Below are positions 1-64,000 of a stretch of 64,000 bases of DNA, piece after piece (position 1 is the first letter of the stretch; the number at the start of each line of letters is the position of its first letter). Below the pieces are notes generated by a model. That model worked only from the letters and a program-made list of their open reading frames with translations, searched no databases and was not told the DNA's origin. The position numbers and the translations under genes were made by a program. The stretch comes from Takakia lepidozioides (Eukaryota > Plantae > Bryophyta). The stretch covers positions 4,464,001-4,528,000 of the forward strand of contig CM060732.1 of the NCBI GenBank assembly GCA_030704615.1, given 5' to 3'.

Positions 1-1140
1 GGTGAAGTTTGTGTGCCAGCTGCCCCCCCTTCCCCGAGACGACTTCATCCTGTCCCCCCTAGATGGAAAAACGGCGCCGGATTTCCATCCAGGGGATGAA
101 GTCTGTGCGCCAGCTTGCCCCCCCTCCCCCGAGACGGCTTCATCCAGAGCCCCCTGGATGGAAATACGGCGCTGAATTTCCATCCGGGGGGGATTGGATG
201 AAGTCGTCTCGGAAAAGACACAGGGCCTGCTGGCATACCAATTTCATCCCTTGGATGGATATTCGGCGCTGAATTTCCATCCGAGGGGGATTGGGTGAAG
301 TCGTCTCGGTCGGACATAGGCCTTGTTGGCATACCAATTTCATCCCCTGGATGGAAATTCGGCGTCGTATTTCCATCCAGCGCGGTGCGATGGAACCCTC
401 ATGTCCCATTTTTAGCCATTTTCCCCCCTGGATGGAAATTCGGCGCCGTATTTCCATCCAGGGGGTGTGGATGAAGTCCTGTCAGGGGGACGGAGGGGCA
501 CCTGGCGCACGAAGTACACCCCCTTGGATGCAAATTCGGCGCCGAATTTTCATCCAGGGGGTCTGGATTCGTCTCGTGGGGAGGGAGGGGCACCTGGCGC
601 ACGAAGTCCATCCCCCTGGATGGAAATTTGGCGCCGTATTTCCATCCACGGGGTCTGGATGAAGTCGTCTCGGGGGGAGGGAGGGCCACCTGGCACACGA
701 AGTCCACCCCCCTGGATGTAAATTCGGCGCCGTTATCCATGGGATCTGGATGAAGTCATCTCGGGGGGAGGGAGGGGCACCTGGCGCACGAAGTCCACCC
801 CCCTGGATGGAAATTTGGCGTCGTTATCCACGGGGTTTGGATGAAGTCATCTCGGGGGGAGGGAGGGGCACCTGACGCACAAAGTCCATCCCCCTGGATG
901 GAAATTCGACGTCGTATTTCCATCCAGGGGGTATGGATGAAGTCGTCTCGGGGGGAGGGAGGGGCACCTGACGCACGAAGTCCATCCCCCTGGATGGAAA
1001 CTCCGCGCCGTATTTCCATCCAGGAGGTCTAGATGAAGTCGTCTCGGGCGGAGGGAGGGGGACTTGGCGCACGAAGTTACACCGCCTGGATGGAAATACG
1101 GCTCCGAATTTCCATCCAGGGGGTGTGGATGAAGCCGTCT
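1..1140. repeat. Subterminal-type tandem/inverted array (~90 bp units) built on the palindrome CCCCTGGATGGAAA-N12-TTTCCATCCAGGGG
   Basis: The motif tggatggaaa(ttcggcgccgta)tttccatcca recurs about 10 times, interleaved with gatgaagtcgtctcgggggg. Unit orientation flips in the first ~200 bp. The many short ORFs here are just repeat translations. Confidence 0.9.
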
Positions 1141-1959
1141 CGTGGGGAGAGTTTTCGAGCTGTCACAATGATGTCCGCCGGCCATGCATTAATGTGCCGC
1201 CGTCGTCTCTTTTGAACCCACATGGTCCTGCACGGATTCCATGGTGGCTTCCCGGCTACGTCTGGAGCCCTTGATGTGACGGGTGGATGAAGTTCCACGC
1301 CCAGGCTGCCACCACGCATTAGCCGCGACATTTCTGTTATTTGGACTTATGCCGCGTCGAGAAGGGCGAGGCTCTGCCGAGAGAAACCCCAGTTCTCGAC
1401 CACGGTGCAAACTAAAACCTTTATACTACGGTCCGAAACCAAAGTCTTGCATGGCCAAACTGAAGCTACAGCAGGAGATCCCCTTGTCTTGCTCACAGCC
1501 CGCGCCAACTGAAGCCGAGCATTCTCAGGTGTGCCCCTGCTTCTTCCACTTTTCAGGGATTTTGCTGCTGCTTTTGCGGGCTTTTGCTTTCAGGGCTTTG
1601 AGGGCTTTTGCTTTTGCTTTTGCTGTTGCGTACTCTGCCTACTCTCACAACTCTGCCTCGTTTTCACTTTGCCTTTCGATTGGATGCCAGGGCCCTCCTG
1701 GTGGGGATGACAGAGTGAAGACGATCGTGACACGGTGGTGGTTTCCTCCACACCTCCAAGTCGTTGCAAGGGAGTTTTCCGCGAGACGTGGCAGGCAGCC
1801 TCTGGCATTCAGATTTTTGGGTCTCCAAAGGGGGGCCGAGGGGGCATCGACGAGGCCCTTCTTCCATTCGCAGGTGGACAAGACGCCCTGGACAAGGCTT
1901 ACTCACAGATAGCAATTTGGCCACAGTCGGGAGGTGGTGCGTAGGCTACAACACTCGAA

Positions 1960-4241
1960 ATGAAAGGTGCAGGGCGATGGAAAGGGCTAGGCCATCCGCC
2001 CATAGATGAGGTTGTTGCACAGGCAGGGGGCCCCACCCACACGAAAAAGAAGAAGAGGGCGAAGCAGATGCAATCCCCAGCACAAGGGCCAGTGGCGGTT
2101 GCGGAGGGGGGAGTCAACAGAACACCCACCAAACAGGACGAGGGAGTGAGTTCCTCGGCAGCTCATGTGGTCGACCTCTAGGCGTCCTCGGCAGCCACGC
2201 CATCCAAAAAACAGAAGGCCCGAGAGAGGGCAAAAGAGATGTCCAGAGAGAAGGGTAGAGAGAAGGCAAGGACACCCGAAACAGCCACTGAGACAGTTGC
2301 TGCCACTAAGACGGCCAAGAGAGCCAATCAGACACCTGCTCCCACATTGCCAGTTACACCAATGCATAGGGGAGCACAACGACAAATTGCAAACAAGGTG
2401 GAGACTGAGGGAGGGGAGAAATCACCACACATACCATGGCATGGGGCAGGTGGAGGGGGAGACGCCCTTGCCACACAACAAAGCCACCACGAGCTTCAGG
2501 CGGTGCATGTCGCAGATGAGGAGGAGAGGGGCCTTTCCAACCAGGATGACATCCTCCCCGAGATCCCCAAGGCCCAAACCCGGAGCATTCAGGCTGGGTT
2601 TGGTAGTCTTGGTGGGCTTGGCTTCCAAAGAATCCCTTTGCCACAGACCTCATGTCGGAGGCCGATATGAAGTTGGCCGCTGCCAAGATGTTGGAGGCAA
2701 CCCACATCAACATTGGCAGGGTGCTGGGAGGCATGGTATACCTTGCAAAGCTACGGATTCCTCTCTGCCGCATGATATACTTGCAGGTGGTCAAACCTGC
2801 CTTCTTCGGTGATATCGACAAGCTCAAATTCTCTTTCCGGGATGGGTATCGCATGGGGTCTGCCTCCTTCTATGTCTCCACTGAGAACGATCACGGAGCT
2901 TGCCGTGTACACAATTCGGAGGATCTCGCCAGTTGGGGCCCCCATTGACAAACGCAAAAACATCGAGTTCGAGAAACTGATTGCTAATGATCCCCTTTTC
3001 TAGCACTTCTCCGGAAAAATATTTTACGCGTGGGACGGGAACCATCGGCTTGCCGCATGGATGGAGCACAATATAGCCCAAGTACACCGATGACCTCGAT
3101 TGGCATTACGTCGTGGAGTGTGTTGTGCTCAAGGTGGTGGGGCCGGCAGATCGTAGTCTTCTCAAAGCTGCTATGGTGGACATAAACTCGTAAGTAAAAG
3201 TGCTCCTTGCACTAGAACTAGCAATTTCGAACACTCATTTTGTTGGCAATCCCCTCATATGTCGGAAATGTAGCATTGCAGGGTCACGGAGACTACCTTC
3301 ATTGCCACCAACTTATCCCACATGCTCATCCGAGTGAAGGATGTCGGGAGGCAGCTGGTGCCGTACTTTGCCAATTCTCTTAGTGCCGATCTCATGCGTA
3401 AGTCCGAGGCAAATGCTGACAGAACCTGGTACAGGCTGAGCATGGACGCCATGGTGGACTACATCTTTCGGGTATTGCGTTATGCTCTCTTCATTTCTTC
3501 ATTTCTCGCTGTGGAATTCTCCGACCATCCTTTCTAATTGTTATTTGCTTTGATGACAAGGCAAAGGCTCGCATCAAGTACAAGTCCTGGATGGTGAAGT
3601 ACGTGGCAATTGCTGATCCCGCCCTTGGTGACGACTTTCTTGTGGAGGTAGGCAAGCACTACTCCCGTGCTCTTAAGCCCACAATGACACTCGAGAAGCT
3701 GCATCGTCTAGCCACATCGTGTGTGGATGCAACTGAGAAGGTTAGACTTTCTTAACCAACTTTTCTTCTTGTTGCAACAATGTGTTCCCATGGTCTCTTT
3801 CGCTTTCTAATATCCACATTGGTTGGGAATCTGGAATGGGTCCCAGAGTACAAGGGACATGGAGCTTCCCAAAACCTGAGAAACTGTCCGACCCCACATT
3901 CGACCTCTGGATGAACCGCATAACATGGTGGTTTCAGGTACTTTTGAGGCTTCTTTTGGTGCTTCTCCTCTTGTATCATGTACATTTCCGGTATTTCTTC
4001 AAGAATGTTGTCTGATGAAGACTGCCTGCAGGTCACCACAAATGCGCAAGAGCAGCTCGACACCCAAGCACATCAGTTCAAGTTGGAGATTGCGCCAATA
4101 GCAGAGAGCCTCAGCGACTACGTCACGAGGTACTTTCTACTTTTCAAAACCGATCTATTCTATCGAGGGATGTCGCATGCCCGGAGGAGCCACGAGTTCA
4201 CCGATCAGCCGAACGCGGACAAAGCGGCAATGCCTCTACAG
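1960..4241 (+). pseudogene. Degraded intron-containing TE-associated gene with a ParB/Srx-like N-terminal domain
   Basis: Manual translation gives LRIPLCRMIYLQVVKPAFFGDIDKLKFSFRDGY (ParB box-I-like) and KIFYAWDGNHRLAAW (3016-3060, DGxHR box II). GT-AG introns keep the frame at 3190-3281 and 3472-3560, with further donors at 3741, ~3938 and ~4242. Stops (e.g. TAG at 3001) and frameshifts are present, and the 3' end runs into repeats. Confidence 0.6.
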
Positions 4242-4299
4242 GTAACCTACTGTGCTTTTCTTTGTTTTATGGCCATTACAGTCCGACCCCAAAAGTGGA

Positions 4300-4770
4300 T
4301 CTATGGCGCCAGATACCCAGTTTTTGGGCCCAAAAATGGCTGTCCCTAGAAGTCTGGGCCCAAAATGTGGAAATATGGCGCCGAATTTCTAGTTAGCGTT
4401 CTAGAAATGGCTAAGTCCCTGAGCGGCTGGCACCGAAACTGGGAAAAATGGCGCCGAATTCCCAGTTTCATGCCCTACCGCTCCAGGGACTTGGCCATTT
4501 CTGGGCCCTGGTCCAGGAAATTCGGCGCCGTTTTTCCTGTTTCGGAGGCAATGGCTTAGGGGACAGTTATTTTGGGCCCCAAATCTGGAAAAATGGGGCA
4601 TGAAACTGGAAATTTCGGCGCCATTTTTCCAGTTTCGGAGCCAGCCGCTCAGCGACTTAGGCATTTCTAGGCCCTGGTTCAGGAGATTCGGCACCGTTTT
4701 TCCAGGTTTTGGAGCCAGCTGCTCAGGGACTTGGCCATTTCTGGACCGCTAATTGGAAATTTGGCGCCAT
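4300..4770. repeat. Second subterminal array sharing the GGAAA..GGCGCC..TTTCC core; probable right end of a DNA transposon spanning <1-4770
   Basis: Repeated ggaaatt(c/t)ggcgcc(g/a)tttttcc and ctcagggacttggccatttctgg motifs occur in both orientations. The core is the same as in the 1-1140 array, and the repeats stop abruptly at ~4770. Confidence 0.7.
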
Positions 4771-6051
4771 TCATTTGTCTTTTGGTACACATGATCATAA
4801 ATGTATGTGCTCCACAGCACAGGTCCCCTTAGTTACAATTGGAATACAGGTTGATAACTGTCTGCAAATCCAAGATCTTGCATCCATTGAGAACATACAC
4901 ATATTAAAAACTTGTGAGTATTCTAATACTATGGAACCAGCTGGTATGGAATGGTAAAAATATTTCAATACCAGGACCCAGCCAGTGTACCCGCCCAACA
5001 CTGGTCGGTACTAATAATGAAAAACTTCACAATGCAAGTGTCTTTCTTTTATCCTGATATCATGGGTGTGCCTGTTATATGGTGCTGTTGTCTCCAAACA
5101 AATGTACAGCAACAGTACAACTTAAGGTCCAAGTCTTCAGAAAATACAGCACAGGAATCTAGCTTCTCTCTCATTCAGCTTGTTGTATGTTTTATATTCC
5201 ATGTCCAAGTCCTAGAAACATTAGCCCCAAGGTTCACATGGCGTCAGTGGCTAATACAAGCCATTTGCATCCTTGATATTCCCAGGTATTGTCCCAGATG
5301 TTAGGACACAATTCAGGCTTCCATGATTGACAACATTGACATCTTTTCCACAAATGAACACATAACCCCATTGACCTGGTGCGGGCCCTATGCCTTCTCA
5401 TCTCTTTTCCCAGAGCTGGCCATCAAGATCTCAATCAAGCAGTCTTCTGTTGGCTTCTCCAAAATGCCATAAAAATTATTATCAAAACTTGCCTCCATCA
5501 GACCTAGACGAAAAGTTGTTACAAGGCTAGAAAGGATCACAATGCCTCAGTTTCATTGTGTCTCCATATATTGCACCTCCTAGGATCGATGCAAAGCTAA
5601 ACGAAAGGAAGTAATTCCCGAGATGCTACCTGTATATGCCAATCACAACTTTGAGCACCTCACCTACATCAACTATACACCTGTGAAGATAGTGGACTTC
5701 AAGTAACATGCTACTGACTCACCTTTTTCATGACCAAATACCTGCAGAGGTGATAATCTGGCAGAGGAAAGAAGAACATGAGGCTGCTCTTGTGGATGTG
5801 AGAGTTCATCAGAGAGATGTCAGAACCACACTATTTTCTGTCTTGCTACTCTGACCTCACACAAACAAAAGACACAGGGACGGAGACAGATAGGGGACAA
5901 AAAGGTGGGCATTGGGCTAGAGTGTTTGAGGTTTAGGAGACAACTTTCCATCTTATGTTGACAAGCTTACAGACTTAAAAGCTTGGCCCAAATACTTTCA
6001 GGGCTTGACCCTTTGGGTCCTGCCAGTGCTCCAAACAGTAGACCATGACGC

Positions 6052-9000
6052 TCACTCCACATCCTCCTCAGCTGGGTCATGATCCCTTATCTTCGGCTCT
6101 GCGTCCTCTCCAAACTGGATGGCATTGTCTATGTGTGAAAGCACATACTGGATGCTGCATTCAATCCACAGCACACATAGCCTTAGGAACCTACCTCAAG
6201 AAAACCACATCTATTTTAATAGTGGAGGAAAAGTTCCAGGATCAACTTTGAAGTAAGCAATCCAAAGGTGAAAATGAACGAGAGAAACACAACGTTCCTG
6301 CAACTAGAAAGTTCATTTGGAATCTCAAATGGATGAAGCTGCTCTACAAGAAAAAGCAAGAATGGAGCATAATGCAAACCTCTCTTCACTTCTGATATCC
6401 AGTGGTAAAAAATTGACCATGCTGTAATCATCCACCTGCATAACCCGGAAAAGCACCAACAAGGTTTACATTGAACAGCACTTCAAGAGCAGACTACATG
6501 TGTACTGGGAAATGGCCAAATCATTCCGTATTAGTTCAGGCACCCACCAGTCCTAAATGCTTCAAGGATTTCTTACACCGTAGGCTTATGCTTCCACTCA
6601 AACACATAATTGAAGAGTACTGTCGATATACCATGTGGTCCTGGGCTCAAATCCACTTATAACCTGTGTTCGAGGTTACATTATAATGTTCACCAAAGGG
6701 AGGGTGTGAGATACTCAAGAGGATTCCTAGCAGGAAGAGATCAGGTAACCAATAGACTTTGGTTGCACTGTAAGGAGCCATTACAAACACCATTCTTCGA
6801 GCAGGAGGTAGAGCTAACAGGCCAAGGCAGTACTATGAATAATTGTGGTACTTCTATAGCACTTCCCAAAAAACACTAAAACACACCAGGCAACTGAGGT
6901 GAACACAATTAAGTGAAATAAGTACGGGCGTACAAGTTCAGCCAGAGCCTGATTGAGGTGAGCAAAGTGTGGCGCCCATTGCCGATTTAAATCTGCCAGT
7001 AATAACCTTCCATCCGGATCCAAAAACCTAGCCTCCACAGAGTGCCAACTCTCAGCATGAGAAGTTCTCAAACTCAGAAGTAGAAATTGAGGGACGAAAG
7101 ACGGGATGGATTCCATCAAACCCACAGATGAATGGCCATGCAAAAGGTACAGCAGTGCCATCCAACCCATACATACTTTCCAGTTATATGAAAGCACCAC
7201 CGATGGCCCCACCATGGGTATCTTTGGAAAGAGAGCAAAACAGGAGATGGGAAATGGGACTTCACTTGTCAATGTCACGCTTGCTGGGAAGGAGGTCGAT
7301 TTTGGTAAGGATATTAATATGCGGTAGTTCCAGCTGCACCATGGCTGACAGTGAAGCCAGACATCCACTAATATACTTGGTTACATCTGACACAAACTAC
7401 ACACCAGACAGCCAATCAGGAAGACATTTTTTGACCTCCATTGTTTTGCATGTCTCTTGAGCAACTGGATTTTAACCAGTTCGAGATAGTCCATATTCCA
7501 TCTGATAGTTTATTTGGATGAACAAAAGAATAATGGTGACCTTTAAGAGGTAGGAGAATTCATTTAATCCTCCACAACAGAGCTTGCCTCACAAGCATCT
7601 GCAACAGCTCCCACAAATGATCACAAATGACAAGCATCTGAAGACCGATGAATGGTACATCCAAATGTGACAAGCTCTTGTCCAGCCTCTTGGTGGCAGG
7701 AGGAATCAGTGCACATGTACACACATGAAAACAAGATGTAACATAGCACAACTGGTTCCCATGGTACCCTCAAATCTGCTAAGTTAATGAACAGCTACTG
7801 GGACAGGTGTAAGAACCTGCAATATCAATTGAACTTTTCACTAGTACACCTGACATAGCAGTAATGCAGTAGCTAAGAAAGAGATACACAAGGGACTCCA
7901 GAATTAAAACCTGGGAGTCAAGCATGTAGACAGCACACACATTGAAGTCCCATGTTTTGAGCTGGTCCGCAAAGGTGCGCAAGACTGGGATATGTGAATA
8001 CAGCTCGATCTGCCCTGCACCCCTCAACCCCACTCCCAAGGTGAGGCATGATCTTCTCATGCCCTCTTCCTACCTCTTCCTAACTGGAAGTGTGGGTTTG
8101 CCTGGCATCCCCTCCAGTCGTGCTGACTATATCAAGGAGATTCAAGGAGGTTCGGAGAACACCTTGGGCATCTCACATGGTGGCTCAACCAAGGAGATGA
8201 TCCGAGTTCATCCAACATTTGACTGTATCTAGGAGGTTTGGAGAACACCTTGGGCATCCCACATGGTGGCTCAACCAAGGAGGTGATCTGAGTTCATCCA
8301 ACAAAAAAGTATGCTGAGATGTTGTTGGAAAAATGTTAAACCAAGACCTGGGCAGTCAAAGATTAAGTAGTCATCATCTATGTAGTCCTCCAGTTGCTCT
8401 GCCAGCCAGTCCTCCAGATTCTCTTCCAAGTATCTTTCCACTTGGTCAAGGTGTGAATCTTTCTTCTCGACACACCCACATCCCCAGCCTTGAAAGTCCC
8501 ACAAGCCAATCGACTACCTATAAACCTCCCCTGCAAATGAGAGGGACAGACACTGGGGACTAGACGAAGAAAACAAGTCAGGCAGAAACAAAAAGCAAAT
8601 GACATCAAGGATATAGTTTTCCACAGTTAAAGAAAGGAGCCCATCCTCCCAATGGGATCACATCCATTTACTTAAGAGGACAGGCACTTCCTGCATGTGA
8701 AGATTTTACTGAGGTAGTCCTACTCCTAGTTTGGTACATCCAACCAGCCATTGGTAGGACAAATTTTACAATGTAACCCCCTGTGGCTGAGCTGAATGTA
8801 GTGGGAACCTCCAACATAGGCCCCTGCCCATTTCCACTCTGGACCACCTTCAAGTTGCCAGTGTGCGTGAACCACTCGATATACACTGTAGGCTACAATT
8901 CAACAACTCGGTCATAGTTGATAGCATAAATATGTCTCCCAATTCGCCATCTAGAAAATGGAAAATGAAAGGATACTCCATGCAATATATAAGGCCACCA

Positions 9001-11255
9001 TTTGGCCCCAGCTTCAACTCCTCCATCACATCTTCCAAAGAAATGAGCTCCCGGATATCTGAAAGTGTCCGACATAGACCACAGCCAACTGCAAGTTAAT
9101 CTAAACTAAAGGTACCTCAGATTGCCCTTCATGGATAAGCTCTTTGCGAAGGTAATGTACTCCCCTAGGACTCCAGGAAAGAGACTTAGCACCCACAGTT
9201 TGTTTTTTCATGAAGACTCATGGAATCGTCATGGAGTCAATGACTGACAGCTCTCACACTACTATTAAGGCCCAAAATATCACTCCCTCACAGTAAATCA
9301 GCACCTAATGGACCTCAAAGAAAACCAGTTCCCTTCCCATCTGGAGAAATCTTCATGTATGTGACACAAATCCACAAAGCTGTCCGCAGAAAAAAAGAAA
9401 TGATTCATTCTTACCAACAGCTACTGGATACTCAAATTGATCAGCAGCAGGGTCCAAGTTGACCACATGGACACTGCGACCAATGCTCTGACAATGCTGA
9501 TGGACATTACAGCAATATGTCGACTGCACCCCGCCCCATTACATTGTTAACAGTCAGGCAAGATCATTCACACAAATGTAAAATTCTCCTTCCACTTCTA
9601 TAGCTAAAAAGAACAATAGCAGGATCAATCAACACTCCAAAGATGACTCACAACAATGAAAAACCTCCCAGAGCACAGAAGCAATGCATCAAATGCTACC
9701 AGCCACTCTACGGCAAGCGGGCAAACAAGAAACGAAGTTGGAAACTGCAAGCTGGCCTTGTAAGAGTGCCACTCCCAATGGCCATCAGGATGGATAAATT
9801 GCTGTAGATACTTCCGCCATGGAGGTAGATGAGGTAGACAAAGGAAGGGGAATACCCTCCCCTGCAAATATTGGCTATTGCATACACTTGTAGGTGTAGT
9901 CCCTGCAGGATCCTCACACTCCAAGAGTGGGGTTTGAATCCACTAGGTTTAAAAAGTCAGCTCAAGTTGCTATGGTCCTACACCAGCAACTTAAAAAAAT
10001 TAGGTGCGGTCATAGTTGATTTTGAAAGCACCACAGTCACAACCCCCATAATAGGATATATCTAAGAAGTTTGCCGTAGATAACAGCACTGCTACTGTAG
10101 CCATCTACCCCACCTGTTGCCACACATGTGAGAGTGTATCTGTGTGGTGTGCCTGAGCAAGAGAGACTGACACTTGAACGTATTGACTTCTGAAATATGA
10201 CTGACTGCACCACATGTGCTTCTACTATCCTATACACAGGCGTTTCTTTGCACCACTTAAATGACATATTTTCCCTCACTGGAGCTGGCAACAGCCACTC
10301 TTGCAATTACTATCACCAGTAGTTTCACATGATTATAGTTGTAACCACTTGCATTCATGAAGATTGCTTGCCTGCGTGACTAAAGTGGTATGCAGCTCGT
10401 AGGGGGATGTGGAATCAATCAGAGCCAGATAAAAAAGCAAACAAGGGCAAGCTGACGTCTTTCTAAATTCTCTTGACTCATGTTGTCAGCAAGGTTCTGG
10501 GAACTGCTTGAATACCTCCCTGACAGCATTTACCAAACTTTCTATCTTAATACAATAAATCAAACAAGAGCACTATGTGTGCCCAGGTTTGGACGAGCAA
10601 ATTTCGGATTTTTTTCCAGGAAACTCTCCTTCGCATTGCTGTGGACAGAAATTATTGTCGAAATTTGGTCATCCCACTCACCATGGTCCACATGTGTCAA
10701 GAGTCACTATAAAGATGCAACGATCACAACCGGAGTTTCTGAATAGACAAAACCTGGACAACCAGAGTAGACTACACTTTGTATCATCCTTCACCAACAG
10801 GTACTATGCAATGTTAAGCAACGGTCCAAGATCTCATCTGCATTAGCCTCTCCTAGTCATACTCTGTGCCCTAAGTCACTGCGGACTATTGCGCGAGTAA
10901 ACATTTCCATAATTGAAGTACGCTGTTTGGATTCTTCACGGTGATTGAAGCCAAGGCAGAACCCTACGTAACTTATCAACTTTCTTCGTTGACATTTTCC
11001 ATCAACGCGAGCAATACCCAATCACCTTACTGGCTGTTGACAGCTTAGAGGATCTTTCTTAGAAACACAACACTTTCTACGTGACACATGTTAACAACTT
11101 CCACAAACCATCGTTCATTTATACATACAAATGACATAAACAGATGATTCAAGAAGATAAAAAATACTAGGACGAAGATAATATAATAGAGCTTGAGACG
11201 CACTCACCTTGCCGCTGCCGGCGGGGCCAATCACAAGCTGTGCATATCGAGGCAT
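6052..11255 (-). CDS. GPN3: GPN-loop GTPase 3 (270 aa, 9 exons)
   Basis: Exons 11255-11208, 9523-9415, 9058-8977, 8433-8348, 8014-7911, 7396-7266, 7027-6934, 6435-6380 and 6154-6052. All introns are GT-AG and phase-consistent (813 nt total). Motifs: [20 protein letters not shown] (P-loop), NLDPAA, LGPNGGL (GPN loop), [28 protein letters not shown]. Confidence 0.96.
8145..8302. repeat. Two-copy ~87 bp tandem duplication in a GPN3 intron
   Basis: aggaggtt(c/t)ggagaacaccttgggcatc...gagttcatccaaca is present twice. Confidence 0.85.
8434..8976 (-). other. U12-type (minor spliceosome) GT-AG intron in GPN3
   Basis: The 5' splice site reads GTATCCTTT. A branch-point-like CCTTGAC lies ~10 nt upstream of the 3' AG, and there is no polypyrimidine tract (ccttgaccaagtggaaag|). 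Confidence 0.85.
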
Positions 11256-11722
11256 GGCACCAAGCCGTTTCCCCGGTGCTCTCAACAATCCTGCTCAACT
11301 AAAGAAAAGAACCAGAACTCTTTGCACAACTGGGAAGGCTGTTAGCAATCCGACGAGCACATATGCAGATGTCCAGATACATCCGTGGAATACTAGCTGT
11401 CCCCAAGTGTAGGAGAGGGGACGAGCCATAACCCGACTCTGTACGTATCCTCAAATTCGAATCAGAGGCATGCGATGCGATGTAGGTAGTCACTGCGACA
11501 GCATGTTTTGTTCGTCGTACAGTGCATGTTGTGCGTGCTAAAATAGTCTCTGCCATTCAACACTCAAATACGCGCGAGGGAGAAGGATAGGGTTTTCCAG
11601 GCTTAGGGATTCGAATCAGCTACTGCAGATTGCATCCATCCATCATTCATCCAAGGACCAAGGAGAGAAGCTAGGGCAACCCTGTCACACAATCTCATCA
11701 GTTTGATCGTGTTGGTTGGACG
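11256..11722. promoter_or_regulatory. Shared bidirectional promoter/5' UTR region of GPN3 and ARPC5, with a telo-box
   Basis: The divergent ATGs are separated by only 467 bp. TAGGGTTT (telo-box, reverse complement of AAACCCTA) is at 11588-11595. Confidence 0.6.
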
Positions 11723-14700
11723 ATGGCAGATGATGAAGATGCAGGGTCGAGCACGCAGGATGCTGATACCTTCGTAGAGACAGAGAGTCCTGAGTTGATC
11801 ATCGCTCGTATTGAAAATAAATCGCGCCAGGTTGAGCGCCTTCTTAGATTGTAAGTCCCGCCAGTTTTTAATTCCGTTTGATCCACTAACTATTTGCTGA
11901 TCAACCTTCTCCTAAACTTGTTTCCTTTCTACAAGGCGATTGCGGATCTGGCTTGGTTGAACTCGCCTCTCTCAGAGTCGAAATTTTGTACAGCAGAGTG
12001 ATTTTATTTCTAGCATGGACACATTTTTTGTAAGTACGCAAAGAGCTGCACATAACTTGAGACCTTTCAAAAAAACGAGCTGTTAACAGCTCATGCTAAG
12101 TAGGAACTCCAGTGGCATGGCTTCGCACAACTTCGAAGGAAAGTAAATGATCAGATTGCGACTACATACCTGACTCATAATTTTGGAGAAAGCTAAAATG
12201 AAGTGTACTGTAGACGTCTCGCAGCGAGTAGTGTAGGTAGCATATTTGTCCCAGTCTCCCTAAATGGGGTTTTTAGGGATGTGTAAGATAAGTGGAGCAT
12301 GGCATGCAGGTCGATTAGGCTTTAGGCCTGATCGGGGACGTGATCGTTTTTCCTTCAGCCATGGGAGGGAGAGGAGCCGAAACTCACTTTTTGTGTTCTA
12401 CCAGACTTCAACAAATCCTATTGTATGGTCTTGGACTTTCTTTCAGCCTTTGGGCATTTTTGGCCTGGAAACCTTCACTCTGTGTCTCTTTGAACTGCAT
12501 CTTTGTACCCAATGTTTTGAAAGATGTAAAATGTGGCTAGTAATCTAAAATCTATTTCTTAATAAATCTTCGTCAATGCAACATAGATCTGGTAGGAGCT
12601 CGGGGCTGCTCTCTGTTGTGCATCCTTTTTAATGTGTAAATTAGCTTCTTGAAGACATGGAAGCCAAATGCTTTCTTCAGGATAGGTCTAGGTGACAGAA
12701 AGGAGTGCGAAGATGTGTACTTCAATATATGGATACTCGAAAGCCAATTTGACGAAGAGCACTGTTATAGTATGTTATTAACAGTGGGTGCTTCTTGGTC
12801 CCTAGGATTTGAATTCCCTGGGTATCTGGGTGGCTCCCATTTTGTGTTGTCGAAACAGCAATATGTAGGCCCTGTCCACGTTCTTTCTCTGCAAGGGGAT
12901 TTGACTTGATAGGGACAAGATCTATGATGCTTGATATCCTTTTACAAGTCTTGAAATATATGGGAAGGCACTTCCATTTCCATAAGGATAGCCTCAAAAT
13001 CAGAGCCTAGTTCCTCAAACTGATTATTACAGCTTCCACCAAACCCAGTCGCATGTATGTCAACTAAGGATTTTTAAGTTCAGGTGGTTGTAGCAGTTGG
13101 CAGAAATGGAAGATGATTTACTTGACTGTTTGATTCTATCCCTTAGAGGCAGAAACTCTAAATCCTAATCCTAAAACGTGTCAAAAGGTGAAGTTATGAT
13201 AGAATGCCATCAGTGAGAACTTCAAGTTCTTGACTACTCGATTTGAGGTCTCCTCGAGAGGTCAAGTGGATGATTAGCGTGACCATACATAAGATGCTTC
13301 AAGAATGAACAAGATGAAGTGCAGCACAAATTGACCCTGGGCTTCTTCACAGGTATAAACACATTCGGTTCAAGGACTACCAAATCCCAGGTTGGGCATT
13401 AAGCAGCACTCAGCTGAAGCTAAAACTGAGAATGGGTGCCTGCCTGTGTGCCATAAGTTTACTCATTTGGGAAAAGAGAACCCGCATGTCCCATCTGTGG
13501 GCTTAATGTTGAGGATAGCAAAGTCTTTCTGAATGGGCTCTATTCTGAATGAGAAGCCCTCTTTGAATCAAACAGACTCTCACTCAACCTCTATTTTGAT
13601 TAGTTCGAGAAGCTGGTGGCGACTGTGCAAACTGTGACCCTCCTTTCGTTCGAATTCTGGGGTGAGTAGTAGCTTGGAATTGACACTTTGATAAAGAGCT
13701 TTCTTGAGAACACTAGAAGACCAGAAAAGATACACTGGAGAGAGCCTTCCGCAATGGTAGTTGGCACCCCTCCCCCTGCCTTCCACCTCCACACTGTCCT
13801 TCTCTTCTGTCCTCGATCCAAACATCTCTGGCCACTTTGAGTATGACAGCATTATTTTTTACCTGATGATTTGTGCAGACCACAGTATGGAGAGGCATTG
13901 GAAACAGCATTGCAAGATGCCCCCATGCGAACCAGGGATGAGCGGTGCAAAGTAGGGTCTTTCTGCTCGTATGTGTGCTCCCTCTTAGGGTTGGACTTGG
14001 TGGCTCAACGATAGTGCTTAAGTTGGCATGTAAAATCTTTATCGAGTCTCTCAAGAACCACAGCTTTTGGGTCTTACTTGTTGCAAGGATGGTGTGTTGA
14101 TGTTTTAAAACTTTGTAAGAGAGGTCTTTACTGTGGTTGACACCTGAATAGTAACAAGGGAACAAGTCTTAGGCTGGAATGGTTTTTGGAGGCTTAAGAT
14201 GAAGTAGGTGAGGCACTTAGCAAGCTAGGTTTGGTGGGTGCAGTCAGCAAACTGGATCTTGGTGCACCGTGTGTTGATGGCATCCAAGGATGGGGATGCG
14301 TTGCTGGCCACCTTGAATCCTGACTATTACGACATCCTTATGAAGTAAGTCCTTCTGTCATTGAAACGCATCCAAGAAACTATGGTGACAAAGTTTGCTA
14401 TGCAAGGGCTAATCTGTTTGATAGTGGAGCGGTACATGCCAGGTAGATTTGAAGGTCCTGGGAAGCCTTGGAAACTTTTGGGAGAGATAGGCAGCAAGAC
14501 ATAGATAGTCGTAGAGCCAGGCTGCAACTCAGAAATATGTTCAGCTCCAACTGACATCCCTGGCATTGACATTCCCAAATGTTGCCACACAACTTTTCAG
14601 GGTCTAAGCAAATTATTTTCTTGGCTCGTCACCTAGTTTGTGCTTAGCTTGTGAAGAAGAGACTGCCCCCTAGAAATCTCTAAGTGAAGATTTAGGGCAA

Positions 14701-15341
14701 ACTAACTGCTGTGCATGGAGCTTGGTTACTAGCTACAAATACTTCCATGCTTTGGGGGAAACTGGGTCTGCAGTCACCTTCAGGATTACAGAAGTGACAG
14801 TAGGCGATTAACACACTTTCAGTGTGTGAAAAACAGAAAAAAGAATTTAATTGAATCAGAGGTGCTCCTTTGTTGGATTTCTGCATGATTATGGAGCCCT
14901 TCACTCCACATGGGCCTGGAGATACCATTCATGAATGCAGAGCACCTTAACTAGTTTAGATTTAGATTTGGAAGTCTGGTTCCAGTTGCGTACCCATGCA
15001 GTTGTACGGTCCTACCCAATGTCCCCACCATTTGCTTACCCAGCCATTTGGTATAGGCCTATGTTGCACCCAGGATACCATCTATGTGCCCTAACCATTG
15101 GGTTATCTGCTGGGAGCTACAAAAACCGGAGTAAACAAATTGATGATCAATGCAAGAATTACACAGATATATGTTGCTGAGGTGAGTTTCTGGGGTTTGT
15201 GCCAGGTATCTGTATCGGGGGTTAGCAACAGGAGACAGGATCACATGTGACCTGTGCTTGAAGCTTCATGAAAAATTGACCGAGAAGGCTGGCATGGGTT
15301 GTATCATGCGTGCTCTCTCTGATACACGGAACACTGTATAA
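11723..15341 (+). CDS. ARPC5: Actin-related protein 2/3 complex subunit 5 (145 aa, 4 exons)
   Basis: Exons 11723-11850, 13879-13951, 14244-14344 and 15206-15341 are GT-AG and phase-consistent (438 nt). Protein ...IIARIENKSRQVERLL...EALETALQDAPMRTRDERCKSANWILVHRVLMASKD...YYDILMKYLYRGLATGDRITCDLCLKLHEKLTEKAGMGCIMRALSDTRNTV matches plant ARPC5/CROOKED as I recall it. Confidence 0.95.
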
Positions 15342-15631
15342 CTGTTGTTGTGCAGTCATTTTGTGTCTCTCAAATTTTTAATTTTGGTTTGTGACTCTTG
15401 GAGTAATCGTTTAGTATGTCTTGCCAATGTGGTTACTTTATTGTTCATCTGCACAATCTTTGAGTCTTTTCTGCAGTTGCTGTATTAAGGGCTGAACAAG
15501 TTTCATGACAGGCAGTAGGTCTACAGCTTGTTTAGCAACTTAGGGGCCCGACCAGATGATAGTGTAGCAGCCATGCCAAAGTCAGCATAGCTGCTTGCTA
15601 GCAAGTCTGCTAAGGGTCAGCCGCACCTGCA

Positions 15632-16390
15632 TTTTTTTTTCTTTTGATGAAGGGGATGGAGCCCTGAAAATGAATTGAACCGAGGAAAAAATAACCTCGG
15701 AAGCGCCGTGAAGCGTGTACAGGGTGGATACCATAACCAAAGTCAGGAAAAGCTAGGGAGAAACAAAGCTGCCAGGAACCACAAGTGAAACCAGGCAGAG
15801 CAGCACGAACAAGAACTAAGAGAGAGGAAAGAGGAGATGAAGGCCCCTAAGCAGAGAGCAGAAGGGAAGAGAGAAACAAGAAACTTAGAGGATCCCAAAT
15901 CAAGGTAAGCCTAAATTTGTTGCGATTCTTTTTGTGGTGCATATTCACCTCCCTATCGGCCCATTTGCTAGTGGACTCCCATTCTTCGGGGTATTGAATG
16001 TTCCAGGTGATCCTTGAGTCGGAAAGTTTGGTGCAAAGAATGTGGTCGTTGACCTAGAGCTGTCAAATTCTGCAAGAGCTGCAATTGTTGCCTCTCCGAG
16101 CATTACAACTTTTCCCAGAACCACCCGAGCCTTCCTTACTTCAGTCATCAGGTTTGTGTAAGTTTTATACAGCACAAGCTTGATGCAGGGAGGGTTCCCT
16201 CAAACAGGAAGGAACACCGCAATTTCCAGATCTGCCAGAGAGAAATAGCACGAAGGCCAGCCCAAACAAGGCAGGAACTCCGGGAGGACTTAATCGTGCA
16301 TATTAAGGAGAGGAATGCTAGAGGCAGAGGAAACCACATCTTTCCATCTGGCATAACAGTTCAGAACTAGTCGCCACATCCTGTCTGGGA
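15632..16390 (-). mobile_element. 5'-truncated L1-like LINE 3' fragment
   Basis: The minus-strand translation contains LWQIWKLRCSFLFEG, the typical L1 ORF2 C-terminal WxIWxxRxxxxF motif. It ends in catcaaaagaaaaaaaaa, a poly(A) tail at ~15632-15648. Confidence 0.7.
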
Positions 16391-16395
16391 TAATA

Positions 16396-16565
16396 TAGTA
16401 GAGAAGATAATGCCCAGAGACTCTTCAATCCCCAAAGAGCACAGAGAGCAGACTGGGTCCTGTGGGGAAGATAAAAGATATGGCAGGGAGAGTAGAGAAA
16501 ATGTCCAGGGACTCTCAATCCCCAAAGAGAAGCAGACTGGGTCCTGTGGGGAAGATAAAAGATAC
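16396..16565. repeat. Two-copy ~90 bp tandem duplication
   Basis: gactct(t)caatccccaaagag...agcagactgggtcctgtggggaagataaaagata is present twice. Confidence 0.8.
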
Positions 16566-16877
16566 GACGGGCATAAGAAAGTACTAATCTTTGCTGATTT
16601 GTCGTTATAAGATATCAATGGATTGCCTCCATGGAGTCAAGCATTTAGCATTTTCTGGAAGTGGAAAATTATAATTACATCCATGCAGGTAATTTTACGA
16701 TCACCTCTACGAAGGTAATTGCAAAAACAAACTAGACTACCTTTTTGGGAGGTCGTTGTATTTATTGGCTCCTCCCTAAGGAGAGACCACGCATGCATTC
16801 CTAACTTGGTGAGTGCTATAATTTATTTATTCATTCAGTTCTATTATATTCAGTTCCTTTCAGATTTATCCCTTCAG

Positions 16878-18780
16878 TTCTTTTTTCTTTTTCTTTTTTT
16901 TAATAGTGAACAGGGGGATTGAATCCCTGATTAATTTATTGAAATAATTATTTGGAGGGGAAAAAAATTAAAACCTCAATTACACCGTTAGGCAGACACA
17001 CTGTGATCAGTGTTTGAAGAATCAACAATCTCTCATGGAGATTTAAGTCCAAGGGACAAAGACCTTGTCCCTAGTAAATGCACTTCTCTACGACCAGTAA
17101 GAAACGAACAAAACAACTCCCAATGGAGAAAAGTCGAAGAGACCAAAAAACAGGGCACACTGCCCAAGACTCCAAGTGTGGCAGATACGTAACTTAATTA
17201 CTGTTGGGTTGCTGAAGAACAGACAGGGTATAGTAGGGATGTTTTGAGATTGGTGTAAATGAGTCTTTGACCTGGGAGTGGTAAAGAGATCGTTCTATCT
17301 ATAGAATAGTTTAGAAGCAGTCGTGGAGTGTTTTAGATGCTTCCAGTTGACCTCCCTTTTGAACTCAGGGGAAAGTGTGGAGTGGTGCACGGAGGTCTCT
17401 CCACGGTTGAGGGGGGAGCTCGTTCCAACTGCATTGGTCTTGCGCAGGGCTGCTGCATATGATGTTCTGCTTGCCCCAGGTGTGTTGAAATCTCTTGTGG
17501 ATCGCTGCTACATTCGTGGAGTGTCGTTGAACTGCAAGTTGTGATTTGCACATAGACTTGGGATTTTACTTACCACTTGTTTCTGCTATGCTACCCGCGA
17601 TTTAAAGACAACAAACGGGCTGCCAGAGCTAGACAGATCGACCTGCTCATACTGATCAGATCGGCCGAAACCCCTATGGCTACGTATGAAGCAAAAAATA
17701 AGAAGAGGGCGAAGTCAGTGGCCGTTGGATACTGTAACTGTTTGTTTGGTCGAATGTATAGCTTACCAGACCAACTATGACCGGTTACGTTCTGTCCAAA
17801 ATTAAAGACACGGTGGACAGCCAAGATTGGAGATGAGGATCAAAAGCTAGCGGCCACTGGGAGCTAGATTGGTTCTCTCATGCGCAACTTTGGTGAAAAA
17901 TTTAAGGCAATCTAATATACCAGCCTGGCTGCAACGCAAAAGTGGTTTTTGGCACGAGGATGGGGATATCACTGCTGCGACAGATCGACCCTGGGTAGGA
18001 AAAGAGGTTATTTGAAAATACTGCCTTGATCCGGATTGGGCACTGGGCTATAATTCCTAAAATCAATTGGTAGCCGTGGCCCAAGTGCAATAAATACGAT
18101 TTTTTAGCATGGTGGCTCGACCTGTCTTGATGCTGCATTAGTGCTTGCTTTGGTTTTTGATAGTTGTTGATCCCAAAAAAACCGTTAGTTAAAAGAAAAA
18201 AGAACAAATCAGGCCTATTGTCAATTAAATGGACAAATAATATGTTTTTGGGATTAGATAAACTTTGGTTGGTCATATTTTTGTCAAAAGAGCTCCGTTT
18301 GACTCAGTTTTTAGGGGGATAGCTGCAGAAAGGTTTTAGTTTTTTGGACCTGACCAAAAATCTATAGAATTTTTCTAATGTAAATTAGATCATCCCCACA
18401 TCCATTTGAGGTTTGTTGAGGAATCTGTTTCAATAGGGATGATCACTAAGCTTTCTGTTTGTAACACACTTGTCACTTTTTTTGACATTAGTGTATGGCT
18501 AGAGATGAAATGAAGAGTGTCGGGACGAGGGCATGCTGGGGTTAGGAATTGCTTTAGTCTCTCCTCCCCATAGCTTTCCACCCTCTCGGTAGGCCAAGAC
18601 CTTTCTATAGGTGGAGGCAAGATTCAGTCGGGTTTTTGGGCTGGGGTATTCTGCAGGAGCAACACTGCGGAGGGATTTTGGTGTGGGGGTCCGCGCAGCT
18701 CGGCCACTGTGGCTGTGATCCTTTTGTCGTGCTTTTCTTTTTCTAAGAGCGAGCATGCATTGCAACACCCTAGCTAAGGT
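16878..18780 (-). mobile_element. Probable degraded LINE fragment
   Basis: There is an A-rich tail on the minus strand at ~16878-16901 and broken minus-strand ORF pieces (17365-18276). No diagnostic RT motif was seen. Confidence 0.35.
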
Positions 18781-20922
18781 CAACCTTAATCAGTATGTGC
18801 TCTATTTCCTTCAATGCTCTTGAGCCATATCTACAACCGATATGGCTTCAGGAAAAGTGCGCTTCAAAATAGCTTCCATAGGTGAACCACACACAAATGT
18901 ACTTCACCAAAACTGAATCCGGCACAGCCTTGTCTGGTCAAAACCTTGATATCTATCTTGGCTTTTTCGCTGCCGTGACAAAGGGTAGCAAGCTATGGCA
19001 ACGGTGGTGGCTCTATCCCCTCCTTCAGCATTATCTTTTAAGATCGCAGCCACCGTAGCCAACCATTGGCAGCGTCTTAATACTCTGCATCTCTTGTGCC
19101 CACATGCTCTTCTTCATTCAGCTCTCAAAACTTAAGTATTAAGCATTGGGGAAGGTTTCAGCATGTTTCTACACCTGAATCATTGGCAACTCCTGCCAAC
19201 CTGCAATCAGCACCAACTTTAATATTGTTCAATGGTCTTCCTTGACCATTGGGTGCATTATTACGACCTGTACCTTGGCTGGCCGACACTGCCACGTCCG
19301 TTCCAGCCTGAATCTAGTGCAGCAGCTTCAACTACGGTGCTCCAATTGCACCAACTGAACCTCCAAAACAACGACCACATAGCCTCATCATAGCATGGAC
19401 AACCCGAAATTTCTGAACCTGTAGGGAAGTTCTGACTTCGGCTGTCAATATGCAACCCATGTTCATCAAGCTTTTCCAGAAAGCCAGCATCAACTTTGTA
19501 CAAAGAAAATCACTGCATCACGCAGCTCATCGTCATTACTATCCACCGCAAACTGCTCCCTCCCAATGAAGGCTCCTCCATCGTGCACACCTTGCTCAGT
19601 GAATCAATCGCAGGTTGCAGCTTTAATAGTGGACCTTATGAACTGATTTATTGTCAACACTGGCATTTGACCCAAAACAACCGATATAACACTTCAAAAC
19701 CGGCAGCTCCGTGGGCTCTCGAGCTTTGTGTGACTCTGTTGTCACTACGATTCAAGTCACTAGCATATCATCCGCAACCCAATGCTAGATATCACTGCCC
19801 AAATAGCTTCATTTTTTATTTATTTTTTCTATGCATCAAGTGGCTACTTTGCGGTGGCTAGTGCAGGCTGCCTCATCCCTGAGGTTGACCTGCCAGGCTG
19901 CCCATGTCTCACAACCACCATTTCATCATTCAAAAAGCATCTACAAAGGACTCTACAAAATCATGAAGCTCCTTCACCAGCCTTACCAGCCCCACGGCTC
20001 CTTGTAGGCCACCTGGAAAACGACAACTAACCTGACCAACGCCTTCTGTTGGCCCGTCAACATCTAAGTAGATGCAAACGGTTCATCGCACTTAGGTAGT
20101 GGTCACAGCAACAGCGGAACTACCTGCATGATGGTATTTTCATCTTTGCAGCTGAAGATGAAGGTCACAAACAGAGATAGAGCCGATAGGCTTATCGAGC
20201 CTCACCACCAAGCACTCTCAAAATGCTGCTCCACAATACAAACCCGTACTCCAACCGTTTGCCTCTGTTGCAGGTACCCAATCGTCCCCACTCCAATACT
20301 TGAACTGAATATTTGAAATTGTGCGGGGCAGAGATTCATCTGGGTATTTGAGACGCGAAGGCCACACCACGCTGTGTGCGAAGCTCTACAATGTGTGGTG
20401 TTGAAGCCTTGGACAGCGGAACCATTGAACATGAACTAAGAAAGTAGCTTACACATACACACCGGCTGTACGAATCTACAGACCTGTATAATACCAAGTT
20501 ATATTATAAAATAGTACTAAAACAAACATCTTATCTAGCTTAGCACTACAAAACTAGATAGTGATCTCTCTCGAGTGATCTAAAAACTAAACTCACATGA
20601 CTGTCATGACACACAAACACAAAATACAATCACTCATTACAATAGGTCGAGCCAGGGGCACCCCAAGCTATGGGGACTCCACCCCACAAACATCCTACTC
20701 TCATCAGTGCTTCACACACTCGCACACAGAGAGCTCGCGGTCGTGCAGGCTCAACTCGAGAGAGATGAGCCGCACGACCAACGAGAGAGAAGATAAGATC
20801 TTCCAGATATCAAGTTTAGATCTTGACATCTGGTTTAACACTTGAACTAATTCCAAGTGTTAAATATAAATAACTAGATGTATTCTAGTTAGTTTTCACA
20901 CTGTGTTTAATTTAACTTGACA
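18780..20922 (-). mobile_element. Diverged 5' fragment (half-LTR X, leader, gag remnant) related to the DNMT-gypsy element
   Basis: The 20576-20922 segment is TG..CA-bounded and its end (tagttttcacactgtgtttaatttaacttgaca) resembles the end at 53810-53842. The adjacent atctctctcgag is complementary to internal ctcgagagagat. A gag-like remnant (PDKAVPDSVLVKYI) lies near 18890-18935. Confidence 0.6.
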
Positions 20923-21659
20923 CATGGAATCTCACCATTGGGCATAATTGCCAGGTGTGATTGGTCATAATCTCCAAGGTGTGATCAATCTAGATAAAGC
21001 ATACTTTATATTTACTTAACCCCTATGGCCATCATGGGGCATACATAGAGTTGTCTAGCATGTAATCATCTATACACCGGAATACTCTTTAGTTTGTGTA
21101 TTTCATAATAATAACATCTGGTGAACTGCATAGATGAGGGGATTGGGCTAAATACACTGATGTGGAGCTTTGCATGTTGAGCCGTGTGGGACTTATTGGC
21201 CGCTCCCCACTGACCGGAGATGGGAACTCTTGGGGCACGGGAGCACGCAATACGGTTGTCTTCATGAATTCTCTCTATCAATGGAATAGTCTATAATTTG
21301 TTTAATTTAAATATATGGTGAATTGCATACAGATGAGGGGATTGGGTGATGCATGTTGCAATGACGGATTTGTGCCAGACTTAGGGTCACTTTCCATGTG
21401 AAACCTTTCCCATTCGCTGACATTATGCAAGATGGGGTTGACTAAGGGTCCATTGACTATTTGGAGGGTCATTCCATGTGCATATCCAAAACCATTTTGC
21501 ATTTTGTTGTGTTCAGATACTCACCCTCTTTTTAGTCTTATTCACTTCAGAATGTTTTAAAAATCAGAAGTCCATATAGCCACATTAGAATGACATGAAA
21601 CAAAATATGACACAGAGCTAATTTTTGACAAAAAAATCACACGGACTCATTTTATGTAT

Positions 21660-22288
21660 TTCACATTATAGAAACATCAGTGTTCACAGTGCCAAACTGC
21701 ATTGGAATATAAGGCACTTGCGATATAATAGCAGCCGCAAACTCATCTGCAGAACTAATATTAAGGTTATTCGGGTCACGGACAGACGTTTCGCTATCAA
21801 AAATATCGATCAGTGTTTCTAGATTCATAGTGGAAGAAATACAAAGCACATCATTTATGGTTGTTTCATTAGGAAGGAACATACTTCGCTATGGTGCTTC
21901 GCATTTTTTTATGTCCATTCCGTTACGCAAGAAGGCACACGATGCGAATTTTTTTCAAATCTAAGCATCGACAAAATACAACCGAAAAATGTACATGCAA
22001 GGTGTTTTTCGGGCCATTGGTGGATATTGTAAAGGAAAGCTCGAACAAATACATTTCATGGGGTTAAGCATAGCATGTTTTTGATTTCGGCACTACCATA
22101 CATTGCATATAGTTCCTTCTCCTCCTCCATTTTTTTTGCAATGACATTTCGACAAAATTGGAAATGTGGTTGTCCAAGTTTGCAATACCCAAGCATCCCT
22201 TTCCAAGTATACAACCGGTCATGTTCTAATTTTTCAGCTAGTGCACAGAGATCCCAACCAACGAACAACTTGATACGCTTGTTCACCT
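21660..22288 (-). mobile_element. Replitron-type HUH/Rep transposase C-terminal fragment (pseudogenised)
   Basis: Translation: LFVGWD..LYTWKGMLGYCK..GQPHF..NV..LYAMYGSAEIKNMLCLTP*NVFVRA..ILSMLR..NGMD..FLPNETTINDV. It has the GMLGYxxK catalytic-Tyr context and downstream blocks I recognise from plant Replitron Reps. The HUH motif itself is missing (truncated). Confidence 0.6.
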
Positions 22289-22299
22289 AAATGACACTC

Positions 22300-23803
22300 G
22301 TGGCAAAGAGGCACTCATTCGCGCACCTTTCTTGACCATAGCACGCCCCTTCGCACCTAATCAAGCCCCTGCACATGCTGCTTCAAGAGTCGTGCTCTAT
22401 CTAGGCTTGAAGTTGAAACCCCAACTCAAAACATGCTCTACAAGTGCCGGACTGTCACATAAAAGCAGATCAGCCCCTTAGCTTCCCTTCTAGCTCTCTA
22501 AAGCTTGAAAACAAAAGCCTCAGTGGACTGAAGGCATGCTTCACACATGCCCTACTCTCACCACAAGAGAATCAGCCCCTTTGCTTCCTTTCTTGCACCC
22601 ACCAACCTGAAAAATACAAGCTTGAGCGGGCTGAAAGCATGCTCCACACATGCATTGCCCTCACATAAGGGAAATCAGCCCTTCCCTCTTCCTTGCTTGC
22701 CCTCCAAGCTTGAAGATGAAAGCTTCAATGGGCTGCATGCATGCTCCACACATGCAACCCCTTCACACAAGAGGTATCAGCCCCCTATCCTGGCTCCTTG
22801 GCTCCTTGATGCTCTCTAAAACAAGACTAAGCAATCTATGACATTTGCCAAGCTCCTGAAACCTGAGGGTTTACATTTCCAGCCACAGGACACTCCTCTT
22901 GTGGTGCAAGAGCTTTTCTTCCAAGCTCTGAAACCCTAGGTGCACATTCCATGGCCCTGGCGCACCTCTTAGCTCCTGTTCCAGCCCTGCTCTTGCCATG
23001 GCAAGAGCCATCTCAATGCTGAAGCTCGAGATTGAAACCCAATCTCAACATACTCCACAAAGTGCACCGATTTGCCCCAAAGCCAAATCAGCCCTCTCGC
23101 TTGATCTTTTACTCTTCCGCACCATGGAAGCTCGTATCCCAAAGCTAGTTCTCAGATTTGCCGCCAGAGCCACTACCTGCTCTCGTTCAGCCTCATATGC
23201 TCATGACTGAGCCTCTTCCCACTCGTGCTCACCGCACACAATTTGAAACTATCAAGGTGTTCTGGAATTACCTGCAGCACGGTGCATTCATCTCTGAAGC
23301 TGAAGATCGAATGCCAAGGTCCACCAACTCGTAACCAACATCGCCTCCGCTTCTAACAACCAAGAGCTCCACGGTGCTTCTTGCATAACAACCTGGTTTC
23401 TCTCATTTTCAAGCAAAAACCACAAGTGCTACAACGCAACTCGAATCTGGCACAGACTCGAGCTCATCTTTCTCGAGTGATAAAGAAGAAGAATACAAGC
23501 ACAAGCTCATGCAAGCTCACAAAGCTGAACCCTAAACTCATGCATATATAAATTCATCACTCAAATATAAGTCAATTCAAGTGCACCCCACGCCATGGGG
23601 AATCCACACTATGGCGCCATAGCTAGGCACGGTGAGGCTCAACTCGAGAAAGATGAGCCTCCCGCGCTTGCCGTGAAGATACCCACTCCAGGACCTAAAT
23701 CTGCCTTGACCCCTGGATTGACACTTGGGCCAATCCCAAATATCAATATGTAAAAGCTAGCTATTTCCTAACTAGTTTCACACTAGTGTTGAAATAATTT
23801 GAC
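22300..23803 (-). mobile_element. Truncated 5' copy (leader plus half-LTR X) of the DNMT-gypsy family
   Basis: Colinear and highly similar to 52265-53842. The X segment 23478-23803 ends at ...aataatttgac, the same position as the full element. Confidence 0.9.
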
Positions 23804-24986
23804 TTCTTTAGTAAAGATCTTTTTGTTTGTTATCTAAGTGTGGAAACTGTGCTAGCAAATGGATAGATTCTGGGATTTTCAGTGGACTGTGGTTTCTTTT
23901 ATGTGTCGAGCTAGAAATTCTCACATCCGTACCCACTGGATAGATTCTTTGATTTTGAAATGTAGATGAGTAGATTATGGGATTTTAAATGAAATGTGGT
24001 TTGTGTCTTATGCGTCTCTTAAATGCAAGTTATCACTTATGCTTACCTCTCTCTTATGTCATGACAGGCCGTGTTCGTGATCTTTCTTTGTGACAGTTCT
24101 GCCTCCAGAAGCCAAGCCTTATGTGGTTAATTTCGCATTGTGCACTTGCATATGCTTTGAAACTCATGGGGCTGAGGGCCAAGCTAAGGTCCAACAAGTT
24201 CTGGAAGCTCCTTTCTTCAAGGTGATGTCTTACAAAAACTATGCACCAGCTCCTTATTTCTGGTAACAATTTACCCCACCCTCTTGCTAGTTTGATGGGC
24301 TGAGATTTTGACTTGAAACGATCAACTACTCTTTGTTAGAGACAAATCCTGGCTAAAAGGGTGGTAGAAAGAAGAACTTTATTACTTCCACAGCAGTTTA
24401 TAACACCCAGAGGAGGCCAAAGAGAACGAAAAAATAGAAAGGAGCTTGATGAGAAGAAACAGAGAAAAACACTAATCACGTCTACCAGAGCCCGAGGGCC
24501 CATAGGACATTATACAAAAAGTGTATTCTTGTTTGCCATAGCCTTGTGGCGATAGACCCCCGGCGTGCCCAGTTTGGCTGGAACAGGCTACCTTTGTGAG
24601 AGGCTCACTCCAGCAGTGGGACTTACCTTGATATAAAGAATTATATCTGGCTTTCCTAGAAGCCCTTCACACAGCATCCATCTGTTGTTTGTGAGCTGCC
24701 CAACAATTAGAGCCCAACAAGGCCAGGGCTTTAGGGTCAGCCTTGAGATTTTGAAAGTTGGTGAACAGAGGTGCAGTTTACATTTCAGTCTAGTGTTGAG
24801 GGTAGGCATGCCCATCAGATCATCCTTAAGGTCCTCACCCATGTCTCAAACTGGAGTTTCAGGGAAGTTCAGGGAAGTTTTATGCGTAACTTCCGCATAC
24901 AATTAGTTTCCTTCGATTGATCATATCAGCCACAGAAGTGAAGAAGCCCTTCCAAGAGTCCACAGCTCTTCTGACCTCGCCTCTTG

Positions 24987-27900
24987 CATTACACGCCTCA
25001 TTAAAAAACGGAATGAAAAAAAAACCGTGAGCACGCGAAACACAGTCCCAAAGCAATAGCAGATCCAACGGAATACATTCAACGGGTGAAAGGATGGTTG
25101 CCCATCCAAATCATTTTTGTTTGCTTCCAAACTTTGCCAGTTTGTTCGAGACACCCTCTCACAGGTCCCGGACTAATATGAGATCAATCGAAATTCATTC
25201 GATGGCTCAACGGATGGTTGGCCATCGAAATAATTTTGGTTCGCTTTGAGACTTGGCCACTATGTTCAATGTGCCATGTAAGAGGCCCCAGAGTAATATG
25301 AGATCAATCGAAATTCGTTCAATGGGCCAACGGATGGTAGCCCATCCAAATAATTTTCGTTCGCTTTGAGACTTGGCCAGTGTGTTCAATGTACCCTCTG
25401 ATACGTCCCGGTGTAATACGAGATCAATCGAAAATCGTTCGATTGTCCAATGAGGCGTTCACTTGTCATCTGGTTTTTGTTCAATGCGAAAAAAGAAATC
25501 ATGCAATGCGTGCACGGCTATTGCACCCATTGAACGGATGTGATTGAAGCCCCTCTTTTGCCCCCATGTGCTGGAACATGTGTGGAGACACATTAGACGA
25601 ATAAATCATTTGCCTCCCCATAGACGCACTCACCCCTCAAGCCATTCCACAATTTAATTGAATTTAAATTCATTTTTAAGCCAATAAATAGGTTTGCACT
25701 GCCTTTCATCGGGGGTTTCTGGCACGTATCGATTTTGTTTTTGGCTCAAGCATCCCACCGCTACTCCCCCGCCAAAATTTGGACCAATAAAAAATGCCCC
25801 CCAAAAAAAGTGTTCTCTTCGCTCACTATTGCAGAACTCTCGATGAAGAGTGCATGAAGTTGAACACAAATCAAGTTTGGAGTGCAAAAACAGGGAAGAA
25901 ACTGTGGTTTTGGGTCCAAATGAATTATGTTGGCTCCCAAATTTGGCACGCACGTTGCATATGGCTACATTACACGCCCCATTCAAAAACGGAAATGAAA
26001 AAAAAACCGTGAGCACGCGAAACACAGTCCCAAAGCAATAGCAGATCCAACGGAATACATTCAACGGGTGAAAGGATGGTTGCCCATCCAAATCATTTTT
26101 GTTTGCTTCCAAACTTTGCCAGTTTGTTCGAGACACCCTCTCACAAGTCCCGGACTAATATGAGATCAATCGAAATTCATTCGATGGCTCAACGGATGGT
26201 TGGCCATCGACATGATTTTGGTTCGCTTTGAGACTTGGCCACTATGTTCAATGTGCCATGTAAGAGGCCCCAGAGTAATATGAGATCAATCAAAATTCGT
26301 TCAATGGGCCAACGGATGATTGCCCATCCAAATGATTTTCGTTCGCTTTGAAACTTGGCCAGTGTGTTCAATGTACCCTCTGACACGTCCCTGTGTAATA
26401 CGAGATCAATCGAAATTCGCTCGATTGTCAAACATCCATTCAATGGATGCAATAGCCGTGCACGCATTGCATGATTTCTTTTTCTCATTGAACAAAAACC
26501 AAATGACAAGTGAACGCCTCATTGGACAATCGAACAAATTTCGATTGATCTCGTATTACATCGGGACGTATCAGAGGGTACATTGAACACACTGGCCAAG
26601 TCCGAAAACGAACGAAAATCATTTGGATGGGCAACCATCCGTTGGCCCATTGAACGAATTTTGATTGATCTCATATTACTCTAGGGCCTCTAACATGGCA
26701 CATTGAACATAATGGCCAAGTCTCAAAGCGAACCAGAATCATTTCGATGGCCAACCATCCGTTGAGCCATCGAATGAATTTCGATTGATCTCATGTTAGT
26801 CTGGGACCTGTGAGAGGGTGTCTCGAACGTACTGAGGCGTTCACTTGTCATCTGGTTTTTGTTCAATGAGAAAAAGAAATCATGCAATGCGTGCACGGCT
26901 ATTGCATCCATTGAATGGATGTTTGACAATCGAGCGAATTTCGATTGATCTCGTATTACACCAGGACGTATCAGAGGGTACATTGAACACACTGGCCAAG
27001 TCTGAAAACGAACGAAAATCATTTGGATGGGCAACCATCCGTTGGCCCATTGAACGAATTTCGATTGATCTCATATTACTCTGGGGTCTCTTACATGGCA
27101 CATTGAACATAATGGCCAAGTCTCAAAGCGAACCAAAATCATTTCGATGGCCAACCATCCGTTGAGCCATTGAATGAATTTCGATTGATCTCATATTAGT
27201 CTGGGACCTGTGAGAAGGTGTCTCAAACGTACTGGCAAAGTTTGGAAGCAAACAAAAATGATTTGGATGGGCAACCATCCGTTCACCCGTTGAATGTATT
27301 CCGTTGGATCTGCTATTGCTTTGGGACTGTGTTTTGCGTGCTCACGGTTTTTTTTTCATTCGGTTTTTGAATGGGGCGTGTAATGTAGGCATATGCAATG
27401 TGCGTGCCAAATTTGGGAGCCAACATAATTCATTTGGACCCAAAACCACAGTTTCTTCCATGTTTTTGCACTCCAAATTTGATTTGTGTTCAACTTCATG
27501 CACTGTTCATCGAGAGTTCTGCAATAATGAGCGAAGAGAACACTTTTTTGGGGGCATTTTTTATTGGTCCAAATTTTGGCGGGGGAGTAGCGGTGGGATG
27601 CTTGAAGCTGCGAAACAAAATTGAGCCAAAAACAAAATCGATACGTGCCAGAAACCCCCAATGAAAGGCAGTGCAAACCGATTCATTGGCTTTAAAATGA
27701 ATTTAAATTCAATTAAATTGTGGAATGGCTTGAGGGGTGAGCGCGTCTATGGGGAGGCAAATGATTTATTCGTCTAATGTGTCTCCACACATGTTCCAGC
27801 ACATGGGGGCAAAAATGGGGCTTCAACCACATCCGTTCAATGGGTGCAATAGCCGTGCACGCATTGCAGGATTTCTTTTTCGTATTGAACAAAAACCAGA

Positions 27901-28975
27901 TGACAAGTGAACGCCTCATTGGACAATCGAACAAATTTTGATTGATCTCGTATTACACTGGGATGTATCAGAGGATACATTGAACACACTGGCCAAGTCT
28001 CAAATCGAACGAAAATCATTTGGATGGGCAACCATCCGTTGGCCCATTGAACGAATTTCGATTGATCTCATATTACTCTGGGGCCTCTTACAGGGCACAT
28101 TGAACATAGTGGCCAAGTCTCAAAGCGAACCAAAATTATTTCGATGGCCAACCATCCGTTGAGCCATCGAATGAATTTCGATTGATCTCATGTTAGTCCG
28201 GGACCTGTGAGAGGGTGTCTCGAACGTACTGGCAAAGTTTGGAAGCAAACAAAAATGATTTGGATGGGCAACCATCCGTTCACCCGTTGAACATATTCCG
28301 TTGGATCTGCTATTGCTTTGGGACTGTGTTTCGCGTGCTCACGGTTTTTTTTTTCATTCGGTTTTTGAATGGGGCGTGTAATGTAGCCATATGCAACGTG
28401 CGTGCCAAATTTGGGAGCCAACACAATTCATTTGGACCCAAAACCACAGTTTCTTCCCTGTTTTTGCACTCCAAACTTGATTTGTGTTCAACTTCATGCA
28501 CTATTCATCAAGAGTTCTGCAATAGTGAGCGAAGTGAACACTTTTTTTTGGGGGCATTTTTTATTGGTCCAAATTTTGGCGGGGGAGTAGCGGTGGGATG
28601 CTTGAAGCCGCAGAACAAAATTGAGCCAAAAACAAAATGGATACGTGCCAGAAACCCCCAATGAAAGGCAGTGCAAACCTATTTATTGGCTTTAAATGAA
28701 TTTAAATTCAATTAAATTGTGGAATGGCTTGAGGGTGAGTGCGTCTATGGGGAGGCAAATGATTTATTCGTCTAATGTGTCTCCACACATGTTCCAGCAC
28801 TTGGGGGCAAAAGAGGGGCTTCAACCACATCCGTTCAATGGGTGCAATAGCCGTGCATGCTTTGTAGGATTTCTTTTTCGCATTGAACAAAAACCAAATG
28901 TCAAGTGAACGCCTCATTAGACAATCGAACAAATTTCGATTGATCTCGTATTACACTGGGACGTATCAGAGGGTA
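24987..28975. repeat. ~1 kb-unit satellite-like repeat (about 4 units) with an internal inversion forming a large imperfect palindrome
   Basis: 24987 repeats at ~25968 (period ~980). 26834-28385 is the reverse complement of ~26520-24987. Each unit has ~115 bp subrepeats (gagatcaatcgaaattc). Confidence 0.9.
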
Positions 28976-29549
28976 AAGTGGGGGGAAAGGAGACGATAGC
29001 TCAAGGGTGAGGGAGAACACCGCACAGAGCCCGCGTAAAGTCGAGAGCCTAGCTGGAGAGCTCAAAAGCTTGTTGGAAGAGAGAGCTTATGTGGTCGACA
29101 TGCAACATTATAGAAGACGGCTGTGAGCAGCGGTGAATGAGGGGACGTTACGTTTCATGTGTGTGCATGTGATCACGAAAATCTATGATAAGCACATGAA
29201 GAGAGAGAGACAAGAGGAAGTAATGGCTGCCAACATCATTCGGAGGAGGGAAATGTAAGCATACATCGTATGAATGTTCACCATTCAGGGAGAGAAAGGG
29301 AGAAAAGGATGGAACGAGGTCACGACACTTTCGTTGGCGGTGAAGCGAGGACTTGCAAAACGGCTAAGTCCAAACACCACTCACCGCAACATGCAGAGCG
29401 CCTATCACCTAGTCATCCTCTCGTTCCAATGTCGTATGCTTGTTAGATAGTTATTTATTAAAAAAAAGTTGGCTAGTTAATTTGTTTGTTAAAAATAAAT
29501 AGGTAAATATGGCTTTCATGAATGTCTGTTCCTCCCTACAACAAAGCCA

Positions 29550-31000
29550 AAAGACAGTTTGGTTGAAGGCCATGAATTGCTCACACAATCTGAACTTACA
29601 CATTTCCTAAGTGAAGACTATCCAGGCTTGAGATAGCTCTCTCAAGGGATGAACTCCGGATTTTGAACCGTACTCAGTGTATTGACTATCTTCGCCTCCA
29701 TGATTAGGAATCTGACTTCACTTCACTTGAAGCCGCGCACTAACTGAGGTTAGATGATTACTAAGATGCATACATTTGGCTTCCAACTTCTCCAAGAACT
29801 TCCAGCTACTTCATAAACATAATTAGACCTAATGCTGAGGGAAAAACATACGTTGGATCAAATGGGCCCCAAAATCTGTTTCTTTCAGTTTGACTTGTTT
29901 CTTATCTCCCAATCCAAATGGCGGTGCCACCAAAATACTAGGATTAAGGTGGTGTTGCTTCCATAGGAAAAACTACAGTTTCAGAGTTGGCTGCAGCTTT
30001 TGGGGGGCAAGCGTCCAAACTGACGGGGCCCGTGGACATTAGCTCTGACACATTGTTGCGAGTATGGCTCCAGCAGGCTACTAACTCTTCCAGAGCCGGT
30101 TTAGAAACACCAACCCGATATTACAATGGTCATTGTGCCCGAATGATAATTATCTGGTGCTACATTAAGGTCTACCATTGACATCATGCTACTAGGGTTT
30201 TCCCAATAAAAAATTTGTCCTTCAGCAAAGAAACAGCCAAATCAAAGACAACTTATGAACCCCCTAGCATCTCCCCTCGAATTTGGAATGAAGCCTTGAG
30301 CACCATGTAGAAACGGAAGTGAAAAAAATGCAATCATGTGCTTTAGGATGGAGGGTGGGAAAGCAAAACCTTACAGAAAACATGACCAAAAGACCGCACA
30401 ACTTGCTAGCCTCGCAACGCTCAAGCCTTCCTGGCAATCTGTCCACCCTTTCCTCCTGTAGGTAGTCCAGAGGCCATGCTCACACAAATTGTACATAAAG
30501 CACTCATCTCTTTTGATCATCATAGTAAAGCTTCAGCTTTCCTGATATCCATTCCTTCCATCCTAAGCTGGGCCCTCCTTATCTATTTCCCATCCTTCAG
30601 AATTAGCATCCCCATCTTAAAAATGCACTCCTATTTTCTTCACATGTGCAAATGAGGACTTAAAGCCTGTGATGCTGTTCTCAAGTATCTCACATTTTTA
30701 GCTCAGAAACATTACATCTACCTGCACCACTGCCACTCCCATTACTTTTCTATTCCCAACCAATCCCCGCACCTCTGTTCACCAACCTTGAAAATCTTGA
30801 GGCTGTGGACGTTAGCTCTGACACACAGTTGCAAGTATGGCTCAAGCAGGCTGCTAACTCTTTCAGGGCCATTTTAGAAACACCAACCCACCTCCATGAA
30901 GCCACGAATGCTTAGGGTTTAGGTGACAAAGCCTCCACACCAGCGGGAATCACTATACAACCTTCTTCGCCACTCTTACCACAGACCAGGCTCACGCCCA
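29550..31000 (-). mobile_element. Possible highly degraded retroelement gag-like remnant with an internal ~85 bp duplication
   Basis: 30032-30117 resembles 30805-30889, both reading VGVSK.AL.EL.AC.SH..N.VSEL on the minus strand. There is a knuckle-like KLCG..GHV..C near 30360-30410 and many stops. Confidence 0.3.
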
Positions 31001-31454
31001 TGAGCGTCATAGCCCTGCAAACAAGAAGCTTCCGTGCCCCACTATCCTGGTGATTAGGTGCAATCCATGTATGTGGGGTGGCCTAGGATTCAAATCTTGC
31101 ATGATGTGATGATATATTGACTGAGATGGAGTTAAACAACAATCTTTTGAAGTTGGAAAAACCAAGAAATCCTCAAAAGAATTCCCAATCCCAACCAAAT
31201 TATGTGGATCTATGGTGGGATAAAAGTATTGTTGTGCTCCACGATGATTTTGGCGACAGCAGGGAATGGCGAGTTCCACCATCGGACACCTCTCAATAAG
31301 GTAGGCATGCCCTGATAACCCTATGGGGCGTGGAGCGACGCCATGGGGGATGACCCTTTCTTTGGACGTGGTCGGGGCCCACAAGCCACGCTATTAATGT
31401 GAAATGAGAGGCGATTTGGTAACCGGCTGGTATCAATTAATATATTAAGTTTGG

Positions 31455-31660
31455 TAGTTTGTTTTGTTTTGTTTTATTTTGTCATCGAGATCTCCCAAAT
31501 CGCAAAGCCTCCACCCAGATACCGCTGGAAAGCCCTCGATGCCTAGGGGTGCATCGAGATGGTTTCATTATTTTTGGACCTGTGGTGTGGGAGAGATTGG
31601 ATTTCAAGTATTTTTCTGTCACTAAAAATTCATAAAAAATAACAAACTGGGTTTTACTGG
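31455..31660 (-). repeat. Dispersed short repeat with a (CAAAA)n tail; opposite-orientation copies at ~59915-60098 and ~62145-62281
   Basis: Shared core gagatctccc..ggaaagccct(c/t)ga..aggggtgc..tttttggacctg.ggtgtggga and a caaaa-type tail. Confidence 0.7.
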
Positions 31661-32352
31661 AATTACGGCTCAATAGGGCCGTGGTGGGTGGGCCAAGACT
31701 CACCGCGACTCATCACCGGGAGTCGAGGGTTTTCGTGGTGGTTCACCATAAAATGGCAGGGTTGTTTGTGAAACCCCCGCGGACAGTCACAGAAGTATAT
31801 ATAGGGAGTAGTAACCCTGAGAACGGTGCAAGCCCGTTGGTGACCAAAAACTAGTGAGTAAGCGTGCGAGCCGGAAAGCGACCACTTGGTGTGGGGAGCT
31901 GTTCCGGACTGCCATTGACCAAAGGGAATTTCCACTTGGCCCCAAATTGAGAGAGGGTCTCGTGGAGGAGTAAAGGGGACCGTTATGTCCCGGTGAGCAG
32001 CCGAAGCTCCGAGTTGGCCCGGCGGCCAGTTTGGGAGTTAGGCGCGCGCATCAAAGCGAGTATCTATGACTTGAAGGGGAGCTTACCGAAGTGAGGCGCA
32101 TGACACTTGGTATCAGAGCTTAGAGTTCAGTACGCGATCGGCCTCATCATGGGGTCGGGCAAGCCAAAGCGAAAGCGGAACGGCCCGAAAGATGATGATC
32201 TTGGTGAGCCCGATGGGGGCGACGTGTCACCAAAGCGGCAATTTGAGGAGGCAATTCATGCTTTTGAAAGCGAGGCCGCTCAAGAACGGGAGGAATCTGG
32301 GGAGTCGGAGCCCGAGGACTTCCCGGAGGCTCCGCCAGACCAACAAATGCCT

Positions 32353-35300
32353 TGTCGCGGCCCTTTGCCTTGAGGGCAGGGGGTCGGGACACGAGAGGGG
32401 CTGCCCCTGTGGTGGGGGCAGTGGCAACAATAGATGCGAGGGCTGAAGCACCCTTGAGTGCCCAAGGCACTCAAGGAGGCGGAGGCGCTCACTAGGTGGA
32501 GCCCCGCACACCGGGTTGCGGTGGGGGTGGTTCCACGAGGGGTGGTGGTAGCTTAGTGGGACTTAGTGGGGGTGGCATAGGACTCACCATGGGGGCGGAG
32601 ACCTTGTGGTGGGAGTCGTGGGGAGTCTTGGGACTCATCACGGTCCAATGGGACCGTGGTGGGTAGGCCAAGACTCACCGCGACTCATCAACGGGAGTCG
32701 AGGGTTTTCGTGGTGGTTCGCCATAAAATGGTATGGTTGTTTGTGAAACCCACGCGGACAGTCACAGATGTATATATAGGGAGTAGTAACCCCGAGAACG
32801 ATGCAAGCCCGTTGGTGACCAAAAACTAGTGAGTAAGCGAGCGAGCTGGAAAGCGACCAAGAAGTGGGGAGCTATTCCGGACTGCCATCTACCAAATGAA
32901 AATTCCACTAGGCCCAAATTGGTGGAGGGTCAGTTGGGGGAGAAAAGGGGGGCCGTTATGTCCCGGTGAGCAAGCCGAAGCTCCGAGTTGGCCCGGCGGC
33001 CAGGTTGGGAGTTAGGCGCGCGCATCAAAGCGAGTAACTATGACTTGAAGGGAGCTTACCGAAGTGAGGTGCGCGACACTTGTATCAGAGCTTAGAGTTC
33101 ATACGCGATCGTCCTTGGGATCGGCCTCATCATGGGGTCGGGCAAGCCAAAGCGAAAGCGGAACGGCCCAAAAATGATGATCCTGGTGACCGATGGGGCG
33201 ACGTGTCACCGAAGCGGCCATTTGAGGAAGCGATGCATGTTTAAAGCGAGGCCACTCAAGAACGGGAGGAATGAGGAGTCGGAGCCCGAGGAATCCCTGA
33301 GAGCTCCGACAGACCAACAGATGCCTCCCATGCCAGATTTTGGGAAGGGTTGTTGGCGCAGTTTGGCGGACGTTGAAAGACGTGTTGTTGAAGGCGGCTA
33401 ATGTCACTTCCACTAAGGCAAAATTTAAGGTGAAGCCTAAGGAACCCGGCACCTTCGAGGGCGTCCGAAATCGGAAGGCACTCAACACCTGGCTCTGGAG
33501 CTAGAGCAGTACTTCCGGGCGGCCAAGTTGAGTGACGAGGATCGGGTGGAAGTGGCTCCCACCTATTTGAGGGGCTATGCTCAACAATGGTGGCAGAAAC
33601 GCCTTCACGACCGAGGGCCAAACCCGGAAACCTTGAACTGGAGTGGGTTCAAGGAACTGATGAAGAGACAGTTTGTGCCCCTCACGCGTCCTGGCTTGCC
33701 CGGGACAAGATGAGGAATTTGAAGCAAACGGATGACATTCGGGGATATGTTCAGGCTTTCAATGTGCTGTTGCTCGAAGTCGCGGACATGGCAGAACCAG
33801 AAATGGTCTTCAACTTTGTGGCGGGACTGGCCCCATGGGCCAGGCGGAAGTTGGAGGAGAAGCCACCTAAGACTTTGAACGAGGCAATTGAGAGGGCTGA
33901 ATGTTTCTCGGATGTTCCTAGGGGCGAAAGACAAGGCCGTACGGAGCTGAACCACAAGAAGACCCGGCGGGAGGTGACTCCTTCGACCGGAAAAGAAGTG
34001 GGATAGGCCACGCGGCGACAATGGCACGTGGAAAATGAAGGGAGGTCCTTCTTACGTCAAGGCGGCACCCGGTGCTCCGAAAGGAAAATCAGGTGCGGCG
34101 GCTTATGGCGGACAGAAGGTGACCTTTCGATGGAGTGTGTTTAATTGCGGGGAGCCCGGGCACATGGCTAAGAAGTGCACGAAACCCCGACAATTGAACA
34201 TGACTCGGGCGACCACAGAGCTGTCGGAAGATTCCATCAGCCGCTTGGTGGAAGCGGTGGTCGCCAAGACTTGCAAAGTAGGAAACTACTTTTGTGAGTT
34301 GTATCAAGAAACTGGCGCCTTACGTAAAGGGAGTTAGTTATTATTCGTGAGTGGGATAATTTCCGGAACTAACGTGTCGTTGTTGGTGGACACATGAGCG
34401 TCGCACTCCTTCATGACACCGACAACGGCACGGAAGCTGGGACTCCCGACAAGTGATGTGGGGGCTCTATTGAGGTGCGTTCTGCCAAAGGAGAACCACA
34501 ATTGGCGACGAGGTTGGCGTTCGATGTTCCTCTTCAGCTGGGGAGTTGGGAGGGACGTGAGAACTTCACCATTTGCGAGATCGATGGAGTGGATCTCATT
34601 TTGGGGATGACATTTTTGAGCAAATCCGGAGCGGTCATAGATGGCCGCAAGAGAATGAGTAGTCACGCTACCGTGTGGGAATGGTGGCGAAGTTTTAAGA
34701 GTGTCGGAAACGCCCAACCCAGTGGGAGGGCGAATAAACCTTTGTCAGCAAAGGAGTGGGCCGTGGAGGAGTCACACGAGCCCCAATTTTTGCTTTAAGT
34801 AAGACAAGTGAAGGGAGAAGGCGATGGGGAGCTGAGCCCAGATTGGATCAAGTGGATTTTGGAGAAATACCAGGATGTGATGCCGGAGGATTTACCAAGC
34901 GGTTGCCACCACGAAGAGGAGTTGACCACAAGATTGAGGTGATACCGGGATCGGACCGCCTCCAAGGGGCCCTACTGGTTGAGCCACAGAGAGTTGATCG
35001 AGCTGAAGACTCAGCTCAAGGATCTAATGTCAAAGGGGTACGTCCGGCCGAGTAAGTCACCTTACGGAGCCCCGGTGCTATTGCAGACAAGAAGGATGGG
35101 ATGCTGCGGATGTGTGTCGATTACAGGGCTCTGAATAAGGTGACTATCAAAACCGGTACCCTTTGCCAAGAATCGACGACCTCTTTGATCGGTTGGCAGG
35201 AGCGAAGTATTTCAGCCGGATCGATTTGCACTCCGGCTACCATCAAATCCGAGTGGCGGAAAGGAGATGAGGAGAAAACCGCGTGCAGGACAAGATATGG

Positions 35301-38300
35301 TTCGTATGAGTTCTTGGTGATGCCTTTTGGCTCACCAACGCACCCGCGACCTTTAGCACGCTAATGAACAGCCTTTTCCAAGAGTGGTTGGATGACTTTG
35401 TGATCGTGTACATCGACGACATCTTGGTGTACTCGAAAACAAAGGAAAAACACCTAGAGCACCTCAAATGGGTGTTCCAGAAATTGCGGGAAGGAAAGCT
35501 GTATGCCAAAGCTTCAAAGTGCGAATTCGGGTCACAAAGTGGAGTTCCTAGGGCATGTGATTACACAGGATGGGATCAAAATGGATGACAGAAGGTGAGG
35601 GCGATCTAGGACTGGGAGCCTCGACTTCCGTCCGGGAGTGCGATCCTTCCTAGGACTCGCCTCCTATTACCGGAAGTATGTGAGAAATTTCGCCAAGATC
35701 GGGGCCGCTGTAAAACCTTGTGTAAATCCAAAGTCTGGGTATGGAACACCTTTTGTGGCCAAGCTTTTGCCGATTGAAGCACGGATGGTGGAAGCTCCAG
35801 TCCTCAAAATCCCGGAGTTCGACCATCCATTTGAGATTCATACAGATGCGTCGGACTTCGCAATGGGGGGTACTTATGCAGATGGACGTCCAGTGGCTTA
35901 CGAAATAAGAAACTAAATGAAGTGGAGCGACGGTGGCCTACGCATGAGAAGAAATGAAAGCGGTGGTGCATTGCCTTGAGCTTTGGCGCCACTATGTTGG
36001 TTCCAACCCGGTGAAGGTGTTCACGGACAATGTCACGGTGAAGTATTTTGCCACGCAGCCTAAGTTGTCCCTAAAACAACTTAGGTGGCAAGATACTTTG
36101 GCAGTGATCGACGTGGATATCCAGTACAAACCAGGACGAGACAATGTGGTGGCCGATGCTTTAAGTAGAAAGCAGCAGCTCATGTTGGTGTACAGGGGCG
36201 AGACGGCGCTCCAAAGGAAGATCCGGAAGGCTTACCGGAAGGATGAGATGGCGAAGTCCGTGATGCAGGACTTGAGGATGGGGGTTAAATCGCAGTTCCA
36301 CTTGCAAAATGGACTGCTCCGGTATAAGCAAAAGCGTCTCTACGTGCCGAAGGGAGGGATCAGAGATAGTCTCTTGAGAGAATGCCATGATGGCCCGCTT
36401 GCGGGCCACGGCGGAGCCAATCGCACCGCGGCACTCTTGAAGAAAGAGTATTTCTGGCCCAAACTGAGGGAGGAGGCCGAGGAGTATGTCAAGACATGCA
36501 CCACATGCCAACAAAACTGGAGCGAGTAAAAAAAGCAAGCGGGCTGTTACAACCCTTGCCGATCCAGAGGGGTTGGGAAAGTGTCTCGATGGATTTCATG
36601 ACTGCTATGCCGCTGTCAAAAGGATTCGATGCAATCATGGTGGTGGTGGATAGGTTCAGTAAAATGGGCCATTTCATCCCCACCAAGGAGACGGCAACGG
36701 CGAAGGAGACGGGGCGACTTTATTTCGCCCACGTCTTCAAGCATCATGGACTCCAGAAGAATATTGTCTCGGACCGCGATCCAAAGTTTACGAGTAAATT
36801 TTGGAGGGCACTTTGGAAGAAAATGGGGACGAGGCTCAAGATGAGCACCGCCTTCCAACCTACGACAGACGGCCAAACGGAAAGGGTGAATTCCGTGGTG
36901 AAGCAGATCTTGCGGAATTACGTGTCGGTAGACCAATCGGACTGGGTGGAACACTTGGATGCGGCAGAGTTCTGTTATAATAACACAAAACACTCCGCAA
37001 CAGGGGTTTCTCCTTTCGTATTGGTCTATGGAAAAGCACCTATGGTGCCGACAAGTTGGGCCGCCCAGGACGTTGAGGAACCGGCAGCAGCGGCGGTGCT
37101 GGAAGAACGCGAGCGTTTGTTGGAGCTCGCAAAGTACAACATTGCCAAAGCTAGGAAACGGTATGAAAGGCAGGCGAAGTTCGTACCTCCGTATGTGGGA
37201 CCCTTTCGCATCCGGAAGGTTATGAATGAGGATGTGTATGAATTGGAGCTGCCGGCAAACAACAAAGTGCATCCGATATTCCACGTCTCCCTTTTGAAGC
37301 CTTACTTCAAAGATGAAGCGCGTCCGAATCGGCATCAAGTGTTGCGTCCGCCACTTGTGCTGTTGGATCATGAAAATGAACCTGAGTACGAGGTGGAGGC
37401 AATGCTTAAGTCAAGGAGGTTCAAGAATCAAGAAACAGAGTATCTAGTGAAATGGAAGGGCTATCATCATGTGGAGGCATCTTGGGTGCGTGCCTCAGAA
37501 ATGGGAAACGCATCCGAGGCGGTTGCAACTTTCGAAGAGCGACCTCAAAAGCGGAAGAAGCGTTGATGGGGACATCAACCTTGGATCGTGGGGGAGGAAA
37601 TGCATGCTTAGCCCGACTTAGCTAGCTTAGGAATCCGATTGCAAAAACTTGTGTTGTACAAATTTTGTTATAAATGAAATGGTTTCCAAATGTTGCGTCT
37701 CCTATTTTTGTTTGGAATGGTGATGCATGGTATGGTTGGCTAGTGTGTAGAATGCATGCTAGCTTACAAAAGTGGGAGAGGTAAATTGGATTGTGTTTGC
37801 GCAGTGCCAAAATTGGGTGACTCCCATCCAAGGGGCAAGGAAACTTGCGCCTTCTTTGGGGAGTTCACGTGCTAGTGCGCACCTGACGCGTGCGCGTACT
37901 ATAACTGTGCTACCGAGGGGGTTGCCTTGTAGTGCGGGCTAATGCGGAAGCTATGTGCTTCCGTTCACGTACTATAATCGTGTAGCCTCGGGACGAAGTC
38001 GTAGCGCAGCTTCGGCGTGTTCCCGTACCTCAGGCAAGCATTCCAAGGCGGACCCAATTGTAGTGATTGGGGCGCACGGTTGGTTCAAGCTTATTTTCCT
38101 AGTCAAAAAGGGTTCAAGGTGAACCCTTGTTCAAGGTAATGCCAAAAGCGGCATCATGAGCGGTCGCAAGCAATGTTGTTGCAGTAAGGCGATTCGATCC
38201 TCGGGGAGGATCGTTCCTTGGCCTTGAAATAGGCCAAGCAGAGTGCACTAGGTGGAGCTTGAGAGGCTCCACCCTTGGCCGGGACTTGGAGGAAGTCGGC

Positions 38301-39182
38301 CGAATTAGCTAGTGGAGAGTAGAGTCAAGTGGAGGTTTGGTTCTTTGTTATGGGATGCCATGGTATGGAAACAAACTCCTTGATGTGGGATGCCACAACT
38401 TGGATGTTCGTTTCTACAAAATGGACAAGTCGATGAGGACATCGACTTCCTGTTGGTAGGGGTGTGTATCGCGGCCCTTTGCCTTGAGGGCAGGGGGTCG
38501 GGACACGAGAGGGGCTGCCCTTGTGGTGGGGGCAGTGGCAACAATAGATGCGGGGGCTGAAGCACCCTTGAGTGCCCAAGGCACTCAAGAAGGCGGAGGC
38601 GCTCACTAGGTGGAGCCCCGCACACCGGGTTGCGGTGGGGGTGGTTCCACGAGGGGTGGTGGTAGCTTAGTGGGAGTGACATAGAACTCACCATGGGGGC
38701 GGAGACCTTGTGGTGGGAGTCGTGGGGAGTCTTGGGGCGCACCACGGTCCAATGGGATCGTGGTGGGTGGGCCAAGACTCACCGCGACTCATCACCGGGA
38801 GTCGAGGGTTTTTGTGGTGGTTCGCCTTAAAATGGCATGGTTGTTTGTGAAACCCCCGCGGACAGTCACAGAAGTATATATAGGGAGTAGTAACCCCAAG
38901 AACGGTGCAAGCCCGTTGGTGACCAAAAACTAGTGAGTAAGCGAGCGAGCTGGAAAGCGACCAAGAAGTGGGGAGCTATTCCGGACTGCCATCAACCAAA
39001 GGGAATTTCCACTAGGCCCAAATTGGTGGAGGGTCAGTTGGGGGAGAAAAGGGGGACCGTTATGTCCCGGTGAGCAGCCGAAGCTCCGAGTTGGCCCGGC
39101 GGCCAGGTTGGGAGTTAGGCGCACGCATCAAAGCGAGTAACTATGACTTGAAGGGGAGCTTACCGAAGTGAGGTGCGCAACA
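32353..39182 (+). mobile_element. Full-length Ty3/gypsy chromovirus of the same family nested in the gag region of the outer copy
   Basis: LTRs at 32353-33078 and 38467-39182, with a 5-bp TSD TGCCT at 32348-32352 and 39183-39187. PBS at ~33080 and PPT at ~38455. Domains: gag with CCHC knuckle, PR, RT (YIDD ~35410), RH (HTDAS), IN and chromodomain (EYEVEAML..YLVKWKGY..SW). Confidence 0.96.
33320..37566 (+). pseudogene. Frameshifted gag-pol polyprotein (GAG-PR-RT-RH-IN-chromodomain)
   Basis: ORF track segments 33587-34006, 34035-34337, 35101-35588, 35638-36529 and 36496-37566 tile the domains in order across frameshifts. Confidence 0.9.
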
Positions 39183-41164
39183 TGCCTCCCATGCCAGCAG
39201 TCTTTTAGGAAGAGTTGTTAGCGCAGTTTGGCGGGACGTTGAAAGAAGTGTTGAAGGCGGCTAATGCCACTTCCACTAAGGCAAAGTTTAAGGTGAAGCC
39301 TAAGGAACCCGACACCTTCGAGGGCGTCCAAAATCGGAAGGCACTCAACACCTGGCTCTTGGAGCTAGAGCAGTACTTCCGGGCGGCCAAGTTGAGTGAC
39401 GAGGATTGGGTGGAAGTGGCTCCCACCTATTTGAGGGGCTATGCTCAACAATGGTGGCAGAAACGCCTTCACGACCAAGGTCCAAACCCAAAAAACTTGA
39501 GCTGGAGTGGGTTCAAGGAACTTATGAAGAGACAGTTTGTGCCCCTCGACGTGTCCTGGCTCGCCCGGGACAAGATGAGGAATTTGAAGCAAACGGATGA
39601 CATTCGGGGATATGTTCAGGCTTTCAATGTGCTGTAACTCGAAGTCGCAGACATGGCAGAACCAGAATTGGTCTTCATCTTTGTGGCGGGACTGGCCCCA
39701 TGGGCCAGGCGGAAGTTGGAGGAGAAGCCACCTAAGACTTTGAACGAGACAATTGAGAGGGCTGAATGTTTCTCGGATGTCCCTAGGGGCGAAATACAAG
39801 GCCGTACGGAGCTGAACTACAAGAAGGCCCGACGGGAGGGTGACTCCTTCTGATCGGAAAAGAAGTGGGATAGGCCTCCGGCGACAATGGCGTGTGGAAA
39901 TCGAAGGGAGGGACTTCACACGTCAAGGTGGCACCCGGTGCTCCGAAAGAAAAATCAGGTGCGGCGGCTTATGGCGGATAGAAGGCGACCTTCGATGGAG
40001 TGTGCTTTAATTGCGGGGAGCCCGGGCACATGGCCGAGAAGTGCACAAAACCATGACAATTGAACATGACTCGGGCGGCCACGGAGATGTCTGAAGATTC
40101 CATCAGCCGCTTGGTGGAGGCGATGGTCGCCAAGACTTGCAAGGTAGGCAACTACTCTTGTGAGTTGTATCAGGAAACTAGCGCCTTGCGTAAAGGAAGT
40201 CAGTTAATGTTCGTGAATGGGATAATTTCCGGAACTAACGTGTCGTTCTTGGTGGACACAGGAGCGTCGCACTCCTTCATGACACCTGCAACGGCACGAA
40301 AGCTTGGGCTCCCGACAAGTGACGTGGGGGCCTCTATTGAAGTGCATTCTGCCAAAGAAGAACCACAACTAGCGACGAGGTTGGCGTTCGATGTTCCTCT
40401 TTAGTTGGGGAGTTGGGAGGGACGTGAGAACTTCACCATTTGCGAGATCGATGGAGTGGATCTCATTTTGGGGATGACCTTTTTGAGCAAATCCGGAGCG
40501 GTCATAGATGGCCGCAAGAGAATAGTCACGCTACTGTATGGGAATGGTGGCGAAGTTTTACGAGTGTCGGAAACGCCCAACCCGGTGGGAGGGCGAATAA
40601 ACCTGCTGTCAGCAAAGGAGTGGGCCGTGGAGGAGCCACACGAGCCCCAATTTTTGCTTTACGTAAGACAAATGAAGGGAGAATGCGATAGGGAGCCGAG
40701 CCCAGATTGGATCAAGGGGATTTTGGAGAAATACCAGGATGTGATGCCGGAGCGGCTTGCCACCGCGAAGAGGAGTTGACCACAAGATTGAGGTGATACC
40801 GGGATCGGGGCCGCCTGCCAAGGCGCCCTACTGGTTGAGCCACAAAGAGTTGGTCCAGCTGAAGGCTCAGCTCAAGGATCTAATGTCCAAGGGGTACATC
40901 CGGCCGAGTAAGTCACCTTACGGAGCCCTGGTGTTATTCGTAGACAAGAAGGATAGGACGTTGCGGATGTGTATCGATTATAGGCCTCTGAATAAGGTGA
41001 CTATAAAAAACCGGTACCCTTTGCCAAGGATCGACGACCTCTTCGATCGGATGGCAGGAGCGAAGTATTTCAGCCGGATCGATTTGCGCTCCGGCTACCA
41101 TCAAATCCAAATGGCGGAAGGAGATGAGGAGAAGACCGCGTGCATGACAAGATATGGTTCATAT

Positions 41165-42016
41165 CACTACAACAGATCGCGGTAGTTATGATTGCCAAAC
41201 CGTGGTAGTCATGGTTTTCATGACTTTGACCATGACTGTACCATGTTTTTATATGAAATTGACCTCCCGCAGTCGTTCATACGACTGTAGTCAAATGAAC
41301 GACAATCTAAGTAGTCGTCTGTGTGACTACATGGCTCCGGAATGGGCGGAAGGCTGGTCAACGGCAATTGACCAGATTTAGCTCACCATTCATAGTCATT
41401 TCCATGACTACAGTGTACATGGATGAGGTTACATAGTCATGATGACTAATGGGGATTTTGTAATTTGGTGTGTATAATACAATTAAAACACCATATGATC
41501 ATATGAATGACTAATGGGAGTATTGGTTAACAGGTAGTGAACTATAACTCTTATAGTAAAGAGGTTGCAGGTTCAAACTCCTCTAAGTACAATCAAATGG
41601 ATAATATGGCCCTAGGGTTAGTAGACGAGCTAGGGATAGCACGTGGTACCCTAGATGGACTGTCACGTGGTTTTTTTTAATTATAAAATGCATTATGCCA
41701 CGTGGCACAATGCGGTGCGACGTGGCGTTTGACATATGTTTTTATTTTTTTAGTTTATTTATTTTATTTTATTTTAATTTTTTTAATCAATTGCGCCTTG
41801 CCACGTGGCGCAGCAGCAGCGGCTGCAGTATGGTATATATGACTGCAGTGAGAGATATCACTTGGTTCATCTGACTGTAGTCATCCAGACCGTACCATCC
41901 TGTACTAATTGTATTGACTTGGTTTGCACGACTTACAGTCATAGAAGTCATATGTACCGTTTATGACTGCAGAATAGTCATATATACAGTCATAAATGTC
42001 AAGATCTGTTATAGTG
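41165..42016. mobile_element. Non-autonomous CACTA (En/Spm) element, 852 bp, inserted in RT of the outer chromovirus
   Basis: TIRs are CACTACAACAGATC and GATCTGTTATAGTG, with a 3-bp TSD TAT (41162-41164 and 42017-42019). There are subterminal atgact/agtcat repeats. Removing it restores [12 protein letters not shown]. Confidence 0.95.
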
Positions 42017-43393
42017 TATGAGTTATTGGTGATGCCTTCTGGGCTCACCAACGCACCCGCGACCTTTAGCACGCTAATGAACAGCCTTTTCTAGGAGTGG
42101 TTGGATGACTGTTGTGATCGTGTACATTGACGACATCTTGGTGTACTCGAAAACAAAGGAAAAGCACCTGGAGCACCTCAAAAGGGTGTTCCATAAATTG
42201 CGGGAAGGGAAGCTGTATGTCAAAGCTTCAAAGTGCGAATTTGGGGTCACAAAAGTGGAGTTCTTAGTACATGTGATTACACAGGATGGGAACAAAATGG
42301 ATGACAGAAAGGTGAGGGCGATCTTGGACTGGGAGCCTCCGACTTCGGTCCCGAGAGTGCGATCATTCCTAGGACTCGCCTCCAATTACCGAAAGTATGT
42401 GAGAAATTTCGCCAAGATCGCGGGGCCACTGTCAGACTTTCTGTCGTGCGCATACATATCGCTACACAACTACATCGCTGTCCAAAACCACACAACACAT
42501 GTGCACACCACACACTAGTATACCACTAGTCTACCACTAGTCCAGCCACTAGTCCAACCACTAGGCTACAACTAGTCAGTCACTAGGCTGCCACTACGCT
42601 GCCCACTATGGCAGTCACTAGTCCACACAATGATAAAGAAGAAGAATACAAGCACAAGCTCATGCGAGCTCACAAAGCTGAAGCATAAACTCATGCATAT
42701 ATAACCTCATCACTCAAATACAAGTCAAGCCAAGTGCACCCCACGCCATGGGGAATCCACACTACGGCGCCATAGCTAGGCGCGGTGAGGCTCAACTCGA
42801 GAAAGATGAGCCTCCCGCGCTTGCCGTGAAGATAACCACTCCAGGGCCTAAATCTGCCTTGACCTGGATTGACACTTGGGCCAATCCCAAATGTCAATAT
42901 GTAAAAGCTAGCTATTTCCTAGCTAGTTTCACACTAGTGGTAAAATAACTTGACAGCTGTCGTGCGCATACATATCGCTACACAACTACATCGCTGTCCA
43001 AAACCACACAACACATGTGCACACCACCACTAGTATACCACTAGTCCAGCCACTAGTCCAACCACTAGGCTACAACTAGTCAGTCACTAGGCTGCCACTA
43101 CGCTGCCCACTATGGCAGTCACTAGTCCACACAATCGCCCCCCTAGCTGGTGCTTAGGTCCCTCTAAGTCCAGGTAGCCACAAGATGTGATAGTGACCAT
43201 AGCCTCACTAAGTCCTCCACCACTATCCCTACTACACTCAAACTCGATAGATCAAGAGGCCGGGTGCAAGAGTTGCCCCATCGTTAGTCGCCGTCTTGCA
43301 ACCTGTGAACTTGAGCTTGGGATCTCATGTATTGACTCCTATGAGCTTGGCCTCCCATGTCTTGTTAGCTGCCTCCAGTCATGTCCACTGCCA

Positions 43394-43540
43394 CTATCCC
43401 AAGCAGTGTGGACACAACCAATCTCCGTCAGGAACCTTCTCAAGAGGTGGTGTCAAGCATCCCATATGCCAACCCCTTGAGCATCGATCACACACCAGCA
43501 TGGTGGCTGCCCCTTTGGCAGACCCACAGAGCATGCACCT
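43394..43540 (-). CDS. PHD finger at the C-terminus of the pol polyprotein
   Basis: CMLC..MLVCDRCSRGWHMGCLTPPLEKVPDGDWLCPHC is a canonical C4-H-C3 pattern with the conserved W. Confidence 0.93.
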   Translation of the reverse strand, partial: RCMLCGSAKGAATMLVCDRCSRGWHMGCLTPPLEKVPDGDWLCPHCLG

Positions 43541-43599
43541 CAAACCTGCAGGTACCACTGCCAAGTTTGGGTCAACTCTGCCATCGACATTGGGAAGGT

Positions 43600-44660
43600 G
43601 ACATGGCGCACAATTACGCACATGGTCCTTCCAAGTCATGCCATCCCGACCCTCAAGATCAGGACCCCTGGGGCAACACCTCTCGAACCCTCAGAAAACA
43701 CGCCCTGCAGTAACATCCAGAGTCGTAGGAGCAGTCTGCTGCAAATAAACATAGTCACCAGGGCTAAACCTCCGAACCCCAGGACGATATCCTCCACCAC
43801 GTATAGTGGCATACCTCAACGTATCACGGTGCTGTGCAATGGCAAGGTTCTCAAAAGCCATGGGCATGACTTTCTTGAACAACTCTGCACGCTGATCACA
43901 TGCACGTACCCACACGTCCGGATCGTCAAGGTTAAGGACTTGAGCAGTGTCCCTACGAATGGCTGCAGGCAAATCCGGCTCTCGGCCAAAGAGAAGGAAA
44001 TATGGTGAGAAGGAGGCAAGTGATGCTTGTTTGCTGAACCTGTAGCCCATGGCTAACCAAGGAACCTGAAGATCCCAATCTCCTAGGTGTCCCTTCTGCA
44101 AGCCATACTTGCGCAAACCCCTCTTCACCGTCTGAACAACTCTCTCTGCTAAGCCATCGGCCTCAGGATGATCCCGAGAAGTGGTGCGGTGGTCTATCAA
44201 GGCTTTATCACACAAAGCCTGAAACTCCCCCAAGAACTCTCTCCCTTGGTCCGTGAGTACCTCAGCTGGAGCACCAAATCGGCTAAGCACACGATCCAAG
44301 AATGCATACGCAGCCCCCTCACTAGCCTTGTCAGGCAATGGAACCAACTCAATCCACTTGGAGAAGTGCTCCACCATCACCAACACATATCTGTGGTGGC
44401 GCATAGTCAGTGGCAACGGTCCTGCGAAGTCAAGACTCCACCTGTAGCCCAATCCCATGATAGGTAAAGGATGCAACTGTGGTGTAGGGGCGTTGAATGA
44501 AGAAGCACCCTGTCACACACCATGCACCTAGCCACAAACTGTTGCACCTCTGTATGCATACCACGCCACCAATACTGCCCCTGCAGTAAACTGTGAGTGC
44601 GTCGCACTCCAAAATGCCCCAACTCCTCATGGGCATGCCGCACTAACCGTGCACGCTGTG
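43600..44660 (-). CDS. DDE integrase (HHCC zinc finger plus rve core), frameshifted
   Basis: HAHEELGHFG..CMVC; WSLDFAGP, VLTDQGREF, HPEADGLAERVVQTVK. Confidence 0.93.
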
Positions 44661-45017
44661 TGGGGTGAGGCACAATCCTCACCCGACCATCCTCCCACAC
44701 TCGAAGTAGGTGTATCCCCTGTTGCAGGATCCGATCCCTCTCCCTGGCAGTCACAATGGCTGCCGTGTCTCCCGTGCGGAGGTAGTCCAACACAGCCGAA
44801 TCCTCATGTATATCTCTGGCACCACCTAGCTCATCACTAGCCTCAGGGTCCTCAGACACTCCGTCTACAGTCATCCCTGTTGTAGGTCCAATCTGACCTC
44901 CCGATGCCAAGATACACAAAAATGCAGATGCGTGCCATCCCGGCACCATCTCCTCGTCCGTCTCACCATGCCACCGAGCTCCAGTGTCATCCTGCTGGCT
45001 CATGCATGGATTGCGAC

Positions 45018-46343
45018 TCAATCCATCCGCATCCCGATTGACCAAACCCGGTCGATGCACAACTGAAAGTCATACTCCTGGAGTATAAGTGCCCACCGTG
45101 CAAGCTTCCCCGTAAGCTTGTCTGACTCCATCAACCACTTGAGTGGCTGGTGATCCGTGACAAGGGTGAAAAGATTGCCGTATAGATAGCACCTGAAGTG
45201 TGCCACGGCCCACACTGCAGCTAAGCACTCTCCCTCATATGAGCTGTACTTAGCCTCTGCAGCGTTGTTCGAGCGGCTAGCGTAAGCCACTACGAACTCT
45301 CTTCCCTCATCATCCACCTGTGTGAGCACCGCTCCAAGCCCCAGCATGCTCCAATCCGTATGCAGCTGAAAGGGACGCCCCCTGATAGGTCGTCTCAAGA
45401 TAGGCGCCGAGGTCAACCTCGCCTTGAGCTCTTGAAAAGCTCGTTCCTGCTCATCTTCCCACTGCCACTCCTGGTCCACCTTGGTCAGCTTGGTTAGAGC
45501 CTTTGCAATGGTACTAAATCCCTTGACAAACCGTCTATAATAGTTTGCCAACCCCATGAAAGCTCGAACTCGGCTCACATCCGTGGGGCGTGGAATTTTT
45601 GTGCAATGGCCTCTACCTTAGTCTGCTGTACCCCCAATCCTCCAGGATATATCATGTGACCCAGATACTCAATCTGGTTGTGGAAAAACTTGCACTTCCC
45701 CGGATGCAACTTCAATCCGTGCGCTCTCAAGCGCTCCAATACCACCTGAAGGTCTCTCATGCTCCTCCATCGTAACACTAAAGATGATGATGTCATCTAT
45801 GTAGCACCGAGCAAAGTCCACCCCTGCTAGAATCCTATCCATGACTCTCTGAAACTCTGCAGGAGCATTCTTAAGCCCAAATGGTAAGAACCGCCACTGA
45901 TATAGGCAATCCTTGCCGTGCTCATTGATCCCCCAGAATGCCGTCTTCTGCTTGTCCGCCTCCTTGATTGGCAACTGGTGATATCCGGATCGTAAATCCA
46001 AAGTGCTAAAGGCCTTAGCATGCCCGATGGCATCAAAGATCTCCTCTGGTGTTGGCATGGCATACTTATCGGACTTGGTCTGACGATTTACAGGCCGGTA
46101 ATCACCGCACATACGTCTCTCCGTCCAATTGCCATAGACATCCTTCTTGGCTGGCATCACTGTGGCTGAAGCATACTCTCCACCAGAGAGCTCCACCAAA
46201 CCTGCCTCCCAGAGATCTTGAGTCCTCATCTGAATCAAAGACCTCTCCATGTCACTGTATCTATAGGGTCTCCGAAAGATTGGCGTGTCAGTGGCCAACT
46301 CAATACGGATCTCTTGACCCTTCAGTGCTCCCAAGTCCTTCAA
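45018..46343 (-). CDS. Reverse transcriptase plus RNase H of the DNMT-gypsy element (frameshifted)
   Basis: [72 protein letters not shown]. Confidence 0.95.
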
Positions 46344-46794
46344 ACTGAAGGCAAAGCAATTCCTGTAAGCCCTCAGGAACCGCCGTATACGTCGTCTCTC
46401 TCCTCCGGTGACAATGGGTCCAATGTCAGGCTCCCAATTGTCCTCCGTAACTACAACCTTAAGTCCAGTGGGCTTAGAGGTAGAGGACGCGTCCGTGGTT
46501 GCTATGCTGCAACCTCTTGAGCAGTACTCCCTACCTGCTCAGTCAATGACAAGGCCTCATCCTGCCCCATCATCTCATCCTTGAGGACCTCCTCAACCGA
46601 GAAGAATCCCCAACCTCATCCATCACAGCCGCCTTGGCTGCCAACTCCCTCTGAACTCGAGCACCTCCCACGTGTGCCATGGATGCATGCACCCCGTGGT
46701 CCTCATATGCTCGCCCCCACTCACTGCCTGTACCGTCTCGGTAGGCAGAGAGACCATTGAGGGAAGTGTATTCCGCACTCTGCGTTGCTCAGCA

Positions 46795-47710
46795 GAGCCA
46801 AGCTGATAATCCAGGTCAAGCAATTGAGATCCATTGCTTGCCCCAACACTTGACGACGTGATGCCTCAGAAAGAGACGACACCGCCGTGGTACCAGTGGT
46901 AAAACCCATTGCCCGCTCACGCTCGTCAGCATTAGGCTCCACTAACTGCTGCAACTGAGCATCCCACAGGAGGCCAGGTCCACTATCCCGGAAAGCATGC
47001 GATCCTGGGAAGCTGAGCAGTGTAGGTAATGCTGCTCGTGGTTGACCCACCTTGTTGACCACTGCCAAAGGCGAACGGTCATCGTGTCTCACACGTTGAG
47101 ACTGCCTCCCTGTGTCCAGAATGTTATCCACTGTGAGATGTGCTGGCCGCTGCACCCCATCAAATGCACGCTTGAGCAGTGCGGGTGGCATCAGTTAGTC
47201 CACCATAGCCGTGGACGATGAGCCCGTGACCCCACTGTAGCTGCATAGCAACACTGCTGACCCAAGCCACCGGACTTGATGCACACTGGCCATCACCCTG
47301 GCCCGAGAATCGCCCATCAGTGGCACATTGCTGCAAGTGGCGCAAAACCCGCACCATCTCCCAAAACAGACCCGACCTCGAGTCTCGCAATCCATTGCCA
47401 TGCCCGGCTGATGAATGCCCTTGGCAGGGCCAACCTGCCACTACCAGATCAATGGAGCCAACCCGCTCCAAATCCTGCGCCCCCAGCAACGAAATGTCTG
47501 CTGGCAAGGCCTGCTGATATCCACGAATTGCAGACACCGACAACAACTCAGGGTACCGCTGCACCAACTGAGCAACATGGCGAAGTGAAACGCGTCGTGC
47601 AGTCTCATCCCTCTCCACATACAGGTAACGCCGAACTCGTACACCTGCCTGTAACACAGCAGCCAATCCGGTGCTGATCCCGCCAAACAAGTCCAGAAGA
47701 CAAATGCCTT
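46795..47710 (-). CDS. C5 cytosine DNA methyltransferase catalytic domain (DNMT3-like) inside the retrotransposon polyprotein
   Basis: Motifs occur in canonical order: I LDLFGGIS, II YVERD, III ADI, IV AGWPCQG (47421-47429), V GLRDSRSGLFWE, VI (E)NV at a frameshift/deletion, VIII AHRPRLWWTN, IX EPNADERERAMGF, X RRQVLGQAMD. Motifs I-V are in the same ORF as the protease (47160-48461). Confidence 0.92.
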
Positions 47711-48099
47711 CATCCGGAGACTGCCACACAATAGGTGTGGTGTCCAATGGAGACAATTGAGGTGGTCCTGGTGCAATCCCCACACTCTCCTCCTCTCCTG
47801 ACGGTACAAAAGCCTCCACCCAGGCTTGTTGCACCCGTCGATCAGCATCCCGCTGCAAATCCTTGCTCGTGCCCCACAATGGAGTCTGAGCAACCATGGT
47901 AGGCAACTCCGCCATACCATACATGTCATCCTGCTCTCCCGGAGGTGGTACATCCTCTGAATGAGCATTGCCCTCAAGCAACTCTCTAGGCCAACTCACT
48001 GCCGCTGTGAATGCTGCTAGTGTCGGCATCTTGCCTCGCTGGGCAACCGCAACTCCTCCTATGAACGTCACAGGGAGCTGCACACGCCGGCCCTCCCCT

Positions 48100-48461
48100 G
48101 ACTGCCATGCAGGCCTATAGGAAGCTGACTCCTCCCAAAAATCCAGGGTGAAGCCCATGGGGTACAACACTGCCCCACCAACCAGGACATCGTATGAGAC
48201 TGCGTCTGTCACAATGGCCTTGGCTCGCATCACTGAGCCATCTGTAGGGTGATCCGGCCGTAGTCTGATAGCCAACTCACGCCGTGTCATGCCCCGAGCC
48301 TGCTCCGATCCTCCCAGAGACGTCTGTATCTGGAAAGGACAAGGCTCCATATCCGCCTCCGTGAGGCCCAAGCCTGCAATAGCAGCTCTGCCCAGCATCA
48401 ATGGCTGAGCTCCCGAGTCCAACAAGACCGCAGTGGCGGTACCTCTTGCCTGCCGGTCCAC
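48100..48461 (-). CDS. Retropepsin aspartic protease
   Basis: VLLDSGAQPLMLG and YDVLVGG motifs. Confidence 0.88.
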
Positions 48462-49186
48462 TCAAACAGAAAATGCCATCCTGGTTGTCTAACATGACAA
48501 CTCCAGGTGTCACCATGGCGCGCTCAATGGCTGGCCTAGCTGGCAGCTCCATCAACCTGGCAGCTGCAGCTTGCCATGGCGCCGCCGTGGCAGTCTTGAC
48601 CCTCAAATCCGAGGATCCCTCCGGCACTACACCTCCCACTATCTCCGCAGAAGATGAAGTAACCTCCCCACTCTCACAGAGTGTAGCTGCCAGCCTGAAC
48701 ACCTCAGCTGGTCTTACCCCCGGCGTCGCAATCATGGTAGCCGAGAACAATGGAGCCTGGCACACAGATGTGGCCGCTCCTAGCAGCACACTAGCTGCCG
48801 TAGCCTTGGCAACACTAGGTAGTGGTGCTACCCGTGTAGCTCTCCCCAATGGCATAGTAACCTCCGCCTCGGTAACAGTCGGGCGAGAACTAGGTGCCAT
48901 GGATGGCGTCGACACTGTCTCCGCCAATGTGAATGACTGAGGAAGCCTAGCCTGACGGCTTGCCTCCCCACGCTGTGGATCCAACTCCACCTCTGCACCT
49001 CGTGGCTCAGGAACTCGTGCTGCTCCTCGAGTCACGGCTGCAGCAGACTCCACCTGCACTAGTGGTAGTGCTGCTCCACACATGAATCCCATGCCTCCCA
49101 TATCTCCTCCCTCAGGAGCAGGAGGTGGACCATCCGCCTTAGAGCCGGTACCACCTGAGCTGTAGCCATGGCAGCGAGCCTCTGCT

Positions 49187-50420
49187 CTAGCTGCTGAAGC
49201 CGGTTGGCCATGCCTTGGTCAACACCCTGACCTCCGCGTCCTGGCCACGTTGAGCTTGCCCTTGGCCTGCACCTCGTGGCTGGCCACCTCGTCCTCTGGG
49301 CTGCTCCACCTCGCCCCCGGCCACCATTGTTCCTTGGAACTGGCCTGGGCGCAACTCAGGATGCAAACCATAACACTGGGCCTCTCCATGCCCGTGCTTG
49401 CCACAATGCCCACACTGCAACTGTGCAGGCTGTGCATGTGCCGGCCCTTTGCCTCCCTCTGGGCAATCCTTCTTGACATGGGGTCCTCCACATGTCCAGC
49501 ACACCACATCCGCCCGTTGTTGGCCAGCAAATGAAGGAGAGACCCCTGCATCTGAGGTCCTCTCTGCCCTTCCCTGAGCTTCACCTGAGCCCCCTTGTTG
49601 CCTTGAGCACGTTGAGGTAGTGGTTGGCTAGGAGCACCACTACCCCGTGGTGTCTCCTTAGCAAATCCCACCATGACCACTCGTTCCTCCACCATGTTGA
49701 GCTCTATCCGCTGCCAGCAAAAACACATTTGCTAAGGTGGGTTGGGCCGCTTGTAGGAGAGTTGCATCCCGCACCCTTCTCCTCAGCTCCTTGTCCAATA
49801 TCCCATACCAGAATTGGACTGCCTGAGCTTCCGTAACCCCTTGGGTTACATTTATCAAGCGCCTCATGCGAGTGAAAGCCTCCCTCAAGCTCTCGGTCGG
49901 CTTCCGTTGGAACTCTTGCAAGCTCCGCAACTTCTCTGTCCTCACCCCTTGGTAGTTCCCTCTCAACTCTTCGAAGAACTCCACAACAGGGTTGAAGGCA
50001 GGCACGGGTGCTAGTGCTGGTGCGGTAGTGGCTTGGGTGGACGTCGTAGCTACTGTACCACCAGTCCCACTGCTGCTGCTGCTGAAGCTGCCGGTGCAGC
50101 GGCAGGTGTAGCCACTGCCCTCGTGGCTCTAGTGCCCCTAGTGATGGAGACATAGTCGGGTGACCAGTACATCCTCCACTCCTCGATCTCAACCTCATGC
50201 CCCCGCCTGAACTCATGGTAATCATCCATAGGCGGCCCCTCAAGGTGCTGAAACAGCCCTTCCATGCCATGAACGGCGTAAATAGTTGTGGATTGCGCAT
50301 TTGCTGCAAATCACACCAACTATCAAACTCTTGGATAAAATCATCCAACTCGATGGTGCCCACCGCCCCAGAGTACCTTCGTGGCCCCTTGGTAGCTCCA
50401 TACATCTCCTCCATTGTGTC
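49187..50420 (-). CDS. Gag with two CCHC-type zinc knuckles (frameshifted)
   Basis: PRRYSG..LDDFIQEFDSWC, LQEFQRKPTESLREAFTRM, CWTCGGPHVKKDC, CGHCGKHGHGEAQC. Confidence 0.85.
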
Positions 50421-50859
50421 CCACAAATGGCAAAGAAACAACTTGCACCGCCGGTATGAGTCCTCCTGATTCACAATCCGAATCAGAACCTTCCGTGGAA
50501 GACACAGGAGGTGAAGGTGGCCTAAACCGCACACCTCGTCTCGTGTACCCACTAGTATCGCTAGTGCTCGAACCGGCACTGTCCCCAGCAACTAGTGGCA
50601 CCTCCGTGTTGACACTCAACCGGTCATGAACATGTCCCTAACCCCCTCTCCACAAGGTAACCGGGTAGAGAACCTGTTGCGGCTTATGGTTTGGAATACT
50701 AAGTTCCTAACATAGACCTGAACTTGCATGACCATGGAATATCATGAAGCTCAAACCGCCCTCCACGAGCTTCAAAATTCGGCCTTCCAGACCACATGCC
50801 AGTCCTTAGTCCACCAGTGCCTCCACGAGTCAGCACAGGCCATCCACAGGTGCACAGGC

Positions 50860-51990
50860 CCACACAGCTCACTGGTCACACAGTTAACAGAACAGCCTTT
50901 GTTTTTTTTCTGTTTTCTTTCCTGTCACAACAGCCCGTTCATTTTTGTCACAGGCCCGTTTTTTTTGTTTTTTTTTTGGGTTTTCACAAGGGCCTTGTTT
51001 TCTTTTTCACAATAATCCAACATTTTGTTTCTTTTGTTTGTTTTCTGTTTTCTTTCTTCTTAACAGAACATTTTTCTCTAAGCTCAGATCTCACAGGGGC
51101 CGGGTTCTTTCTTCTTTTTTTTCTTTCACACAGACACAGGGCACACATTCATTTTTCTTTCATTTCCATTGGGCACATTACAGGCATCACAACAACATTC
51201 AGTCTTTTCACACAGCCCGTTTCACAGGGCATTTTGTTCACAACATTCACAGTCACAGCCCTCACAGGGGGCCTCAGGCAACAGGCCTTTGTGTCACAGC
51301 ACAGCCTGTCACACAGCCCGTCCATGTCACACACAGCCCGTTTCACAGGGACACGGCCTGTCACAGTCACAGGGCCCACACAGCACAGTTCCTCACAGCC
51401 TTCACAGCCCCAAAGGCCAGTCACAGCCCTCACAGCCGTCACAGCCTCAAAGGGGCACGGCCTGTCACAGCCCCTCACAGCCCGTCACAGCCCAAAGGCC
51501 TGGCCTGTCACAGCCCCTCACAGCCCATCACACACAACAGGTTGTCACAGCCCCTCACAGCCCGTCACAGCCCCAAAGGCCTCAGGCACGGCCTGTCACA
51601 GCAGCCGTCACAGCCCCAAACACGGCCTGTCACAGTCACATTCACAACAGGCCTGCCTGTCACAGGCCCACAGCAGCCGTCACAGGGGGCACAGCCTGTG
51701 GGTTGTCAGACACAGCCCGTCACAGCCCCACAGGGCACAGGGCCTCACAGCCCCACAGGGGCCTGTCACAGCCCCTTTCACAGCCCCAAAGGGGCACAGC
51801 CGTCACAGCCCGTCACAGCCCCACACAGCACACCGTCACAGCCCCAGGCCACTGGGCACAGCCTGTCCACAGCCCGTCACAGCCCCACAGGCACAGGGCA
51901 CAGCCTGTCACAGCCCATCACAGCCTGTCACAGTTCACAGCCCGTCACAGCTGCCTTTCACACACAGCCTGTCACAGCCCCACACATGGC
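50860..51990. repeat. TCACAG/CTGTCACAGCC degenerate minisatellite in the element leader
   Basis: Dozens of (c/g)tcacagcc units. Confidence 0.9.
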
Positions 51991-53499
51991 CGCTCTGGCA
52001 GTTTAGCCATTTCTCCAAGGGGTTTAGCCACGCCAAGCTAGGGTTTGTGTCTCTTGGACTCTAGGCTTCTTTCCACCGAGCTATGGTGGCTGTGAGGAAA
52101 TCAGCAAGGTATCCTTGCTCTTTCGGCTCCCACACACCACCATAGTAGCCCTAAGCCATGAGGTGGTTGCCACAAACCAAGCCTTCTTTCTCACTTAGCC
52201 TCCCCAAACACGCCACTAAACTCAATGGCAAACAACCAAGCCCTGCTGGTTCCCAGCCCTTGTGAGCACTCATTCAAGCACTCTCCTTGGCCATAGCATC
52301 TGTCTTAGAGCCTATTCCAGCCCCCTACACCTGTTGCTTCAAGAGTTGCGCTCCCTTCAAGCTTGAAGTTGAAACCCCAACTCACATAGGCCCTACAAGT
52401 GCTTTTCTTTCACTCCAAGTGGAAACCAGCCCTAGACCTTCCGTTCTAGCTCTCTAAAGCTTGAAAACAAGAGCCTCAATGGGCTGAAGGCATGCTCCAC
52501 ACATGCCCCACTCTCACCATAAGAGAATCAGCTCCTTTGCTTCATTTCTTGCACCCACAAACCTGAAAATACAAGCTTCAGCAGGCTGAAAGCATGCTCC
52601 ACATGCCCTACAGGGAAACCAGCCCCTTCCTTCCTTTCTTGCACTCCCACACCTGAAAGTGCAAGCCTTCACCAGGCTGATAGCATGCTCCACACATGCA
52701 TTGCCCTCACATAAGGGAAGTCAGCCCTTCCCTCTTCCTTGCTTGCCCTCCAAGCTTGAAGATGGAAGCTTCAATGAGCTGAATACATGCTCCACACATG
52801 CAACCTCTTCACACAAGAGATATCAGCCCCCTATCTTGGCTCCTTGGCTCCTTGATGCTCTCTAAGACAAGACTAAGCACTCCATAGCCTTTGCCAAGCT
52901 CCTGAAACCCTAAGGCTTACATTTCCAGCCACAAGACACTTCTCTTGTGGTGCAAGAGCTCTTCTTCCAAGCTCTGAAACCCTAGGTGCACATTCCATGG
53001 CCTTGCCGCACCTCTTAGCTCCTGTTCCAGCCCTGCTCTGCCATGACAAGAGCCCTCTCAATGCTGAAGCTCGAGATTGAAACCCAATCTCACCATACTC
53101 CACAAAGTGCACTGATTTGCCCCAAGCCAAATCAGCCCTTTCGCTTGGTCTTGCAATCCTTCACACAATGAAAGCTCGCATTCCCAAGTCCAGTTCTCAG
53201 CTTTGCCACCAAAGCCACTATAACCTGCTCTTGACTGGTCCTCTTCCCAATCGTGCTTGCTCATGCATGTACACAATCTGAAACCATCAAGGTGCTCTGG
53301 AATTACCTACAGTATGGTGCTTTCATCTCTGAAGCTGAAGATCGAATGCCAAGGTTTACCACCTCGTAACCCACATCGCCTCCGCTTCTAACAACCAAGA
53401 GCTCCACGGTGCTCCTTGCATAACAACTTGGTTTCTCTCATTCTCAAGCAAAAACCACAAGTGCTACAACTAACTCGTATCTAGCACTCATAGATACGA

Positions 53500-53515
53500 G
53501 CTCATCTTTCTCGAG
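53500..53515 (-). promoter_or_regulatory. Non-tRNA primer-binding site complementary to the LTR (putative self-priming)
   Basis: gctcatctttctcgag abuts B' and is the exact reverse complement of ctcgagaaagatgagc at 53681-53696. Confidence 0.75.
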
Positions 53516-56500
53516 TGATAAAGAAGAAGAATACAAGCACAAGCTCATGCGAGCTCACAAAGCTGAAGCATAAACTCATGCATATATAACCTCATCACTC
53601 AAATACAAGTCAAGCCAAGTGCACCCCACGCCATGGGGAATCCACACTACGGCGCCATAGCTAGGCGCGGTGAGGCTCAACTCGAGAAAGATGAGCCTCC
53701 CGCGCTTGCCGTGAAGATAACCACTCCAGGGCCTAAATCTGCCTTGACCCCTGGATTGACACTTGGGCCAATCCCAAATGTCAATATGTAAAAGCTAGCT
53801 ATTTCCTAGCTAGTTTCACACTAGTGGTAAAATAACTTGACACTTCTGTGTAAGTCCAAGGTATGGGTATGGAACACCTTTTGTGGTCAAGCTTTTGCCG
53901 AGTTGAAGCAGCGGATGGCGGAAGCTCCAGTCTTGAAAATCCCGGAGATCGACCGTCCATTTGAGATCCATACAGATGCGTCGGACTTCGCAATTAGGGG
54001 TGTACTCATACAGGATGGACGTCCAGTGGCTTACGAAAGTAAGAAACTGAATGAAGTGCAGCAACGGTGCCCAAGGCACGAGAAAGAGATGAAGGTAGTG
54101 GTGCATTGCCTTGGGCTTTGGCGCCACTATGTTGGTTCCAACCTGGTGAAGGTGTTCACGGACAATGTCACGGTGAAGTATTTAGTACAAACCGGGACGG
54201 GACAATGTGATGGCCGATGCTTTAAGTAGAAAGCAATAGCTCATGTTGGTGTACAGGGCGAGAATGCGCTCCAAAGGAAGATCCGGAAGGCTTACCAGAA
54301 CGATGAGATGGTGAAGTCCGTCATGCGGGACTTGAGGATGGGGGTTAAATCGCAGTTCCACTTGCAAAATTGACTCCTCCGGTACAAGCAAAAACTTCTC
54401 TACGTGCCGAAGGGAATGATCAGAGATAGTCTCTTGAGAGAATGCCATGATGGCCCGCTTGCGGGCCACGACGGAGCCAAGCGCACGCGGCGCTCTTGAA
54501 GAAAGAGTATTTCTGGCCCAAACTAAGGGAGGAGGCCAAGGAGTATGTTAAGATATGTACCACATGCCAACAAAACCGGAGCGAGTACAAAAAGTAAGCG
54601 GGGCTGTTACAACCCTTGCCGATTCCAGAGGGGTCTTGGGAAAGTGTCTCGATGGATTTCATGACTACTATGCCGCTGTCAAAAGGATTCGATGCAAGCA
54701 TGGTGCTGGTGGATAGGTTCAGTAAAATGGGCCATTTCATCCCCACCAAGGAGATGGCAACGGCGCAGGAGACGGGACGACTTTACTTCGCCCACGTCTT
54801 CAAGCATCATGGACTCCCGAAGGATATTGTCTCGGACCGCGATCCAAAGTTTACAAGTAAATTTTGGAGGGCACTTTGAAAGAAAATGGGGACGAGGCTC
54901 AAGATGAGCACTGCCTTCCGACCTACGACGGACGGCCAAATGGAAAGAGTGAATTCCGTGGTGAAGCAGATCTTGCGGAATTATGTGTCAGCAGACCAAT
55001 CAGACTGGGTGGAGCACTTGGATGCGGCAGAGTTTTGTTATAATAACACAAAACACTCCGCAACGGGAGTTTCCCCTTTCGTATTGGTCTATTGAAAAAG
55101 CACCTCTGGTGCCGACAAGTTGGGCCGCCCAGGACGTTGAGGAACCGGCAGCAGCGGCGGTGCTAGAAGCCCACGAACGTTTGTTGGAGCTCGCAAAGTA
55201 CAACATTGCCAAAGCTAGGAAACGGTATGAACGACAGGCGAATCGAAAGCAGAGGGAAGTTAAGTTTGAGGCAGGCACAGAGGTCTGGTTGAACATCAAG
55301 AATTTTTGACTACCTCCGGAAGTGAATCCGAAGTTCGTACCTCCGTATGCGGGGTCTTTTCGCATCCGGAAGGTTATAAATGAGGATGTCTATGAATTGG
55401 AGCTACCGGCAAACAACAAGGTGCATCTGGTATTCCACGTCTCCCTTTTGAAGCTTTACTTCAAAGATGAAGCGCGTCCGAATCGGCATCAAGTGTTGTG
55501 TCCGCCACCTGTGCTGTTGGATCATGAAAATGAACCTGAGTACGAGGTGGAGGCAGTGCTTAAGTCGAGGAGGTTCAAGAATCGAGAAACGGAGTATCTC
55601 GTGAAATGGAAGGGCTATCATCAAGTGGAGGCAACTTGGGTGCGTGCCTAAAAAATGGGAAACGCATCTGAGGCGGTTGCAGCTTTCGAAGGGCGACCTC
55701 AAAAGCGGAAGAAGCGTTGATGGGGACAACAACCTTGGAGCGTGGAGGAGGAAATGCATGCTTAGTCTTAGTCCGGCTTAGCTAGCTCAGGAATCCGATT
55801 GCAAAAACTTGTGTTGCACAAATTTTGTTTATAAATGAAATGGTTTCCAAATGTTGTGCGTCCTATTTTGTTGGAATGGTGATAATGGTGGGCTAGTGTG
55901 TAGAATGCATGCTAGCTTACAAAAGTGGGAGAGGTAAATTGGATTAATTGCGTGTTTGCGTAGTGCCAAAATCGAGTGACTCCCATCGAAAGGGCAAGGA
56001 AACTTTCGCCTTCTTTGGGAGTTCACGTGCTAGTGCGCACCTAGCGCGTGCGCGTACTATAACTGCACTACCGAGGGGGTTGCCTTGTAGTGCGGGCTAA
56101 CGCGGAAGCTACGTGCTTCCGTTCACGTACTATAATTGTGTAGCCTCGGGACGAAGTCGTAGTGCGGCTTCGGCGTGTTCCCGTACCTCAGGCAAGCATT
56201 CCAAGGCGGACCCAATTGTAGATTGGGGCGCACGATTGGTTCAAGTTTATCTTCCTAGTCGAAAAGGGTTCAAGGTGAACCCTTGCTCAAGGTGATGCCA
56301 AAAGCGGCATCATGAGCGCGCAAAGCGCGTTGCAGTAAGACGATTCGATCCTCGGGGAGGATCTTTCCGTGGCCTTGAAGTGGGCCAAGAAGAGTGCACT
56401 GGGAGAAGTTTGAGAGGCTCCACCCTTGGCCGGGACTTGGGAGAAGTTGGCCGAACTAGCTAGTGGAGAGTAGAGTCAAGTGGGGGTTTGGTTCTTTCCA

Positions 56501-57290
56501 TGGGACGCCATCCCGGTGGATGTCTTTTCTTTGGACACGACAAAACATCGACTCCCTGTTGGCAGGGGTGTGTGTCGCGGCCCTTTGCCTTGAGGGCAGG
56601 GGGTCGGGACACAACTGCCCCTATGCTGGGGACAGTGGCAATAAAGGGAACGGGGGCTGAAGCACCCTTGAGTGCCCAAGGCACTAAAGGAGGCGGAGGC
56701 GCTCACTAGGTGGAGCCCCGCACACGGTGCGGTGGGGGTGGTTCCACGAGGGTGGTGGTAGCTTAGTGGGTCTTAGTGGGGGTGGCATAGGACTCACCAT
56801 GGGGCAGAAACCTTGTGGTGGGAGTCGTGGGGAGTCTTGGGACTCATTACGGCCCAATGGGGCCGTGGTGGGTGGGCCAAGACTCACCGCGACTCATCAC
56901 CGGGAGTCGAGGGTTTTCGTGGTCCACGGTTTGCCATAAAATGGCAGGGTTGTTTGTGAAACCCCCGCGGACAGTCATAGAAGTATATATAGGGAGTAGT
57001 AACCCGAGAACGATGCAAGCCCGTTGGTGACAAAAAACTAGTGAGTAAGTGTGCGAAACGGAAATCGACCAAGGTGTGGGAGCTGTTCCGGACTGCCATC
57101 GACCAAAGGGAATTTCCACTTGGCCCCAAATTGAGAGAGGGTCTCGTGGAGGAGTCAAGGGGGACCGTTATGTCCCGGTGAGCAGCCGAAGTTCCGAGTT
57201 GGCCCGGCGGCCAGTTTGGGAGTTAGGCGCGAGCATCAAAGGGAGTAACTATGACTTGAAGGGGAGCTTACCGAAGTGAGGTGCGCGACA

Positions 57291-59640
57291 CCTGTGCTGC
57301 TGCTCCTCATCCTGCACAAGCGCTATGGAAACATCATCTTGTGGTTTCCTTGTAGCTAGTGGATCTGCCACTACGGTCGCATCCCGCTTCTGTCTCTTGG
57401 ACTGGTGCTGCCCCTCCAATCCCCCTTCACCTTGTGAAGAGCCCTGCTCCTCAACTGCAGTTGTGGCTGTCTCAAACACTCCCATCTCCTTGCGTTCTCG
57501 CGCATCAAGCAAACAAGAGTCAAAGATAATTTGCGTAATTATTGGGCCAGACACAATGATCAGGGACTTAGCAGTAGTATTTTGTAACCGCTTCATCTCC
57601 TCCACCAGACCATTGTACTTCATCTCCGCCCAAGCTACATCCAGTCCTCTCAAGGCTTTCAGTACCTCCTCCGTGAAAGATATACTAAGGTACTGTTGAT
57701 TCTGTTTCATGGCAAATAGAACGTTCAGTATTTGGCCAACTTCCCTTAACCCTGGGTACTCGGCCTTGGTGCAGGTGTATCCCTGGGTCCTAAAGAAACT
57801 CGTTTCTTGGAACAAATCCCCTATTTGCAATCTTGCCCTGTGCTCATCCACATTCACCAACGACGCTACCGCGTGAGCCTGTGAGCGTACGCTCACACAA
57901 TGGTGATGTGGCGTGAGCCTACGCTCACAGCGTTGACGTGGTGCTGGTGCTGATGTGGCGTGAGCCCACCCAAGGTTGTGCCACATCACCACAAAGATGG
58001 TGGGCCTATAACCGTGGGATCTCACCATCTGAATGTGAGATGGGTTAAGGGTTTAGGGCGTCCGCAGAGATTAACCTTGTGTTAACACGAGGTTGATTTC
58101 AGAGAACTTGAAATGAACCTTGTATTAACACGAGGTTGATTTCCTAGAACTTGAAATGAACCTTGTATTAACACGCGGTTGATTTCCTAGAACTGATATC
58201 AACCTTGTGTTAACACGAGGTTGATTTGAAGTTCTCGAAATCAACCTTGTATTTAACACGAGGTTGATTTCCGAGAATGTTCATTTGAATGTGACTTGAT
58301 GTGTTCGCAAATGAACAAATGAGTTTGAGGAACGAATGCAACAAATGGTAGACGCACGCACAACACAATTGATGACGTGACATACACCGACAGACATACG
58401 ACTTCATTTTATTTTTTATTTTTTATTTCTCCCTGGGGGTGATGCAAATCAACCTTGCGTTGACGCAACCTTGATTTGAGAAATGAAAGCATCATTTTTT
58501 GATTTTTTGATTTTTGATTTTTGATTTTATTTTCCTCCCTGGGGGGTGATGCAAATCAACTTTGCGTTGACGCAACCTTGATTTGAGAATGAAAGCATCA
58601 TTTTTTGAAGATTTGTTTTTTTCTTCCTCCTTAGGGAGTGATGCAAATCAACCTTGCGTTGACGCAACCTTGATTTGAGAAATGAAAGTGTTTTTTTTTT
58701 TTTTTTTTTTTTTTTTTGGCTGGGAGGGTGATGCAAATCAACCTTGCGTTGATGCAACCTTGATTTGAGAAATGAAAGCATTCTTTTTTTAGGACTGTTT
58801 TTTGCATTTTGTATGGTTGCTGGCCCTGTTGTTCTTCGTTTCGTGTCTTGCATTGCAAGTCTTGCCAACCTGTTCTGCACCATGTTTTTTCATAAACCGC
58901 AAAGACGCTTTAGGGATTTCCTGGTGTTTGTCTGGGGAACATCTATCAATGAAAAGTGGATGTGAATTGGGGGGACGGAACTTCGTTAGAACAAACTCAT
59001 TCTTCTTCGTGTTCATTACGCAACATGACATTGTACTCTCTGAAATATCTTGTGCCCGTGGACAAAAATCATCCACAAACCACCCGTGATTTATCATCCG
59101 ATTAAGATTTGGATGAGGGATGAGACTTCTCGGAAATTAATGTTGGCAAATCTGGGGCGTGGTAGTCGCCTATAGTTCCGCGGAAATAGGTGGCATCCGC
59201 GGAATTAGGTCCTGCACGTGGGAAACCTTGCTGACGTGGCGTGAGCCTGGCTGGGCTCACACGCTCACAGGCTCACGCGCAAGCATTCCCCCCACATTCA
59301 CCTGACCAGATGGCAATTCGAACAGTTGTTGCAAGTACTGTGGAGTACTCTCTATATCCTCTCCCTTCACCTGAGTAACTCATGTCCGAGACTCAAAGTT
59401 ATGAATAAATTGGATCACAACCCCCGATGATGCAAAGACCACTCTTTGCGTAGCAGAGAGAATGTACTTTCAACCCGTCCGTCCTTGCGCCACTGCGTAA
59501 GAAGTAAAGCTAGCGTATAGTCTGTGATATCCGCCATAGCTACAAAGCTATAGCTTTGATTGCCCCTCCCGTCGAGACGCTGGTTATTCGGAGCAACCCC
59601 TACTCTTCCGCTCAGTGTAAGGTCAAAGGGTCGCTCCATC
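57291..59640 (-). pseudogene. Intronless TE-accessory-like ORF of unknown function, interrupted by two insertions
   Basis: Removing 57859-59291 plus one direct repeat joins ..LFELPSGQVNV|DEHRARLQIGDLF.. in frame. The ORF is cut at 57290 by the chromovirus LTR. Confidence 0.5.
57859..59291. mobile_element. Non-autonomous DNA transposon (MULE-like) with a 9-11 bp TSD and imperfect termini
   Basis: Direct repeat ccacattcacc at 57848-57858 and 59292-59302. Subterminal inverted cgcgtgagcctgtgagcg / cgctcacaggctcacgcg. Internal ~39 bp and ~100 bp tandem repeats. Confidence 0.8.
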
Positions 59641-59866
59641 TAGGGACCATCAGTCAGTGTAGGCTTGCCTACATTAAATTGGTCTTCTCTCTCGGGATTT
59701 GTCCCAGTACTTAGTTTTTCAAAATCCCACTTGGTGGATGTATGGCTCCATTTACACTGATTACGGTGTGTGTGCCTTATGGCTTAATCGGGGTTTTAAT
59801 TTTTTTCCCCTCAATAACTTATGAATAAAATTAATTAGGGCAATAAACCATGTTCACCAAAAAATG

Positions 59867-59869
<3 letters not shown>

Positions 59870-59901
<32 letters not shown>
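59870..59901. repeat. (TA)n microsatellite
   Basis: Run of tatata. Confidence 0.95.
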
Positions 59902-59903
<2 letters not shown>

Positions 59904-60094
59904 CATTTTCCCATGAAAGCCCACTTTTCTAGTTTTCGTGAATTTCCAACGACCCAAAGTACTCAAAATTCCATATCTCCCACACCGCAGGTCCAAAAAT
60001 CATGAGACCAAGCTGGTGCACCCCTCCCCTCCTCGTCAAGGGCTTTCCAACGATACAAGCACCAAGGCTGGGTCCCCGCGGTTCGGGAGATCTC

Positions 60095-61562
60095 AACGAC
60101 GCAATGTTGTGAGCCCCGCGTGCGAGCGTGTGAGAACACGCTCACACAACAGTGATGTGGCGTGAGCCTACGCTCACAGCAACGTACGTGGCGTGAGCGC
60201 AAGGTCATGCCATATGGCGTGAGCATGCTGAGGTGGAGCGGGTATGCTGACATGGCACTGTGACTGACATCACCACGTCATCAGGAACATGTGGCGCCTA
60301 TAACCGAGGGTCCTATAACTGCAGGTCTTCAACACAAGGGAGGAATTAAACCCTAAACCCTAAGCCCTAAACCGCAAATCCTAACCCTAAATCATAATTC
60401 CTAAACTCCATCTAGCAGAAGTGATGGTTGTCAACGATCATCACAACTACCCAAATGCCAAAACAGAGCAGAAGTGATGATCATCGACGATCATCACTTC
60501 AGTTTTTTTTTTTTTTTTTTTTTTGGATTTTTTCCCAAAAAAAAAAACCTGCTCTGTTCTGCTCTGTTTTGGCATTTGGGTAGTTGTGATGATCGTCGAC
60601 GATCATCACCTCTGCTAAATGGAATTTAGGGTTATGATTTAGGGTTAGGGTTTTAGATTTGAACATGATTGAACATGATTGAACACACATTTCGATGCCA
60701 TGGTAATCGCGAAGCCTACCTCGCGCCGTCTCTCCTCCATCTCTGTCACGCTCGCCATCACCCCTCCCTCCCTGCCTGTCCACCTCCCTGCCTATATCGG
60801 TTTGTTTCCCTCTACGATTACATATACATATTGAGATTATGTATGTATATCTACCACAAATACATACGTACATACGTACACGAGCTGGACACATTCATCT
60901 ATGCAGAGGACTATGCATCTTGATCCACAAACATTCATTCATAAGAAGTGCATTCGCTTGTATCAAGACAAACTGATACATTGACTTTCTTCCCGACCAT
61001 CCTAAAGAATGTTTCATTCAAACACAACGATTTTCAAACATGCAAGGGCTTAATATGTAGACCATATCTAAATCAGTCTATTCCATTTGGGCAATTTACG
61101 TAGGAAAGCCTTTATTCAGCTCCCGCTAACTTTGAGGGTTGGGGATCTGCACTAGGAACTGCTACTACACCTTATTATCGACTGATACAAAAGCTTGTTG
61201 TAACTAGCATGCTCATTCTTCCTTTCATGGGAGGGATAAAGGTCTCACTTCGGCAATCGCACACTTATCAAATCACAGTTTATGACACGAGGGCAGGCGG
61301 TGGGATTGATGTTAAAGATGTAGTCCGCAATGACTGGAAAGGGTAAATCATTCCGCAGAAATAGGCACCTACCTCACGCCTCTGGGCTCACGATCTAGCA
61401 CTCCCCCCTTCCGCCTATTCTATCCGTGGTTACAGGTATGTGCCTATGGAAATGACGTGGCGTGACGTGGCGTGACACCCGTGAACCAACGTGGCGAGAA
61501 CTGCTGACGTGGCGTGAGCCTGACTGCGCTCACGCAGCCAAGCTCACGCGAAGGCATCCCCC
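60095..61562. mobile_element. Second member of the AACGACGC...GCAT(T)CCC family with GCGTGAGC subterminal repeats
   Basis: Starts aacgacgc and shares acgctcacacaa..gtgatgtggcgtgagcctacgctcacagc. Ends gctcacgcg..gcatcccc like the 57859-59291 element. The interior is unrelated and no clear TSD was found. Confidence 0.6.
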
Positions 61563-64000
61563 ATATTTCCTCTTTGTACTCTTGGGACCTTTTTTGTCCC
61601 CTTTTTATAAAGTTTAAGGATAATGTTGGACTGGTAAGTCCATTTTTTAATACCAGACTGGGCCTGGTATCAAGGGTCCCACCCTTTTTTCATACCAAGC
61701 TCGTATCTACTAGGGTAGCTTGTGCCGTTGGCCTAAGTGTCCAGTGTCATCTATGTCCAAGTGCAATCCCCTATGTCTCCAGAGGTTGGGAGATCTCCAC
61801 ATCATTGTTCCAGGAAAGCCCACTTTGATATTTTTCACAAAGTCCAACTGCGACCTCTAGTGTAGCCTATGCCGTTGGCCCATGTGTGAAGAATTGAAAT
61901 CTAAGAGCATGTGCAATTTCCTATGTATCCAAGTGTGTCTCCTATGTCGAAGTGCTCATGTATCCAAGTGCATCTCCCATGTAGAGGCCCAAGTGTCCAG
62001 TGTTATCTAAGCCCAAGGGCAATCTCCTATGTATCCAAGTACATCTCCCATGTCAAGGCCCAATTTATTTTTTCCCATGAATTTATTGAGTAGTAATATA
62101 TCCAATCATTATTGATATATCTCCCGTCGAAGCTCCAATAATTGTCCCAGGAAAGCCCACTTTGCTATTTTTCGCACCCTCCTCATCAAGGGCTTTTCCA
62201 ACGGTACCAAGCACCAAGGCTGGGAACCCGCGGTCGGGAGATCTCAACGCTACAAAACAAACAAAACAAACAAACAAACTACTTTGCGTCATATATTGAT
62301 ATAGACATGAGCAACTTGGGTATGAATTTGGTATGAATTTTATATTTTGGGCTATGTATGAATATGGTACTGGTACCGTTATTTTGTTTTTTGGATACTG
62401 GGGGTATATGAGCACCGGTATGGTATTTCATCGACATAATATCTCGCGTGATGTCAAAACCATTTTTGAGATTCGATCACTAAGCTCGTTGATCTCCTGG
62501 AATCCACGTCCATATGTCGTGATGTCAGGGAACATTGAAGGAGCCACACCCTACTACAACATAGGCGCAAAAACCTAACGCCATCGCCATATTCATACCT
62601 AGCTCTATCCACCTTAAAATTGCCACAATACTGGTATCGTGACCACACTGCACTTGCGCTTACCCAGACTGGTATTGTATGTGTGGGGGGAAATCCTAAA
62701 GACATACTCCCCACAATACGTGGCCTGATCGTAATGAGGCCGCACCCTGCACAGGGGACAAGGACCGACAGTGGCCCCACTACATTTAAACGGTCCCTAT
62801 TACCCTGTTTCTCTTATATATGAAAAAAACAACAATTTGTTGGCATGGTGGAGATTGTGGTCTGGTGGTAGGTCGACGGTGAGATAATGATGTAGGTGTT
62901 GGGTTCAATTCCTCAAACGCAGTTCCATTGGTTGGCGCTGACTATAACTACTTCCATGGAGGTAGTTTGTAACCACTTTCATGTAGGTAGTTCAGCTTGG
63001 TTTTGCAACTACGTTCATGTAGAGAATCCTAAAACTATGTGTAGAGTGGACTGTCCACCAGCCCAATGGGCACAACGCAGGTGGGCAGTAATGGACTAGA
63101 GGGCAGGAATTATGTCTTGAAGTGGAACTTCGATATTTCCTAACACAGGATCGCTGCTAAACCAATGTTTGTGAACAGAAGTATCAGTTAGCTGGCTGAC
63201 AAGTTCAGGAAACTCTTGCCATGCTCAATATGTACCAAAATCATTTGATGGGGCCCTTCAATGACCGCTTTAGCATTTTGCTTTTAAGAAATTCGGAAAA
63301 CAGCACGAGTGGCTACAGAGTTGTGCAAAAAATAGCTGTACATTCTGCTCATCCAAAATGCATCCACCTCTGTACTTTGATCCATTTATATAATTCATAT
63401 TTGGCAAATTCATCCATAATTTATTTTTTATTTGGAGAAATTTGGCGATTTCATCCATGAAAAAACAAGGAATTTGCTACAAAATATTCCATTTTAGTTT
63501 TTGTGGTCGAAATCTGGCAATAAATCACCAATTAAAAAAAACGCTGGACCGAATTTGCTCTTCAAGGAAGGGCTACCTACATATTGCAAAAAGTAGGACT
63601 TCCTCCCCTTTCCTTTTATTTTTTTCTTTAAAAAAAAAGTGCCCTGCACAGGCTAAGTTATGTTATTTGGCAGCCCCTCACACTGAAGGGCCTACAAAAC
63701 CTTTCATATAATGTAGGCCGGATGTCCTGTTCACCCTTGGGGGTGAAGGGTACATGAAGTATTCTATTTTGAGTGGTTATTTCTGGACGGCCCTTCTGTA
63801 TAGGAGAAGGGTTGAGACCCTTCTCCGGTGTAAAGAACCATGATATTTTGAGTACCTTCCGCCCCTTAATTCCCCTAATGTACGAGGCGACCCGTTTCGG
63901 GTCGCGTCAGGGTCGCGTCAGATATCATCCACGATGGCATATCGTTGGATGACCTTGGATGAAAAAAAAAATTGAACAAAAGTTGTGCGCCTTGATGTCA

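Follow-up and report, generated by a model that had tools for sequence, protein, structure and literature searches.

Ngaro and PAT retrotransposons carry split direct repeats and a tyrosine recombinase. A tyrosine recombinase is also used by SymbioDIRS-Dnmt3, which combines the repeat layout A-coding-B-A-B with a DNMT3 domain, and CG methylation was demonstrated for it in yeast according to the main text of its description (PMC5890265). The same text (de Mendoza et al. 2018) describes KnitGypsy-Dnmt3 of the alga Klebsormidium nitens, a Ty3/gypsy element with a DNMT3-like domain that is under purifying selection and with DIRS-like repeats, which are named in the legend of Fig. 4c with no further detail. 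Other LTR elements that pair a methyltransferase with a chromatin reader are the EpiLTRs and DAM-LTRs, which are characterized by a DNMT that is sister to DNMT4, by DAM with a chromodomain, and by their occurrence in Euglena and Cymbomonas; in the accessible part of the preprint (bioRxiv 10.64898/2026.05.21.726589) its authors distinguish these elements from those of ‘streptophytes (Gypsy-DNMT3)’, a wording that may include land-plant elements. Methylase-carrying transposons were denied for land plants, ‘such as tracheophytes’, in the accessible text of a 2019 review (PMC6338049). Two further groups are relevant for their priming and hosts, as given in the main text of Neumann et al. 2019 (PMC6317226), from which the words ‘methyltransferase’ and ‘PHD’ are absent. 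Tf1/Sushi and Tcn1 chromoviruses have a priming site complementary to their own LTR rather than to a tRNA, and the Phygy and Selgy non-chromoviruses of REXdb are moss or lycophyte Ty3/gypsy elements with 4-bp duplications, tRNA primers and no extra domain listed.

The window (the whole 64,000-nucleotide stretch of DNA analysed here) contains an 11.4-kb Ty3/gypsy element on its minus strand (53842-42442), in which a DNMT3-like C5-methyltransferase domain lies between the protease (PR) and the reverse transcriptase (RT). Like KnitGypsy-Dnmt3, for which the K. nitens protein P0095 has the order PR-DNMT-RT-RH-IN, it is a gypsy element that joins a DNMT3-like domain under purifying selection to split repeats. 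It differs in its bryophyte host, in a stop codon that separates DNMT from RT, whereas the authors place the K. nitens DNMT in the RT ORF, and in a C-terminal PHD finger, which the main text of PMC5890265 does not mention; nor does the accessible part of that text describe for K. nitens the priming site, palindrome and target duplication that are found in the window family. The element shares layout and methyltransferase type with SymbioDIRS-Dnmt3, and is set apart from SymbioDIRS, Ngaro and PAT by its DDE integrase, protease, polypurine tract, TG…CA ends and 4-bp duplications; the ORFs scanned in the window element gave no match to a tyrosine recombinase and an rve integrase was found instead. 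Its self-complementary priming recalls Tf1/Sushi and Tcn1, but it has a PHD finger in place of a chromodomain, its repeats are split, and in an RT tree it lies far from the window's own chromovirus. From Phygy and Selgy it can be separated by published descriptions only, namely by its self-complementary priming site and extra domain and by duplications (CATA, AAGG, TGTT and CACA in the window family) that contrast with the NCGN target given for Phygy in PMC6317226. With the EpiLTRs and DAM-LTRs it shares the general pairing of methyltransferase and reader. Troyka elements were ruled out, as the available part of their description gives CG…CG ends, 3-bp duplications and a restriction to animals.

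In the literature covered, which excludes subscription journals, Repbase, the main 2018 supplement and the preprint supplements, no land-plant description of such an element and none of six Marchantia gene identifiers were found, and within the same coverage the literature listings contained no DDE element with an A-coding-B-A-B end structure. Retrotransposon DNMTs of bryophytes also go unmentioned in the accessible text of Sarre 2024, Yaari 2019 and an MBE 2025 paper. The initial annotation knew of no described lineage of this kind in land plants, and to that extent it agrees with the literature covered; the element class and repeat layout were already published for K. nitens, and the preprint names a streptophyte Gypsy-DNMT3. 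Bryophytes clearly do carry methylase-bearing retrotransposons, contrary to the 2019 review.

On balance we lean towards the reading that the window holds a young, frameshifted Ty3/gypsy copy whose gag-PR ORF ends in a DNMT3-type domain, which would be packaged with Gag and methylate new cDNA, and that such elements integrate by end joining and an internal cut. A wider formulation is offered tentatively and is in our judgement less probable than its opposite: that an old green-lineage LTR group of mosses and liverworts, including Marchantia, joins its cDNA ends and uses its DDE integrase to cut an LTR-internal palindrome, a way of integrating so far undescribed among LTR elements, loads active DNMT3 at Gag stoichiometry, and delivers copies that arrive methylated and steered by the PHD finger.

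A DNMT3-like methyltransferase within a Ty3/gypsy element

The element has the order gag-PR-DNMT-stop-RT-RH-IN-PHD, and thus the gag-PR-RT-RH-IN succession and DDE integrase typical of Ty3/gypsy elements, together with their TG…CA ends, polypurine tract, priming site and a target duplication within the usual 4-6 bp; two complete and equal LTRs are absent, and the termini instead form A-coding-B-A-B split direct repeats. All parts named here are on the minus strand. After a 5’ non-coding region of ~2.9 kb that contains low-complexity sequence and ~103-bp repeats (50563-53499), a frameshifted gag (49150-50562; weak PF03732 match) contains two CCHC-type knuckles (49501-49463 and 49414-49373). The aspartic protease (48075-48438) has the motif LLDSGAQ at 48425; the protease of an intact metagenome relative, L061, gives weak matches to Pfam proteases. 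The methyltransferase domain (46793-47708) is followed by a conserved TAG stop and CAA CCA (46496-46504), which end gag-PR-DNMT and are likely a readthrough site, by a frameshifted reverse transcriptase and RNase H (45063-46190; YIDD at 45803), and by a DDE integrase (43700-44640) that comprises an HHCC zinc finger, a core with D 44431, D 44251 and E 44146, and a C-terminal part. A PHD finger (43403-43537; PF00628, E=1e-11) ends pol.

The methyltransferase was recognized by a PF00145 match (E=5e-10) on the minus-strand ORF 47163-48461. Its motifs I, II, IV, VI (NV only), VIII, IX and X occur sequentially, as LDLFGG (47696), YVERD (47621), GWPCQG (47435), NVP (47329), GSRAHR(PR) (47232), ERAMGF (46918) and LGQAM (46846), and the domain is hence unpermuted, unlike DRM. 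The C-terminal DNMT piece taken alone had no match in Pfam or PDB. A profile built from 11 relatives scored DNMT3A at 78 bits and DNMT3B at 74, as compared to 48 for a DRM-type enzyme, 35 for HaeIII and 29 for DNMT2, and none of its 55 matches was DNMT1 or CMT. The domain of an intact metagenome relative (L018) was modeled with a pLDDT of 72 and a pTM of 0.79; Foldseek matched this model to DNMT3A (E=2e-14, TM 0.57), and among the matches listed every rank from 1 to 50 was a DNMT3 structure. The ranking of similarity to known enzymes supports classification of the domain as DNMT3-like. The initial annotation, which had described a C5-methyltransferase with its motifs in order, an intact PC and a resemblance to DNMT3, is thus borne out. 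It had also placed the domain in frame behind the protease, ahead of RT and inside Pol. The first of these positions stands, since the protease shares one frame with motifs I-IV; the stop at 46504-46502 separates the domain from RT, and in this clade the domain ends the Gag-PR ORF rather than lying inside Pol.

End structure and a predicted route of integration

The element begins with repeat A1 (53842-53517), which starts with TGTCA and is likely the distal U3, R and U5. The coding region is followed by the polypurine tract AGGGGGGCG (43136-43144), directly before repeat B1 (43135-42958; ends in CACGACA), two bases, GC, and then by A2 (42955-42632) and B2 (42631-42442), which are bluntly joined; the …GACA of B2 is the 3’ end of the element. 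A1 and A2 differ by 0 substitutions and 2 gap columns. The element is flanked by 4-bp target-site duplications on the plus strand (CTTC at 53843-53846; TTTC at 42438-42441, one mismatch), the left of which lies within the RT-RNase H region of a chromovirus into which the element was inserted. The same split-repeat layout is complete in three metagenome loci (L050, L065 and L077) and partial in three others (L018, L042 and L068). Of the seven elements with both ends, four have perfect 4-bp duplications (L023, L047, L065 and L077), two have one mismatch (L009 and the window element) and 1 is unreadable. Elements with this end structure may be missed or split by LTR finders that expect two equal LTRs.

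Directly after A1 lies a predicted self-priming primer-binding site (53500-53516, minus strand), all 17 of whose bases form Watson-Crick pairs with nucleotides 147-163 of A (53680-53696, minus strand), the predicted RNA 5’ end and self-primer. The window element, L065 and L061 each carry a different sequence at this site, in every case with its own matching partner; the fold z score is -8.4. For a 12-mer with Watson-Crick pairing, at least 10 of 12 positions match in 19/22 elements as compared to 2/132 controls, with 7 of the 22 best matches off the usual position; when G-U pairs are allowed, separation from the controls is poor. No tRNA genes were found in the window.

The location of the polypurine tract before B and the priming site after A means that reverse transcription defines the LTR as B+A, from which a linear cDNA of the form B-A-coding-B-A is expected. 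The inserted ends are different: A opens with TGTCA and B closes with GACA, and these two sequences meet at the B1/A2 joint in the palindrome GACA-GC-TGTC (42952-42961), a predicted integrase attachment site. The palindrome is kept at the same joint in L018, L065, L068 and L071, and its spacer is altered in L042, L050, L061 and L077. At the A2/B2 joint, in turn, the window element, L042, L050, L065 and L077 have the two ends set by reverse transcription exactly adjacent to each other. This consistent end anatomy (polypurine tract, covarying self-priming site, palindrome, blunt joins and 4-bp duplications) is a new point. In the simplest and likely reading, reverse transcription proceeds normally, the cDNA ends become joined, and the integrase then makes a staggered cut in the internal palindrome, at CA^GC on each strand. 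Under this scheme the RNA would start ~147 nt into A1 and prime itself on the site after A1, reverse transcription would yield linear B-A-coding-B-A, the two cDNA ends would be joined bluntly to create the A2/B2 joint, and the DDE integrase would cut the internal palindrome CA^GC-TG and insert the product with a 4-bp duplication. Recognition of histone H3 by the PHD finger may guide the choice of insertion site. The end structure suggests that the integrase acts on an internal site, which would be relevant to the question of whether cDNA that has been joined or circularized can ever be productive.

In a plain two-LTR circle both palindromes are equivalent, but 0/22 distinct 5’ ends show the mirror form A-B-A-coding-B, so the joining and cutting steps would need some further bias. 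In addition, of the 15 3’ ends that have a polypurine tract, 8 lack A2-B2 and show just A-coding-B; this shorter form is seen in L009, L023 and six more loci. A template jump or a timing bias could explain both features. It is possible, if short of probable, that the repeats were split with no end joining at all: synthesis would jump from the right to the left cDNA end and recopy B, and the integrase would cut at two palindromes to give A-coding-B-A-B or A-coding-B. Such a jump accounts for the missing mirror forms and for the frequent A-coding-B ends with an intact 4-bp duplication, which is perfect in L023, but end-to-end jumps of this precision are only inferred, and A-coding-B can also be derived from recombination between B1 and B2 or from short-read collapse. 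The A/B joint of L033 and L047 retains 14 bases that start like the priming site. A priming-site remnant of this kind is reported for joined HIV-1 cDNA ends in the portion of that literature available, and the remnant fits ligation equally well. End joining followed by an internal cut is the reading that we carry forward. As a separate observation, the contig of L061 runs B-A-priming site-5’ region at 8544-9317 and seems to close on itself, probably because repeats were collapsed in its assembly.

Distribution of the family and selection on the domain

Two homologue searches returned 51 and 64 sequences, the named ones coming from Marchantia, Calypogeia, Sphagnum and Klebsormidium; Scenedesmus was present among 20 homologue proteins that were looked up. 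Marchantia has several annotated ORF1 models of ~1,280 aa with intact motifs. Of 10 full-length ORF1 proteins examined across the family, 7 have all seven tested motifs and 3 have all but the motif-X pattern. A metagenome search returned 152 relatives when an alignment served as query (none with a single protein); 80 were retained, and in most of these loci the parts follow each other in the same order and at the same spacing as in the window element, with RT ~1.52 kb past the start of the methyltransferase domain. The domain is therefore a family-wide feature and not the one-off capture that had been considered as the alternative. These loci group with Sphagnum proteins and are called peat-moss-like for this reason.

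Among loci from metagenomes, 74/75 retain the catalytic Cys and 68/73 the ENV Glu, while the two motif-VIII arginines are kept in just 47/72 and 52/71. Stop, repeat and dN/dS results refer to the window element and the metagenome loci; Marchantia, Calypogeia and Klebsormidium entered the analysis as proteins. Between intact relatives the dN/dS of the domain is 0.119 (L061/L064) and 0.108 (L061/L071), and that of RT in the same pairs is 0.048 and 0.025; the domain evolves faster than RT, with a dN of 0.16 versus 0.05 in L061/L071. Among peat-moss-like copies the value rises to 0.63-1.0, and these copies, judged from this ratio and the loss of motif-VIII arginines, are mostly decaying. The window element differs from the peat-moss-like loci by a pN of 0.23-0.25 and a saturated pS of 0.75-0.78. 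The substitution patterns support purifying selection on the domain between lineages, not among decayed copies.

Trees were built from 11/11 PR-DNMT-RT proteins and 17/62 RH-DNMT proteins. The RT-RH and DNMT trees agree on a clade of the window element, Marchantia and the peat-moss-like copies (SH-aLRT 98 and 100), in which the window element is basal. K. nitens is not sister to this clade in either tree, and the deeper nodes are weak: with a single outgroup, the RT tree places K. nitens beside RH-DNMT-IN elements at a weak support of 83, and the DNMT tree does not resolve its position. A second architecture, RT-RH-DNMT-IN-PHD, is represented by 48 proteins. Both trees unite its members (99 and 92), which implies at least one change in the position of the domain. 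In these 48 proteins (such as P0083-P0105) and in the Scenedesmus pol proteins P0184 and P0299, the DNMT3-like domain sits behind RNase H and ahead of the integrase, and PC, ENV and RxR are intact in many. The distribution suggests that the element lineage reaches chlorophytes. Among single proteins, P0043 matches both PF00145 and PF05869, and P0049, P0097 and P0099 have a CCHC knuckle and a C-terminal DNMT, with the protease undetected.

The family is very abundant in one sample, from which 91,195 of 2,790,647 contig records (run X1) and 97,678 of 3,038,600 (run X3) fall on an 8.4-kb stretch; this ~3% is a share of records and not a copy number. As to expression, 6 partial reads among the 21 million of run X16 match 35 bases at <90% identity, which argues neither way. 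A 2.3-kb family record over window positions 46284-48502 (record 17 of run X7) comes from a run labelled as another organism, and its ends look to us like a cloning-vector polylinker.

Predicted expression and function of the methyltransferase

In L061 a gag-PR-DNMT ORF1 of 1,369 aa and an RT-RH-IN-PHD ORF2 of 1,047 aa abut in one frame with a single stop between them, and the same stop is present in L071. In 34/35 peat-moss-like loci with a complete linker a stop is aligned at this site (TAG in 25 and TAA in 9; the remaining locus has GAG), and CAACCC follows the aligned position in 34/35. The window element, L061, L064 and L071 have TAG-CAR-YYA at the stop, the CAR-YYA being what we take to be a plant readthrough signal. 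The ORF1 models of Marchantia, Calypogeia and Klebsormidium end 80-90 residues past motif X. This conserved in-frame stop before RT is a new point, and because it lies between the enzyme and RT, the domain belongs to the Gag ORF. From the arrangement of the reading frames we infer that the methyltransferase is made at the level of Gag and RT by readthrough; ORF1 would be made in excess, and RT-RH-IN-PHD would arise by readthrough of TAG-CAA. The peat-moss-like family has an in-frame ATG after the stop, which makes reinitiation possible there. The stop before RT alters the expected enzyme dose. De Mendoza et al. 2018 (PMC5890265), in their main text, argued for action in cis from a DNMT that shares its ORF with RT; co-packaging through Gag would give the same cis result.

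If packaged with Gag, the methyltransferase would methylate the element's new cDNA, likely at CG, and the most likely effect of methylation would be to make the new copy resemble any other host DNA, or to limit its own expression. Methylation of cDNA at CG is a best guess that draws on the conserved catalytic motifs, the CG activity of SymbioDIRS-Dnmt3 and CpG depletion. The observed/expected ratio of CpG at codon boundaries is 0.30 in the element as compared to 0.79 in the neighbouring chromovirus, the one comparator, and 0.32-0.62 in L061 and L071. The host GPN3 region is also CpG-poor (0.32), which counts against the argument, and host methylation can deplete CpG as well. We consider it rather unlikely that the domain is instead kept for a non-catalytic job, such as binding cDNA or RNA or a structural part in the particle, or that it methylates host DNA in trans and not the element's own cDNA. 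This would agree with the K. nitens domain, which was without activity in yeast, a result that its authors call inconclusive in the main text (PMC5890265), and expression with Gag would presumably supply far more enzyme than cDNA methylation needs. A dead fold, however, does not need FxG, PC, ENV and RxR, which are kept across lineages with saturated synonymous sites, and methylation of the element's own cDNA is the function that we prefer. The question raised in 2018, of what a retrotransposon gains from its own DNMT, can now be addressed in the genetically tractable Marchantia.

State of the window copy and its surroundings

Frameshift-aware alignment of the window copy to its relatives revealed ~20 frameshifts, 12-13 in gag-PR-DNMT, 6 in RT-PHD and two more in the linker, and no premature stops in ~2,250 aligned codons. 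The methyltransferase domain has three internal breaks (47330, 47245 and 47192) and a fourth just past motif X (46803). At 47330, ~8 residues and the ENV Glu are absent relative to other family members, and one sequencing record of another copy has 35 extra letters at this break. PC is present, the Glu is deleted and RxR is in a different frame; the copy as assembled reads as dead, and on its sequence the enzyme cannot be made from it. A small deletion or frameshift at the ENV Glu had been noted in the initial annotation, and it is indeed there, though it is not the sole break. The insertion is very young, as the terminal repeats differ by 0-1 substitutions in ~500 bases, and the abundance of indels beside so few substitutions may reflect misassembly of repeated DNA. 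The same combination might suggest that the whole arrangement is an artefact of nested insertion or assembly, or that one recent capture brought in the domain, which has since been carried along neutrally; this is almost certainly wrong and already refuted by order and spacing that recur in dozens of the 80 loci and in Marchantia and Klebsormidium proteins, by the congruent RT and DNMT trees and by a dN/dS near 0.1.

The window also contains an intact gene for GPN3 (GPN-loop GTPase 3) on its minus strand (11255-6052; nine exons, 270 aa). It is 88.8% identical to its counterpart in Sphagnum; identity is 83.7% for Marchantia and Calypogeia, 82.1% for Diphasiastrum and 77.9% for Mesotaenium. Among 12 relatives, 5 of them named, it clusters with Sphagnum at an unstarred support of 86/85. 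The likely host is thus a moss outside Sphagnum, in keeping with the land-plant host that had been proposed. The element that carries the methyltransferase lies in a plus-strand cluster of nested, degraded chromovirus-type gypsy elements (31587-57290), one of which it splits; an integrase, SH3 and chromodomain occur at 36391-37563. The tandem array at 56-1203 has a repeat unit of ~92-96 bp and that at 58407-58810 one of 90-107 bp, and a 120-bp tandem repeat at 24987-28980 has blocks in opposite orientation that form inverted repeats of 300-690 bp with 93-97% identity. A second, truncated fragment of the family (22311-23803, minus strand) consists of repeat A and part of the 5’ non-coding region, with 87-94% identity, and adjoins a weak minus-strand match to a Replitron HUH endonuclease (22059-22286; E=5e-4, below the cut-off).
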